64,000 nt of DNA. Source: Lytechinus pictus. Its lineage: Eukaryota. The stretch covers positions 13,702,001-13,766,000 of the forward strand of contig NC_087261.1 of NCBI RefSeq assembly GCF_037042905.1. The letters are read 5' to 3'. The notes under the pieces were generated by a model. The model was not told where the DNA came from. It was given only the letters and a program-made list of their open reading frames with translations, and searched no databases. Position numbers and translations under genes: made by a program. Of this stretch, positions 1 through 64,000 are shown one piece after another (the stretch's first letter is position 1; the number at the start of each line of letters is the position of its first letter).

Positions 1-2
1 TG

Positions 3-371
3 AGCTACAAGAATACAACTGAGTTCTTCTGGGGGAAGAAACCCCAAAAAGACGATGATGTTGTTCTTGTATTTGATAAGCCAACCCAAATAACTCGCCT
101 GGTCATAGCAACTGGATCCAGTCAGCACCCGGCTGATATACTACAGGATGCTGCTGTTGAAGTAAGTCCAGAACTCATCCATAGTGGCAACGCAGCTGTA
201 CTTCCTAAATGCAGTACCTTTGTAGAAGTTGGTCAATTCTCCCACGGTCGTGTTGAGTTAGAGATGGAAAAAATCTTCACACCTCGGGTGGCGTGTCTCC
301 GAATCCATGTTAAAGATTCTCAGAAACAGTGGGCAATCATTCGACAAATTGCTATATGGGTACCTCACTAG
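3..371 (+). CDS. MGAT4C: 3' end of alpha-1,3-mannosyl-glycoprotein 4-beta-N-acetylglucosaminyltransferase C-like (C-terminal lectin-like domain); 5' part lies outside the window
   Basis: Frame 3 is open to TAG 369-371: SYKNTTEFFWGKKPQKDDDVVLVFDKPTQITRLVIATGSSQHPADILQDA...KCSTFVEVGQF...ACLRIHVKDSQKQWAIIRQIAIWVPH*. This matches the MGAT4C C-terminal pattern as I recall it (FWGK, TG..DIL, CS..G.F, C.RI.V...Q.W.IIR.I.IW). Confidence 0.88.
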   Translation, partial: SYKNTTEFFWGKKPQKDDDVVLVFDKPTQITRLVIATGSSQHPADILQDAAVEVSPELIHSGNAAVLPKCSTFVEVGQFSHGRVELEMEKIFTPRVACLRIHVKDSQKQWAIIRQIAIWVPH

Positions 372-941
372 TTCATTTGATAAAAGACTTTTGTGCAGTA
401 TATAACAATTTTCCCTAAATACCTCTGTCACGGAAAAACAAAAGAGGACATACAGTGACGTCGACTTCCAATGAAGCATTTGTGTGCAATACATGCAACA
501 GAAACTGTCGATGGATGGAATTTTCCCACCTCCACGCAGAACCAAGTCAAGAACTCAGTAAATGTATTGAAAGTGTCTGTCAAAAGAAAATGGACAGCTA
601 GGAGGTCTTTGTGAAATATTCGTCCAAAGTTTCGAAACTGATGAAAAATTTAAAATGCATGTCTGTTCAGGGTCTGAGGACGGAACTGCTGTTTTTATTC
701 ACTAATATTCAACTAAGATTTTTTTTGTGGCTGTCCATTGTCATGTAGGGTATTTGACACTACATTTTTTCTTTCCTTGAATCCGTCGTTCGTCATGGAG
801 CAAAAACTCTTTACGAGGGAGATTTTGCAACCGTTACGCAGACGCTTTCTAGAACGAAGGACATGCATAATTGTCAAAAGCCCTTTATGACAAAGCAGTC
901 TTTGTCGAAATTCCGTGAATCAAAACAGCAGAGTTGTCCAG

Positions 942-1187
942 GGGCCCGTCTTACAAAGACTTCCGATTGATCCGATTAATCGCATATGAAATGCATGTTT
1001 GCTCAATTTTTTTTCTAGATATGATTGTATATCCATAAGTTCATTGATTTTTTGACAATTTGGTGCGTTCTTTTTTGTTTACAAAGGACATTTTGCAAAT
1101 TTCCTGTAGAAAAAAATCATGACACTGATGGATTTCCATAGAATTACGATTGATTGGATCAATCGTAACTCTTTGTAAGACGGAGCC
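942..1187. mobile_element. Harbinger/PIF-like MITE
   Basis: TIR GGGCCCGTCTTACAAAGA.../...TCTTTGTAAGACGGAGCC with CAG on both sides; second copy at 4669-4941. Confidence 0.8.
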
Positions 1188-1254
1188 CAGGACTCTGGAC
1201 AAACGACATGCCTTCGTTTTTCGTCAGCTCTGAATCTTAGGACGATCTGCTCTC

Positions 1255-1789
1255 CCGGTCCGCCAATTTTCGACAAATGGTAAAACGGTCTATCTCGAAA
1301 ATCGCTGTTCTGAGATAAATGACTTTAAATTTTAGAGGTTCAAGCTTTTTTATGAGACGGAAATAATGTATTTTTAGCAATGGGAAAAGAAGAAGCACAA
1401 TAAAGACTAATAACTTAAGAATTTCTAGCTATTTGGGGTTTTAATTATGAAATAAATGAGATTTTTGTGTAGATAAACTGTTTAACCACAGCACATGTAT
1501 ACACTCATACTACACATCATAAGATGGTAAAATGGTTTATCTTCTAGATGGACCATTTTACCATCTTACCCCAATGCACAACATACTCAAAGATAGACCA
1601 TTTTAGCATAAAATCTAAAGGAAAAATATGAAAAAGTACCAAGATAGCGGAAATTGTCTCTTAATTAAGACATGATGGGATTTTCTCGATAGCACCATTG
1701 GAAAGAGCGCCCTCACATTACAAGGAGAGTGAATTTACCTCAATAAGTCAAATTTTCGAGTTGGACCGTTTTACCATCTGACGGACGGT
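1255..1789. mobile_element. Non-autonomous TIR element, family unassigned
   Basis: Inverted repeat ATGGTAAAACGGTCTATCTCGAAAAT / ATTTTCGAGTTGGACCGTTTTACCAT near both ends; internal ATGGTAAAATGG and CCATTTTACCAT copies. Confidence 0.55.
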
Positions 1790-2306
1790 TGTGATCTGAT
1801 GGGCATTTTCTACTGTGTTGTAGAATCTGTTCCCGTTCGTTGCAATAGCGAAAAGTTGGTAATGTCTCTCGAGACAGTGAACCAGCAAATTACATAATTT
1901 ATAGAAAAACACATTCAAAGCTGAGGAAAGTAAATTGATTATAAAAGGAATACATAATGACTGCAGAGTAAACTTGGTGTAGGTTGTCTGATGGGATAAT
2001 TTCGTGTTTTCTTTTACATGTATGCTTCTAATTGGCATGATTATTTTGCTTTATGATAAGAACGTCTCCTTTTTTTGTTTTGTTTTAATTTTTTATGTAA
2101 AATTAAATTGTAAATTTGGATCTATCACTCCAATATGTCAGGTGCAAGAATATCATTGAGTGATATAACAACGATCCTCAAGACACAGACCGGACCCAAA
2201 AATGAAATTGACAACTCATATACCATTCGAAAGCTAATAAACTACTTAATACAGAAATGCAAGCTTTATGCATTTTCACTGCTTAACAGCTTATTATTTT
2301 GCTTAA

Positions 2307-2915
2307 AGGGATGCTCCAGGTTGAAGATATTTATATCTCGATAAATCGAATAAAATTCACAGAGCAAAATGCTGAAGTATTGATTAAAATCGGATAACAA
2401 ATAATGAAGTTTTTGAATTTTAAAGATTTGCAGTATTCCGGTGAAACAGTTCTAGGCATGTCTTCATAAATATTCATTAAGTGGGCTGACGATGTCATAC
2501 CCCCACTTGTTCTTTTGTATTTTATTATATGTAATTGGGTTAATTAAAAAAATTTCTACCAAGAACTAAAACAGTTGATTTGACAACTGATTAAGTGCAT
2601 TAGTTATTTATTGCTGCAACTTATTTCATCATAATGAAGACACATAATTTCACATGTAACAAAAAATGAAACAATTATGATTTCATGTAATAACATAATA
2701 AAAAAGAAAGTGGGGATATGACATCATCAGTCCATCTAATGAATATTCATGACGACGTGCAAACAACCGTTTTCACAAAATTTAATATTGCTAAACGTTA
2801 CATTTCAATAACTTTGTTATTTGTGATCAGATTTTGATGAAATTTTTCAGAATTTTGCTCTGTGAATTTTACTCTATTTATTCAGATATAAAAATCTTCA
2901 ACCCGGAGCATCCTT
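2307..2915. mobile_element. Kolobok-like MITE (TTAA target, AGG ends)
   Basis: TTAA|AGGGATGCTCCAGGTTGAAGAT ... ATCTTCAACCCGGAGCATCCTT|TTAA with long imperfect TIRs; relatives at 11167-11763 and 51694-52270. Confidence 0.8.
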
Positions 2916-3559
2916 TTAAGAATAGTTCCAATTATCGGGCTTCGAAAATAGAAATTCTTGTAAATGCTTTCACCGGCCTCGAGAACGTGGCGTCATGTTG
3001 TGTTAGATGCAGTGTAATTCCATAGAGTTAATTTTACACAGAAAAAGTGAGTGATTCCCCCCTTTGAATATTATGCATTTTATTTTCTTCACTTCTATCA
3101 CATAGATATATTTTATAAATATCTATTTCTGTAAGATATTGATGAAATCTACGGCTTTTTGACTAGTTTTCACCATATTGCATTTCCTGCTTCTTTGGCA
3201 CAGCTTTCGAATTATATCTGCATTCAGATTATGTGTAAAAAATGTCCTGACATAGAAATTTAGGCCCATTAAGAGCTGAGAAAAAAAATCACAAAAAAAA
3301 ACTAGTGAAGAGTTGTAGGCTTCCATCAATTTGAGCACTGAATAATTGTCATTGTCATTTTGTCTGCCAAAAAAAAAGAAAATCGAATTCCTAATCTGGA
3401 AAGCAGAAAAATAACCCCATCCCTTTCAGTGTACAAACCTATGGAATCACGACGCTTCTAACACAACACAACATGACGTCACGGTCTTGAGGCCAGAGAA
3501 AGGAAATGGAAAACCTTTTGTCCGAATCCCCCGCGAAACCCGTTAATTTTAGTTTTTCT

Positions 3560-4060
3560 TAAGCAAAATACTCAGCTGTCAAGCAGTGAATATGCATAAA
3601 ACTTGCACTGTTGTACTATGTAGCATTTCCCATTTGTTTATTGCAATTTTAGCTCCGATCTGTGTCTTTTACAAGTGGAGATACCTTGGTTTTACCATAA
3701 AATGCAGATCACAGTCAATGTCTTGCCCTTTTCTTGAGAAAACTGTCTTGCATTAGTTTAATGTTTAACTTCTACACCTCCAATTGGTTCTTCACATGTA
3801 TTCACTTCATCCCGCATTTTTGTCTTCCAAACTGATTATATGTTGTTGCCTGCTACGAAAACTAATATCTACAAAGTGAATCACTGATGTATTGCAACTA
3901 ATACGTTGAAAGTCAGTGACATGAATTTGAAGAATAATACATGGCCAAATATAGAGCCCTGGGGAGTACCACTACTGACGTACGTATTAAGTTCAAGTGA
4001 GGATCCAATTGAAACTTGTTATTTTCAATTTGATGGGCCACTGCTAGTCTAATCACGTTA
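3560..4060 (-). mobile_element. Highly decayed LINE reverse-transcriptase remnant
   Basis: Minus strand near 3930-3985 reads VSSGTPQGSIFGHVLF, resembling the non-LTR RT motif GVPQGSxLGPxLF; surrounding frames are broken. Boundaries approximate. Confidence 0.5.
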
Positions 4061-4168
4061 TACCATATAAATAAAATTTGTTAAATTATAGAATAATATT
4101 ATGATCCATAGCAGTGTGTATTTTTAGTGCATTTATCGTGACTGTCAGAAAGTGTAAATTTGTTGGTG

Positions 4169-4412
4169 CACAGCAAAAACTGTGGTGTTAACCGGTGTAC
4201 ATAGAGGACCACACCAGTTGTTTTACACCGGTGTTAAATTAGTGGTGTTAGTTTTACACCCATAGGTGTTATTACAACACCTTTGGCTGTTACATTTACA
4301 CTCTTTGGTGTTATGTTCAATCTCTAGGGTGTAATTTTAACACCTCAGGGACCGGTGTGGTCCTCTATTAACACCAACTGGTGTCAGTTTTAACACCACA
4401 GTTTTTACAGTG
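4169..4412. mobile_element. CACTA/EnSpm-like MITE (2-bp TSD)
   Basis: TG|CACAGCAAAAACTGTGGTGTTAA ... TTAACACCACAGTTTTTACAGTG|TG; interior made of ACACC/GGTGT repeats. Confidence 0.75.
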
Positions 4413-4668
4413 TGTGATAAAAAGGGACACTTAGATTAGACTGAACCATGGAATTACACTTGTGTGAAAACAGCTAAATAACATTAATGGAGGTTTGAGA
4501 ACGATTGGACGAACAATGAGCATTCAAATGTTGAGATCACTACTGTTTCGAAAATCCTCCTATTGGCAATGCAACCCAGCAGTGCGACGTCACACGAGTA
4601 CACTTCCCCCATTCTCTTGTATATATTTTACTTTTCACTTTTATCAAACGTAATCTATTATGGACCAG

Positions 4669-4941
4669 GGCTCCGTCTTACAAAGAGTTACGATTGATCC
4701 GACCAATCGCAACTATGGATGGCCGGCAACGTCAACATCTATTATGCATGTTGGTTCATAATATTTTCTAGCTATTATGCATATTTCATGCAATCATTTT
4801 TTTTCTTGAAAATTCACTGTGCTTCTCTTTTTTTTACAAAGGACATTGTGCAAATGTCCTGGAGAAAAAATTATGACACTGATGGATTTCCATAGAGTTA
4901 CGATTGATTGGATCAATCGTAACTCTTTGTAAGACGGTGCC
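4669..4941. mobile_element. Harbinger/PIF-like MITE, same family as 942-1187
   Basis: CAG|GGCTCCGTCTTACAAAGAGTTACGATTGATCC ... GGATCAATCGTAACTCTTTGTAAGACGGTGCC|CAG. Confidence 0.8.
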
Positions 4942-6385
4942 CAGATGTTCTTTTCATGGCCCAGGGGGGGGGGGGCACGTCATGCATCTTTCTCGAAATA
5001 TGTCATGGACAAAGGGCTTGTACTTTCATTGGAATGAGCCAAAATAGATGGTTTGGGGTATTTCATCAGTGTACAACGGGGACTTCACGCATCTCCGTCG
5101 CATTGCCAATGGGAGGATCCACACGACATGAGCCAGCTCAACATTAAAACGCAACTTCAAAAATCATGCGCAACTTGATTTTCAACCTATCAACAGCGCG
5201 CATTTGGGACTTGCGTTTAAACGCAACTCTTTCTGCAACGGACCCCAGAACTTTCTTATCATTTGTCCAATAGTTTTCAAACTTTTGTGGTTGATGTTAT
5301 TCTTTGAATTTTCTGTTTTCACACGATTTGCTCACATGTTCCAAGCGTTTCATTCTCCTGTGAACAACTTTTATATTCATTTGTGAAAGAACTGGAGATG
5401 ATAGCGATTTAATACATTCTCCCTCCATCTCCCCCTTCCCTGCCTTCTATCACCCCCCCCCCCCTCTCTCTCTCTCCCCCTCCCATTCCTATACGACCCC
5501 TTACAGCTCACTGGCTCTCCGCACCTTCTCTCTCATTCGCATATTCACATAACAAAACCGCGCTCTGACACACACTCCCTAGCTCATCATGGTGTCAAAT
5601 TGTTATGAATTTTGTTGTACTAGTGAAATATCCACACTCAGATAAAAAAAAATAATGAAAAATACGGATTGTCATTGCAATGTACTCCTTTATTTTTCTA
5701 TCAGTGCTCCAGGAAATAAAATAGCAAAGGTGCTTTATGAATAAGCAAAGTCTTCGCCACGAAGAAAACCGAGCTTTACTAACTTTATAGAATCACATTA
5801 ACTTGAAAATAGCAAAAAATTTGATTGTTTTCTTTTATAAGAATCACGGAAAATAAAACACATGATGTGAAGTTATTGCATTACGTTTACAATACACATT
5901 TAGTCCCGATTCTTTTTTGTCAAATATAATAGTCGTGTTCTTCAAGTACCGTAAGCTATATATTGAGACATCCCCCTGTATTAAAACCTGGGCCCTCCAA
6001 TACAATATGTTTTTTCCATGTATTCTCATCAACTGAATAACTGTAATGTTTTCGTTACTACTTTTATCATTATTTTTTTTTAATTATTATTATCATAATT
6101 ATTATTATGATCATTTTATTTATCTTGGCATTATCATCATCATCGTCAACATTATACGATCGTTATTGATATGGTTGCACATAATTATATCAAATTATCA
6201 TAATTATTACCAATGTCATTTTTTGTAATTATCATTATTATTGTGAGTAGGGTATATTGCTGCATCTGCTACTAACATTACTTTTTAGTAGTAACGTTAT
6301 CATAATAATCTCCATGGGGAGAATTCATAACCCCCTGATCCCCCCCCCCCCCCAACTAACATCGCTCTATAGGACCATCACACCT

Positions 6386-6391
6386 TTTATT
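6386..6391 (-). terminator. Candidate polyadenylation signal of the mucin-like gene
   Basis: AATAAA on the minus strand about 150 nt after the stop at 6539. Confidence 0.4.
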
Positions 6392-6538
6392 TCTCATTTT
6401 AGTAATTACCAATGTATATGTAATAAATCTAATATTTTAAAAGATTTAGAATACAAGTCACGTTATCAAAAGACGGTGTCCTTAGGGTAAACAGTAAAAT
6501 GGGCATGACCACATTTAACCATTCCACACATTAGCATA

Positions 6539-7644
6539 TCAACGAACGGAATTACCATCCTGGCCTCCTGTAACTCCAGGTGGTGGGGCGGTTGTAGAAT
6601 CAGGTGGGGGTGCGGTTGTCGAATCAGGCGGTGGTGCAGTTGTAGAATCAGGTGGTGGTGCGGTTGTAGAATCAGGCGGTGGTGCGGTTGTAGTATCAGG
6701 CGGTGGTGCGGTTGTAGAATCAGGTGGTGGTGCGGTTGTAGTATCAGGCGGTGGTGCGGTTGTAGTATCAGGCGGTGGTGCGGTTGTAGTATCAGGCGGT
6801 GGTGCGGTTGTAGTATCAGGCGGTGGTGCGGTTGTAGTATCAGGCGGTGGTGCAGTTGTAGAATCAGGCGGTGGTGCGGTTGTAGTATCAGGTGGTGGTG
6901 CGGTTGTAGTATCAGGCGGTGGTGTGGTTGTAGTATCAGGTGGTGGTGCTGTTGTAGTATCAGGCGGTGGTGCGGTTGTAGTATCAGGCGGTGGTGCGGT
7001 TGTAGTATCAGGTGGTGGTGCGGTTGTAGTATCAGGTGGTGGTGCGGTTGTAGTATCAGGTGGCGGTGCGGTTGTAGTATCAGGCGGTGGTGCGGTTGTA
7101 GTATCAGGTGGTGGTGCGGTTGTAGTATCAGGCGGTGGTGCGGTTGTAGTATCAGGCGGTGGTGCGGTTGTAGTATCAGGCGGTGGTGCGGTTGTAGTAT
7201 CAGGCGGTGGTGCGGTTGTAGTATCAGGTGGTGGTGCGGTTGTAGTATCAGGCGGTGGTGCGGTTGTAGTATCAGGCGGTGGTGCGGTTGTTGTATCAGG
7301 CGGTGGTGCGGTTGTAGTATCAGGCGGTGGTGCGGTTGTAGTATCAGGTGGTGGTGCGGTTGTAGTATCAGGTGGTGGTGCGGTTGTAGTATCAGGCGGT
7401 GGTGCGGTTGTAGTATCAGGTGGTGGTGCGGTTGTAGTATCAGGTGGTGGTGCGGTTGTAGTATCAGGTGGTGGTGCGGTTGTAGTATCAGGTGGTGGTG
7501 CGGTTGTAGTATCAGGCGGTGGTGCGGTTGTAGTATCAGGTGGTGGTGCGGTTGTAGTATCAGGCGGTGGTGCGGTTGTAGTTGCCGGTGTTGGTGCGGT
7601 TGTAGCCTCGTCACAGTATCGTCGTTTGATCTCTTTTAGAAGAT
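6539..7644 (-). CDS. Terminal coding exon 5 of secreted Thr/Pro/Asp-repeat (mucin-like) protein
   Basis: Acceptor ttttgcag|AT CTT CTA (phase 1); encodes (D)LLKEIKRRYCDEATTAPTPA(TTTAPPPD)n...GVTGGQDGNSVR*. Repeat variants are synonymous or T->S in this frame. Confidence 0.85.
6575..7582 (-). repeat. 24-bp coding tandem repeat, about 42 units (TTTAPPPD)
   Basis: Plus-strand unit ATCAGG(C/T)GGTGGTGCGGTTGTAGT repeated without indels. Confidence 0.97.
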
Positions 7645-7864
7645 CTGCAAAATCCGACAAATAATTCATTTCATTCATTTCCCTACTACAACAATAGTTC
7701 TCTATTGTATATTCATTCTTGCTTCACAATCTGGTCACGTAATAGTATTACAATACAGTGGCAACCTGTGATTTTTGTTCAAGTAGTGAAGGAGGGGGGG
7801 GGGAGAAAGAACAAGACTGAGGAAAGAAAAAAGGACATGAAAATCAATGGCACTTGAAGAGCCT

Positions 7865-7998
7865 NNNNNNNNNNNNNNNNNNNNNNNNNNNNNNNNNNNN
7901 NNNNNNNNNNNNNNNNNNNNNNNNNNNNNNNNNNNNNNNNNNNNNNNNNNNNNNNNNNNNNNNNNNNNNNNNNNNNNNNNNNNNNNNNNNNNNNNNNN
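7865..7998. other. Assembly gap (others at 17072-17217 and 30401-30539)
   Basis: Runs of N. Confidence 0.99.
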
Positions 7999-8105
7999 CC
8001 ACATGTATTTCTCTCTTTTGTCACCAGAAATCGGTGGGGGGGGGGGGGGTAGGGGCCGAAAATAGCGATGTAAGTAAGTTTTGTTTAAATACAAATGGTA
8101 CTTAC

Positions 8106-8123
8106 CAATGATCTCTACAATTT
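8106..8123 (-). CDS. 18-nt micro-exon (coding exon 4) of the mucin-like gene
   Basis: ttttttttacaacag|AA ATT GTA GAG ATC ATT G|gtaagta; phase 1-1; joins PC(Q)IVEII(D)LLKEIKRRYC into one amphipathic helix. Confidence 0.72.
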
Positions 8124-8554
8124 CTGTTGTAAAAAAAAATCGAAAAGAAAATAAAGAAACGCTATGAATAATGAAAATTACGAAATGGAAATAGCCTGCT
8201 AAAACATTTTTAAAGCTCACAGTACAATGTTTCCAAATTAACACAAAGATGCATCTGAGTGTTATTACACTCATATTTTTTTTTGCGAATTTCAGTGCAT
8301 TTCTGTCTCCAGAGATTTTTTGCAATGTGTCAATACTAGAATTGATTACCGTAGTAATGGGAATAAAGTACCACCCCCCCCCCAAAAAAAAAAAAAAATT
8401 AAATTAAAATACCCAAGATAATATCCCCAAAACATTTCCCACAGCATGGTTGATAGAAAACACAACTTTCGAATACCGTTTTCAATTACTTGCTATCATA
8501 AGTTCAATGCCTTACGAAAATCCCCGAACTGCATATAATTATTTAAATTTATAC

Positions 8555-8811
8555 ACCGGTCATGGTGGCTCAGTGGTAGAGCGTGCGCCTCGTGAACATG
8601 GTGATCGGGAGGTCGTGGGTTCGATCCTCGACCGAGTCATACCAAAGACTTATAAAAATGGGGACATTTTGCCTTCTTGCCATATAGGCGCTCGGCATTT
8701 AGACTGGAGAAGGGTAATAATAACATGTTATGCGGGGCCCGCTGGTAGAGCAGTTTCCTAACTGAAGTGGCTACCCTGCATGAGTAAATAAAACATTATT
8801 ATTATTATCAT
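8555..8811 (+). mobile_element. tRNA-derived SINE, antisense in an intron of the mucin-like gene
   Basis: A box TGGCTCAGTGG, B box GGTTCGATCC, body GAGTCATACCAAAGAC..AAAAATGG, tail AAATAAAAC(ATT)n; flanked by a 50-bp direct repeat. Confidence 0.88.
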
Positions 8812-8939
8812 TCATAAGTTCAATGCCTTACGAAAATCCCCGAACTGCATATAATTATTTATATTTTATACCTTGAAATAAGAGTGGTAATGACTGTGGA
8901 CGACACGAAAGGCCTGCCTGTTTTATTCAATATCATTTG

Positions 8940-9500
8940 TTCAGGGGGCAAGCCCGCCCCCAACAAAAATATAGATCTGGATGAAAAAAAAACTAACAAA
9001 CATTATACTGAAAATTTCATCAAATCGGGTGTGAAAGGTGTGGCGTTTAAAATTTTCACTTATACTTTTCAAAGCAGTTTATATTTGCATATCACTTTCT
9101 GGTTGCAAGTGAGGTAAGGTAACTGATGATGTCATCCACTCACCATTTCTTTTTTATTTTATTTCATATAGTTTATATGAAATATCATAATTTTATCCTC
9201 AATTGAATATGAAACAAGATTTAAATCTTCATTGGATATGTGGGTTTGTCAATGGTGCCATATATTGTTATTCCATGAACATGCTTCTTTATTTTCTATC
9301 TGAAATATTGACATTTTGTTTATTTCATATGTCAAAATGAAAAAAGATAGCGGATGTGTGATATTTTCGACTTTTTCATTTGCATATCACCTATAATGTG
9401 AAAATAAGTGAAACTTCAAAATGTCATAAATTTCTTATTTAACATTAGCTTTTGATGACAATTTCAGCGTCACACTCCTGTGATTTTCTTCTTTTGAGGT
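8940..9500. mobile_element. Decayed Kolobok-like MITE (family of 45088-45691)
   Basis: Shares GAAAATTTCATCAAATCGG, ACTGATGATGTCATCCACTCAC and AAATGTCATAA blocks with 45088-45691; termini eroded. Confidence 0.55.
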
Positions 9501-9695
9501 AGCCTATAATCTAGGCGGAGCCTGCAGTTATTGTCTATGCTGTTATGCTGAACGCAACCGATACGTCTGATCTTGCAAAGACTACGCATTGTGGCTGCGT
9601 CGCAGCCACAATGCATAGGCTACTTCTGAGGTGAACTTGCTCTTGAAATATAGCTCCCGTTGCTTAAATTTTGAATAAACAGAAGCGGAACTTAC

Positions 9696-9782
9696 GGCAA
9701 GGAGTCAATTCAGATGCCTTTGCTTTAGCAAAAGACGAAGCGTCATCGTAAGTAATACCGCAATTTGTGTAGTCCTCGATTT
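9696..9782 (-). CDS. Coding exon 3 of the mucin-like gene (87 nt)
   Basis: cttattgctcttctgcag|AA ATC GAG ... CCT TGC C|gtaagt; open frame (K)IEDYTNCGITYDDASSFAKAKASELTPC; phase 1-1. Confidence 0.78.
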
Positions 9783-9816
9783 CTGCAGAAGAGCAATAAG
9801 AAATGGAATTGTACAA

Positions 9817-9939
9817 GAACAACAACAACAACAATAATGACAATAATAATAATTATAATAATATAATAATAATAATAATGATGATGATGATGATAATAAT
9901 AATAATGATGATAATCATGATGATGATAATAATAATAAT
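9817..9939. repeat. Compound (AAC)/(AAT)/(ATG) microsatellite
   Basis: Directly visible trinucleotide runs. Confidence 0.9.
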
Positions 9940-10367
9940 TGACATGAAAATATTTATATATAGCGCTTATAAAAAAAAACGTGTCTATAAGGCGCTCAAA
10001 GTGATAGATGAAAATAAAAAAGAACTTCAGGCAAACATCAATTTATGCATGTGTAATTTACAGTAGAGGAGTTACATGGACTGTGTAAGACAATAGTGAC
10101 GATTATAATTACTAGGTTTTCAACATGTTCAACATGGATTTAAGATTTTGATTTTGTAGATTGTTCCAGAGTTGAGGGGATGCACAAGGCGAACGGATAT
10201 AAGCGTGTTTCATGAAAATGTTTGCCAGTGATTTTACTGAAATATCTTGTTTCTGATTGGCTGAGAACAATCAATCAGCGGAAAAATACTGGCAAAACTC
10301 TTCTTGACACCGCCCCTCCCCCTATAGAATTGGGTTAAATTGCATAGGATAACATAAGGGCTTATAT

Positions 10368-10492
10368 CAGAGGCGGCGGAACGTCAGGCTCATACAATGA
10401 AAGTGGAGGGGCACCAATTGTCACCTATTGTTTGGCAGACAAAAGTTACCCCTCCACTTTCTTTGTCCGAGCCTGACGTTCCACTGCCTCTG
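10368..10492. mobile_element. 125-bp hAT-type MITE
   Basis: TIR CAGAGGCGGCGGAACGTCAGGCTC / GAGCCTGACGTTCCACTGCCTCTG; perfect 8-bp TSD GCTTATAT. Confidence 0.88.
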
Positions 10493-11166
10493 GCTTATAT
10501 ACACTGAATTTTGACTCATGTTGCATTTGTATTGTTAATATGGACAAAAAACACGCACAGGAAGAAAAAAATCGTGAAGAAAAATACAAGATATCTGTGA
10601 CTTGATAAATCATCATTTACTAAATCCCTGGAGAGATTATTAATATGTTAGCATAATGGGAAGAGGACGGTGTTTTCGCAGTGACAAGTGCAGGGGAGCC
10701 ATGCAGCTCAGATTATTAGTCAGGTTATCAGTCAGGTTATTATGGTTGTTATTTGAATATGATTGCATTGAAAATAGTGTGCGTAATAAGCATATGCCGA
10801 TAAAAAGATATAAGATATTGAACCAATGGGATGATAATTATTTTGAATCTTAGCAGAAATTATGTGTTAGTTTTGCATAATTTCATCAAAGAAGTTTTAC
10901 AAAAAAGATGTCACTGATTAGCTGCAAGTATCAGGGTTTTATCCTCTAACATGTCTAAGCATTAATGTCTAGAAAAAAATCTTAATTTACGTTATTGTAC
11001 GCTTACTAAGAAAAGTGGGAAGTGAAGCCCCCCCCCCCCCTCGCCCCGCCCCAGCGATTGCCCCATTCCCAATATGCTCTGCAATAAGAAGGGAATGTAT
11101 TAGAGGATCTACGTCAAAATAACGAATTAACAGATTTAACAAGAATTAAGGTTCAGAATATCTAGT

Positions 11167-11763
11167 CTCCGGGCTGAGGGTATTTATATCTCAATAAATA
11201 GAGAAGATTCACAGAGCAAAATGCTGAAGTATTGATTAGAATCGGATAACAAATTACGAAGAAATTGAATTTTAGAGATTCGCATTATTCCGATTAAACT
11301 GTTCTAGGCATGTCTTCATGAATATTCATTAGGTGGGCTGATGATGTCACTTCCCCTCTTGTTCTTTTGTATTTTATTATATGAAATTAGGTTAAATCAA
11401 ATTTTTCTACCAAGAACTAAAACAATTGGATTGACAACTGATTAAGTGCATTGGTTATTTCTTGCTGCAACTTATTTCATTATAATAGAGAAACGTCATT
11501 GTACAAACCAATGAAAATTTGAAACAATCATGATTTCATAATAACATAAGAAAAAGAAAAGTGGGGACGTGACATCATCAGCCCACCTAATGAATATCCA
11601 TGAGGACATGCCCTGAACCGTTTCACCGGAATAATGCAAATCTCTAAAATTCAATAATTTTGTTATTTTTCATCAAATTTTGATGAAATTCTTGGAATTT
11701 TGCTTAGTGAATTCTATCAGTCTATTTATTGAGATATAAATATCCTCAGCCCGGAGTATTCCT
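11167..11763. mobile_element. Kolobok-like MITE (family of 2307-2915), left end damaged
   Basis: Collinear with 2307-2915; right end CAGCCCGGAGTATTCCT|TTAA. Confidence 0.78.
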
Positions 11764-11912
11764 TTAAAAGCTTTAGAATATAAATAAGAACTCTTTCATT
11801 TCTTTTTCATGCAAACTTGTGACTCTCTTGTAATTAACTTTTATTCGCAATCTGCAAATTTCTTTGATATCTTACTGGGAAAAAAATGATCACGATCAGT
11901 GATAATACTTAC

Positions 11913-12002
11913 TTAGACCATAACATTCCAGGTAACTCATGATTGTAGACAGTGAATAAGTATTGACAATTGAGGTGTTGAGATTAGCACAATCAAACTC
12001 CG
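11913..12002 (-). CDS. Coding exon 2 of the mucin-like gene (90 nt)
   Basis: ttttttctatcacatgtaaacag|CG GAG TTT ... GGT CTA A|gtaagta; open frame (S)EFDCANLNTSIVNTYSLSTIMSYLECYGL. Needed in the model because exon 1 joined straight to exon 3 gives TAA. Confidence 0.75.
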
Positions 12003-13252
12003 CTGTTTACATGTGATAGAAAAAAAAATATGAAATTAGTATTCATTTAAGTTAAAATTACATCCCTATACAGGTGTGACGTTTACAGGGGACAGGGTAT
12101 AGTTCCCTATGATTTGCTTTTAAATACTTATATTGGTGTTAGTGTAAAATGGCAAAGGATGAATAACACCGAAAACAAGTCACACACCCAAAAAAAAAAT
12201 CCTTTACAAAAGAGCGGATTGGGTCTTGGAAATTTATATTTTCTAAGTTTTAGTAAAGAAGAAACTGACGTCATCTTCAGGCGGTCTTGCCCCCCCCCCT
12301 AAGTACTTAAATACAATGGCGCCATGCTTGGGCCCCGTTTTTCGGACCCTCTAACATTTTACTTTGTCTCAAACGATTAACGACACTGCACGATAAGTTA
12401 ATAACGATCATACAGACTACAGGTCACTCTCAATCCCAAACCAACAATAATTTGGTAGGGAACGTTCTCTTAAAATTGGCAGATTGTAGGCTTAATTTTA
12501 TGCATAAGATTAATGCATAATTTTTGATATTATACTTCCGAAATTTGAAGTTGTAAAGTTTAAATAAAGATATTTCAATTAGGCATTCAAATAATACTAC
12601 TTGTTTGCACTTTGCAAAAGGCATTCAAAATTTTAGATGAAAAAAAATGTCAAATTCTAAAATTATGATTAAAACTCAAGTCGTACGAATCGGAAAATAA
12701 GGCATGTTTTCAAATCCGAGACTTAAATGATTATTTTCAAGAGGAAATTCTTAATATTATATTTTTTTTCTTTTTACATATTTCTATTCGAAGTATTCTT
12801 TTTAAGAGTGGGGGATATCCAGTCCTAGTTTTCAATTTTATGTGTACTTTGCACTAATAAAAGTGTACTTGACATTGCGAAAAAAAAATGAGAGTGTTGC
12901 CGCAATAAGTGGGCTTGGATCTCAAAAACATAGGATCTATCTTATGATGGCCAGCAAATCGCGTATCAATTTTTGGCAAAATATATGAAAAAACTGAAAA
13001 AACACCCCTCATAACACCGCTAAACTGTGATAAAATTGGAATTGCGGTGCTATCATTGTCACAACTTTGAATATAGAGAAAATAACGCTGAAGTCAGCTT
13101 TGTAACACTTTTGAGCCGAAAATAGGGGAAAACGGCTAAAAACACCATAAAAACGCCGCTGATGAGGGAAGGAGGGGGGGGGGGCAATTCTGAATTGTAG
13201 CACTATCATAGTCATACCTTGAAATATAGAGTGACAATAATATAACACTCAC

Positions 13253-13364
13253 ATGATTCCGACTCCGATGACGTTGATGGATAGTTGTTATAATAATAGG
13301 TTGCGTCGACCAGCACATTGCCCATCAGAACACATGATACAATTATAAACAGCGCCCCCTTCAT
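13253..13364 (-). CDS. Coding exon 1 of the mucin-like gene (signal peptide)
   Basis: ATC ATC ATG AAG...: MKGALFIIVSCVLMGNVLVDA/TYYYNNYPSTSSESES, then T|gtgagt donor (phase 1); hydrophobic core and VDA cleavage site. Confidence 0.8.
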
Positions 13365-13994
13365 GATGATCTCGCTCAGTCGTCGGAGGGTGTGTAAAAG
13401 TGGTTTGCTTCGAAGAAGTAAAAACAAGTAATAAAGCCAAGCAAAGACAGGAGCTGAAATGACGAATATATGGCTAAAGGAATAGAATGAAACCTGTATA
13501 TAATTTAGTTTTGGAACTGCTGCTGGAATGCTTCCCAGGGATTGGAGAGAGTGCATGCTTTGTATTAGGGTATTGTATGAAGTTATTAAAATTATAAGAT
13601 TTTGATTTGTGACGTCTTACGAACAGCTGCCACATATGGTTTATAATATAAAATACATAAATTAATATTTTCCATTGTTTGTGATAACTGATATTTTTTT
13701 TCTGTCAGGAGCGGGTGTGAAATGATTTGTCCATTGATATACTGAAGGAACAATATAAACCATTTTCATTTTATTTAAGAAAATTACATTTTATTGATTT
13801 GTCACCATATACAATATGAGAGAAAGCTGGTCACATATGACGTCATAAAAATAAATGAATAAATGTCTATAAGTTTTTTTTTGTTTCAGATGGATTTTCC
13901 TCAAACCTTTACCAATTTTTTTTTTATTATTTCTGTTAATTTTACAATAAACTTTTTGTCAGGGTGATGTAACTAAAATTGTTATCTGTTATGC

Positions 13995-14246
13995 AGACCC
14001 CCAGTGCAAAATAAGGAGTGGTCTCCGCTCTATCAACGCTCGAGTCACCGCTAAACCAACGCTCGCCACCGTTAAACCAACGCTAAAGCTACGCGGGCTT
14101 TAGCGGTGCACCGCTAAGGCAACGCCCATGTTTTCGATTTTTCCCCAATTTTGTGACGAGCGTTGTCGAAATTCGACCCTCTCTCCGTACCGCTCCACGA
14201 CCGCTACACGACCGCTCCAACAACGCTCGGGCGGTGTGACCAGGCC
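13995..14246. mobile_element. Partial Harbinger-like element with CCGCT/AACGCT subrepeats
   Basis: Many short (C/A)(C/A)GCT repeats ending GGCGGTGTGACCAGGCC|TT; left end not found. Confidence 0.45.
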
Positions 14247-14572
14247 TTTATATGGTTTTGTTAATGTGTAGAGTTAGGGCCACGGTCACAATAGGGTTTT
14301 ATGTTGGGTTTAAGCCGGTATAGGGGTTAGTCGTTCGACGCCGAAGCATTTCGGCAGAGAAAATGCCATGGAATCCGCAAGACATATGAAAATATCTTAC
14401 TGATTAAAAAAAAACATTATAAACTTTAACGCTATTCAGTCATTAACCTACTGCCTACTTATTGTTCCTTCTTGAACAGAACCGTGAATTTTAGAATCCA
14501 GTAGTTACCGGACCACGAAATAGAGAATCAAACCGATAGGCAACTCCCTACACATGAAAACACAATACATAC

Positions 14573-14649
14573 CTCGCTTGATAATCAACACGAAAGAAAA
14601 AATCTTCCAGCTCCAGTTATTTCCTTTGGCAGAATCCACTGTATTTATA
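14573..14649 (-). promoter_or_regulatory. Candidate TATA box and short non-coding first exon of the mucin-like gene
   Basis: TATAAATA at 14649-14642 (minus), then GAG|gtatgt donor at 14573; pyrimidine-rich acceptors lie just upstream of the ATG (e.g. ttgtttttacttcttcgaag). Confidence 0.45.
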
Positions 14650-15126
14650 CCCGTAGAAGTTAATAACGATTCGGCTTGCATGCTACACCTGTTTTGCTAT
14701 TGATCCAAACGGTAATATCTAAATCACCCCTTTGGAAGTAATTCGAAAATTATGAAAAGGAAATATTTTATTTTTCACATGTGGTGAATTTATAAAAGGG
14801 CAGGTCCACCTTGACAAATAGATTATTGTGAAATAGCAGAAAATACAATTTAAGATATTGGTGAATGTTTGAGGTAATTCCACTAAAGATTAAGAAAGTT
14901 ATTACACTCTAAAAAAAATATTGGGTAAAAGCACTCCTTAAGGATAACTATATGTGTCCAACCAACATTGGGCTTTTATATTTTTGGGAATTTTCATTTA
15001 TCCAGTGTGATGAAAATTTTGCCCATTCTAAAGAAATTGCTACTTATGTTTTAACCTTACTGGACAATATGCTTCCAACAAATTTGGGTAAAATAATGCC
15101 CCAAATTGGTTGGACACATTTTTTAC

Positions 15127-15948
15127 AGTCATGTGTAGAATGGTTACGATTACGATAGAGTAACGGTTACGTATCGCTTTGTTCAGCTTCGGGGTCTGAT
15201 AGGGGGGGGGGGGGGCTCATGGGGCGGGAGAATTCATTGACTTTCAGTTTGCGTAGCTGTTACATTATGTATTTTTTTTATTGCTTTAGCTGCATATATT
15301 AGTTAAAATGTTATTTTTGCATGATTTCGGTTTATGTCTTTGTTCCGATACAATTTGTCTGCTGTGTTTATTACAGCGTAATTTGATTTGTGTATTCACG
15401 GCTGCAATTATCATTTTTTTGTTGATATTTTCTTTGTTATGTATGTATGAATTTTATTTGAATGAATAATAAAGATTACTACAAAACATGTGTAACCTAT
15501 TAAATTATGAACCGCTCTAAAAAGGGAAGTCCACCATTACAAAGGGTTTATTGTGAAAGTAGCAGTTTTCTTTTTTTTTAGGGTTCATGATGAACTGAAA
15601 AATAATCTTGCAGGAGCGGTTGTGAAATAATTTGTCTGTTGATACACTTACGGTACAATCAAAACCAAGAAAAATGACATGTCATCGATTTTTTTTACGC
15701 TACGATATATGGGGTGGGGAGCTGTTCGCATATGACTTAACAAATCAATAACTAATTCAATCTTTGATGGCTTTTCCTCAAACCTTCACCAAAATATACT
15801 AATATTTCTTTCCTATACTATTTTCACAATAAAACTTTTGTCATGCTGCGCTTCCCTTTTTAAGAGCTGGCTATGATGTAATTGGCTAAAATTTATGGCA
15901 AAGCGATATGTAACCGTTACTATATCGCAATCGTTACCATGGTTACTG
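15127..15948. mobile_element. TA-flanked TIR element (Tc1/mariner-like) with nested Kolobok-like fragment
   Basis: About 45-bp imperfect inverted repeat ATGGTTACGATTACGATAGAGTAACGGTTACGTATCGCTTTG / CAAAGCGATATGTAACCGTTACTATATCGCAATCGTTACCAT; TA-CAGT...ACTG-TA ends. Confidence 0.5.
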
Positions 15949-16320
15949 TATGCTCATCATGGCGGGGCTCAAGTGGAGGATGCAATAATCTCTCATTATG
16001 ATTCATAAAGGAATATAAAAACAAATATGTCGGTGTGAGAGAGAAAATAGAAATGTGGGTATCATAATGGATAGAGAAACGATAAAAACGTCATTATTCA
16101 CTGCCGGAATAAGACAGCATCACATTAAGTCATGTAAAGATGTCAGAATTATAACAATTAATTTGTTTACATAATTATTTGTTTCATTTTTGCTCCTGTT
16201 TTTTTTCTGCGGTTAACACAAAACATTAACCCCTCTTATTTTCCATATTTTTGCCTTTGTTTCGTCCAGCTTTGTCTTATTTTTCTCATTTCTCTTTAAA
16301 GCTACAATCATTAGAAATTT

Positions 16321-16352
<32 letters not shown>

Positions 16353-17638
16353 AATACAGATTTATTGTTACAATTAATATTGGTCAATACCCCCAATTTC
16401 CGACCCACACAATAAAGTCTGAACTTTTGAAATATTTAATTGGTTGTGTCAAAAGTGATGTTGTATATACATGCAGAATTAGCAGAAATACACATCGAAC
16501 ACCTGCTCAGTCACGTCCCACTAAAAACAGACAAAAAGAAATATCCGTGACCAATATTGATTGTTAACTTACCTGCTTCAATCGCTATACAAACATTAGG
16601 TGTTTCATATGACAACACAATTTTACTAGTAACAAAGTTTTAATTAATTTTCAAATGTTCTTTGTTTAGAAAAAAAAAGCAAAATGAAGCAAACGTTAAA
16701 AAATGGTTTAAAGGGTGGAGGCGTGCCCAATATCAATAAAAACAAACCGTATTACGATTGGGGCAAGAGGGATCCCCCCATTATTTTTAAACTTTTTTTC
16801 CAATTCGGACATGCATCTAAACAAATTTTTAATTGAAAGTAAAAAGGTATATTCAAAATCGTGATTGGAAAAACAACAGCAGCAAAGAAAGTTGGAGACG
16901 CAATTTTCCACCAGAACATTGTAACTTCTCCCTCACACTTTTGCGGCCAAATAAAATCAAGCTCCCTCCTTTCTCTGTCCCTCTCTCTCTCACTCCTATC
17001 ATGATTATAGGACTATTTATAATATTCACCTTCTTTTACTTGTTTTTCTTAATCTCTCCATCAGCTTATATNNNNNNNNNNNNNNNNNNNNNNNNNNNNN
17101 NNNNNNNNNNNNNNNNNNNNNNNNNNNNNNNNNNNNNNNNNNNNNNNNNNNNNNNNNNNNNNNNNNNNNNNNNNNNNNNNNNNNNNNNNNNNNNNNNNNN
17201 NNNNNNNNNNNNNNNNNCACACTTCCTCTTTCTCTTTCGCATCTCTTCTGAAGTCTCTATCTCAATTGTATTACGACCGACACGCGTTCTTAATTAGCAG
17301 TGCGTGTATCTAGGAGCGATTTCATGCTCAAAATATATTAAATAATTATATTTCTTGAAAAAAGATATAAAGGGTTTGTTTGGTATGATATTTGTGGTTG
17401 TGAAATGACTTCAGGTTGATGTTGGTAAGACTGATGCGAGTTGCACATTAAGGTAGTAAAAACCGTTGGAAAAATCTCATTAGCCAAACGACTTCAATGG
17501 TTTGAATAGTGATATAATGAAATATTTGGACTTATGAAGTGCGGTTTCAATTATGGATCCAAAATAACTTTGTTGAATCGCTCGGGTAGCCTATATCATA
17601 TCAAAATCTAGCCCCAAGACTCACAAATTCATTCCACC

Positions 17639-18925
17639 ATGGCTATCATTGTCGGTGCTTTTACTACTTTCTACGCTCTCATATTCTGTATTGGGGTAAC
17701 GAGCAACCTTGTCATTCTAGCTGGGTACTCTAAGAAGAAGAAGAAAAATGGCACGGATATTTTCATCATGGGTTTAGCTGTAACCGATTTCCTATGCTCC
17801 GCAATATCTATTTTGAAATTCAGAGCATGGATAGCAAATAACGCATATTGCAAGCTTCAATTTGCCACCAATGTATGGTTTGCAAGTAGCCAGATGGCGT
17901 TGACTCTCGTAATTAACATTGACAGGTACTTGGCGGTGTGTTTCCCGGTTCACCGCCGACCTACAGTTCGCCGCGCGGTCATCACCGTTGCGTTTGCGTA
18001 TCTGGCTATGTTTTTCTTCTTTGCCGCTCCGAGTCTTATCCCGACGCATTACGATGACTTCATCAAAGATTGCATGTACAGGTCGGATATCAATTGGTTT
18101 AATCAATACGACAAATACATTGGGCAGGGGTTCATCGTGGTCACGGTCTCTGTTTCCTTATTGTTGTATTTTCGTATCATCCTCGCTCTGCGTCGCCAGT
18201 CCAAAGTGCGTAGCAGTCTCCTCCCAAATCTATCCAGTTCTAAAGCTCCCCATCGTGAATTAGGGACCAGTTCTGCTAATCTACCCAGAGTTGCCAATGC
18301 TATCTCTGAAGTACATCATGACAAGGCCTTATCACAGAATAGCCCAACTAAAGAGGGTGGTGTCATCCGGGATCGAGGTGGCTCATTCGTTGTCCAGGAA
18401 AGAATACTACATCCGAGGGAATATGAAGCAGAAGAAGATGGGGCTTCCACAATCTCAGACCGAGGGTTACCCAAATCCACCGACATTGCCGATGGCGGTA
18501 CCGAACCAAAACAACCCCAGACTGGTCAACAATCGGGAAGTGTTCCTGACGCACTTGATGGGCCATCAGGAACGGGTCCAACCTTGCTTTCAGCCAACAA
18601 ACCGAACACGAAACCGAGCACCGTTAACGCCAACCAGCTAACAGAACGGAGATTGACATTGATGTTGGGCTGCGTAACCGTCATCTATGCCGTCAGCCTG
18701 ATACCAATGTTTGTTGGCCGTTACATGCCGATCGAGACTCGCAGAGTTTTCATGAACAGGTCGAATATCCATCATACCATCTACGCCATCTTCATTCGTC
18801 TTTATGAGGTCAACTCGGTTATCAACGTTTTCGTTTACTGGAAACTAAATAGACGTTTTCGGAAGGATTGTCAAGAATTTCTTGCCAAGATCAGGCGAAC
18901 TATCTGTAAGTGCAAGATGCACTGA
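17639..18925 (+). CDS. Intronless class A (rhodopsin-like) orphan GPCR, type A, 428 aa
   Basis: Seven hydrophobic segments, SN (N1.50), LAVTD (D2.50), C3.25, IDRYLAVCFP, long S/T/P/G-rich ICL3, NSVINVFVYW and helix 8. Confidence 0.95.
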   Translation: MAIIVGAFTTFYALIFCIGVTSNLVILAGYSKKKKKNGTDIFIMGLAVTDFLCSAISILKFRAWIANNAYCKLQFATNVWFASSQMALTLVINIDRYLAVCFPVHRRPTVRRAVITVAFAYLAMFFFFAAPSLIPTHYDDFIKDCMYRSDINWFNQYDKYIGQGFIVVTVSVSLLLYFRIILALRRQSKVRSSLLPNLSSSKAPHRELGTSSANLPRVANAISEVHHDKALSQNSPTKEGGVIRDRGGSFVVQERILHPREYEAEEDGASTISDRGLPKSTDIADGGTEPKQPQTGQQSGSVPDALDGPSGTGPTLLSANKPNTKPSTVNANQLTERRLTLMLGCVTVIYAVSLIPMFVGRYMPIETRRVFMNRSNIHHTIYAIFIRLYEVNSVINVFVYWKLNRRFRKDCQEFLAKIRRTICKCKMH

Positions 18926-20478
18926 TTGAAAGCGTAAAACACAATCATGAGCAGGCGAACCACAGTACATTGCTCATTGCCGTTTCGTTTTGTGATTTTG
19001 AGAATTTGTATGCCCAATATTTTTTAATGAATGGTGATGTGTTTGAGGTATATCGAGTATATTTACTGATTTTTCTTTCCTCCAAAGAATATTAATGTGG
19101 TTCTTTGACGACATTCACCATGATTTCTATTGTCGAGCCATCATCCCCCCACACAGTTCTCCTGATTTTTCTTGGTGCATGTCCCACACAGTCAACGTCT
19201 TATCCACCCTCCGGCCTCCTTAATTCAATCGAATCATGTAAATTATCAAATTTGTTAACGTTTTGGTATTTTACATCTCAATTGCAATTATATTACCGAC
19301 TCTCTGACGAAATGAATTAAAGTTATATTTTTTTCATTTAAAAGATTAATCTGTTTACAAGCCGTACTCCGGAAACGCTTTGATGATTAATTTCTGAAAC
19401 TTCTCATAGAGCAATTTACGAGTCATGTTATCAATATTACATTAACCACTGATAGACTTAAATTTGTCATTGTCAAACGTTCTTTATTAAAAGCTATAAC
19501 AATCTCTTACTGAAGTCGCAATATTCAAATAACTGTTATACACGATCGAATACATCATAAAAGAAATAATTCATGTTCTAATGCATTAACTGCAAGTATC
19601 GTATTAGGCCAACCCGGCCTTGATATAAAATATTTTCTATTTTGTAAATGTTAATGGGTATTCGTTTTTCTTTTTTGGATAAAGAGGATTATAATAAGCG
19701 AACGCTATTTGAAATACCGTATTCATGATTAATTCACCATTAAAAACAATGAATGAATATAAGAATGCAATGATTCAAAAATACTTAATGGACTGCGCAT
19801 TAACTCAGAGAGAACAATGGTAAACAAAGAAAACTTGAGATAAAAAAATGCGCGTTATGTAATTTGTACAATATCCGATGTCGTTTCGAAATAATTTACA
19901 CCGTTGAACTCTTTCAGGAGATTTTGTAAAATATATCTTTATGTGTTTATGGAGTTTTATTATTCTTAATGCAGCCCCAAATTATAGAGATAAAAGCGTT
20001 CTTTTAATTATATTAACTGAAATATAATTCATTAATGGATAGTGCATAATGGCTTTTACATTCATTAAGACAAAAAGAAAAGGAATATGTATTAGAAAAT
20101 CTAAAAATAAAACATGTAGTGATAGGTACCTGACACTCTCTTTCTCGAAAGAACTTCGATGAGTCTTGGGTAATTTGCTATATTTCTTCGGCCATAATGA
20201 AGGTTTATGTTTTTATTATGTGGAAGTAAGGGGCAACTCCTGGTTGATATCATAAAATGCGGTAGTGTGAGCAAGGAGTTACCAGCAATGGTAACTCCTT
20301 GTTCTGAGGGAGTTTGTATTGATAGGAAGAAGGGTTAAGATGACCCAAGGATGACGCCATTGTTTTATTCTAGTCACACCAATGAACCGGCTCTGGACCA
20401 CTGATCTTTGGACCAGTGCATCGGAACCGACCAAAGATTATTCCGATTGGCGTATCATCGGTTGACCTGGAACGCCAG

Positions 20479-20635
20479 GGGAGCGTTTCATGTAAGGAGT
20501 TGTCGGACGTTTTATCCGACGAGTCCCATTTTATCCGACAGTTACCATAGTAACAATGCTTCTTAGCCAATCAACATCAAGAAAAGTTGTCAGGTCTGAC
20601 AACTTGTCAGACAAAAATGATGATGAAACGGGCCC
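20479..20635. mobile_element. Harbinger-like MITE carrying an X-box and CCAAT
   Basis: GGGAGCGTTTCAT...ATGAAACGGGCCC; absent from the paralogous sites (TGACCTGGAGTAGG at 31721 and 42466); inverted copy at 53067-53223. Confidence 0.8.
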
Positions 20636-21724
20636 CTGGAGTAGGTTTCGTTGGTGTGACTGTAAGAAATGGGGTCATTATAAATTACATAGTCCAATAA
20701 TCTTCTTTCTTCTTTAGTTTTGTCCTTTTTTTAATATGACGTAGATAGCCCTGGTTTCTTTGGTTTTTCTAAGGTTACCATGAGCTTCGTCATCTCTGCT
20801 TTAATTAGTAAAACAACATTTGTTTATCATTTATTTTATGTATTGTTTTATTCATGCTCTATTCATGACTCACATAATTACAATGGAGGAATTTGTGTTG
20901 CCTTTTTCAAAAAAAAAATGGAAGCTGAAAAAAATATCAAAGGTGAATTTAGAATTTTCATGAAATGATAAGGGAAATGGGTGGTGGTTTAAAAATGTTC
21001 CAGAAAAAATAAAATCCTACATAGTTCAAACATAATTAATAAGTAAGCCTGTTCTTAATGTATTTAAAGAATGTCATGAAAAGGGGTGGACAAATATTCT
21101 AGCAAAATAAAATGAATGTAGACAAACCGAATAATCTGACTAGTGGCATACGTAGCAAGTCTCCTTAGAAGGGGGACAATTTTCAGACTACTTTAATAAA
21201 AAAAATACTGATTGCAAGCAAAATATCTTTTAAAACTTTGAAAAATACTGGTAATGAAGTTATATTAAAGCTTCTGCTTAATTTGATTCTTTATTTATAC
21301 TTAATGGACCATGCGTGTTGTACTTTCAGCAGTTTACATATACGCTACAGAATTAATGTGATAATGAATGCGATTGAAAGGAAGGATGGTAAACGTTGAG
21401 ATGACAAACAATTACGTCACTGATGCTCTTCAGCCGACTTGAAAACAAAGGTACAGGATGATGAAGTTCCAGCGATATCTTCTGTGCCTCACCAATTATA
21501 AAAAAAATTATCTCTTCTCAGGTTGGATGGGAAATTTGAAATCCATTCCAAGATTATCCAACTGGTGTCGTTATATAAAACAGTTCGTGTGCCTTACATT
21601 CAGCCCACCTTCGAGCGATTCTTTGAGCAACATTGATCAGCCTTGGCCCCAACCACTCAACTATCAACGGAACCAGTGAACAACGGCACATCCTGATCGT
21701 TCTTGAGAAGCACTTGAATCGAAC

Positions 21725-23026
21725 ATGGCCATCATTCGGAGCGTCTTTTATGTTTTCTACGCAATCATATTCGCCATCGGACTACCAAGCAATATGGTCA
21801 TTTTGGCGGTGTACGCCGCAAAGAGGAAAAAGAACGGAACAGATGTCTTCATCATGGGCCTGTCTATCACCGATTTACTCTCCTCGATGATATGCCTGCT
21901 TAAATTCAAGGTATGGGTCGCCAGTGACATCTTTTGCAAAATCGAATGGTTTATTGAAGGTTTGTTTATAGGTCATCAGTGGATGATGACAGTAATTATT
22001 AGCATTGACCGTTACTTAGCGGTGTGTTTTCCCATTCACCGTCGGCCGAAGGTCCGTCAAGCCATCATCATTGTCGCCATAGCTTATCTGTTTACGTTTA
22101 CGATGATGACACCATGTATTCCGGCGATACACTACGTTGACCTCATCGAAGACTGCATGTACAGGTCAGACCTCGAATGGTTCAAAAAGTTTGATAATTA
22201 CTTTGGACAAGGGTTCACCATTAGCATTATCTGCACGTCATCCTTATTCTATTACCGGACCATTTTTGCCCTTCGTCGCCTGTCAAAGGTTCACGCAAGA
22301 CTTGTTGGCAACCCATCTAGCAAATCGGCACTTCCAAGTGCCTCTAAGTATTCTTCGCACCTTAACCAAACCCATATCAACAACTCTGTAGAGACCGCAT
22401 CATGTGAACGGATACCTGGTCAGAAATCAGATGTCGATATTGGGCTTGGCAAGCCCAACCACCAAACAGATCAACCAACTGCTTACACCGATTCCAGAAA
22501 TACTCTATCCGGGTGCATCGATACATCTTTGAACGTCCCGCCAAAAGAAACATATCTACTTGCAACTACAAACGAGTCCTCTACAAGCCAAGGATCACAA
22601 AGCAATCTTGAAACCTTCTCTGGCAAACACCTTGACATGACTGGTCCTACCATTCCAACAGTTTCAGCATCGGTGGTCCCCAACGCTCCATCATCACAGA
22701 TGGCAATAGACCGTGGTGATCAGAATGACAAAAAAGACAGCCGACAGTCAGAAAAAAAATTGACGGCAACACTCGGTGTCATTACCAGTATCCAGCTCAT
22801 TACCATGATACCGTTAGTCATCGGTAGATATATACCCATTGAAACGAGGCAAGCATTCATGAGCAGATCTAACGCACATCATACCATTTATGCCATCATG
22901 TTTCGCCTGTGTGAAGTCAACTCGTTCATCAATGTGTTTGTTTACTGGCGATTGAACAAGGTTTTCCGTCGGGATTGTCAAGTCTTATTCGGACGTATCT
23001 GGCAGTCAGTCTTAAAAAAGAAGTAG
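21725..23026 (+). CDS. Intronless class A orphan GPCR, type B copy 1, 433 aa
   Basis: 7TM, PSN, LSITD, IDRYLAVCFP, NSFINVFVYW; paralog of 17639-18925. Confidence 0.95.
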   Translation: MAIIRSVFYVFYAIIFAIGLPSNMVILAVYAAKRKKNGTDVFIMGLSITDLLSSMICLLKFKVWVASDIFCKIEWFIEGLFIGHQWMMTVIISIDRYLAVCFPIHRRPKVRQAIIIVAIAYLFTFTMMTPCIPAIHYVDLIEDCMYRSDLEWFKKFDNYFGQGFTISIICTSSLFYYRTIFALRRLSKVHARLVGNPSSKSALPSASKYSSHLNQTHINNSVETASCERIPGQKSDVDIGLGKPNHQTDQPTAYTDSRNTLSGCIDTSLNVPPKETYLLATTNESSTSQGSQSNLETFSGKHLDMTGPTIPTVSASVVPNAPSSQMAIDRGDQNDKKDSRQSEKKLTATLGVITSIQLITMIPLVIGRYIPIETRQAFMSRSNAHHTIYAIMFRLCEVNSFINVFVYWRLNKVFRRDCQVLFGRIWQSVLKKK

Positions 23027-23748
23027 ACCGTTTGCGAACAAAAAATGTGTTAATACCATACAAGACCCTCGCACGAGGCCTACCCATGTTATCAATGATC
23101 GTAAGAAACGTCGTACTAAATCGGGGGGGGGGGGGGTGCTGTCTTATAATTTCGATTTTTTATTTTATTTTATTTTTATTTTTTTTAGTTGTCAAGCGCA
23201 CGTACACTTGACAAAATTAAAGAGGTTTGGACTTGGACAAGTATAGGGCGCCCGCGGAATCGCACAATAAATGATAATAAAATAAACATGACCAGGGTCT
23301 ATCACGAGGTCGTACGTTGTTGATAATACGATGAATTTATATGGACTCCGATCGATCATCGTATAGACCAAATTTGCACCAAGTGTTTTTTTCTTCGTAA
23401 TATATTCTTGTTGGATCTGTTTATGCGTATACTTATTTAAATGTATGTCGTTCATATGAACCTTAATTCATGCACAGTTAGGCTCGTAACTTAGCAACTT
23501 TACAATGTATATATTGTTACCATGGGAACTTAATAACTTGGTATGCTTGGTTCAGGTTGTTTTTTCTTCTTCAAAATTCTAAAACTCTTGTTGAATTAAT
23601 CCCAAATGCTTGAAGTGATGATGTATCATTGTGCCCATAGTGCCAAGGTGAACATGATGAATTTACTTAATCTTTTTTTCTTCTGCGAGCGTCACTTGAA
23701 GTATTTTTCGCTAACTCTTGTCTTGTCTTGGCTTCTTGCACACTCATT

Positions 23749-24069
23749 GGCCCGCATTCTGAAGTCGGGTTTAACTTAAACACAGGTTTAAAGTTGTGGT
23801 TTAAGTATGGACAGCTGTTATGGACAATTGGTACATAAATCACTAACAGTAGGGATATAATATTTCAGCTCATTTGGCTCTCAAATCATTCATAATTGTT
23901 TAGGAAGTATATATAGATTATTGTCTTCACCATCGATGAATCAGGAAAGAGCACAGAAAACATAAGAAACGTACAACTTAATAAAAAAAATTGATACTTT
24001 TGGCTGTCCATACTTAAACCACAAATTTAAACCTGAGTTTAACTTAAACCTGACTTCAGAATACGGGCC
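23749..24069. mobile_element. Harbinger-like MITE, 3-bp TSD
   Basis: ATT|GGCCCGCATTCTGAAGTC ... GACTTCAGAATACGGGCC|ATT; empty site in the duplicate at about 34372-34385. Confidence 0.88.
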
Positions 24070-24980
24070 ATTATATCTACGTAATTGGTATTCATTTTAG
24101 TTGCAGTGATAGACGTAGGATAAATTCATTTTCAACTGACATGTAACGTGAACGAAAAATTAAACATGTACAATAATTGTTTTTGCCCGATATTGTATGA
24201 CAGTGTGAGAAACAAACACGCATATTTCTGTTATTGTGTAGGCCTAAATATAACATCTCAAAGCACATTTAAGGTTGATTTTGCAGTGTGATTCTTTGTG
24301 TGCTATTTGTAAAATATTGGACTCTGTCATGTTATGTTTACTATATTTTGGAAAAAGTGAAACGAAAGTGAATGAAATCTAAATATCTATGACCTAAAAT
24401 ATATCACATTTACACATCAGTTGACGTTATGGAACCGACATAATTGTCTATTCTCTTGACCCATCATACCAACAAACAGTATTTTTTCCATTTCATGATG
24501 CAGTCATAACCGATAACGACGAACCGAATCGAAAAACGACCGACGCTATGTCGGTGAAAATAACGTATAAGTTTGATCGGTCTGTACACTCACGTGTTTA
24601 AATAAATCCAAATCGACTCTGAACAGTGAATATACCGAACATTGGATTTATATTAAATCCTAACGATTTAACTTTTAAATCTTTTCAGATTAAAAACAAT
24701 TTTTAAAGCGTTTTGTTCAAATCCACAAGGTTTCAATCTAAATCTATTACTCGACTGGTAACTAGTAGCAGCCGATATGGAATTATTTTAAATCCTTGAA
24801 ATTTAGAGTATAGTAGGGTTCATGCATGACTACCCGTAATGGAATAATCACAAATCAGCATTATTGATTCAATTATTGCACAACGCCTATTAAAAAAAAT
24901 GTAAGTGACAAGTTAGTATTCACAGAAACTTGTCACCGCAGCACTGCTTAAATAGGAATTAGAAGAAGTGAAACTGATTT

Positions 24981-25281
24981 CACAGGGCCCTGGAACGATT
25001 TTTTTTACTGGGGGAAATTTGAATCTGATGTAAATTTGAAAAGCAAAAAAAAAAGAAGGTGTTCACACAAAAAAAAATGAAATTTGTTCCGAGAAATTTG
25101 ACAAGCTTAAAGAAAAAAAGAAGAAAGAAAAAAAGTTTTCAATACAAAATTAAGGTAATTTTGGTTAAAGTTTTGAATTACCTCACATCTTCCAGAAAAC
25201 GTAGGGATGCTGTTCCCCAAGGATTTTATTTTGTGTGTGTGCTTCATCGCCCCCAGCAGATCCTCGGTTCCCAGGGCCATG
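24981..25281. mobile_element. hAT-type MITE predating the duplication (copy at about 35237-35515)
   Basis: CAGGGCCCTGGAAC...GTTCCCAGGGCCATG; degenerate 8-bp TSD TTATTTCA/TTATATCA, clearest in the second copy. Confidence 0.65.
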
Positions 25282-25909
25282 TTATATCAATTCTTAATAT
25301 TATCACTAAGATTATCTTTGACATAAAATAAAACAAAACTCTAGTCAATGAGACTAGCCTGGCGTGCATGAGGTAGTTCACGTCATCTGACATTACAACC
25401 TGGAGGATGGAAGTTCACAGAAAAAAAATAGTCTCTGGTCCTATGTAAGGAGTAACTTTGACTGTGTGGTCATAAATCGTGTGAATCAGACGTAGACGTA
25501 TGATACACTCAATAGGTTTCTCATGTTCAGTGTTGAAATGTTCAAAGAAAAAAATAATTGATGCCTCGATGCCTCAACTATTTTTCCATATATATAAATT
25601 GCACGGACATTTTTTTTTTTCAAAAATGGGTTTGAAAAAAAAAAACCAGGAACATACATTATTTCATTCCAAGTAGATGTCTAATGAACCTGCTGTATGT
25701 ATTCAAAACGCTTGTGGAACTGTAAATTCAAGTGATGATTGTGTTTCTAGAATATGTACATGATGTATCTTGTATTATTAATTTGGGGAAAATCTCTGAG
25801 TTTATCAACACTGCACAAAATAAATTATTTCTGGATCACAATGATCGAACGACATTTGCTTCTAAAGTGCCACAAAATAAAGATCACCTTTCCCCAAATG
25901 CACTCAGTG

Positions 25910-27279
25910 CAGTGGCGTAGCTAGGATTTTTTTCACGGGGGGGCACTGGGGGGTCCTTGCTTTTTCAGGGGGGACACCGGCCATTTTTCCGGTGTGTGTG
26001 TGTGTATGTGTCACAAGGGCGGATCCGACTTTCGCCATTAGGGGATGGGGCCCGAAATTATCTTCACCTATATCAGTCACTTCTTAGTTTTATTCTTATA
26101 AAACAACATAAACATGAAATAATCTCATAAGCCTTATAAAAAGTGCGAGCGCGAAGCGCGAGCGATTTTTTTTTTATTTTTTACTTTCATGTATTTTTTC
26201 CTGAAAATTTAATTTTCTGGGCAATGTTATGTGTGATCCTGAACAAGATTCGTATGTAACTAGATGGTTACTGCGAACGCCAAGCGTGAACAGAAATTTT
26301 TATCAACTGTTCTAGCATTATCGAAAAGGACTGCTTAAGGACTGCTTACAGTTACCCACGAAGACGGTATATATTTCAATAATGCGAGCGCGAAGCGCGA
26401 GCAAATTTTTTGACATTCCGACCTAAAAAATTGTCTTTCTAAGCACTTTTTGTATTAATAAATGGAGTAGATATGTAACTAAATAATTGATGCGAGCGCG
26501 AAGCGCGAGAGGAAGAAATTTTAAAATTGAGATTTTAGACCTAAAAGTGGGACACTCTATTCATATTTTGTAAATCACAAATAGAATATAGTCAATTGGG
26601 TATAATTAATAATGCGATTGTGAAGCGTGAGTAGACGATTATTGATATTCTGATGTGAAACTGGATAATTTAAGTACATTTTAAATAAAGAACATGCAGG
26701 CTATCGCGCATGTTTTAGATTTAGACCTAGAATCTGGGCATTCTGAATACATTTGTTTAATGGAACATTATGGAATACAATATGAACTTGGCAAATCAAA
26801 CAATGTGACCGCGCAGCGTGAGCTTAAAATGCTGATATGTAGACCATAAAACGGACCGATTTCACAGAGCACTTAAATTTGTAAATGAAAAAAAAATAAT
26901 GAAAGCTCGATGTCCGAACTAAAATATGTTTTGCATATTGACTTCAAAACTTGCTCCATATCAGCCTATTGAGCAAGATATGAATCTCATCGAACAGGCA
27001 ATTCTGGCGCGAAGCGCCAGCAAAAATTTTATATAGTAACATGAAATTGCAAGTCTTCCCCTCACATTATTTCATTCACTCGTCTTCCTCCTCTTATTTT
27101 CCTCTTCTTTTTTTTCTTCTGTCTTTCTTCTTCTTTTCCTTTTTCTTTTCTTCTTTCTCCCTTTTTTTTTTTTTTTTTTTGCTCTGCCAATTTTTTCTGG
27201 GGGGCACCTGGGGGGGCACACCAAATCTCAGGGGGGGGGGGCACGTGCCCCCCCAGGCCCCCCCGTAGCTACGCCACTG
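25910..27279. mobile_element. 1.37-kb non-autonomous hAT element with internal hairpin array
   Basis: TIR CAGTGGCGTAGCTA / TAGCTACGCCACTG, perfect 8-bp TSD ACTCAGTG; empty site ACTCTGTG at about 36376. Confidence 0.92.
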
Positions 27280-28744
27280 ACTCAGTGTAGATTTTTTTTT
27301 TGCTGTTCCTTTCACGTCATGATATATGATAATGGGTGTGATGGCGATTCTTTTTTAAATCATCGTTTTATTTGTGATTGCGGACAGATAATTGATTAAG
27401 AGCGAAAAAGAGCTAAATGATCTTAGTGGATTTGTATGCGCATCATTTAGGAAAAGGTTTATAGTCAGCCTTGTGGAATCACACACATCATGGTTGTAAT
27501 GTTTGTATGTCATTTGCCTTTGAATTAATTTTGAAAGTAAAAATGAGAATCGGACACGATTTGTTGCATACAGGTTGAACACTGAGAATAGAAGGATAGA
27601 AGCAACGAGGGAGAGACACAGGGGAGAGGGAGACAGAGAAGGAGAGAGGGAGAGAGAGAGCGAGGAAGAAAGACAGGGGGAAGAAAGAAAGAGATCAATA
27701 GAGATGCCGGGAGAGAGATATACCGGGAAAGCACAAAATACATTTGTAAGTTGGTATTGGAAGTGATTTGCCTTTCAAGAATGACCTGAGCATGTTAAGC
27801 GAATAGAGAAAATGAGAGAGATATCCATAGACATACCTATTATCGATAAAACGTATTAACTGCAAAGATTTTAATGAGAAGAAAGAAAGACAAACATTTT
27901 TTTTTTATTTATTCATTTCATTTTCTTTATTCAGTTTTTTATTTATTCATTTTTTTTAAATTCATTTAATTATTATTATTTTTTTTTTTTTTTTTTTTTT
28001 TTTTTGGGGGGGGGGAAACATTCTCGGGGCCCAGCCAATACGAGTGATTTATCTCAAGCCACAAATATTCGGCAACACCTATAGGCTTACTAATATTTTT
28101 TTTTCCAGGGGCTATTAAAGTAGACATAAGAAGACGATCACAAAAACTGAGATTACATATCAATAGAAAAATTTCAACCCCGTATCTAACTCCAACCAGG
28201 TAACAAATAAAATAGAAAATAACAAATTTAACCAACGAAACACCACCCAAATCTGAGAGCTGGAAACGTAATTTCACGGAGAAAGGGTCGTTCAGGTGAC
28301 GCCATGTCATGGTGTTTCTGAGTTGTGTACATGCACTTTACAAACCCACGTACTCTCAACAGAACAGCAGAGCTTAAATATATTTTGCGCTGGAAACATG
28401 GTTATTTCTGAGATGTTTACTTTATTCAGAGGAAAAACAAAAAATCGATATCATGCAATGGATATTTCTTTGTATATTATCACAAAGATGATTAAAAATT
28501 AGCTGCAGGAATATTTTACTTAGGACATAAATACTCCCCGTGAGTTAAGGCAGAGAGCAAGAGCTCAGATTATATAGCTATATAGCTTACAGCACACGAT
28601 CATCGCAAAGCGCCAAATGGATGCGTCATTACACTCAAGTGAGTAAATCCCGGCTGCCTCATATCCCTTACAAAAATTTCCTGTGGTATTTCTATATGGT
28701 ATTTATGTGGTACTACACAATGCAACAGACAATACCACATGGAT

Positions 28745-29420
28745 AATTAGACTGGGGCTGAATACGACACTTTTCGTGATAGATCCGCCACGCCCATGTT
28801 TTTGACCGCGTCGCTCCCTGACTATTTATTTTCAAGTCTTGCTCAACTTTTAAGACCAAAATTGCGACTCCCGGGTACGCGGTTCCAACATTACGTAATG
28901 TTTTGAATTAAAGTGCATGCATATAACAAATTGCTCAAAAACGTGAATTCGTGTACAAATCCAATGCAAATAATGTTTTTAGCCAAAATTTATAAATGTG
29001 TCATCATTTTTCTTTTTACTGATTAAAATCAGTTGATTTCATCTTGTACATGTATATGGTCAAAATAAAGTCCCCGACATTTTCCGGTGATAAAGGAATA
29101 AAAAACAAAGAGTTGAAAAAACAAAGAAAAATATAAGAAATTTAGAAAACAATGAAATACATAAGAAAATAAATGCGATGTTTAATTTGTTTAAAGTACA
29201 TTTGATCAAATTCCTATTAATAGTCTGTGAACCTATAAATAGCCTTTTAGGTGCATTATTTAGTTAATTAGAGCAAACTTTCGATTTTATGCATGAATTA
29301 GTATAATTCGATAGCAATGATATTTTGGCAGAATTTGATCTTATAGTTTTGTAAATTATGCTATAGGTAACGTGCGAACCAATTTTCGTCACGATCGCAC
29401 GATCGACGGCCGAGATTTAA
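28745..29420. mobile_element. piggyBac-like MITE body, ends eroded (copy at about 38745-40375)
   Basis: Shares CTGACT..TTTTCAAGTCTT..TTTGAGACCAAA and CGATCG..CGGCCGAGAT blocks with the TTAA-CCC elements at 52275 and 59411. Confidence 0.6.
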
Positions 29421-29469
29421 ATTTCATGGCATATGAAATTATTTATTTAGGCATGTCTGATAGCTAATC

Positions 29470-30060
29470 GTGTTTGTGACAATAAAGCTAAGTCTTTGGG
29501 GCTACCCCAAAAACAAATTCATTAATGAACGATATTACGGATAGGGAGGGGCGACGAATGTTATCAATATAATCCGGACTTCGGTGATCGAGAGACATGA
29601 ACAATTTAATAGCAGCAAAATTTGAAAGTTTATCCTCTGTCACAGGCAATGAAAGGAGCTGCAGTCGGAAAGGTTTTGTGGAAGTCCGAAGATGAGTAGA
29701 GAAGAAGCCTATCAGAGTTCCGTTGTCTCTGAAGTCTTTTTCCACCAACTTTCTGTAGAGCAAAACTGCAAATGCAAACTTTTTTTATTTAAAAGATACA
29801 AATCTTTGCAACCAAGAATCCAAGAAGGCTATTGCAGTAGTCCAGTCTGGAAAGAGCAAGTGCCCTGAAAACAGCAGCTTGGCATGTTTGCTTCTCAATG
29901 AAACGTCTAACTCCCCAGAGGTTACAAAGGTGATGCTTGACGTTTCTGCTGGCCAAAGCTACCTGATGGCTGAGGTTCGCAGATGTGTCATAGATTAGTT
30001 CGATATTGCGAATAGACTGACATGGCTGGAAATCTTTCTCAATGATTGCTAGTCTAACAT
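29470..30060 (-). mobile_element. Decayed CR1/L2-clade LINE ORF2 fragment (copy at about 40440-40850)
   Basis: Peptide HHLCNLWGVRRFI...ALALSRLDYCNSLL is typical of the region after the RT core in L2/CR1-group LINEs. Confidence 0.75.
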
Positions 30061-30062
30061 CA

Positions 30063-30165
30063 TACGAGGCAAACTCGGTTATCAACATTTTCGGTTACTG
30101 AAAACTAAACATACGTTTTACGAAGGATTGTCAAGATTTCTTGCCAAGATCAGGTGAATGATCTG
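30063..30165 (+). pseudogene. 5'-truncated type-A GPCR pseudogene (TM7/helix 8 only)
   Basis: Aligns to 18803-18906 (YEVNSVINVFVYWKLNRRFRKDCQEFLAKIR) with TGG->TGA at 30099 and indels; type-A 3' flank homology continues downstream. Confidence 0.88.
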
Positions 30166-32439
30166 GAATTGAAAAAAAAAAAACGAGTGCGAAACACGAA
30201 AGAGTAAAGCACAATCACGAACAGACGAGCAGTTGTATATTGCTCACTAATTGTCGTTTTGAAACAGTCATTTTGAGGATGTACATGTCCACTAATATTC
30301 CTAAATGATTGTTGTAAAACGTTTAAAGTATTTTGCGTATATTTGCTGATTGTTTTTTTCCCTAGTGTATATGGTTCTTTGACCATATTCATCACAAAAT
30401 NNNNNNNNNNNNNNNNNNNNNNNNNNNNNNNNNNNNNNNNNNNNNNNNNNNNNNNNNNNNNNNNNNNNNNNNNNNNNNNNNNNNNNNNNNNNNNNNNNNN
30501 NNNNNNNNNNNNNNNNNNNNNNNNNNNNNNNNNNNNNNNATTTTTTCAGGTGTGACTGTCCAAAATATTCAATAAATTAACCACCGTCCACCCTCCTTCC
30601 TCAATCAACTCATTTGAACTATCAATTACCTTAGCGTTTCGATAATTTTAGATTTCCCCCACAACTTTCTGTCGAGCAAAACTGCAGTTACAAACATTTT
30701 TTTTTTAATTAAAAGATACAAATCTTTGCAAGCAATGTTCTTGCTTGGGTGGTTATCTGAAATGTCTCATTGTAAAAGCAACGAGTCATGATATCAAATT
30801 GCATTAACCACTGATAGATGAATAACTCATCCATTTCTTTTGCACGGTCGAATACCTCATAAAAGAAATAATTCCTATTCTAATGCATTTATGCAATCCT
30901 CGTATTAGGCCAACACGACTTTGATATGAAATATTCTATTCTTTTATATTAATGGGTCTTTGATTTTTTTTCTGGATTTGGAGTCCGAGGATTAGGATCG
31001 CAGGACGCCATTAAATTCTCTTTTCATAATAAATCTATCTTTCTAAACAATACTGAATACAATAATGAATGTAAGAATAATGGACTGCGCATTAAATCAG
31101 GGAGAATAGTGGAAAACAACAAAAAATCGAATTAAAACAGACATGCCCTTTATTTAATTTTTACAATGTCTCCGATGTCATATTTTAATGATATACATTT
31201 TAATTCTTTCAAGTGTTTTTGTGAGTAATGTCCTTCTTTGTTTGTATAATGGAATTTTCTTATTCCTAATGTAGCTCCAAGTCATAGAGATTAGAGATTT
31301 GTTTTCTTAATTTTAGGAACAATGAAATATAGTCCATTAATGGAAAGTCCCTAATGGCTTTTGCATTCATAAAAAATTGGAAGGGATTACGTTACAAAAT
31401 CCAGAAATAAAACATGCAGTGGAAGTTATCTGGTAGCATCTTCATCAAAGAAACTTCTTCGATTCCTGAGAACACTTGCTAATGCTTGGGTCATATTGTA
31501 CCTTTTATTATAATGAAGAAAGGGACAACTCCGGGTTAATATCACAGAACGCAGTACTCCCGGGGAGTTTGTATTTAAAGGAAGAAGAGGCAAGGTGACC
31601 CGAGGGTGACGCCATTGTTTTATTACAGTCGCACCAACAAACCTTCTCTGAACCACTGATCTCTGGACCAGTACTCTTGGCGGACCAAAGATTATTCCGA
31701 ATGGCAGGCATATCATTGGTTGACCTGGAGTAGGTTTCGTTGGCGTGAGTGTGACTGTAGAATAAGGGTCATAATCAACTACATAGCCAAATACTCTTCT
31801 TTATTCAATCTTACATTTTCTATTCTTCTCCATTTTTCCACTTGAAAAAATCACAGCTACACTGACTAAAAAACAATGCTGATTGCAAGCAAAGATTCAT
31901 TAAAAGTTTGAAAGAAAAGCAAAGTCGAATTTAAAATATACTGGTAATGATATTTCTTAAAGCTTTTGCTTTATTTAGTTCTTTATCTATACTTAATGGA
32001 CTACTATGCCTGTTGTACTTTTAGCAATTTACATCTATGCTACAAATGTGATAAAGAATACATTGCAAAGGAGGATGGGGTAGGCCGGGAGGACAAGCAA
32101 TTACGTCACTGATGTTCTTTCTTCAGCCAACATGAAACAAAGGTACAGAGGGATGGTGTTCCAGCGATATCTTCTGTGCCATGAACGTTTCTCAGTCCTC
32201 ACAAATTACATAAACTGATCTCTTTTGAATCAGGTTGAATTGGACGTTTTGAAATCCATTCAGAGATTATCCAACTGGTGTCCACATATAAAGCACTTAC
32301 TTCGTGTACGATACACCCAATCTTCGAGCAATTTTCGGAGTAACGTTGATCAGCCGTAGCCCCAACCACTCTACCAAAGGAACCAGGGAGCAAACGGCAC
32401 ATCTTGACTGACTGTTCCAGAGAAGCACCTGAATCGAAC

Positions 32440-33741
32440 ATGGCCATCATTCGGAGCGTCTTTTATGCTTTTTACGCAATCATATTCGCCATCGGACTGC
32501 CAAGCAATATGGTCATTTTGGCGGTATACGCTGCAAAGAGGAAAAAGAACGGAACAGACGTATTCATCATGGGCCTGTCTTTCACCGATTTATTTTCCTC
32601 GATGATATGCCTCCTTAAATTCAAGGTATGGGTCGCCAGTGACATATTTTGCAAAATCAAATGGTTTATTGACATATGGTTTATAGGCAATCAGTGGGCG
32701 ATGACAGTAGTTATTAGTTTTGACCGGTACTTGGCGGTGTGTTTTCCCGTTCACCGTCGGCCGAAGGTCCGTCAAGCCATCATCATTGTCGCCATCGCTT
32801 ATCTGTTCATGTTTACGATGATGACACCACTTCTTCCGGCGATACATTACGTTGAACTCATCGAAGACTGCATGTACAGGTCAGACCTCGAATGGTTCAA
32901 TAAGTTTGATAAATACTTTGGACAAGGGCTCATCATTAGCGTTATCTGCACCTCATCCTTATTCTATTGTCGGACCATTTTTGTCCTTCGTCGCCTGTCA
33001 AAGGTTCACGCAAGACTTGTTGGCAATCCATCTAGCAAATTGGCACTTTCAAGTACCACAAAGCATTCTTTGCACCTTGCACAAACCAATATCAACAACT
33101 CTGGAGAGACCGCATCATGTGAACGGATACCTGGTCAGGAATCAGATGTCGATATTGGGCTTGGCAAGCCCAACCACCAAACAGACCAACCAACTGTTTA
33201 CCCCGTTTCAGGAAGCACTTTATCTGGATGCAACGATACATCTTTGAACGTCCCGCCAAGAGAAGCATCTCTGCTTGCAACTACAAACGAGTCCACTACA
33301 AATCAAGGATCACAATGCAATCTTAAAACCGTCTCTGGCAAACACCTTGATGTGACTGGACCTACCACTTCGACAGGTGCAGCATTGATGGTCCCCAACG
33401 CTCCATCATCCCAGATGGTAGTAGACCGCATTGACAAGAATGACAAAAATGACAGCCGTTTGTCAGAAAAGAAATTGACGGCAACACTCGGTGTCATTAC
33501 CAGTATTCAGCTCATGAGCATGATACCGTTAGTCATCGGCAGATATATACCCATTGAAACGCGGCAAGCATTCATGAGCAGATCTAACGCACATCATACC
33601 ATTTATGCCATCATCTTTCGCCTGTATGAAGTCAACTCGTTCATCAATGTGTTTGTTTATTGGCGATTGAACAAGGTTTTCCGTCGGGATTGTCAAGTCT
33701 TATTCGGACGCATCTGGCAATCAGTCTTCAAAATGAAGTAG
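32440..33741 (+). CDS. Intronless class A orphan GPCR, type B copy 2, 433 aa
   Basis: ATG at 32440 in the same GAACATGGCC context as its paralogs (the track's 32404 start is a TTG); FDRYLAVCFP; intact ORF. Confidence 0.95.
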   Translation: MAIIRSVFYAFYAIIFAIGLPSNMVILAVYAAKRKKNGTDVFIMGLSFTDLFSSMICLLKFKVWVASDIFCKIKWFIDIWFIGNQWAMTVVISFDRYLAVCFPVHRRPKVRQAIIIVAIAYLFMFTMMTPLLPAIHYVELIEDCMYRSDLEWFNKFDKYFGQGLIISVICTSSLFYCRTIFVLRRLSKVHARLVGNPSSKLALSSTTKHSLHLAQTNINNSGETASCERIPGQESDVDIGLGKPNHQTDQPTVYPVSGSTLSGCNDTSLNVPPREASLLATTNESTTNQGSQCNLKTVSGKHLDVTGPTTSTGAALMVPNAPSSQMVVDRIDKNDKNDSRLSEKKLTATLGVITSIQLMSMIPLVIGRYIPIETRQAFMSRSNAHHTIYAIIFRLYEVNSFINVFVYWRLNKVFRRDCQVLFGRIWQSVFKMK

Positions 33742-36431
33742 ACCGTTTGAGAACAATAATGTGTTAATACCATACTCGTACTAAATCGGGGAGGGGGTGC
33801 TGTCTAATAATTTCTATTTTTTAAAGTTGTCAAGCGCACGTACACTTGACAAAATTGAAGAGGTTTAGACTTGGACAATTATAGGGCGCCTGCGGAATCG
33901 CACAATAAATGATAATAAAATAAACATGATCACGATATATCACGAAGTCGTACGTTGTTGAATATACGATGAGTTTATATGGACTCCATACGATCATCGT
34001 AGACCAAATTTGCGCCAAGTGTAGTATTTCTTCGTAGTATATTCTTGTTGGATCTGTTTACGCGTATATACTTATATAAACATGGTCACATGTGTCGTTC
34101 ATATGAACTAAAACACTGCATGCAGAGTTAAGCTCATAATTTAGCAACTTTACAATGTATATATTGTTACCATGGGAACTTAATAACTTGGTATGCTTGG
34201 TTCACGTTGTTATTTCTTCTTCAAGATCACCATTCTAAAACTCTTCTTGAATTCTTAAATTTATGATATATCATTGTTTGAAGGTTAACATGCATGGTGA
34301 ATTTACTACTTCTTTTTTTTTGCAAAATGACTTCGCTAACTCTTGTTTTTTCTGTTATTATGGCTTCTTGTACACACATTATAAAATTGTTATTCATTTT
34401 CGCTGCAGTGATAGACAGAGGAGAAATTCATTTTTAAGTGACATATTAACTGAACGAAAAAATAATCATATACAATATTTTGTTTTCACTCGATATTGTA
34501 TGACATTTTGAGAAAGAAACACGCATATATCTGTTATTGTGTAGACCTGTGTATACATACATCATGTAATATATTGGACTTTGTCATGTCATCTTTATTA
34601 TATTTTGGAAACGTGAAACGAAAAAAAAAATGAAATCTAGATATCTATGACACAAAATATATCACATTTACACATCAGTTGACGTCATGGAACCGACAAA
34701 ATCCTGTATTCTCTTTACCCATCATACCAACAAACAATAATTTTCCATGTCATGATGCAGTCATAACAACCGAATCTAAAAACGACCGACGCTATGTTGG
34801 TGGAAATAACGTATTGGTTTTGATCGGTCTGTACACTCAAATTTTCAAGGGTTTAAATAAATCCAAATCGGCTCTGAACAGTGAATATACCGAATATTGG
34901 ATCTATATACAATCCTAACGATTTAACTTTTAAATCTCAAAAGATTTAAAACCATTTTTAAAGCGTTTTGTTCAAATCCACAAGGTTTTAATCTAAATAT
35001 ATTATTCGACTGGTAACTATTAACAGCCGATATGGAGTTATTTTAAATCCTTGAAATTTAGAGTGTAGTAGGGTTCATGGTGTGACTACCCATAATGGAA
35101 TAATCACAAATCAGCATTATTGATTCAATTATTCAACATAGACTACTAAAAAAATGTAAGTGATAAGTTATTATTCACATAAACTTGTCAAAGCAGCACT
35201 GCTTAAATAGGAATGAGAAGAAGTGAAATTTATTTCACAGAGCCGTGTGAACGATTTTTTTTACTGAGGGTGCTGATGTAAATTTGGAAAGCAAGAAAAA
35301 AAAGGTTTTCACTTAAAAAAATTGAAATCATTTTTTTCCCTAGAAATTTGACAAGCCAAAAAAAAAGGGTTTTCAATACAAAATTAAGCTAACTTTGGTT
35401 AAAATCCTGAATTCTTACACATCTTCCACAAAACCTGGGGGTGCTGCTCCCCAAGGAATCTTTTTTTGTGTGTGCTTCATTGTCCCCAGCAGGAGCCTCG
35501 CTTCCCAGGGCCATGTTATATCAATTCTTAATATTATCACTACGGATAATCTCTAGTAAATGAAACTACCCTGGCGTGCATGAAGTAGTAGTAGGCCTAT
35601 ATAACATATTTTCAGTAAAAGCCCTGGTTTTACATTGTGAGACACACCTACTCGACTTTAAATCCTAGTAGATATCCTTTAAAAAAAGACATAGAAAAGA
35701 AAAAGAAAAAAAGAAAGAAATATTTGAATTTTACTTTATTCATTTACTTTTTTTCAAAGAAAACAAACGTTAATAATATAATATTTATGATGGCGAAAAT
35801 AGTCAAATTATGCCTAATAAAAAGAAGAACCCCCCCCCCCCCTGTAGTTCACGTCATCTGACAGTACAACTTGGAGGATGGAAGCTCACAAAAAAAAAAT
35901 AGTCTCTGGTCCTATGTAAGGAGTAACTTTGCCTGTGTGGTCATAAATAGTGTGAATCAGACGTAGACGTACGATACACTCGAAAGGATTTTCATGTTCA
36001 GTATTGAAATGTTCAAAGAAAAAAAAATGTATAATTGGTGCCTCGATACCTCATGTATTTTCCCATACCTATGAATTGCACGGACATTTTTTTTCAAAAA
36101 TGGGTTTGAAAAAAAAAAACCAGGAACATACATTATTTCATTCCAAGTAGATGTCTAATGAACCTGCTGTATGTATTCAAAACGCTTGTGGAACTGTAAA
36201 TTCAAGTGATGATTGTGTTTCTAGAATATGTACATGATGTATCTTGTATTATTAATTTGGGGAAAATCTCTGAGTTTATTAACACTGCACCAAATAAATT
36301 ATTTCTGGATCACAATGATTGAACGACATTTGCTTCTAAAGTGCCACAAAATAAAGATCACCTTTCCCCAAATGCACTCTGTGTAGATTATTTTGCTGTA
36401 CCTTTCATGTCATGATATATGATAATGGGTG

Positions 36432-36674
36432 CACTGCAAAAACTCCGGTGTTGATTTAACACCAGCCCGGAATCTATCTATGTCCACACCATACAAGTGT
36501 TAAACAACACCAATTTCGTTTTGGTCTTACACCAGAAAGGTGTTTATACAACACCCATTAGTATTAAAACAGCATCGGTTTTATTCCAAACTGGTGTTGT
36601 TTCAAAAACTTCTCTGGTGTGGACATATATAGATTCCGGGCTGGTGTTAAATCAACACCGGAGTTTTTGCAGTG
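36432..36674. mobile_element. CACTA/EnSpm-like MITE, recent
   Basis: Near-perfect TIR of at least 45 bp, CACTGCAAAAACTCCGGTGTTGATTTAACACCAGCCCGGAATCTAT; TG TSD shown by the empty site AATGGGTGTGATGG at 27331. Confidence 0.9.
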
Positions 36675-38878
36675 TGTGATGGTGATTTTTTTGTGTAAAT
36701 CTTTGTATTATTTGTGATTGCCGGTAGATAATTGATTAAAGCAAAAAAGGGCTAAATGATCCTAGGGGATTTGTATGTGTTTTATTTAGGACAAGGTTTA
36801 TAGTAAGCCTTGTGGAATCACACACATCATGGTAATAATGTTTGTATGTCATTTGCCTTTAAATTAATTTTGAAAGTAAGAATGAGAATCGGACACGACT
36901 TGATGCATACAGGTTGAACACTGAGAAGAGAAGGATAGAGGCAACGAGGGAGAGACACATGGAAGAGGGAGACAGAGAAGGAGAAAGGAGAGAGAGAGAG
37001 AGAGACAGGGCGAGGAAGAAAGGGGGAAGAAAGAAAGAGATCAACAGAGATGCCGGGAGAGAGATATACCGGGAGAGCACAAAATAAATTTGTAAGTTGG
37101 TATTGGAAGTGATTTGCCTTTCAAGAACGACATGATCGTGTTAAGCGAATAGAGAAAATGAGAGAGAGCCATAGACAAACCTTTTATCGATAAAAAGAAT
37201 ATATAAAAAGTATTAACTGCAAAGACTTTAATGAGAAGAAAGAAAGACAAACATGTTTTTTCATTTATTCATTTCAGTTTCGTTATTCAGTTTTTTATTT
37301 ATTCATTTTTTTATTTTTATTCATTTAACTATTCATATTTTTTTTTTTGGGGGGGTAAACATTCTCGGGGCCCAGCCAATACGAGTGATTTATCTCAAGC
37401 CACAAATATTCGGCAACACCTTACTAATATTTTTTCCAGGGGCTATTAAAGTAGACATGAGAAGACGATCACAAAAACTGAGATTTACATATCAATAGAA
37501 AGGTTTCAACCCTGTATCTAACTCCATCCAGGTAACAAATAAAAAAGAAAATAACAAATTTAACCAACGAAACGCCACCAAAATCTGAAAGCTGGAAACG
37601 TAATTTCACGGAGAAAGGGTCGTTCAGGTGACGTCATGTCATGGTGTTTCTGAGTTGTGTACATGCACTTCAAAAACCCACGATCTCTCCCAACAGCAGA
37701 GCTTACATATATTTTGCGCTGGAAACATGGATATTTCTAAGATTTTTTACTTTATTCAGAGGAAAAACAAGGAAGCGATATGCAATGGTTATTTCTTTGT
37801 ATATCATCACAAAGATCGAAATATTAGCTGAGGGAATAAAAAGGGATACAAGGTTAGGTTACACAAAAGTAGCCTATGTACGGCGAATGAGGGACTTGGG
37901 AAGAAGGGCTAGTGTCTATAGTTAACTGATGTCTTAACTGCGATCATTTTTTTTTTATCATGTGTGGCTGCCTATATCACAAAACAGGCTTCATGCATAT
38001 TTTGAAAATAATCTTCATAATAATAGGCCGAATAACTCGAGTTTTAGCCAAGTTTTCCTGTCTGTTGATTCTTAGCTGACGACGTTTTTGTGATTGAATG
38101 TACTCTTCTGCAAGTGATGCGGCTTTTACCAGACTGAAGCATTGTAGAATCGTTTGCGAACAGTGACAGTTTGCTTTGCACAAACTCCGCTAAATATTTC
38201 TACTTAAAGTGAACTCCCAGGTACGTCGACCTTCATTTAATTTGTATACCAATAAGTGATTAAGACGTGGATGTACAAGGGATAAGTAACTTATGGGAGA
38301 CCGGACCCCCGAACAACCTCTTATCTTCCACGTAACCAATGTGCCTGTGTGTATATGGAGCTATATATGTAGCACGCAACCGCGTGTGCTACCGCGAAAA
38401 ATAACAACGACCGGGGAAGCATTTGAATAAACCCATCGTATAAACGTAGTCACTCACATCTCACAAATCTAAGTCAACAAAATGTTATTCACAATGTGAA
38501 CTACATTAATATGAACAATCGTACATAGGCTTTTGGGTTATATAGCTTTTAAAATTACAAAGTTTTTTTTGACACATTACAAAGTTTCTTCACATAGTTT
38601 TCTGTGCACAGCCGGTGACTAAAGGCATGATGTGACGTCACACGATCGAACTAATCCATTTACGATGCAGAGTTTCACGCTCATGGAACTCAAGTGGTAT
38701 TTCTGTGGTACTACACAATACAACAGACAATACCACATGGATAATAAGACTGGGGCTGAATCAGCCCCCCCCCCCCCCCGCCTCGACATTTTTCGTGATA
38801 GATCCGCCACGCCCATGTTTTTGACCGCGTCGCTCCCTGACTTTCTATTTTCAAGTCTTGCTCAACTTTTAAAACCAA

Positions 38879-39815
38879 AGACGTTCCACAGTTATGTTTG
38901 TGCTTATTATGATCTGCGCATATTTTACACTCTGCTCGCTGACGTCACAATGGATGAACAGGTGATTAATTAGCTGTGGGTATGAACTGATTTTTCTCAT
39001 CATCTGCACTCTAACTGCAGATCAGATGCGTTATTTTATGAAGCTAAAAAACTTTAATTATTCCATGGACCATTTAAAAAAAACATCTCTACAATTTTAA
39101 AATACTTTACTCTGCAGTGCTGCCAAAAATCACGAATATGACCCCGAGTTTGAATAGATGGTAAAGTGGTTTTGATTTTTTCTTCTCATAGATACAAAGC
39201 ATTTGGCGCATTTTTGGTGTTTTAAAAAGCACATTTGCTCTAATGAAAATGCTGATAGTTTGAAAACAAGCACATGAAGCCCTATTTTTTTATGTTTGCA
39301 CCTCTTAGGTATACCTTCCTCTGCAACTTTGCACATTTTGGTGAAAATGACATGGATTTTGAATAAAGTGCAGCATTTATTGTACTTTTGTAGTTTGTTA
39401 TTGAAATTTCACTTTTTTGAGATTGGGTTTTTGTTATGTTTTACGCCATTTTTAAGAACTGACAGTGCTGTTAGACTCAAAATTGCAAACAAATAGCACT
39501 ATAAATAGATTCTCCATTCTAACGATACACTTATTAACTCTCTTGCGAAATTTGATGACTTTTTCATGTATTTTGACTGAGTAATAGAGGTTTAAACTCA
39601 TTGTAGTGATCTTGCGAGGTCTAAAAATGCCAAATTCTTTTGAATGCGCAATCCGTAAGAACATTCATTCGGGTGAACTTTGAAGCTCCATAGCAAAAAA
39701 TCAAGCACATGGACCTATGTTAATTTTTGCATATTTCGAATATTCAGGTTCTAAAGTATCTATGTGCAAAGTTTGGTGAAAATGACATGAATTTCATTTT
39801 AACTGTGGAACGTCC
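38879..39815. mobile_element. 0.94-kb TIR element, possibly Mutator-like, nested in another MITE
   Basis: (A/G)GACGTTCCACAGTTA TIR; duplicated TTAAAACCAA (8-10 bp depending on boundary); empty site TTAAGACCAA at about 28850. Confidence 0.8.
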
Positions 39816-40853
39816 TTAAAACCAAAATTGCGAGTCCCGGGTACGCGGTTCTAAAATTACGTAATGTTTTGTGAGTGCATGCATATAACAAATTGCTCAA
39901 AAATGTAAATTCGTGTACAAATCCAATGCAAATAGTGTTTTTAGCCAAAATTCATAAATGTGTCATTATTTTTCTTTTTACTGATTAAATTCAGTTGATT
40001 TCATCTTGTATGTGGTCAAAATAAAGTCCCCGACAATTTCCGGCAATAAAGGAATAAAAAACTAAGAGTTGAAAAAACAAAGAAAAATATAAGAAATTGA
40101 GAAAACAATAAAATACATAAGAAAATAAATGCGATGTTTAATTTTTTTAAGTACATTTGATCAAATTCATATTAATAGTCTGTGAACCAAAAAATAGCAT
40201 TTTAGGTGCATTATTAAGTTAATTAGAGCAAACTTTCGATTTTATGCATGACTTAGTATAATTCGATAGCAATGATATTTTGGCAAAATTTGATATTATA
40301 TTTTTGTAAATTATGCTATGGGTAACGTGCGTACCAATTTTCATCACGATCGCCCGATCGACGTCCGAGATTTAAATTTCATGGCATACGAAATTATTTA
40401 TTTAGGGCATTGTCTGATACCTATTCGTGTTTGTGACAATAAAGCTAAGTCTTTGGGGCTACCCCAAAAACAAATTCATTAATGAACGATATTACGAATG
40501 GGGAGGGGCGACGAATGTTATCAATATAATCCGGACTTTAATAGCAGCAAAATTTGAAAGTCTATCCTCTGTCACATGCAATTAAAGGAGCTGCAGTCGG
40601 AAAGGTTTTGTGGAAGTCCAAAGATGAGTAGAGAAGAAGCCTATCAGAGTTCCGTCGTCTCTGAAGTCGGTCTAAGTCCTTCTGGCCAGGACCAGTCTGG
40701 AAAGAGCAAATGCCCTGACAACAGTAGCTTGGCATGTTTGCTTCTCAATGAAAGTCTAACTCTCCAGAGGTTACGATCTGTGATACTTGACGTTTAGTCT
40801 GCAGAAGGCTCCATAGATTAGTCCATTTCTCAATGATTGCCAGTCTAACATTA

Positions 40854-40956
40854 TATGAGGTAAACTCGGTTATCAACATTTTCGGTTACTGAAAACTAAA
40901 TAGACGTTTTTGGAAGGATTGTCAAGATTTCTTGCCAAGATCAGGTGAATGATCTG
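40854..40956 (+). pseudogene. Second 5'-truncated type-A GPCR pseudogene tail
   Basis: Same fragment as 30063-30165 with the same TGA (40890) and the same LINE junction. Confidence 0.88.
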
Positions 40957-43183
40957 GAATTGAAAAAAAAAATAAGTGCGAAACACGAAAGAGTAAAGCA
41001 CAATCACGAACAGACGAGCAGTTGTGTAGTGCTCACTAATTATCGTTTTGAAACAGTCATTTTGAGGATGTACATGTCCACTAATATTCCTAAATGATTG
41101 TTGTACAGCGTTTGAGGTATTTTGCGTATATTTGCTGATTGGCTTTTTTTCCTAGTGTATATAGTTCTTTGACCATATTCATCACAAAATCTATTGTCAA
41201 GCACTCGTCTCTCTCTTCTCCCTCTCTTCCCCTTCGTCTCCCCATCTCTCTCTCACACACACACACTCTCTTAATAATGTCATTTCGATTTTTTTTCAGG
41301 TGTGACTGTCCAAAATATTCAATATATTAACCACCGTCCACCCTCCTTCCTCAATCAACTCATTTGAATTATCAATTACCTTAGCGTTTCAATTATTTTA
41401 GATTTTCCCCCAACTTTCTGTCGAGCAAAACTGCAGTTACAAACATTTTTTTTTTATTAAAAGATACAAATCTTTGCAACCAATGTTCTTGCTTCGATGG
41501 TAATCTGAAATGTCTCATTGTAAAAGCAACGAGTCATGATATCAAATTGCATTTACCACTGGCAGATGAATAACTCATCTATTTTTTTTGCACGGTCGAA
41601 TACCTCATAAAAGAAATAATTCCTATTCTAATGCATTTATGTAATCCTCGTATTAGGCCAACACGACTTTGATATGAAATATTCTATTCTTTTATATTAA
41701 TGGGTCTTTGATTTTTTTTCTTGATTTGGAGTCCGAGGATTAGGATCGCAAAACGCCATTAAATTCTCTTTTCATGATAATTTTTTTTTGTACAATACTG
41801 AATACAATAATGAATGTAAGAATAATGGACTGCGAATTAAATCAGGTAGAATAGTGGAAAACAACAAAAAATCGAATTAAAACAGATATGCCCTTTATTT
41901 AATTTTTACAATGTCTCTGATGTCACATTTTAATGATATACATTTTAATTCTTTCAAGTGTTTTTGTGAGTAATGTCCTTCTTTGTTTGTATAATGGAAT
42001 TTTCTTATTCCTAATGTAGCTCCAAGTCAAAGAAATTAGAGATTTGTTTTCTTAATTTTAGGAACAATGAAATATAGTCCATTAATGGAAAGTCCCTAAT
42101 GGCTTTTGCATTCATAAAAAAATTGAAGGGATTACGTTACAAAATCCAGAAATAAAATATGCAGTGGAAGTTATCTGGTAGCATCTTCATCAAAGGAACT
42201 TCTTCGATTCCTGAGAACACTTGCTAATGCTTGGGTCATATTGTACTTTTTATTATAATGAAGAAAGGGGCAACTCCGGGTTAATATCACAGAACGCGGT
42301 ACTCCCGGGGAGTTTGTATTAAAAGGAAGAAGAGGCAAGGTGACCCGAGGGTGACGCCATTGTTTTATTACAGTCGCACCAACAAACCGTGTCTGAACCA
42401 CTGATCGCTGGACCAGTGCTCTGGGCGGACCAAAGATTATTCCGAATGGCAGGCATATCATTGGTTGACCTGGAGTAGGTTTCGTTGGCGTGAGTGTGAC
42501 TGTAGAATAAGGGTCATAATCAACTACATAGCCAAATACTCTTCTTTCTTTATTCAATCTTACATTTTCTATTCTTCTTCATTTTTCCACTTGAAAAAAT
42601 CACAGCTACACTGACTAAAAAACAATGCTGATTGCAAGCAAAGATTCATTTAAAGTTTGAAAGAAAAGCAAAGTCGAGTTAAAAATATACTGGTAATGAT
42701 ATTTCTTAAAGCATTTGCTTTATTCAATTCTTTATATATACTTAATGAACTATGCCTGTTGTACTTTTAGCAATTTATATCTATGCTACAAATGTGATAA
42801 AGAATACATTGCAAAGGAGGATGTGATAGGCCGAGAGGACAAGCAATTACGTCACTGATGTTCTTTCTTCAGCCAACATCAAACAAAGGTACAGAGGGAT
42901 GGTGTTCCAGCGATATCTTCTGTGCCATGAACGTTTCTCAGTCCCCACCAATTATATAAACTGATCTCTTTTAAATCAGGTTGAATTGGACGTTTTGAAA
43001 TCCATTCAGAGATTATCCAACTGGTGTGCACATATAAAGCACTTACTTCGTGTACGATACACCCCATCTTCGAGCGATTCTAGGAGTTGATCAGCCATAG
43101 CCCCAACCACTCATCTACCAAAGGAACAAAGGAGCAAACGGCGCATCCTGATTGATTGCTCCAGAGAAGCACCTGAATCGAAC

Positions 43184-44482
43184 ATGGCCATCATTCGGAG
43201 CGTCTTTTATGCTTTTTATGCAATCATATTCGCCATCGGACTGCCAAGCAATATGGTCATTTTGGCGGTGTACGCTGCAAAGAGGAAAAAGAACGGAACA
43301 GATGTATTCATCATGGGCCTGTCTATCACCGATTTACTCTCCTCGATGATATGCCTGCTTAAATTCAAGGTATGGGTCGCCAGTGACATCTTTTGCAAAA
43401 TCAAATGGTTTATTGACGGATCGTTTATAGGTCATCAGTGGATGATGACAGTAGCTATTAGCATTGACCGTTACTTAGCGGTGTGTTTTCCCGTTCACCG
43501 TCGGCCGAAGGTTCGTCAAGCCATCATCATTGTCGCCATCGCTTATATGTTAACTTTTACGACGATGATACCATGTATTCCGGCGATACATTACGTTGAA
43601 CTCATCGAAGACTGCATGTACAGGTCAGACCTCGAATGGTTCAAAAAGTTTGATAAATACTTTGGACAAGGGTACATCATTAGCATTATCTGCACGTCAT
43701 CCTTATTCTATTGTCGGACCATTTTTGCCCTTCGTCGCCTGTCAAAGGTTCACGCAAGACTTGTTGGCAATCCATCTAGCAAATCGGCACTTCCAAGTGC
43801 CTCTAAGAATTCTTTGCACCTTGCACAAACCAATATCAACAACTCTGGAGAGACCGCATCATGTGAACGGATACCTAATCAGAAATCAGATGTTGATATT
43901 GGGCTTGGCAAGCCCAACCACCAAACAGATCAACCAACTGTTTACCCGGTTCCGGGAAGCACTTTATCTGGATGCATCGATACATCTTTGAACATCCCGC
44001 CAAAAGAAGCATCTCTGCTTGCAACTACAAACGAGTCCTCTACAAGTCAAGGATCACAATGCAATCTGGAAACCGTCTCTGGCAAACATATTGATGTGCC
44101 TGGTCCTACCACTTCGACAGGTTCAGCATCGGTGGTCCCCAACGCTCCATCATCACAGATGGCAATAGACCGTGGTGATCAGAATGACAAAAAAGACAGC
44201 CGTCTGTCAGAAAAGAAATTGACGGCAACACTCTGTGTCATTACCAGTATTCAGCTCATGAGCATGATACCGTTAGTCATCGGTAGATATATACCCATTG
44301 AAACGCGGCAAGCATTCATGAGCAGATCTAACGCACATCATACCATTTATGCCATTATCTTTCGCCTGTATGAAGTCAACTCGTTCATCAATGTGTTTGT
44401 TTATTGGCGATTGAACAAGGTTTTCCGTCACGATTGTAAAGTTGTATTCGGACGCATTTGGCAGGTAGTCTTCAACAAGTAG
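43184..44482 (+). CDS. Intronless class A orphan GPCR, type B copy 3, 432 aa
   Basis: 7TM, IDRYLAVCFP, NSFINVFVYW; intact ORF. Confidence 0.95.
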   Translation: MAIIRSVFYAFYAIIFAIGLPSNMVILAVYAAKRKKNGTDVFIMGLSITDLLSSMICLLKFKVWVASDIFCKIKWFIDGSFIGHQWMMTVAISIDRYLAVCFPVHRRPKVRQAIIIVAIAYMLTFTTMIPCIPAIHYVELIEDCMYRSDLEWFKKFDKYFGQGYIISIICTSSLFYCRTIFALRRLSKVHARLVGNPSSKSALPSASKNSLHLAQTNINNSGETASCERIPNQKSDVDIGLGKPNHQTDQPTVYPVPGSTLSGCIDTSLNIPPKEASLLATTNESSTSQGSQCNLETVSGKHIDVPGPTTSTGSASVVPNAPSSQMAIDRGDQNDKKDSRLSEKKLTATLCVITSIQLMSMIPLVIGRYIPIETRQAFMSRSNAHHTIYAIIFRLYEVNSFINVFVYWRLNKVFRHDCKVVFGRIWQVVFNK

Positions 44483-45087
44483 GCCGTTGGAGTATAATTG
44501 TATCGACACTATACCAGACTCCTCGGTCGGCCTACCCCTGCAATGGCCGTAAGACGCCATTTGCGATATAAAGTCTAGTATTTAACAAAATCGTAGAGGT
44601 TTCTACTTTGTTCAGTTCAGTTCAGTTCAATTCATTTATTTTCTCAGCATAAAAGAAAAATATATATATACAATATGTACATGAATGACAAATAATATCA
44701 GAGAAAATTGGAAACTACAGAAAAGTTTATAAATACTTGAACAAGTCTAGGGTGTTCGCGGAATCGTATGATAACCATACAATCAAAGTTTGTCGCTCTC
44801 GCGAGGTCGTATGATCGAGATGATGTTGAAAATGCGATTAGTTTAAGGACTCCGTACGATCATCGTAAGCCAAGCTTGCCCCACGCTTATTTTTTGTCTT
44901 TATAGTATATTCTATTGTTGTTGTTCTAATGATATAAGATCGAGAAATGAATACTCCTTGTAGGATTTCTTTATGCGTATGTAAGTAAGGATCAGGAATC
45001 GTTCCTATACACTACAAAACGTGCTCAGTAGAAGCTCATAATTTTGCAACGTTACAATGTATATATATCAGCATCATAGGAGCTTAA

Positions 45088-45691
45088 AGGACAAGTCCAC
45101 CCCAACGAAAAGTTGATTTGAATAAAAAGAGAAAAACCCAACAAGCATAACGCTGAAAATTTCATCATAATCGGATGTAAAATAAGAAAGTTATGACATT
45201 TTAAAGTTTTGCTTAATTTCCAAAACAGATACATGCACATCCTGTTCGGTATGCAAATGAGGAGACTGATGACGTCATCCACTCACTATTTCTTTTGTAT
45301 TTTATAATATGAAATATGAAATATTCTTATTTTCTCCTCATTGTCAAGTGAAACAACGGTTAATTTCTCCCTGAACATGTGGAATTAGCATTGCTCAAGA
45401 CTGTATGGTTCACTCAAGTTGGTCCTCATTGTCAAATCCATAAAAAAAATGAAATATTGTATGATTCAAACAATAGAAAACAAAAGAAATAGTGAGTGAA
45501 GGACATCATCGACTGTCTCATTTGCATGTCACTGAATTGTGCATATCATTGTTTTGTGAAAAATTAGCGAAACTTTAAAATGTCATAACTTTCTTATTTT
45601 ACATCCGATTTTGATAAATTTTTCAGCATTATGCTAGTTTGATTTTTCTCTATTTATTCAAATGAGCATTTTACTGGGGTGGACTTGACCT
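45088..45691. mobile_element. Kolobok-like MITE
   Basis: TTAA|AGGACAAGTCCACCCC ... GGGGTGGACTTGACCT|TTAA; single TTAA at the paralogous empty sites (GGAACTTAATAACTTGG at 23525 and 34175). Confidence 0.88.
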
Positions 45692-45969
45692 TTAATAACT
45701 CGGTAGGCCTGGTGCAAATTTTTTTAAATCCAAAATCACCTTTTTAAATCTCTTGTTGAATTCATCCAAAATTCTGGGATTTATGATGATCAAGTATTCT
45801 TCAGTTACACTTCTGTAATTAAGGAATTCAAAGAGAATCTCCCATTGGACATTATTTTGTAACATTCACACATATGGTACAAACTCTAGGAGGCCGTAGA
45901 AAGAACTCTATTACACGCGATAAGCAACCATTCAGTATCATCATCATCTTCTTCTTCGAATCTTCAGCT

Positions 45970-48270
45970 CTGTTCTGTTAATGTACAGTATGTGCGCAAT
46001 AAGACTGCCCTCATTCACGATTTCATCTGTGACAGCAAAGTTGACTTAGTTGCCATTGCAGAAACTCAATCATCATCAACGAAGTGGTCGCCGTGGCGGC
46101 GGGACTGGCCCTGTGTTTAGAGAGACAATTGATGTCCGTATGGCAGCTGCTGGTGAGAAGAACTCTTGAGTTTGCTGAATATCTTGTCTCGTTACAGCCA
46201 TTTCATATACAATTAATTAATATTTGAAGAGCTCACTTGCAAAAGGGGTTAGGTCCATTTTTCATCAAATTTTATTTTTATGTCTTAATGTATAGATTTT
46301 TAGTAGCTCTATAAGATGATACCAAAGAAAAGCTGAAATTCATATTAAAAAGTGAACTAAAATGGCAAAGAAAATCACTTTTTTTCAAAAGGGGTTAGGT
46401 CCATTTCAGTTTAGTTGCAAAAGGGGTTAGATCCACCCGGTTTTTTTTTGGAAAAGAATATCTTTAAAAATATGAAGACAGGTAGATTTTCTCTTATACC
46501 CAATTTTATGTTCTCATGGTAGGGTATCATGAAAATTCAGTTTCGCATAAGAATATTGCAATATGGGAGAATTAAAAAAATTATTTTCTTGGAGTGGACC
46601 TAACCCCTTTTGTAACTGAACTCTTCTGAAGAACTCATTTGTCAAAAAGGGTAAGGTCCATTTTTCATAAATTTTATTGTTTTCTGTCTCTAAACCTCTA
46701 AATTTTTAGTCACTCTGATGATACCAGAGACAATTTGAAATTCAAATGAAAACGTGAATGAAAGTGGCAAAGAAAAATCACCTTTTTAATCAAAAGAGAT
46801 TTGATTTATTTCAGTTTAGTTGCAAAAGGGGTTAGGTCCACAATGATATTTCTTTAAAAATATATAGAAAAAAATTGAAGACAGGTAGATTTCTTTTATA
46901 CCCAATTTTATGTTCACATGATAGGGTAGTACATCATGACAATTTAGTTTCTCATAAGAATATTGCAATAAGTGAGAATAAAAAACATGGTTTTTCTCGG
47001 AATGGTCCAAAGTGGACTTAACCCCTTTTGCAACTAAACTCTTCATTTACAGACCACCATACTCAGAATCTCATCCTGTAACAGTTTCATCATTCATATC
47101 AAGTTTAATGATTACAGCCAATGTCATTTGTTGTCTTATCTCCCATTGCTTATTGTTGGAGATTTTAATATCTGTGTGGATACTGTCAAAGCAGCTATAG
47201 AGGCAAGATCTTTCTCGGATCTGCTTGTATGAGTCTCTTTTTTGCACACAACTGGTTAATTTTAATCCTTTTAATACACATGTTCATGGTCATACCCTTG
47301 ACTTGATGATCTTGATGACCACACAGTTCTCTTTTGTGCGATCATAATTATTCCTACTATGCACTCTTAACTCATACAAACCTCTACTGCCTTCTAAAGT
47401 AATGTAATACCGTAGGCTTGGAGTAATTTATATTGATGCGATGAAGCTTGATATAGCAATCTTCTATATATAATCTTCGCAAACTACACCTTGTGATCTT
47501 GAGGAATTGGTCTCATTATATGATGTAATACTAAAAAGTATCTTAGATAAATATGCACCTGTCGTAACTAATTAATAAAGTTGTTCTGCGACCCCAAGTA
47601 CCTTGGTTCACTGATAATGTAAAGATCGCAAAAATACAGAAAAGGAAAGCTGAAAAGCGTTGGGCGGAGAATGATTGGAACACGTATAAGTCACTTCGCA
47701 ATCACATGTTGCATAATAGGTCCATGGTTAAATGATGCTCGTAGAATCCATCACAATGATTTAATTACTGAAAACGAAGGTGATCAAAAACAGTTATTTC
47801 GTGTTGTGAAGTCTTTGTTGAATATTGCGAACAAGCAACCTGTAATACCATACATTATTGACAAAGAGGGCTTTGTCGATGGATTTAGGCAAGTTTTTTT
47901 TTCAGAACAAAGTAATACAGATCCATGAAAATATTGAGTCAAGATTGAATGCAAGTAGCAATCCACAGACAAATTATCTTCAGGTTTCCTCCCATGATGT
48001 ACTCGACTTTAATAACTTTTCTCTTCTTTCAGAACATGATGATAGGAAACTTATAACCAAGTTCAGCAAAAAGTCTTGTGCATCGGACCCAATGCCCACA
48101 AAGATTCTTTTACAGTGTGTGGACACACTGATTCCCACCATCACATCTCTAATTAATCTCCCATCAATTGCCTTCTGGTCATTTTCCTTCGCAATGGAAA
48201 ACTGCTATAATTAAACCATTATTGCAAAACACCTGGTTTGGAAACAAAAAATTGTAATCTTCGGCCTGTT
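45970..48270 (+). mobile_element. Decayed CR1/L2-clade LINE ORF2 (APE endonuclease to start of RT)
   Basis: Motifs in order across broken frames: NVQYVRNK..DLVAIAET, GRRGGG, NIYRPP, VGDFNI, THVHGHTLDL, PWF, KSCASDPMPT, WKTAIIKPLL. Confidence 0.88.
46226..47044. mobile_element. Head-to-tail dimer of a Sola-like MITE inside the LINE
   Basis: Units 46226-46626 and 46628-47044 with GAAGAG...CTCTTC ends and TTGCAAAAGGGGTTAGGTCCA TIRs; 4-bp TSD ATTT. Removing the insert restores LINE N-I-Y-R-P-P. Confidence 0.82.
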
Positions 48271-49816
48271 AAAGTTACAAATATTTGAAAATTGAGACAG
48301 TTTCTTAACACATTCAATCAAGTAAATACCAAAGTAATTTTTTAACAGGGTAGTGAACGAGGCCACCCTAGCCTGCATGAGGGGAGTTCACTTAATTTGA
48401 CAGTCCGGACCTTTCGTTTGAGGACGCGCACGCTTATTTACGACGTTAGTTGATTTTGGAAGAGACTTTTTGGGCCCGTCATCATGGTCGTCCTGCAATG
48501 CAAATTGTGTGACATGAGATTTTTTTTTCGTTTCGCATCTGCGACGGAAACATTCAATATGCGTTTCGTGTGCAAAATTTTGGTTGCTACTATGGTAACA
48601 GCGATATATCTCGTTGAGGACGACTTTCCAAAGCCACATTTGACTCCTCCTAGAGCTCGAGAGGCCGCCCGGGGGGCCCACTTCCATTGATTAGTGGATC
48701 CCAGGAGCGACCACGCGTAAAAGGGGACAGAGTGGGCAGGTACGTTACGTATAGGCCTATGTAACGTTATAAGGGTGTCAAAACGATGTTTAAAATGCTG
48801 ACAAAAAAGGGATATCCAATACTTGTAGGGTTTCACAAGCCAAATTCTTGTTAAGAGATGCATTTTCATAATCTGGAAAAGAATTACTTCCCAGCTTGTT
48901 TAGGGTATTTTTCGAAACCCCATGGTCGTGCCTGGTATCCACTCATTAATGGAAGTGGTCCCCCCGGAATTTGAATCTAATCCCCATTTCTGGGGGAAGT
49001 AAAACATAATGCCCATTACATCGTGTGCGAGAGGCATATCGTTTGTGTAGAAGGAATAAACAAAAGAAACAAAAGAAACAAAAAGAAACGAGTTCAAATG
49101 TATTACATAATGGTGTGCACATATCAACTCACGCGAAATGTTCGGCTGGAGAGGTTGATCTGACCCATGAAATCAATTGCCAGTGATACACCAATAATCC
49201 ACATTAAATGTAATATCGATTCGATGGACTGTAATGATCTATATCTAAGCCTTCATTCAGTAAGTTTTTCCTCACTCAATATGTACTCGATTTGTTTGAA
49301 AAACCACTTTCTTATCCATGTCATAATCTATTTTAGGTCTTCATTTCGAATATCTCAAACCATCAGTCGTAATATACATGCTATGTATGGTGCGAGTGTC
49401 GCAGAAAAGGATTTTGCACACGAAAAGCAGATCTGTAGGGCCTGTAACCCCCCTGTAACACAAAGTTTAGCATTGATTGTAGAGCAGTTTTCTACGTTTG
49501 ATTCTATTGACTATAATGCACATTCAATCTTAAAAATCAAGTGTATGATTAAGCGTTAACTTTTGTGTTAGGGGACCCTAATATTAGCGTCCGTGAGGAT
49601 TGCGAAAGGTCCCAAGTATAACTTCGAGGACGCGGAAGCTCTCAGAAATGCCGTCAGAATTCACGCAAACAGCCATTATGTGATCCGTTTAGTCAGGACA
49701 TAGGCTAGTATATAGCGGGTGTTGCAATGAAGTATTTGCTAGCAGTTGTAAATATTCTGTTGCGATTTTACAATTTTTGATCACTTTCAACTGTAGCAAA
49801 TCAGATTACACTCCTT

Positions 49817-50627
49817 CACTGTAAAACAAAAATTACCTTGATATTTACTCAATTAAATCATGTTTAGAAACTGCCTTAATGTTTTAAAAAGTATTTATAA
49901 CTTTTTGCAAATTCAAGTAAAGTTTACTTGTTTTCTTTGCAGCCAATTACATGTAGGTTACACCAACTTAATTCAATTAAGTAAAAACAATCACTGCAAT
50001 GTTTAAAAAATGTTGGGGAGGCTTTCTGAGCATGCAGGTCCACTGTTCGTCCGACTTTTAAGGGCATCATTTCAACTCAGACATCTTTTATCCAATTATT
50101 AGACTTTTTCATTGTCGCTTACCTGTTCTTGATAGATACTGGCATATCTATTTTTACGCGATCGGTGCATCCTCCCGAATGAATCAATGATATATTTTCC
50201 GTGAACCAAAAGAAAAATCTATTCAATATGTTGATCTTCTCTTGATTCAATACAAATATAACTATTTTGCACACCCTAATCCAAATCAATTTTCAAACAC
50301 AACTAGATATGACAGTTATTTCATAAAAAATGACATTTGCTTGCTCTTAATGAATATTCATGTATTATGTGAATAAGGCTTTTATTGAAAAGTACAAGTA
50401 TAACATACATTTTTAAGTAATTATTTTTTTTTTGCGTAATAATTGGAGTTAAGTTTACTTAATCGAAGCAAGTGAGTATTACTTGAAATTTCCTAAATGT
50501 ATATTGAACCTTAAAATATCAAGTAAATTAAAAAAAAGTTTAGTATATTAAAAAAAATCCAGGAAAAATAGATTCTACTTACATACATAAAGTGGTAACT
50601 ACTTATGCTAAGAGTTTGTTTACAGTG
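49817..50627. mobile_element. CACTA/EnSpm-like non-autonomous element
   Basis: TT|CACTGTAAAACAAA ... TTTGTTTACAGTG|TT; appears nested in a small element with GTTGCAA/TTGCAAC ends (about 49718-50691). Confidence 0.65.
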
Positions 50628-51249
50628 TTATTAGAAGGAGCAGATTAGCAATCAAGAGACTTGTAATTGATGGCAAGTTTCTTGCAACGCCAAATTGGAG
50701 TTACTTTGCCATTATACGGTAACTACCAAGGCAACCGTAGCCCCAACAGCCAATCAAAACTCAGGTTTCAAGAGTAGTTACAACATAATGACAAAAATTG
50801 CAATAATTGTTTAAGTCTTTATGAAACGGGACTGATTACTATTCCGTCTCCATCTTCAAGGTATTTTTTTACAATTATCTATTTCAGACACTTCTCACAA
50901 ATCATGCAAATAACTTTCTTCTTGGAACAGTACATAGATTGTAATTTTCCGCTTATCGTCTCCAAGGTTTGAATGAATCTATTTTTTATTCCCTTTTTTC
51001 GGAAGGGGGGGGGGGTGTTTGGGGGGTCATAAATCATGCGTCAACCGATGATAAACCCGACAAGTTTAGGATTGTTTATCATTTTATTTATTTCATCTAT
51101 TATTGTTACATATTTTTTCAGGATAAAGATAAAACATGATCAGCCGAAGGCTACGATCATGGTCCTGACACACACACACAAAATATATACAAAACACAAT
51201 ATTATACCCCCCCCCCCCAAAAAAAAAAAAAAATAAATTCACCTACTTA

Positions 51250-51690
51250 CCCATCATACTAATTGCATTGCATAGACATTAAAAAAAAGGAAATTCGAAA
51301 ATATATTTCCCAGGAACAAACATTTCCAAGAAGAGGTCATATGAACCTGATGTATATTAAAACGCCTGTGCAACTGATTGTGTTTCTAGAACATGTGTAT
51401 GTCGTAGTTGGGGAAATTACAGTTATTAACACTGCACACATATTATCATTTCTGGATCCCAATGCATCATATATTACATTATTTTGTCTGCTTGTAAAAT
51501 GCCACAAATAAAAAATCACCTTTCCCCAAATGAACTTTGCTGTATCTGATATGTAATGATTTATGATAATGGGAGTGATGATTTATTTTTTTAATCATTG
51601 TTTTATTTTTGATTGCGGGTAGAAAAGAGATGAATAATTGAATAAAGGCAAAAACGGCAAATAAACTAAGGGAATTTATACGTTCATCAT
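51250..51690 (+). repeat. Diverged paralog of the type-B downstream flank (25.6-25.9 plus 27.3-27.45 kb; 36.1-36.8 kb)
   Basis: Shared blocks CCAGGAACA, ATGAACCTG, TGATTGTGTTTCTAGAA, TGCCACAAA..TCACCTTTCCCCAAATG. Confidence 0.7.
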
Positions 51691-51693
51691 TAA

Positions 51694-52270
51694 AGGGATA
51701 CTCCATGCAGGCTGAATATAAATAGAGAAAAATCAGACAAACAGAACACTGAAAATTTGATCAAAATCGGACAACGAATAACAAAGTAATGGTATTTTAA
51801 ATATGTACATTATTCCGGTGAAACAGTTTTAGAATGTCTTCATGAATATTCAGTGAGCAAATTGATGATGTCATATCCCCACTTGTTTTTTTTTTATTTT
51901 ATTTATATGAAATAAGGTTTATTCAATTTTTTTTCTACCAAGAACTAAACAAAAAATGGATTGGCAACTGATTTAGTACGCTAGATACTAATTGCTGCAA
52001 ATCATAAGAGACACATTATTCACACATTTATTGTATGAAAAAATGGAACAATTATGATTTCATGAGGAAAGTGGGAATGTGACATCATCAGCCCACCTAA
52101 TGAAAATTCATGATGACGTGCATATAACTATTTTCACAAAATAATGCTAAACTTTAAAATTCAATAACTTTGTTATTTGTAATTCGATTTCGATAAAATT
52201 TTCAGCCTTTTGCTCTGTTAATTTTACTATATTTATTTAGATACAAATATTTTCAGCCTGGAGTACCCCT
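51694..52270. mobile_element. Kolobok-like MITE (family of 2307-2915)
   Basis: TTAA|AGGGATACTCCA ... TGGAGTACCCCT|TTAA. Confidence 0.82.
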
Positions 52271-52274
52271 TTAA

Positions 52275-53346
52275 CCCTATACAAGAACTGGGGGCATGAT
52301 GCCCCCTTCAACGCTTTCCGCGATATTTCCGAAACCCAAAAAGAGAAAGCCGCAAAATTTTATGACTTTTTTCTTTAAATTTAGTCTCTAGCAACTTTTG
52401 AGACCAAATTCGTCATGTACGGGTAATAGTATCGCGATGCCACATGACTTTTTATGAATGTCATGCCGAAAATGGCTTATTTTTATACTCTGTGAACAAA
52501 GTCTATGGGAGATTAAATTCATAAAAGGGTGATTTTTTCATTCTTATTGGTCTGCTTAATTGGTTTAGGGTTTAATCTAGTTGTTAAATGGTCTGCAAAA
52601 ATTTCCATTAAAAAAAAGAAAAACAAAAGATAAAAAACAAAGAAATACATAAGAAACTCTGAAAAAAAAAATACATAAGGAAAAATTTGGCTTTCGCAAT
52701 TTTTTTAATTTGTGGAAACCTTTGAATAAGATTACACAGATGACATCTGAGAAAAAAAAAATGAAAATTTGAAGTGAAAGTGGGTGTTAAATATGCAAAT
52801 AAGGTTTTTCACGAATAAATTTGCATATTTAATTCATAATAAATTTAAAGAAATATCGGAATTTATTTTTTATATTGGCTTTCTTTTATGTGGTAAAAAT
52901 GTGCGTTCCAAATTTTGACACAATCGCGCGAGCGGCGGCCGAGATCATTATGCGGGCATCTTGTGTGTGTGTGTGTATTTGAGTTTTGTCAGACGTGTAT
53001 CAATCAGATATGATTATTTACGTCTTGGATCGACCTTTAACGTCACCATCCGAAAGACGTGACCTGGGGAGTGTTTCATCAACATTTTCATCCGACAAGT
53101 TGTCAGATCTGACATCTTTCTCTGATGTTGATTGGCTGAGAGGTACTGTTACTATGGTAACTGTCGGATAAAGTGGGACTTGTCGGATAAAACGTCCGAC
53201 AAGTCCTTTCATGAAACGCTGCCCAGGGCTCGAACCTCTGCATCAATTTGTAACTTCCCCACATAGCTTGGATTACAGACGCACGCCACAACGCCACAAT
53301 GCCCCCCATCCTCAATACATCTCAAATTAGCCCAGTCCTTTTAGGG
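52275..53346. mobile_element. piggyBac-like MITE with nested Harbinger-like MITE (53067-53223)
   Basis: TTAA|CCCTA...ACTGGG ... CCCAGT...TAGGG|TTAA. Confidence 0.78.
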
Positions 53347-53350
53347 TTAA

Positions 53351-53734
53351 AGGACAAATCAACCCTCAACAAAACGTTGGCTTGAATAAAAAGAGAAAAA
53401 CCAAACAAGCATAATTTTATGTAGCTCTGAAAATATCAAAATCGGATGTAAAATAAGAAAGTTATAATATTTTAAAGTTTTGCCTAATTTCACAACATAA
53501 TTATATTCACATCCTGGTTGGTATGCAAATGAGGAGACTGATGACATCAACCACTCACTATTTCTTTTGAACTTCATTACATGGAATATGAAATATTCCA
53601 ATTTTTGTGAAAAGTAAGCGAATCTTCTAAATGTCATTCCTTATAAATCCGATTTTATGAAATTTCCAGTGTTATGCTTTTTTATTTTTCTCTTTTGTTT
53701 TATTCAAAAGAACTTTTATCTGAGGTGGACTTGA
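53351..53734. mobile_element. Internally deleted Kolobok-like MITE (family of 45088-45691)
   Basis: TTAA|AGGACAAATCAACCC ... GAGGTGGACTTGAC. Confidence 0.75.
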
Positions 53735-56289
53735 CAATTTTTGCAAAACGTTGCATAACATTATTCACGTATTCTCGGCATGTTCATCATGGTTTTAATG
53801 GTTCTAGTTTGTCGTTTAAATGATTTTGAAGAGCAAAGTATGTGATAAAAATGGTACACGACATGCTCGAGGGAAGGGGTATATAAGAGAGAAAGGGAGA
53901 GGGGGAGAGCGAAAGAATTAAGGGGGGGGGGAAAGAAAGAGCTAGTGAGAGGGGAAATCAGGAAACGAATTAGCTCAGTCGGTAAAGCGTCTGCCTGTCG
54001 AACCATAGACCTACTGTATCATCGAACCGAAGTTCTCGGGACGGTTCGGGTGTCCCTCACCTGTTCCATAGATGCAGACATGGGTGTCAAATTCAGGGGG
54101 GGGGGGGGGTGGCCTCCCCTTAATATGTCAGGTGGGGGGAGGTGGCCTGTGTTATCATCCCCCAAAAATTCACGGCCGAACATTATGTTTGATGAATCCA
54201 TATTATGTATGATAATACTTAATCATCATAATCAAAAAAATTATCATCAAAATCATGAACATAATTATAATACCTACAATTATGTATAATCAAGGAGATA
54301 TCACCACTATCCGTGGTATAATGAATCATAATTATGAAAATGATCGTGATGATAGGATGGACTAAAAGATGATCATAATGAGATCACGATGGTGGTAGTT
54401 TTGATTCTCGTATGATGACCATCATTTTTTTCTCGAAATATTCATATTTTATTAATACTTAATGAAACATTCCTTCACTCAGAAACTGCTAGAATTGGAT
54501 GGATGGAAAGAGAGGAAATTCCCAGATGTAACAGATGAACATGATTATGTTTTCATACAAGACATTATCCTTTTATTCAATTTACCTCTCCCCGCGATCA
54601 AGCGCATGGGATGCGTCTCATTTATTTTTCATCATCCTTTTGGATGTCACTCCATTTCTGTTAGTATTCTTGATTCATAAATATAATGCAACATAAGGGG
54701 AAAACAAACAAAAGAAATTAGCAGTGAAATTTCAAAGAGGTTATACAAGGAAAATAAGCATGAAATCGACAAGTCCTAAAAAATGCTCATTATTTCAGGC
54801 TCTTAGCACGTTTTTTTTTCCAAAAAACTTTCAGCTTGCGCTTCGCGCTGTATTACTGTTATAGTCTTCACAAGTCATGTACACATGTATTACCTAAGCT
54901 TATGGTAGATATAAAGCTAAAACGTACTTAAAACTTTAGTCTTATCATGTTTAAATCTATCACAAAATGTGAATTTTGTTTTCTTTAAAAGGTTTTAAAA
55001 TCTCTCTCGCTTGGCTCTTTTTTTTCCTAAATAAAAATGTGCCCATTCTAAAATGTCTGGCCCCTAAAAATGTTAGACTCGCTATGGCATTGACCCCCCT
55101 TGACTAAAAAAACACTAAAAATAAACAGCTAGGAACAATAATTATGACAGTCAGCCCCCCCCCCCTCCCCGACACCATTAACACGGATTGACACCCATGG
55201 ATGCAGGCTAAGTTGTGGAAAACACTCCGTCCCTTGGATTGGACTATGAATGAAGGCCATGTGTAAAGGAGAGTCATGCAATGCTGCTGCAAGAACCCAC
55301 GATCGTATAAAAGTAAGGGAAACTCTGGTGTAGTGGTCCACCTGCACCCCCCCCCCCATTAGGAGAGACCAGCGGGTGAATCATTTCGCTTTTTTGCCCC
55401 CCCCCTCCCAGGCATATTATGCCAAACAATAAAAGAGAATGAGATGAGAAAGCCAGAAACAAACCTTTTGAAATGAAATATCTAAAAGTTATAACTGCAA
55501 ATAAATAAATGTGAGAGAGAGAGAGAGAGAGGGGGGGGGGGATGAAGGAATTAAAAAAAGGAAGGAACGAAAGGAAGGAAGAAAGACAAACAAACCTGTT
55601 TTTTTTTTTATTGGGGGGGGGGGGGTGAGGGGCATTCTCAGGTCCCAACATATGGGCTTAAGGGGATAAAATTTATATACAAACACGTACTATATTTTAT
55701 TGAGGGGTTAAACTTTTATTATTAGTAGTAGTATTATTTTACATTTACAGAGAAACTAAAGAGAGTGGGAGCTAAGCGACAAAGTTTATCAAACATGTCA
55801 AATGACATTCCGCATTTTTTTCAATTGTAAAATTGAAGGATTTCGAACACAATATTGAATAATCTACTCGACAGATATTTTAAGAAAGCATTCCACAATT
55901 GATAAAATATATTCGCGCGCGAAGTGCCTTGCAAGATGGCTGCCTAATCTTCATCCTCCTCTTTGGAAGGTAGTGAAAACGCGTTTTGCCCCCACGTTTT
56001 TTTTTTGTTTTAGAAGAGTGGCCCATGAACCCTAAAAGAAGTTGGTTCAATTTTATAGAAAATAATTTACCACAAGTCATATAGCCTGGCCTGCCTGGGC
56101 CATGTTATTAAACGATTTCAATTTCATTTTCTTGTTATGGTACAACTAGTAAATAATATAGATCGTACTGTATATTATAAATAATCACTTTTTCTTTCTT
56201 TAAGAAAGGAGAAGAATAAGCTAAGAAGAAGAAGAGAAAGCGAAAAGGTGATAATGATAACAAAAGAAGAATGGGGAAAAACGGCAAGG

Positions 56290-56370
56290 GATGGCGCCAT
56301 CTGCGATGAATCGAGGGTTAGTTTGCAACATTTTTCTCAGACATAAATTTTGCAGCTGAAAAAATGGCGC
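56290..56370 (+). promoter_or_regulatory. IFT52 proximal promoter motifs
   Basis: Palindromic YY1-type GATGGCGCCATC (56290-56301), degenerate X-box-like GTTAGTTTGCAAC (56317-56329), AAAATGGCG over the start codon. Confidence 0.45.
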
Positions 56371-56381
56371 CGACCACAAGG
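56364..56381 (+). CDS. IFT52: IFT52 coding exon 1 (MAPTTR)
   Basis: AAAATGGCG start context, AGG|gtaaga donor, phase 0 matching exon 2, CpG-richer surroundings. Confidence 0.7.
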
Positions 56382-58840
56382 GTAAGACTCAATTTTGTTG
56401 AGATTATTGCGTATTTATGGTTATCCATGCAGTTTATTCAGGATTATTTGATATATTTAGTATTCGAAGTTAATTTCAAATCATCTTAAAATGTGCTATA
56501 AGTTTTACGAAGCGGAGAAAGTACGATTTCAAAATGGTAACCAAGTTGCAGGCGTTGTTGACAACGAAGGCACCTCCATTTTCGGCGGTGCAACAGCGCG
56601 GAAGCTCCCCGTGCTTCTCCGTGGACGTGACCGGTGCAGCTGCAGGTTCGTTTTGTTCGTCACAGACACACTCACACAGGGAGGCGCGGGCTTGGTTAAA
56701 GTACTGTATCCACTCACAGTTAGCCTGGCGGCTTCTTGAGAGTAAAAATCATTTACTAATGTAGGCTTACTCTAAACGAAGCCAGGGAGTCCTCCCTATT
56801 CATCTGCGTGTAGGCCTACCGCAAAAAACCCTGAAACTTTCGCCCCCGAGATTTCTATCTACTTTCCTTCTAAAACAAAAGATCTAGGCCTAGCTCTAAA
56901 TCATGTAGGATGGGGGGTCGGGTGTCCTGACACTTAATATTTTTGAAGCCTTCTTTTTTGTCTTTGGATTACACCAAAAATATAAATTCAATAGTTGTAA
57001 CCATCTTCTATTTTGTTCTCTATGATATTTCCTAACATTTTGTACTAAAAATTGATGAAACTTCGCTTGTAATTTTTGCAAATGACTTTCTAAAATTGAT
57101 CGTCCGGACACACAACCCGTCCGGACACACAACAACTGGGTATAGATGGGATAAAACTTCATTTCCGATATTTCTACACTCGTTATTTTTTAACAAGAAT
57201 TCGTAAAAAAAAATGAAAAAATATTGTGAAAAGACGGAAGAGACTTGACCTAGGGAACTTTGACCGATGTTTACGCCGCCATCTTGTTTCTTATTGTACT
57301 TCCCCAACGTTACGCGACGCTCGCGTCACTACTAGTGCGACTGCGAGGTTAGTATAAACTAACCTTGCTCCAACAATGATTCTATACCTACATGTAGTTT
57401 ACGATGTTGCCGTAAATGTGGTAGGCCTAGGCCTAATTATTTTTTTAATTGGTTTTGTATAAACTATAATTAAATTGTGAATATTTTGTGAACAAATTTA
57501 AGCCTGATGAATATTTTTTAAATGTCCGCGAAATTTGGACACCCCATCATACTTAGTTTCCATTTGGTTAGAGTGAAGTGCCGAAATATCGGACACTTGA
57601 CTTAAGCATGATTGGACCAAAACAAAAAATACAAATATTACAATCATTGAATCAAATAAACTGATAAAAATCATGTTTATTTCCGTAGTACAAATGTTGA
57701 ATATTAATGAATGTCATAAAAAAAATAGAATTGAAAAAAATATGGTAAACGGAAATTATTTACTTTCTACCAGAAGCTTGTTTTTTTGCCAAATATCGAA
57801 TGCAGAACAAATATCAGACGCGTAGAGTTGTGCGCCGCGATCAATTTGGCGATTTAAATTGCGCTCTAGACCCCAAAATAATTGCTTAATTGTTGATTAA
57901 ATAATTTACTTAAGTTGCGCAAATGCCTATTTGAATTATTACTATTAATTATTTTGATATAGAAATCAGTAAATAATGATAATTTATTACCAAACGGACC
58001 TCTTTCGGCTCTGAACATCGGACGTCTTTGCTCAGCTGCGCGCGACTTCGTTCTGAAAACGAGCGCGCGTGCGTCAACAGCACGCATTTCCAATTCAATC
58101 GGCCGATTTGTGCGTTGTTTTGGATCGTGCTATATTTGGAAGGGTGTCGAATTTCCAGCCGTAGGGAGCCCCCGCAGCAGCCATTGCAGATTTTTTTTGC
58201 GATAGATCGATGTGTAATCTCGGCGGCGATATTTCTGGCAGCAGAAGTCATATCCTCCTTACAAGATTTTTTTTGGTCAATTTCTCATCGATCTTTTGGA
58301 GTCCATAATTAGCGAGGGTCATAAGAATCTTTGGAAGTCAAAATTATGGCTTTTACCACTGGAATATTCTTTTTGAGCAGCAACCTGGATCTACTGTGTG
58401 CACACCGGCACAGAGTATGCCTACCTCAGGCAATGGTTCGTGTAGGCTCCACTTACACTTCACTACCCCTCCCTTCCGCTACACCTACCCAAACCCTCAG
58501 GCGATAAATACTCGCTCTCAAAAACCAGTGACAAACTCACTTTTTGGTAAAAAAGGCAACACGTTTTAAAAATTACACTAAGTGTACTCTACAGTGACTA
58601 AACTTAGTATCGGACATAGACTCACTCCTTGCCCTTGTAAACGTCTCAAAATTGGGGTTTTTAAGCTGGTTTGCAGTACCCCACACTTATTAATTCACCG
58701 CCAAATCCAAAATGGTGAACGCGAATTGTGCATTGTTTTGCTCTAGCTTTTTAGTCATTCGTGCGATTTTACTCTGATGAGTGCATGTCGAAAAGCTTCA
58801 GCATGTCAGTTTTTAAGGCTATTTTACGATTATACATGTA

Positions 58841-60531
58841 GGGGAGACCGGGGTTAGTTGGAACATGGGGTAAGTTGAAACATTGTAATTTTCTTTAACG
58901 TCTTTATATAAATTTCTGCAATACTGCCCTCAATTTATTGTCATTATCGACAGCCATCCACCATATTACAGACAACACATGTGCAACAAGCCTGGTGAAG
59001 TTAGAAAGGAATTTTTGTTTTTTGACCTGAGTAATTTTATTCTCTTTCAGAAATGTTTGATTATCTCAGACAAGTTTATAGATCAAGTTGGCCAGTTTAT
59101 AATAGACACTTATACCAAGCTACAAAATGAAGTTATCAACATGTCATGGTGAAGTCCCTTTTTTGAGCTGTAAGCTTATAAACGTCAAATGGGCCTCCGG
59201 GGTTAGTTGGAACAACATTGAAGGGGCTAGTTGGAACATGTTCCAACTTACCCCAAACATAATTATGAATAAAAACATTGGATATGAGAAAAAATATATA
59301 AAGTATTTCACACTCTTCTGAACATGTATTGTATACCATGCTTGTTTTGTTTATCAGTTAGGTCTGAGTGTGCATTTAAGGCCTATTGTAGGCCCCTAAT
59401 GCAGTATTAACCCTTATCAAACTGGGGGGTCAGTTTGAGCCCCCCCCCCCCCCCCCCCCGAGAAAATTGTCTCTATGCCGTCGCACAAATTTTTTTTACT
59501 ACACTGCTCGCTGACTTTTTACTTTCAAGTCTTACGCATCATTTGAGACCAAATTTGCGATGCCCGTGTGTGCGGTCTCGAAATTACGCAACATTTTGTA
59601 CGTGCATGTTCAGACCCGAAATTGTTCAAAAAACGTGATTCCATGTACAAGGTCAATGCAAATTGTGTTTTTCAACCAAAAGTCATAAATGTATGATTAT
59701 TTTTTTACTTTTGCTGGTTCAAATAGATTCATTTTATGCTATTTATGATCGCAAAAGAGTCCCGACAAAGTTCATCAGAAAAAACAAAGGTTCGAAAAAA
59801 CAAAATACAAATAAAAAAAAACATATTAAAAATACATAAGAAATTATATTTTTTGCAATTTTTTGTGAATATTTATTATAAATGTGAAAAATGATACTCT
59901 CTCCAAAAATTAGCAATCTACTAGCTTAATAAATAGAGTTAAAGGCAAAAACATACACAAAAAAAAACAAATTTCATATGCTTATTTGCACAAATTAATT
60001 AATGAAAAAAGTCTAAACAATTAATTTTTGTCTTATAAATTTGATGCAGAAGTACATGAAATTGCCGATAGTACACTTAATTGCATGTAAAATCAGACGC
60101 ACCCAAATATGCAGAATTCTACTACACAGTCTGATTGCGTGAGTGGCTGTATAATAGAAAACATAAAGTTCAAAGAATCCACACTTTAAATATTTTGAAC
60201 TTGAACAAAATAAAGCAAATAGGCTTAAACCATGTAATATTACAGTTTTAAGTAGCTTTAGTATAATTCTTAATTGACCATGCAGTGTTCCAACTTACCC
60301 CATACCATGTTCCAACTTACCCCGTATTGGGGTAAGTTGGAACGTTTGCGATGGTCTTGTTCAAGGTGGATTTTTTTCAGTAACCATAATAGAGTTAAAA
60401 ATTTTATGGGGTACAATTGAAGCCCTTAGATATATGCTTCAAGCTGATATATTGATTGTTTCTCGAATAAAATCTATTTGGATTTTACAGCCATTTTTGT
60501 CAAAAATGTTCCAACTAATCCCGGTCTCCCC
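58841..60531. mobile_element. TA-flanked TIR element in IFT52 intron 1 with nested piggyBac-like fragment (from 59411)
   Basis: TA|GGGGAGACCGGGGTTAGTTGGAACA ... TGTTCCAACTAATCCCGGTCTCCCC|TA; internal GGGGTAAGTTGGAAC subrepeats in both orientations. Confidence 0.82.
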
Positions 60532-60611
60532 TATGTATGAAAATCCATTTCATGCTATTGTTCCGAACCCTGAGATTAACTTTAGCTTTCTTGTAATATG
60601 TACATGTACAG

Positions 60612-60736
60612 GATGTAGGAGACAAGGGTCAGCGGACATCCATTGTCTTTGATGTGTCAAAGAGGGAGCTATTTTCAACGCAAAATGGATTCAAACAACT
60701 CAACAAGAAACTCAGATCAAACTGGAAAATTGTCAG
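60612..60736 (+). CDS. IFT52: IFT52 exon 2
   Basis: cag|DVGDKGQRTSIVFDVSKRELFSTQNGFKQLNKKLRSNWKIV(S)|gt; KKLRSNWKI is characteristic of IFT52. Confidence 0.93.
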
Positions 60737-61248
60737 GTAGATTAATACATGTACTTTTCTCTCCCTGGTACTTAGATTTTTTTTTAATAAAATCATTTCA
60801 TAAATAAATCTATTACCAAAATGTTTGGGGTACTCAATCAAGCTCTACATGCAGTAATAATACATAAATGTAGTCTCTCTTTGGACTGATACCTTGTTGA
60901 AATTATTTTTTATGTAATTGTGGAAACTAGCTGAAAAGACTTAGGTTTGGACGAAAAGTCCAAGCAAGAGGCCTATCATCTTCATGACTCACTGCAACTC
61001 GAGAAGGAACATAACACTTTCAAATGTAGAAATCTGGATTTATGTTAAAAGTGAAAATTTCCATTCCTATTGTTGTTCAGTGGAAAGAATCTAAATGTTG
61101 AGCATTCCTACTTCTTGGCTTTATTTATGATTGTTTTTCCCTACACTTCTTTTTAATTCTAATACAACCTCTTTGTTTCCTAGTATTGAATAGGATAGGT
61201 GTATGTACATTTATATCAATGTATTTTTACCTTCTCTCTTTCTTTCAG

Positions 61249-61336
61249 CAATAAAGATGAGATCACAGAAGAAAAATTATCAAGTGCCAAGGTGTTTGTG
61301 ATTGCTGGACCGAGGGACAAATTCACTGCCCCTGAG
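61249..61336 (+). CDS. IFT52: IFT52 exon 3
   Basis: tttcag|C NKDEITEEKLSSAKVFVIAGPRDKFTAPE|gtaggg. Confidence 0.95.
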
Positions 61337-61500
61337 GTAGGGCCAGGGCATGTTCCACAAAGCAGTTATTCAGTTACTTATTGTCGTTGCCACCTGTTCT
61401 AAGCTGCTGAAATCCTTGTGTCTGATTGGCTGAGAGAAATTTGTCAGCATAAATTATTGACAAATGCTTCAGGAAAGATTCATATGCAACAATGTCTTTA

Positions 61501-62227
61501 TTAATAGTGGTGGGCTACATGTATTAACAGGGTGAAAAAAATGTCAATGTTTCAAAACACAGAGAGGACCAGTTCTAAAGATGCAGTATGTGCTCCTGAT
61601 CATTTTGACACCTTTTTCAGAAAAATTGGTCAAAAATTGAGGGGGTGCCGCCCCCCAAAAATGATTTGGGGCAAAAAGGTCGTTGACCACCACCCATTTT
61701 TGTCAAAATTGTATATCTGGGCTTCTGCATGAACTATTTGAATGATTTTTGTGTCAATTTCTATGTTATTTTGGAGAAGGAATTCATTTTTATCAACAAA
61801 AAGATGTATATGAATGCTGTCTTTGTACTTTAATTTAACCCTTAGTTAATTTGGGAGAGGGTCAATTTGTTCCCCCCCCCCTTGACGAATTTTGTCACTA
61901 TGTGACCGCAATAATTTGTTTTACCTCGCTGTTCGGTGACTATTTACTTTCAAGCCTTGCGGATCTTCTGAGACCAAATTTGCGATGCCTCGGTACTACA
62001 TGTACTTGTGCAGAAGCCGAGGTATACAAATTCGACAAAAATGGGTTGGGGTCAATCGGACCTTTTTTGCCCGGAATCATTTTTGGGCAGCACCCCCTCA
62101 ATGTTTGACCGATTTTTCCAAAAAAGGTGTCAAAATGCTCAGGAGCACAAGCTGCATCTAATTCTATGGAGTTGGTCCTCTCTGTGATCTGAAACATCAG
62201 CATTCTATAAAAGCCCACCACTATTAT
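61501..62227. mobile_element. Fold-back element with about 230-bp inverted arms in IFT52 intron 3
   Basis: 61501-61730 is the imperfect reverse complement of 62010-62227 (TAATAGTGGTGGGCT ends); piggyBac-like fragment 61838-61995 in the loop. Confidence 0.75.
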
Positions 62228-63043
62228 TAAAAACAAAAACCTTTACTCGCATGTAATTTATTTGTTGTTGTATAATTATTTATACATATATTAGATCCTT
62301 TTGACCTCATTTTATGAAACTTCTGATTTATAACAAGAAATTTATATGCAAACTGAGTTTGATTTAAGAAGAATGGAGAACAAAGAATGTGTTAATTAGA
62401 AAACAGATAAAAAATGGGAGACTCTTTGTGAGTCTGTACTCTGTTTTAAGCCTGGGGAAAAATACAGAATTTACTTTTCAGGTGGTTTTGAAAAGATTGA
62501 ACATTTGAACTTGTGATATTCTGTGTTATATACTGCTATTTTTTGTGGCAAATGGAATTGTGATTCCCTGTGCAGTAATTTATGGCGCAGTCACATTTCC
62601 CCTACAGTGGTTGTACAGCTAGTCGAAAACAGCCGTTTTAACATTTTTGTATACCAGTTCAAATATTTAGGGGTTTTTATAAAGATAAACAATAATAAAA
62701 ACGGCTGTGTTCGACTTGCTATGTGGGCACAGCAGGGGAATTGTGACTGCAGCATATAAGGTAACATTGGCATGACAGATATCCCAAGAAATTATAAGGA
62801 CATCACAGTCCAAAAGAAGAAGAATTTTTCTGTACGTGTATGACTCCTTTGTCAGTTATCAGGTATATTACACTTTTTTGTATTCCATATCAATTTTGCT
62901 CTACTTCAAACTCACGACTGTTTCAAAGGCGAGAGTCAGAACTCAGAACCTCCAAACCGCATTGCTCCATGTACAAATGCCATTGAGGTACAGTCATTTG
63001 ATCAATGTAATTGTATGTTCTTACCTTTTTTTTTGTACAATAG

Positions 63044-63173
63044 TTTGAAGCAATCAAGAAATACATGGAGAACGGAGGGAGTGTCTTGGTCATGGTCGGA
63101 GAAGGGGGAGAGACAAAGTTTGACACAAACATCAATTTTCTCCTGGAGGAATTCGGTGTTATGGTCAACAACG
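63044..63173 (+). CDS. IFT52: IFT52 exon 4
   Basis: tag|FEAIKKYMENGGSVLVMVGEGGETKFDTNINFLLEEFGVMVNN G|gtaag. Confidence 0.96.
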
Positions 63174-63790
63174 GTAAGCTCTGCTTTGATCTGTTTATCC
63201 TTGTGCTGATGTCTTAAGTTTGAAGTAGAACAGAGGACTGAAAGTATATGAATTTTACCAACCCTCATTTGTACATGTAAGCCAGTGACTGTCTGTAATA
63301 CAGGAATTTGGGGTTGTGTATAAGTGTTTTGTTATTACACACACGGTTGTATGGTGATGCCTCTCTAGTAAAAGGTGTGGGTCATTATTTTATTAAAAAT
63401 GCATGTTATTTTTTAGAACAATGTGAATAATCATTTCATTAAAAATGCATGCTTGTTATTCTTTAGAACAATGTGAAAGGTTTCATTTTCGTCTGGTCTC
63501 TATAGGAAGGGGGGGGGGGGTGGTGTTGAAAGTGGCACAACAGTTCCTGGGTGTAGAAACTTGATATGGACATCAACTTATCAATCTTAGTGGATCTGCA
63601 TGAACGCTTACGTTAATAAGAATCAATATGAGTGGCTTTAAACCAAAGCTGACTTTGTATGGTTTTAACACTTAAATCCTTTTATCTGTAAAAGTTTGGT
63701 GGTTGCATCACTCCGATTGCAATTACTGTGAGTTAAAATTGGGCTAAGGGTCTTATGTCGCTAACCAAATAGTTTTTCATTTCATCGCAG

Positions 63791-63866
63791 ATTGTGTTGT
63801 AAGAACGTCCTACTTCAAATACTTTCATCCAAAGGAAGCATTAGTATCGAATGGAATTTTAAACAG
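63791..63866 (+). CDS. IFT52: IFT52 exon 5 (gene continues beyond the window)
   Basis: cgcag|(D)CVVRTSYFKYFHPKEALVSNGILN(R)|gtaatt. Confidence 0.96.
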
Positions 63867-64000
63867 GTAATTATTCATCTTAGATGTAAGACTGATAGTT
63901 GTAGCATAAATTATCTATCCTAGATTTACGAGTGATGTTCGTTGTCATGTGGATCAAATTGTATTAGAAAATTTGAATGTATGAATTAACTGGAACTCTG

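Follow-up and report, generated by a model that had tools for sequence, protein, structure and literature searches.

A minus-strand Lytechinus pictus gene predicted to encode a secreted, mucin-type protein with a five-cysteine head and a TTTAPPPD stalk

Gene structure and annotation at the locus

The DNA analysed here comes from Lytechinus pictus, the painted sea urchin, and the window denotes the whole stretch of 64,000 nucleotides (64 kb). Five coding exons of 112, 90, 87, 18 and 1106 nt lie on its minus strand, summing to 1413 nt (470 codons plus TGA), and joining them in frame across introns that are all GT-AG yields a protein of 470 aa. The features are, from 5′ to 3′ along the gene:

13365..13620, minus strand: 5′ UTR and putative promoter, placed solely by motifs and conservation
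13253..13364, minus strand: exon 1 coding part, 112 nt, with the ATG at 13364-13362, signal peptide (aa 1-21) and Tyr/Ser/acidic linker; donor GTGAGT
11913..12002, minus strand: exon 2, 90 nt, phase 1-1, opening stretch of the head (Cys42, sequon at N46, Cys64)
9696..9782, minus strand: exon 3, 87 nt, phase 1-1, mid-head with Cys75 and Cys96; acceptor CTGCAG, donor GTAAGT
8106..8123, minus strand: exon 4, an 18-nt microexon, phase 1-1, six residues in the last predicted helix of the head
7865..7998, no strand: assembly gap (N) inside intron 4, outside every coding frame of the model
6539..7644, minus strand: coding portion of exon 5, 1106 nt with the TGA counted, spanning the last stretch of the head (Cys113), a single degenerate unit, the 42-unit repeat and the 11-aa tail
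6575..7582, minus strand: tandem repeat of 42 x 24 nt (TTTAPPPD, aa 124-459), units counted at the protein level
6386..6391, minus strand: AATAAA polyadenylation signal, 147 nt 3′ of the stop codon

The donors read, in order, GTGAGT, GTAAGT, GTAAGT and GTAAGT, every acceptor is YAG preceded by a pyrimidine tract, and the internal exons are phase 1-1 without exception. The microexon is flanked by a T9 tract with a CAG acceptor and by a G/GTAAGT donor; on neither strand of the window is there another stop-free phase 1-1 candidate whose sites are as strong, and the chance expectation for such a candidate in intron 4 is about 0.02-0.05. Public annotation of L. pictus (GCA_037042905.1) holds a minus-strand gene that ends exactly at the 13364 ATG and whose unnamed product has 470 residues, a length that requires the six microexon residues. 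The junctions are thus placed by sequence signals, by this public gene call and, for exons 1 and 2, by conservation in Lytechinus variegatus. The five-exon model of the first-pass annotation is borne out by consensus splice sites, phase and the public 470-residue call. Its description of the gene as hidden holds for a prokaryote-style ORF track only, since the public annotation has the same start and the same length, and the L. variegatus orthologue is annotated too.

The assembly gap lies 107 nt past the exon 4 donor and 220 nt ahead of the exon 5 acceptor. As it is inside intron 4, continuity of the frame is set by splice phase and not by unread letters; an additional exon could lie within it. 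The listed ORF at 7735..8385 is an artefact whose reading runs across the N stretch. A poly-C run is found just upstream of the gap on the minus strand.

A further in-frame ATG exists upstream, near 13553. Two indels, of 7 and 5 nt, disrupt its frame when L. pictus is compared with L. variegatus, and it was for this reason discarded in favour of 13364. The 50 nt preceding this ATG are nearly identical in L. variegatus; further upstream are a TATA-like box at 13502-13497 and a CRE-like GACGTCA beginning at 13616 and running downward. No paralogues were found within the window, and a weak match at 37092-37151, which lacks DNA similarity, was set aside as chance.

Layout of the predicted protein

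A short Tyr/Ser/acidic linker leads from the signal peptide to a head of ~75 aa; the TTTAPPPD unit then recurs 42 times before a hydrophilic tail of 11 aa closes the chain. Without modification the product would have a mass of about 45 kDa. By a rule-based reading, the signal peptide (aa 1-21) shows a charged n-region (K2), a hydrophobic core with the highest 19-residue Kyte-Doolittle mean (2.07, window from residue 3) and V-D-A ahead of the predicted cut. Cysteines occur at 11, which is within the signal peptide, and at 42, 64, 75, 96 and 113, thus five in the head, where the single N-x-S/T sequon (N46) is also found. Chou-Fasman propensities of the head give a mixed pattern with some helix-favouring stretches. 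Neither a transmembrane helix nor a GPI signal was detected: past residue 25 the highest 19-residue hydropathy mean is 0.73 and the tail is 11 hydrophilic residues. The layout proposed initially, including the five-Cys head with one sequon and the absence of a membrane anchor, agrees with composition, Cys positions and hydropathy, and a secreted, mucin-like nature is supported by the signal peptide together with the 42-unit Pro/Thr/Ser-rich array.

TRF reports a 24-nt unit with 42.9 copies and 95% match at 6577-7605. The 42 protein units comprise 35 TTTAPPPD, five STTAPPPD, one TTTTPPPD and one STTAPPPG. At the DNA level two main variants, with CCG or CCA for the second Pro, are intermingled along the array, and divergence is greatest among the 3′ units. 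The 336-residue array is 38% Ser+Thr and 37% Pro, with 41 acidic and no basic residues; over the stalk as a whole (aa 116-459), Ser+Thr account for 130 and Pro for 128 of 344 residues. Three of the six frames stay open through the repeat. Variation is synonymous in the TTTAPPPD frame for 8 of 12 variant types (26 of 35 occurrences), a test that the antisense frame (SGGGAVVV) passes equally well, so that the latter is excluded by the splice, signal-peptide and annotation evidence alone.

Conservation in L. variegatus and searches with head and stalk

At the syntenic L. variegatus locus, which adjoins an orthologous GPCR, an orthologue of 378 residues is annotated; like the annotated 470-residue L. 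pictus product, it has no Pfam match in the precomputed record. The sequence-level comparison covered exons 1 and 2, where the ATG and the splice sites of both exons are all kept. Exon 1 carries two in-frame 6-nt deletions in L. variegatus, and the exon indels are all in frame. Exon 2 is identical at 85 of 90 nt, the differences being four synonymous changes and one Ser-to-Thr that retains the sequon. Exons are 94% identical against 86-89% for introns, and dN/dS is 0.21 over 63 codons. For the part of the head encoded by exon 2 (29 codons), four synonymous changes and one conservative change point to purifying selection and not to fast divergence. The length difference of 92 residues (470-378) equals 4, from the exon 1 deletions, plus 11x8, as expected if the species differ by entire repeat units while the head keeps its length. 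Repeat number therefore probably differs between the species, with 42 units in L. pictus and 31 in L. variegatus.

Searches for relatives of the head returned little. Taken exon by exon, the head pieces gave no match at E<=10 in Pfam or PDB apart from DUF5767, the sole Pfam match, which was obtained with the piece at the start of exon 5 at an E of 0.23, far under its cut-off. ESM Atlas scores for the same type of pieces stayed at or below 0.67, with no match. The head-stalk junction, searched against protein databases in length ranges for fragments and full-length models, returned nothing at E<=10 and also missed the annotated product itself. With exon 2 against 1.84 billion cluster representatives, a single match (P0019, E 6e-4) was obtained; the L. 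variegatus orthologue, 97% identical over the exon 2 piece, was missed as well, which makes this a weak negative. P0019 is a Cys-free repeat protein matched in four repeated stretches, and we regard the match as chance. On visual inspection, its PG-rich repeats are reminiscent of those of STPGR (sperm-tail PG-rich repeat) proteins. Metagenome contigs contained 0 matches to a degenerate DNA pattern written for the conserved T-I-M-S-Y-L-E-C-Y-G. The initial statement that the head resembles no recognised domain agrees with the empty Pfam record on the 470- and 378-residue products and with the exon-piece searches, which are weak negatives; the head may represent an unrecognised family, or possibly a known fold.

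Matches to the stalk were found when exon 5 was searched against 5.8 billion proteins (P0001-P0018). These are bacterial and fish Thr/Pro linkers whose identity reaches 77% at most and whose alignments span no more than 40% of the query, sitting in unrelated proteins (LysM, fasciclin, SRCR, histidine kinase); we rejected homology, the likeness being one of Thr/Pro-rich low complexity and compositional only. A literature search found no paper containing the TTTAPPPD motif, and the literature on sea-urchin mucin-like repeats held nothing relevant to this gene.

Protein class, proposed mechanism and alternatives

We consider this a real protein-coding gene, conserved in L. variegatus, whose product is probably a soluble, non-gel-forming, mucin-type secreted glycoprotein (probability roughly 0.78). 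A signal peptide and a long Pro/Thr/Ser-rich tandem repeat are both present, pointing to a mucin-domain secreted glycoprotein with predicted O-glycosylation. The hallmarks of gel-forming mucins of the MUC2/MUC5 type (VWD-C8-TIL, C-terminal cystine knot) are absent in Pfam searches of the full products and exon pieces, and the protein is too short for this class; those of membrane-tethered mucins (SEA domain, transmembrane helix, GPI signal) are absent from the 470-aa product.

Two known systems, human MUC7 and Drosophila Sgs3, offer a comparison of layout. In MUC7, likewise, a signal peptide precedes a non-repeat N-terminal domain of modest size with few Cys; a central Thr/Pro/Ala-rich tandem array that is an O-glycosylation substrate follows, and the C-terminal tail is short. 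Membrane anchor, VWD and cystine-knot domains are missing from both proteins. There is, however, no sequence relationship: MUC7 has about 6 copies of a 23-residue unit, against 42 copies of an 8-residue unit with an invariant Asp position in L. pictus, and the five-Cys L. pictus head is unrelated. Drosophila Sgs3 is also secreted, with short Thr-rich tandem repeats of variable number and a Cys-containing end thought to cross-link chains. Sgs repeats are basic (PTTTK type) in contrast to the acidic repeats of L. pictus, and the Cys-rich regions are unrelated.

From this architecture one may reasonably expect dense O-glycosylation, a polyproline-II rod and, given the odd number of Cys, disulfides between chains. 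After signal peptide cleavage, four of the five head cysteines would pair as two internal disulfides, leaving one, probably Cys113 where the head meets the stalk, to bridge two chains or tie a chain to a partner. Golgi polypeptide GalNAc-transferases may glycosylate most stalk Thr, because Pro stands at +3 of the second and third Thr (a Thr-x-x-Pro context only). The glycosylated, Pro-rich stalk would then form an extended, protease-resistant, hydrated and anionic rod of roughly 85-105 nm. The head could serve for interaction or cross-linking, the stalk could provide spacing and bind water, and the likeliest job of the whole would be that of a component of extracellular mucus or of a surface coat.

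A more specific assignment, which we think unlikely, is to a coat with a reproductive or adhesive role (egg jelly, vitelline or hyaline layer, tube-foot adhesive) in which the head would provide specific binding. Secreted mucin-like repeat features are common among gamete-coat and adhesive proteins, and this product shares them, along with a head of unrecognised family and a repeat number that probably differs between congeners. The comparable part of the head, however, is under the purifying selection seen in exon 2, with the low overall dN/dS given above, and nectin, bindin-receptor or sea-star footprint protein domains are lacking, there being no Pfam match on record.

Still less probable is a role in the calcite skeleton (test, spine, spicule or tooth) as an acidic matrix protein whose spaced Asp would bind Ca2+ or mineral faces. 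The excess of acidic over basic residues in the stalk and the stalk's low calculated pI, about 4, favour it, and mucin-like tandem-repeat proteins occur in biominerals, mucoperlin of Pinna nacre being one. Yet the geometry is poor: by standard rises per residue, one Asp every 8 residues would place carboxylates about 20-25 Å apart in an extended polyproline-II or mucin conformation, too distant for cooperative chelation, and the regular Ca2+-binding ladder proposed in the first-pass annotation is for this reason unlikely. SM30/SM50-type sea-urchin spicule matrix proteins combine a C-type lectin domain with Gly/Pro/Gln-rich repeats; here neither is present, with no Pfam match on record and TTTAPPPD as the repeat.

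That the locus is non-functional, a minisatellite tied to chance upstream exons by gene predictors, would suit a repeat open in several frames and an annotated product that protein searches did not return, but is very improbable given four consensus introns in uniform phase, a bona fide signal peptide, a polyadenylation signal past the stop, conservation in L. variegatus of start codon, splice sites and in-frame indels at the dN/dS reported, and like products called independently in two species.

Returning to the mucin-type secreted glycoprotein, we tentatively speculate, as a possibility that we hold with less than even confidence, that the head is a small disulfide-bonded domain not described before and confined to sea urchins, perhaps even to Lytechinus with its close relatives, and that its unpaired fifth Cys joins two ~100 nm acidic glyco-rods as a defined dimer or fixes the rods to a matrix partner. 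If true, a novel head domain with an unpaired Cys would be a new structural element of the echinoid extracellular coat.

The main outcome is corrective: the gene is real yet already annotated, the Ca2+-ladder idea is weak, and there is no bearing on a long-standing question. L. pictus is under development as a genetically tractable urchin whose secreted mucin-type proteins are for the most part annotated yet unstudied. A compact design, with nothing beyond a small head and a very regular stalk, makes this protein a convenient case for the function of lineage-restricted mucins, and also for the behaviour of an unpaired Cys combined with a strictly periodic, acidic and predicted O-glycan rod.

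Gene model, annotation and neighbouring elements

A spliced and conserved gene lies in this region; its product is a soluble, secreted protein in which a small cysteine-bearing head is joined to a very regular Thr/Pro/Asp repeat. The minus strand was read from 6300 to 13600 and the five proposed exons were spliced by script, returning 1413 nt (470 codons plus TGA), in exact agreement with the figures of the first-pass annotation.

Exons of the gene under study
13364-13253, minus strand, exon 1 coding part, 112 nt
12002-11913, minus strand, exon 2, 90 nt, phase 1-1
9782-9696, minus strand, exon 3, 87 nt, phase 1-1
8123-8106, minus strand, exon 4 (microexon), 18 nt, phase 1-1
7644-6539, minus strand, exon 5 coding part, 1106 nt

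The donors are, in order, GTGAGT, GTAAGT, GTAAGT and GTAAGT, acceptors of CAG or TAG type are preceded by pyrimidine tracts, every internal exon is in phase 1-1, and an AATAAA signal is found 147 nt past the stop codon. The gene had been described as hidden. With the adjoining intronless GPCR ORF (17639-18922, plus strand) as anchor, an exact-product look-up placed the window on record CM073242.1 of NCBI GCA_037042905.1, a Lytechinus pictus assembly (PMC11082199), where a called minus-strand gene has its upper end exactly at window position 13364 and a 470-residue product. The gene model is therefore already public and goes unseen only on a prokaryote-style ORF track. This is a real, unstudied gene that is already annotated and is shared at least among Lytechinus species as a conserved locus.

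Neighbouring ORFs and intron elements
17639-18925, plus strand, intronless ORF 1, PF00001 (7tm_1) class-A GPCR in public annotation
21725-23026, plus strand, intronless ORF 2, PF00001 (7tm_1) class-A GPCR in public annotation
32404-33741, plus strand, intronless ORF 3, member of the tandem cluster
43184-44482, plus strand, intronless ORF 4, member of the tandem cluster
11167-11756, intron 2, MITE-like element of ~590 bp, 36-nt terminal inverted repeats (97% complementary) and longer imperfect arms
10368-10492, intron 2, small palindromic element, 55-nt arms, 84% complementary, 15 nt apart
9833-9939, long (AAT/GAT)n microsatellite (period 3, 36 copies), only ~50 nt ahead of the exon 3 acceptor
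8485-8866, intron 3, pair of 66-nt direct repeats (91% identity) with a spacing of 316 nt
7865-7998, intron 4, N stretch (assembly gap)

The four intronless ORFs form a tandem cluster (428-445 aa, all on the plus strand) whose naming is inconsistent across sources: 5-HT1A-like, TRH-receptor-like, D3-dopamine-like and GHS-receptor-like. Kin of the MITE-like element are seen at 2303-2466, 2784-2919 and 51754-52274. The stretch between the 66-nt repeats reads like a tRNA-derived SINE remnant, and ARAGORN detected no intact tRNA within 8485-8866. Length variation of the microsatellite could influence exon 3 splicing.

Conservation, microexon and assembly gap

The 90% cluster of the adjoining GPCR includes members named L. 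pictus and L. variegatus. Its L. variegatus orthologue (P0022) led to the syntenic locus GCA_018143015.1, CM031031.1:6391908-6413194, in which a minus-strand gene with a 378-residue product extends past the locus end; syntenic counterparts also exist for the first two intronless ORFs. Comparison by TBLASTN and DNA alignment, covering exons 1-2, shows the same ATG in both species and identical exon 1 donor, exon 2 acceptor and exon 2 donor. Exon 1 carries two in-frame 6-nt deletions in L. variegatus, and exon 2 shares 85/90 nt, with four synonymous changes and a sole Ser-to-Thr replacement that keeps the N-x-S/T sequon. Identity is 94% in exons versus 86-89% in intron 1, part of intron 2 and the 5′ flank; dN/dS is 0.21 and dS 0.17 (Nei-Gojobori, 63 codons). 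The 50 nt immediately 5′ of the ATG are near-identical. A long upstream open frame with an ATG near 13553 was rejected as coding because 7-nt and 5-nt indels separate the two species upstream of the gene's own ATG. The difference in product length (470-378 = 92 = 4 + 11x8) fits an orthologue with an unchanged head and 31 repeat units, compared with 42 in L. pictus.

Since the frame also holds without exon 4, this microexon was tested separately. A scan of both window strands for 6-60 nt segments with a YAG acceptor, at least 10/15 upstream pyrimidines and a GTRAGT donor returned 9 segments, of which exon 4 alone is also free of stops and in phase 1-1. With a tract of 9/15 pyrimidines allowed, there are three. 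About 0.02-0.05 exon 4-like segments are expected by chance in this 2-kb intron, and its six residues are needed to reach the annotated length of 470.

The gap sits in intron 4: 107 nt separate the exon 4 donor from its near edge, and 220 nt separate its far edge from the exon 5 acceptor. It is not crossed by any coding frame in the five-exon model, and continuity is given solely by the end of exon 4 and the start of exon 5 both being in phase 1. A stop at 7726-7724 closes the exon 5 frame, so no read-in from the gap is possible. The gap could harbour an extra exon, which both the public product of exactly 470 residues and the unchanged head fitted by the L. variegatus length arithmetic argue against. 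The listed ORF 7735..8385, which spans the Ns, is an artefact. Poly-C/poly-G runs longer than 10 nt lie near the gap edges (within 7999-8105 and 7778-7864), with comparable homopolymer runs at 11030-11045, 12290-12300 and 6340-6352; such runs may have caused the assembly break.

Protein layout, repeat array and homology searches

Computed properties bear out the proposed layout of signal peptide, five-Cys head with one sequon, repeat and hydrophilic unanchored tail. The signal peptide (residues 1-21) is typical, with V-D-A ahead of the predicted cut, and Cys11 is lost with it, leaving a mature chain of 449 aa, ~45 kDa unmodified, with a low calculated pI (about 4). The head (22-115) has cysteines at 42, 64, 75, 96 and 113 and the sequon at N46; a crude Chou-Fasman propensity count favours helix at ~82-91 and 98-108 and strand around 22-26 and 48-52. 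A K-R-R motif two residues ahead of Cys113 is a possible cleavage site. The 344-aa stalk contains 130 Ser+Thr, 128 Pro, 41 acidic and zero basic residues. As no hydrophobic segment occurs past residue 25 and the 11-residue tail is hydrophilic, a TM helix and a GPI signal are absent.

According to Tandem Repeats Finder, 6577-7605 contains 42.9 copies of a 24-nt unit (95% match), encoding 42 protein units: 35 TTTAPPPD, 5 STTAPPPD, 1 TTTTPPPD and 1 STTAPPPG, with diverged units at the 3′ end. In the proposed frame 8/12 unit variant types (26/35 occurrences) are synonymous, against 2/12 and 0/12 types in the remaining two sense frames. The antisense frame SGGGAVVV, which has its third codon positions in common, scores equally well, so the synonymy test alone cannot choose the strand; splice sites, signal peptide, annotation and the AATAAA signal settle it.

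The precomputed Pfam record is empty for both full-length products (470 and 378 residues). The head was searched as separate exon pieces, with queries of only 30 aa. Against Pfam, the exon 1, 2, 3 and exon 5 start pieces gave only DUF5767, for the exon 5 start piece (E 0.23, far under cut-off); the exon 2 and 3 pieces returned nothing at E<=10 among PDB sequences and unnamed clusters with scores <=0.67 in the ESM Atlas. Among 1.84 billion representatives, the exon 2 piece had a single match, P0019 (E 6e-4), a 611-aa repeat protein that, judged by eye, resembles the sperm-tail PG-rich repeat type; it has zero cysteines, matched over four repeated stretches, and was rejected as chance. The L. 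variegatus orthologue, 97% identical in this piece, was not recovered, so its cluster is invisible in that set, and this, together with the short queries, makes the head-search negatives weak. The earlier statement that the head resembles no recognised domain thus stands at the Pfam level only. Three word-index protein searches likewise missed the gene's own product; counting the search of the representatives with them, none of the four returned the L. pictus or the L. variegatus product though both are in the gene-position index, probably owing to repeat-driven clustering or composition filters. Empty results for proteins dominated by repeats call for caution in these libraries.

Proposed working and likeness to known mucins

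Proline at +3 is a favoured context for polypeptide GalNAc-transferases, and in every unit Thr 2 and Thr 3 have it. By what is established for mucin-type O-glycosylation and polyproline-rich sequences, O-glycans may occupy the majority of the stalk's roughly 125 Thr/Ser and, with the triple Pro, would keep the chain extended as a rod of ~85-105 nm (2.5-3.1 Å per residue). Four head cysteines could pair internally; the remaining one, for which Cys113 at the head-stalk junction is the most plausible choice, would be free for a dimer or partner link. The regular Ca2+-binding Asp ladder suggested by the first-pass annotation is a weak idea: successive Asp would lie ~20-25 Å apart on an extended chain and rotated around its axis, so multidentate sites could not form, and any binding should be of a diffuse electrostatic kind.

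The architecture is like that of small soluble mucins such as MUC7 and insect glue mucins such as Sgs3, a likeness that involves no sequence relationship. The protein has none of the domains by which gel-forming mucins, membrane mucins or the spicule matrix proteins of sea urchins are defined. It belongs with the mucin-domain secreted glycoproteins, its head having no Pfam family on record, and is most likely a soluble mucin that forms no gel and is part of mucus or an extracellular coat.

Follow-up and report, generated by a model that had tools for sequence, protein, structure and literature searches.

Within the 64-kb window of the Lytechinus pictus genome (the whole stretch of DNA analysed here), four uninterrupted ORFs on the + strand, A, B1, B2 and B3, are intronless class-A (rhodopsin-type) GPCR genes, and the cluster they form is a new small member of the echinoderm intronless GPCRs with a motif set of its own. 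The type-B receptors share an acidic residue at position 3.32 of TM3, and the wall formed by the outer halves of TM3, TM4 and TM5 changes fast around it. Taking charge and variability together, we lean towards reading these genes as orphan chemoreceptor-like GPCRs in which a charged anchor is conserved and a variable TM3-5 wall would set selectivity, with a ligand that is probably charged or zwitterionic.

A tandem cluster of intronless class-A receptors

The genes, together with the parts of B1 that matter most below, lie at the following positions of the window:

17639..18925, + strand: type A receptor gene, single-exon ORF, 428 aa; Q3.28, N3.32 (N codon 17870-17872)
21237..44554, + strand: tandem array of ~10.7-kb units with B1, B2 and B3 (self-BLAST)
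21725..23026, + strand: type B1 receptor gene, single-exon ORF, 433 aa
21932..22015, + strand: B1 TM3, F3.24 to Y3.51; E3.28 at 21944-21946, E3.32 at 21956-21958
22193..22219, + strand: B1 TM5 start; D5.39 at 22193-22195, variable pair 5.46-5.47 at 22214-22219
22826..22915, + strand: B1 TM6 to TM7; R6.55 at 22826-22828, H7.31/H7.32, R7.40, E7.43 at 22913-22915
32440..33741, + strand: type B2 receptor gene, 433 aa from ATG; K3.28, D3.32 (D codon 32671-32673)
43184..44482, + strand: type B3 receptor gene, 432 aa; K3.28, D3.32 (D codon 43415-43417)

An in-frame TTG also lies upstream of the B2 ATG, at 32404. All four ORFs score 80-104 bits to PF00001 (7tm_1) against a cut-off of 30.5 (E=1.8e-29 for type A), and a Pfam scan returned 7tm_1 along with weak Srx, Srg and Srsx matches and no 7tm_4; the remaining window ORFs of at least 100 aa gave no Pfam match. 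The class-A microswitches are present in B1, with N23 (N1.50), D50 (D2.50), DRY at 95-97 and Y176 (Y5.58), as are the cysteine pair C71/C144 (C3.25-C45.50), P363 (P6.50), N403 (N7.49) and Y407 (Y7.53). B1 deviates from the class-A pattern in V7.50 (NVxxY), M6.48, the lack of P5.50 and a Y instead of W4.50; because P5.50 is absent, its TM5 was numbered by counting from Y5.58.

An AF2 model built from a 110-sequence alignment (a 10-sequence alignment had given pLDDT 44) has TM pLDDT >90 and an ECL2 in the form of a β-hairpin. Foldseek matches to class-A structures all had probability 1.00, with orexin, ghrelin, NMU, NPY and opioid receptors as the closest folds (~12-16% identity). A phmmer search of the PDB was led by NPFF2, BB3, CCK-A and NPY1 (~1e-10 to 1e-9), with 5-HT2C (~5e-8) and TAAR13 (2e-7) lower down, and a search of the ESM Atlas returned generic class-A clusters only.

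Translations of the ORFs are equal or near-equal to RefSeq L. pictus proteins: type A differs from XP_054772292.1 by one residue, and B3 differs from XP_054772294.1 by 9 residues, 0 of them in TM3 3.25-3.50. CDS-only read contigs that cover parts of the gene, from three small runs guessed to be RNA, carry the B3 letters and not those of B1 at 19/19 diagnostic sites, and B1 is exactly covered by one low-depth DNA run; the B2 copy is without independent read support. The RefSeq and LOC identifiers of these genes were not named in the literature that we searched.

The L. variegatus orthologs follow the same gene order as in the window. B1 is the positional ortholog of L. variegatus XP_041484639 (LvBa), the A-to-B spacing being alike in both Lytechinus species (~2.7-2.8 kb), and the two group together in our tree with support 97/96. 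Gene starts in the tandem array are spaced 10715 and 10744 bp apart, and by self-BLAST the units are colinear blocks of 80-94% identity. The sequence-only reading of this DNA had described the B paralogs as near-identical outside a few pocket sites, which overstates their likeness: B1, B2 and B3 are only 85-88% identical to one another, and ~44% identical to A. We considered whether B2 and B3 could be mis-assembled alleles and rejected this, as divergence between the colinear units is mostly 6-20%, the repeat runs on across an N gap and private residues mark every copy.

A small echinoid family with its own marks

Close relatives were found in echinoids only (Lytechinus, Strongylocentrotus and Diadema), and this restriction upholds the earlier proposal that the family arose independently of the vertebrate aminergic receptors and TAARs. 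Besides the genes of the window, it counts one A and two B genes of L. variegatus, the B ortholog of S. purpuratus, a paralog of Strongylocentrotus type (P0006) and one Diadema gene; a second subtype, on C21, also has its ortholog in S. purpuratus. At 50% identity the tight family resolves into ~6-8 clusters, with ~6-7 genes in this genome. More distant relatives (~20-30% identity) are other echinoderm intronless GPCRs, those in the same genome (24-32% identity) lie in clusters on C14, C13 and C10, and above ~130 bits the profile search returned echinoderm-type relatives only.

The family is marked by almost no N-terminus, a third intracellular loop (ICL3) of ~140 residues that is long and Ser/Thr/Pro-rich, a short tail, and NVxxY replacing NPxxY. 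D5.39, R6.55, H7.31/H7.32, R7.40 and E7.43 are invariant in family alignment A2, and distant family members differ at some of D5.39, R6.55 and E7.43. W6.48 is replaced by M or L in the A and B types and kept in other family members. Automatic RefSeq names are inconsistent even between orthologs (dopamine D3-, TAAR1-, 5-HT4-, 5-HT1A-, GHSR- and TRHR-like), and these '-like' names should not be taken as function. Intronless, clustered, lineage-specific rhodopsin-type GPCRs are known in echinoderms, all of them orphans (PMC7042368, PMC5442662).

An inherited acid at position 3.32

The count from C3.25 to R3.50 is gapless, as had been claimed: in B1, C71 (21935-21937) lies 25 residues before R96 in DRY, and a Cys stands at exactly this distance from R3.50 in 104/110 aligned relatives. 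HMMER aligned the stretch from C3.25 to DRY without gaps to NPFF receptor 2 and set E78 on its Q3.32, so E78 is position 3.32. Direct reading then returns the reported residues, with E at 3.32 in B1, D in B2 and B3, and N in A. The same is true of the neighbouring differences among B1, B2 and B3 (3.28 E/K/K, 3.33 G/I/G, 3.34 L/W/S, 3.38 H/N/H) and of the TM5 pairs F-T/L-I/Y-I, which fall at 5.46-5.47 counted from Y5.58. In canonical class-A geometry 3.32 is a pocket-facing ligand-contact site, and 3.34 and 3.38 point away from the pocket, towards TM4 or lipid; we assume that residue 78 is oriented accordingly.

The acid is present in all type-B receptors, as first described, but is not confined to them: P0006 also has it, with K3.28 and E3.32. 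In S. purpuratus the RefSeq model of the B gene is short at the N-terminus, the open frame beginning 267 nt upstream (L033:9734), and the full ORF (L033:9734-11005) reads K3.28 and D3.32, as do both L. variegatus B genes (LvBa and LvBb). Elsewhere in the family, 3.32 is T in the C21 type and in P0010, and S in the Diadema gene. The acid may be ancestral to A and B together or a single gain shared by P0006 and B: P0006 is placed with A at 65/53 support, and its placement with B is not rejected (AU p=0.34). Under either placement, the pair of K3.28 and an acid at 3.32 is older than the Lytechinus/Strongylocentrotus split.

The acids in B1, B2 and B3 are one inherited state and not three separate events. 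Since LvBa, LvBb, B2 and S. purpuratus B keep K3.28 and D3.32, and LvBa, LvBb and B2 keep W3.34 (the S. purpuratus B gene has C3.34), the changes K3.28E, D3.32E and W3.34L are derived in the B1 lineage, after its split from LvBa. Outside the family, 17/90 relatives have D or E at 3.32, so such an acid is not rare in this superfamily.

Does the acid serve an amine?

In aminergic receptors and TAARs, D3.32 is the amine counter-ion, and its companions at the aminergic site are W6.48, F6.51/F6.52, W7.40 and Y7.43. The sequence-only reading had accordingly seen in type B independently arisen amine, polyamine or cation sensors, with D/E3.32 as the ammonium counter-ion, a view that we find possible but doubtful. 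Across the B clade and P0006, 3.32 stays D or E while 3.33 takes five residues, and the B1 pocket holds four acids (E3.28, E3.32, D5.39 and E7.43) vs. one base, R6.55, two points in favour of this view; the tiny extracellular surface, intronless genes, tandem array and variable pocket also recall olfactory TAARs.

At 3.32 itself the type-B genes agree with aminergic receptors, with Asp in B2 and B3 and, in B1, a Glu that is acidic though not Asp. The rest of the site speaks against this view. The aminergic companions are absent from these genes, which in our pocket table show M6.48, L6.51, V6.52, R7.40, E7.43 and I3.36 instead; the aminergic-type P0081 and P0144, drawn from the same profile search, show D3.32, C3.36, W7.40, G7.42 and Y7.43. 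Aminergic receptors are not the closest relatives, since peptide receptors lead the PDB phmmer list as they lead the fold matches. In opioid, somatostatin and MCH receptors, moreover, the 3.32 acid serves the cationic groups of peptide ligands. The TAAR fingerprint after TM7 is missing: TM7/helix-8 reads NS..NV..YW.LN.., without the Pro or the C-terminal aromatic part. TAARs are a vertebrate-only clade, sister to HTR4, and have been reported absent outside vertebrates (PMC8032801).

Because companion residues, sequence neighbours and fold neighbours all disagree, and with RefSeq ortholog names conflicting, we rejected membership of these genes in the aminergic or TAAR families. An amine or cation as the type-B ligand is a separate matter, which we entertain only tentatively. 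A fuller version, in which echinoids independently evolved TAAR-like amine/polyamine chemoreceptors with D/E3.32 as counter-ion, extra acids at 5.39 and 7.43, diversifying selection on TM3-5 and B1 as a di-/polyamine sensor, seems rather unlikely.

A free counter-ion is not to be assumed in any case, because K3.28 lies above the acid (except in B1) and R6.55 is in the pocket, and K3.28 or R6.55 could neutralise D/E3.32 inside the receptor. Of 8 full-length family genes that bear the acid in our pocket table, 7 also have K3.28, and the acid then lies one helical turn below it; B1 is the only acid-bearing gene examined without K3.28. This pairing counts against an amine sensor and fits a different account, somewhat improbable in our judgement, in which D/E3.32 would form mainly an intra-receptor salt bridge (with K3.28, i to i+4, or with R6.55), and the variability of TM3-5 would reflect relaxed constraint plus patchy gene conversion. 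Most non-aminergic relatives with a 3.32 acid likewise have a nearby base (R7.42, R7.39 or K3.36), though this co-occurrence of acid and base across relatives is not significant and is descriptive only. B1, for its part, swapped K3.28 for E and kept the acid at 3.32, which a salt bridge to K3.28 would not lead one to expect.

A fast-changing TM3-5 wall

We counted the minimum changes per codon over five Lytechinus B genes:

Outer halves of TM3, TM4 and TM5: 40 codons, 32 nonsynonymous, 8 synonymous
All other TM codons: 167 codons, 40 nonsynonymous, 47 synonymous
TM3 3.25-3.38 alone: 14 codons, 10 nonsynonymous, 3 synonymous

The acid had been described as set in a hypervariable pocket, and this stands for the TM3-4-5 wall as a whole (32N:8S in the outer halves vs. 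40N:47S in other TM codons, Fisher p=4e-4), whereas TM3 3.25-3.38 taken alone is marginal (10N:3S, p=0.07). By pairwise NG86, ω ranges over 0.59-1.25 in the TM3-5 outer halves, against 0.07-0.31 for the remaining TM codons and 0.5-1.0 for the disordered ICL3. Compared with ICL3, the TM3-5 outer halves also carry twice as many nonsynonymous changes per codon (0.80 vs. 0.40, p=0.0014), with equal synonymous rates. Canonical class-A pocket positions are variable at 17/38 sites vs. 38/169 other TM positions (p=0.008).

Orthologs show the same pattern. Over inner-TM residues B1 and LvBa agree at 111/111, but over the TM3-5 outer halves at only 33/40; identity between S. purpuratus and Lytechinus B proteins is 40-47% in this outer TM3-5 region, whereas the outer halves of TM1/2/6/7 reach 79-86%. 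For type A and its L. variegatus ortholog, ω is 0.21 over the whole gene and 0.12 in the TM3-5 outer region. Because codon counts, ω, pocket-site and ortholog comparisons agree, the claim of relative variability holds for the TM3-4-5 wall, and a charged 3.32 within a fast-changing pocket wall suggests chemosensory tuning.

Regional ω in the TM3-5 outer halves is ~1, not above it (NG86), and the 32 changes over the 40 outer codons fit a Poisson spread. Of the TM3 positions that vary, about half (3.31, 3.34, 3.38, 3.41, 3.45 and 3.48) lie on the TM4/lipid face in canonical geometry. B2 and B3 are 4.1% diverged over the upstream 1.9 kb vs. 7.0% in the CDS (CDS dS 0.11), and the history of the B genes is mosaic, probably through gene conversion, which blurs tree-based inference. 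Given ω ~1 with Poisson spread, this mosaic history and the variable TM3 sites (about half) that lie off the pocket face, positive selection is not demonstrated, and relaxed constraint after duplication accounts for ω ~1 with Poisson spread equally well.

Each of these observations (the ω and spread, the B2/B3 flank less diverged than the CDS, and the sites off the pocket face) accords with a wall that is merely released from constraint around an internal salt bridge. Such release is harder to reconcile with B1 and LvBa, whose other TM codons have ω 0.07, yet 7/40 of whose TM3-5 outer residues differ. Between S. purpuratus and Lytechinus, moreover, the TM3-5 outer region is the fastest TM part while all ORFs are intact, which argues for tolerated or favoured functional divergence over decay.

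A further possibility, which we consider unlikely, is that the receptors serve an endogenous ligand instead of sensing the environment. Such a ligand would be a peptide or transmitter carrying a cationic group, or else a zwitterion, for instance an amino acid. In favour of this, purifying selection acts on type A and the C21-type genes, which have 1:1 orthologs (ω 0.21), no more than ~7 family genes occur per genome, the nearest solved relatives are neuropeptide receptors, and the ECL2 is modelled as a β-hairpin; R6.55 together with the pocket acids would suit a zwitterion. Almost no N-terminus and very short loops, on the other hand, leave little surface for peptide capture, and a ligand-side wall that diverges fast even between orthologs would be unusual for a conserved endogenous ligand.

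A proposed charged anchor and a variable wall

In the reading that we prefer, of chemoreceptor-like genes with a conserved anchor, one branch of the family would have gained K3.28 and D/E3.32 on the pocket face of TM3 before the Lytechinus/Strongylocentrotus split, Lytechinus type A being without K3.28 and the acid 3.32 (it has Q/N). Tandem duplication would then have multiplied type B, and gene conversion would have acted to some extent among the copies. The TM1/2/6/7 side (R6.55, H7.31/7.32 and E7.43) and the island of K3.28 and D/E3.32 may together anchor the charged groups of a ligand that would be small, polar, and cationic or zwitterionic. Selectivity would lie with the TM3-5 outer halves, which change fast, so that the copies may differ in tuning, as in chemosensory families.

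Ligands are not known for any of the chemoreceptor-like GPCRs of echinoderms (PMC7042368). With its clear orthologs and its conserved charged motif of K3.28, D/E3.32, D5.39, R6.55 and E7.43, this small family offers a tractable entry to deorphanisation. The three very recent paralogs differ mainly in one pocket wall and therefore make natural chimeras for deorphanisation and selectivity mapping. Should type B prove to sense amines, the cluster would be a convergent counterpart to the TAARs; otherwise, it would be an ordinary lineage-specific cluster of orphan GPCRs.

Comparison with known receptor systems

The closest parallels are the sea-urchin surreal-GPCRs and the starfish and sea-cucumber OR-like genes, which are likewise intronless, class-A, tandem, echinoderm-restricted and orphan, with a long Ser/Thr/Pro-rich ICL3 (PMC7042368, PMC5442662). 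Unlike the surreal-GPCRs, the present family is small, with only Lytechinus type B modestly expanded, has stable orthologs from Diadema to camarodont urchins, and bears its own signature of no N-terminus, NVxxY, D5.39, R6.55, R7.40 and E7.43.

With aminergic receptors and TAARs these genes share the 3.32 acid, a short N-terminus, a long ICL3 with a short tail and an intronless coding region, and with olfactory TAARs in particular the tandem paralogs with pocket variation. They differ from both in having no W6.48, F6.51, F6.52, W7.40, Y7.43, C3.36 or TM5 serines, and no preferential sequence or fold similarity to them. The opioid, somatostatin, MCH and RF-amide-type (NPFF, NPY) receptors resemble them in giving the best sequence and fold matches, in the β-hairpin ECL2 and in a polar contact at 3.32. 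These matches are at the generic class-A level only (~12-16% identity), however, the TM6/TM7 motifs differ, and the present genes are without the N-terminal or loop surface for peptide capture.

The lysophospholipid receptors S1P1 and LPA1 bind a zwitterionic or anionic head group through R3.28 with E/Q3.29, and their adjacent basic and acidic residues, facing the pocket atop TM3, offer an analogy for K3.28 with D3.32. The analogy does not extend to the exact positions or their spacing, comes with no homology signal and implies no lipid ligand. Finally, although the present genes belong to another class-A branch (7tm_1, not 7tm_4) and are far fewer in copies, they share with vertebrate odorant receptors, whose variability is concentrated in TM3-TM5, an intronless structure, tandem duplicates and variation in those same helices.

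Divergence and repeats in the type-B tandem array

Comparison of coding and flanking sequence points to a mosaic history or gene conversion in the tandem array of intronless receptor genes B1, B2 and B3, as coding and flank divergence are mismatched. The 1.9 kb upstream of B2 (window 30541-32439) and B3 (41291-43183) diverge by 4.1%, less than the coding sequences themselves (7.0%, dS 0.11), whereas B1 differs from the other B copies by 19-24% in its flanks but by only 7-9% in its coding sequence.

The following window features include the repeats around B1 and three N runs:

20500-20633 and 23716-24117, high-copy repeat stretches flanking B1, identified by contig depth
7865-7998, N run
17072-17217, N run
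30401-30539, N run

In each of the four sequencing runs examined, contig depth over both B1-flanking stretches is 10^4-10^5, which marks them as high-copy repeats; they are presumably transposon pieces. The third N run lies within the first tandem unit, immediately preceding the best-conserved B2/B3 block.

B3 (43184-44482) differs from its RefSeq counterpart XP_054772294.1 at 9 of 432 residues and the type-A receptor from its own at 1 of 428, probably reflecting allelic variation, more of it in B3.

Related urchin receptors

L033:9734-11008 (AAGJ06000018.1), S. purpuratus B ortholog LOC105443544, RefSeq model 335 aa
G000:C21:13640556-13641749 and G000:C21:1996348-1997541 (L005, L006), Lytechinus family paralogs in opposite orientation, 403 aa each
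G000:C14:11.90-12.05 Mb and C13:5.80-5.82 Mb (L007, L011, L012, L015, L021, L023), related intronless GPCR clusters

The LOC105443544 model looks N-terminally truncated: its first residue already falls within TM3, and upstream the frame stays open for 267 nt more, up to an ATG, encoding TM1-TM3 with K3.28 and D3.32. The two paralogs, almost identical and 11.6 Mb apart on one contig, carry T3.32 and keep W6.48; the pair arose by segmental duplication or is a duplicate created in assembly.

In the C14 and C13 clusters (about 24-32% identity), E3.32 is frequent. Among the sequences that represent such relatives after clustering at 50% identity, several (P0018, P0019, P0021 and others) combine it with R7.42. 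The two residues could form a TM3-TM7 ion pair in a separate urchin receptor lineage.
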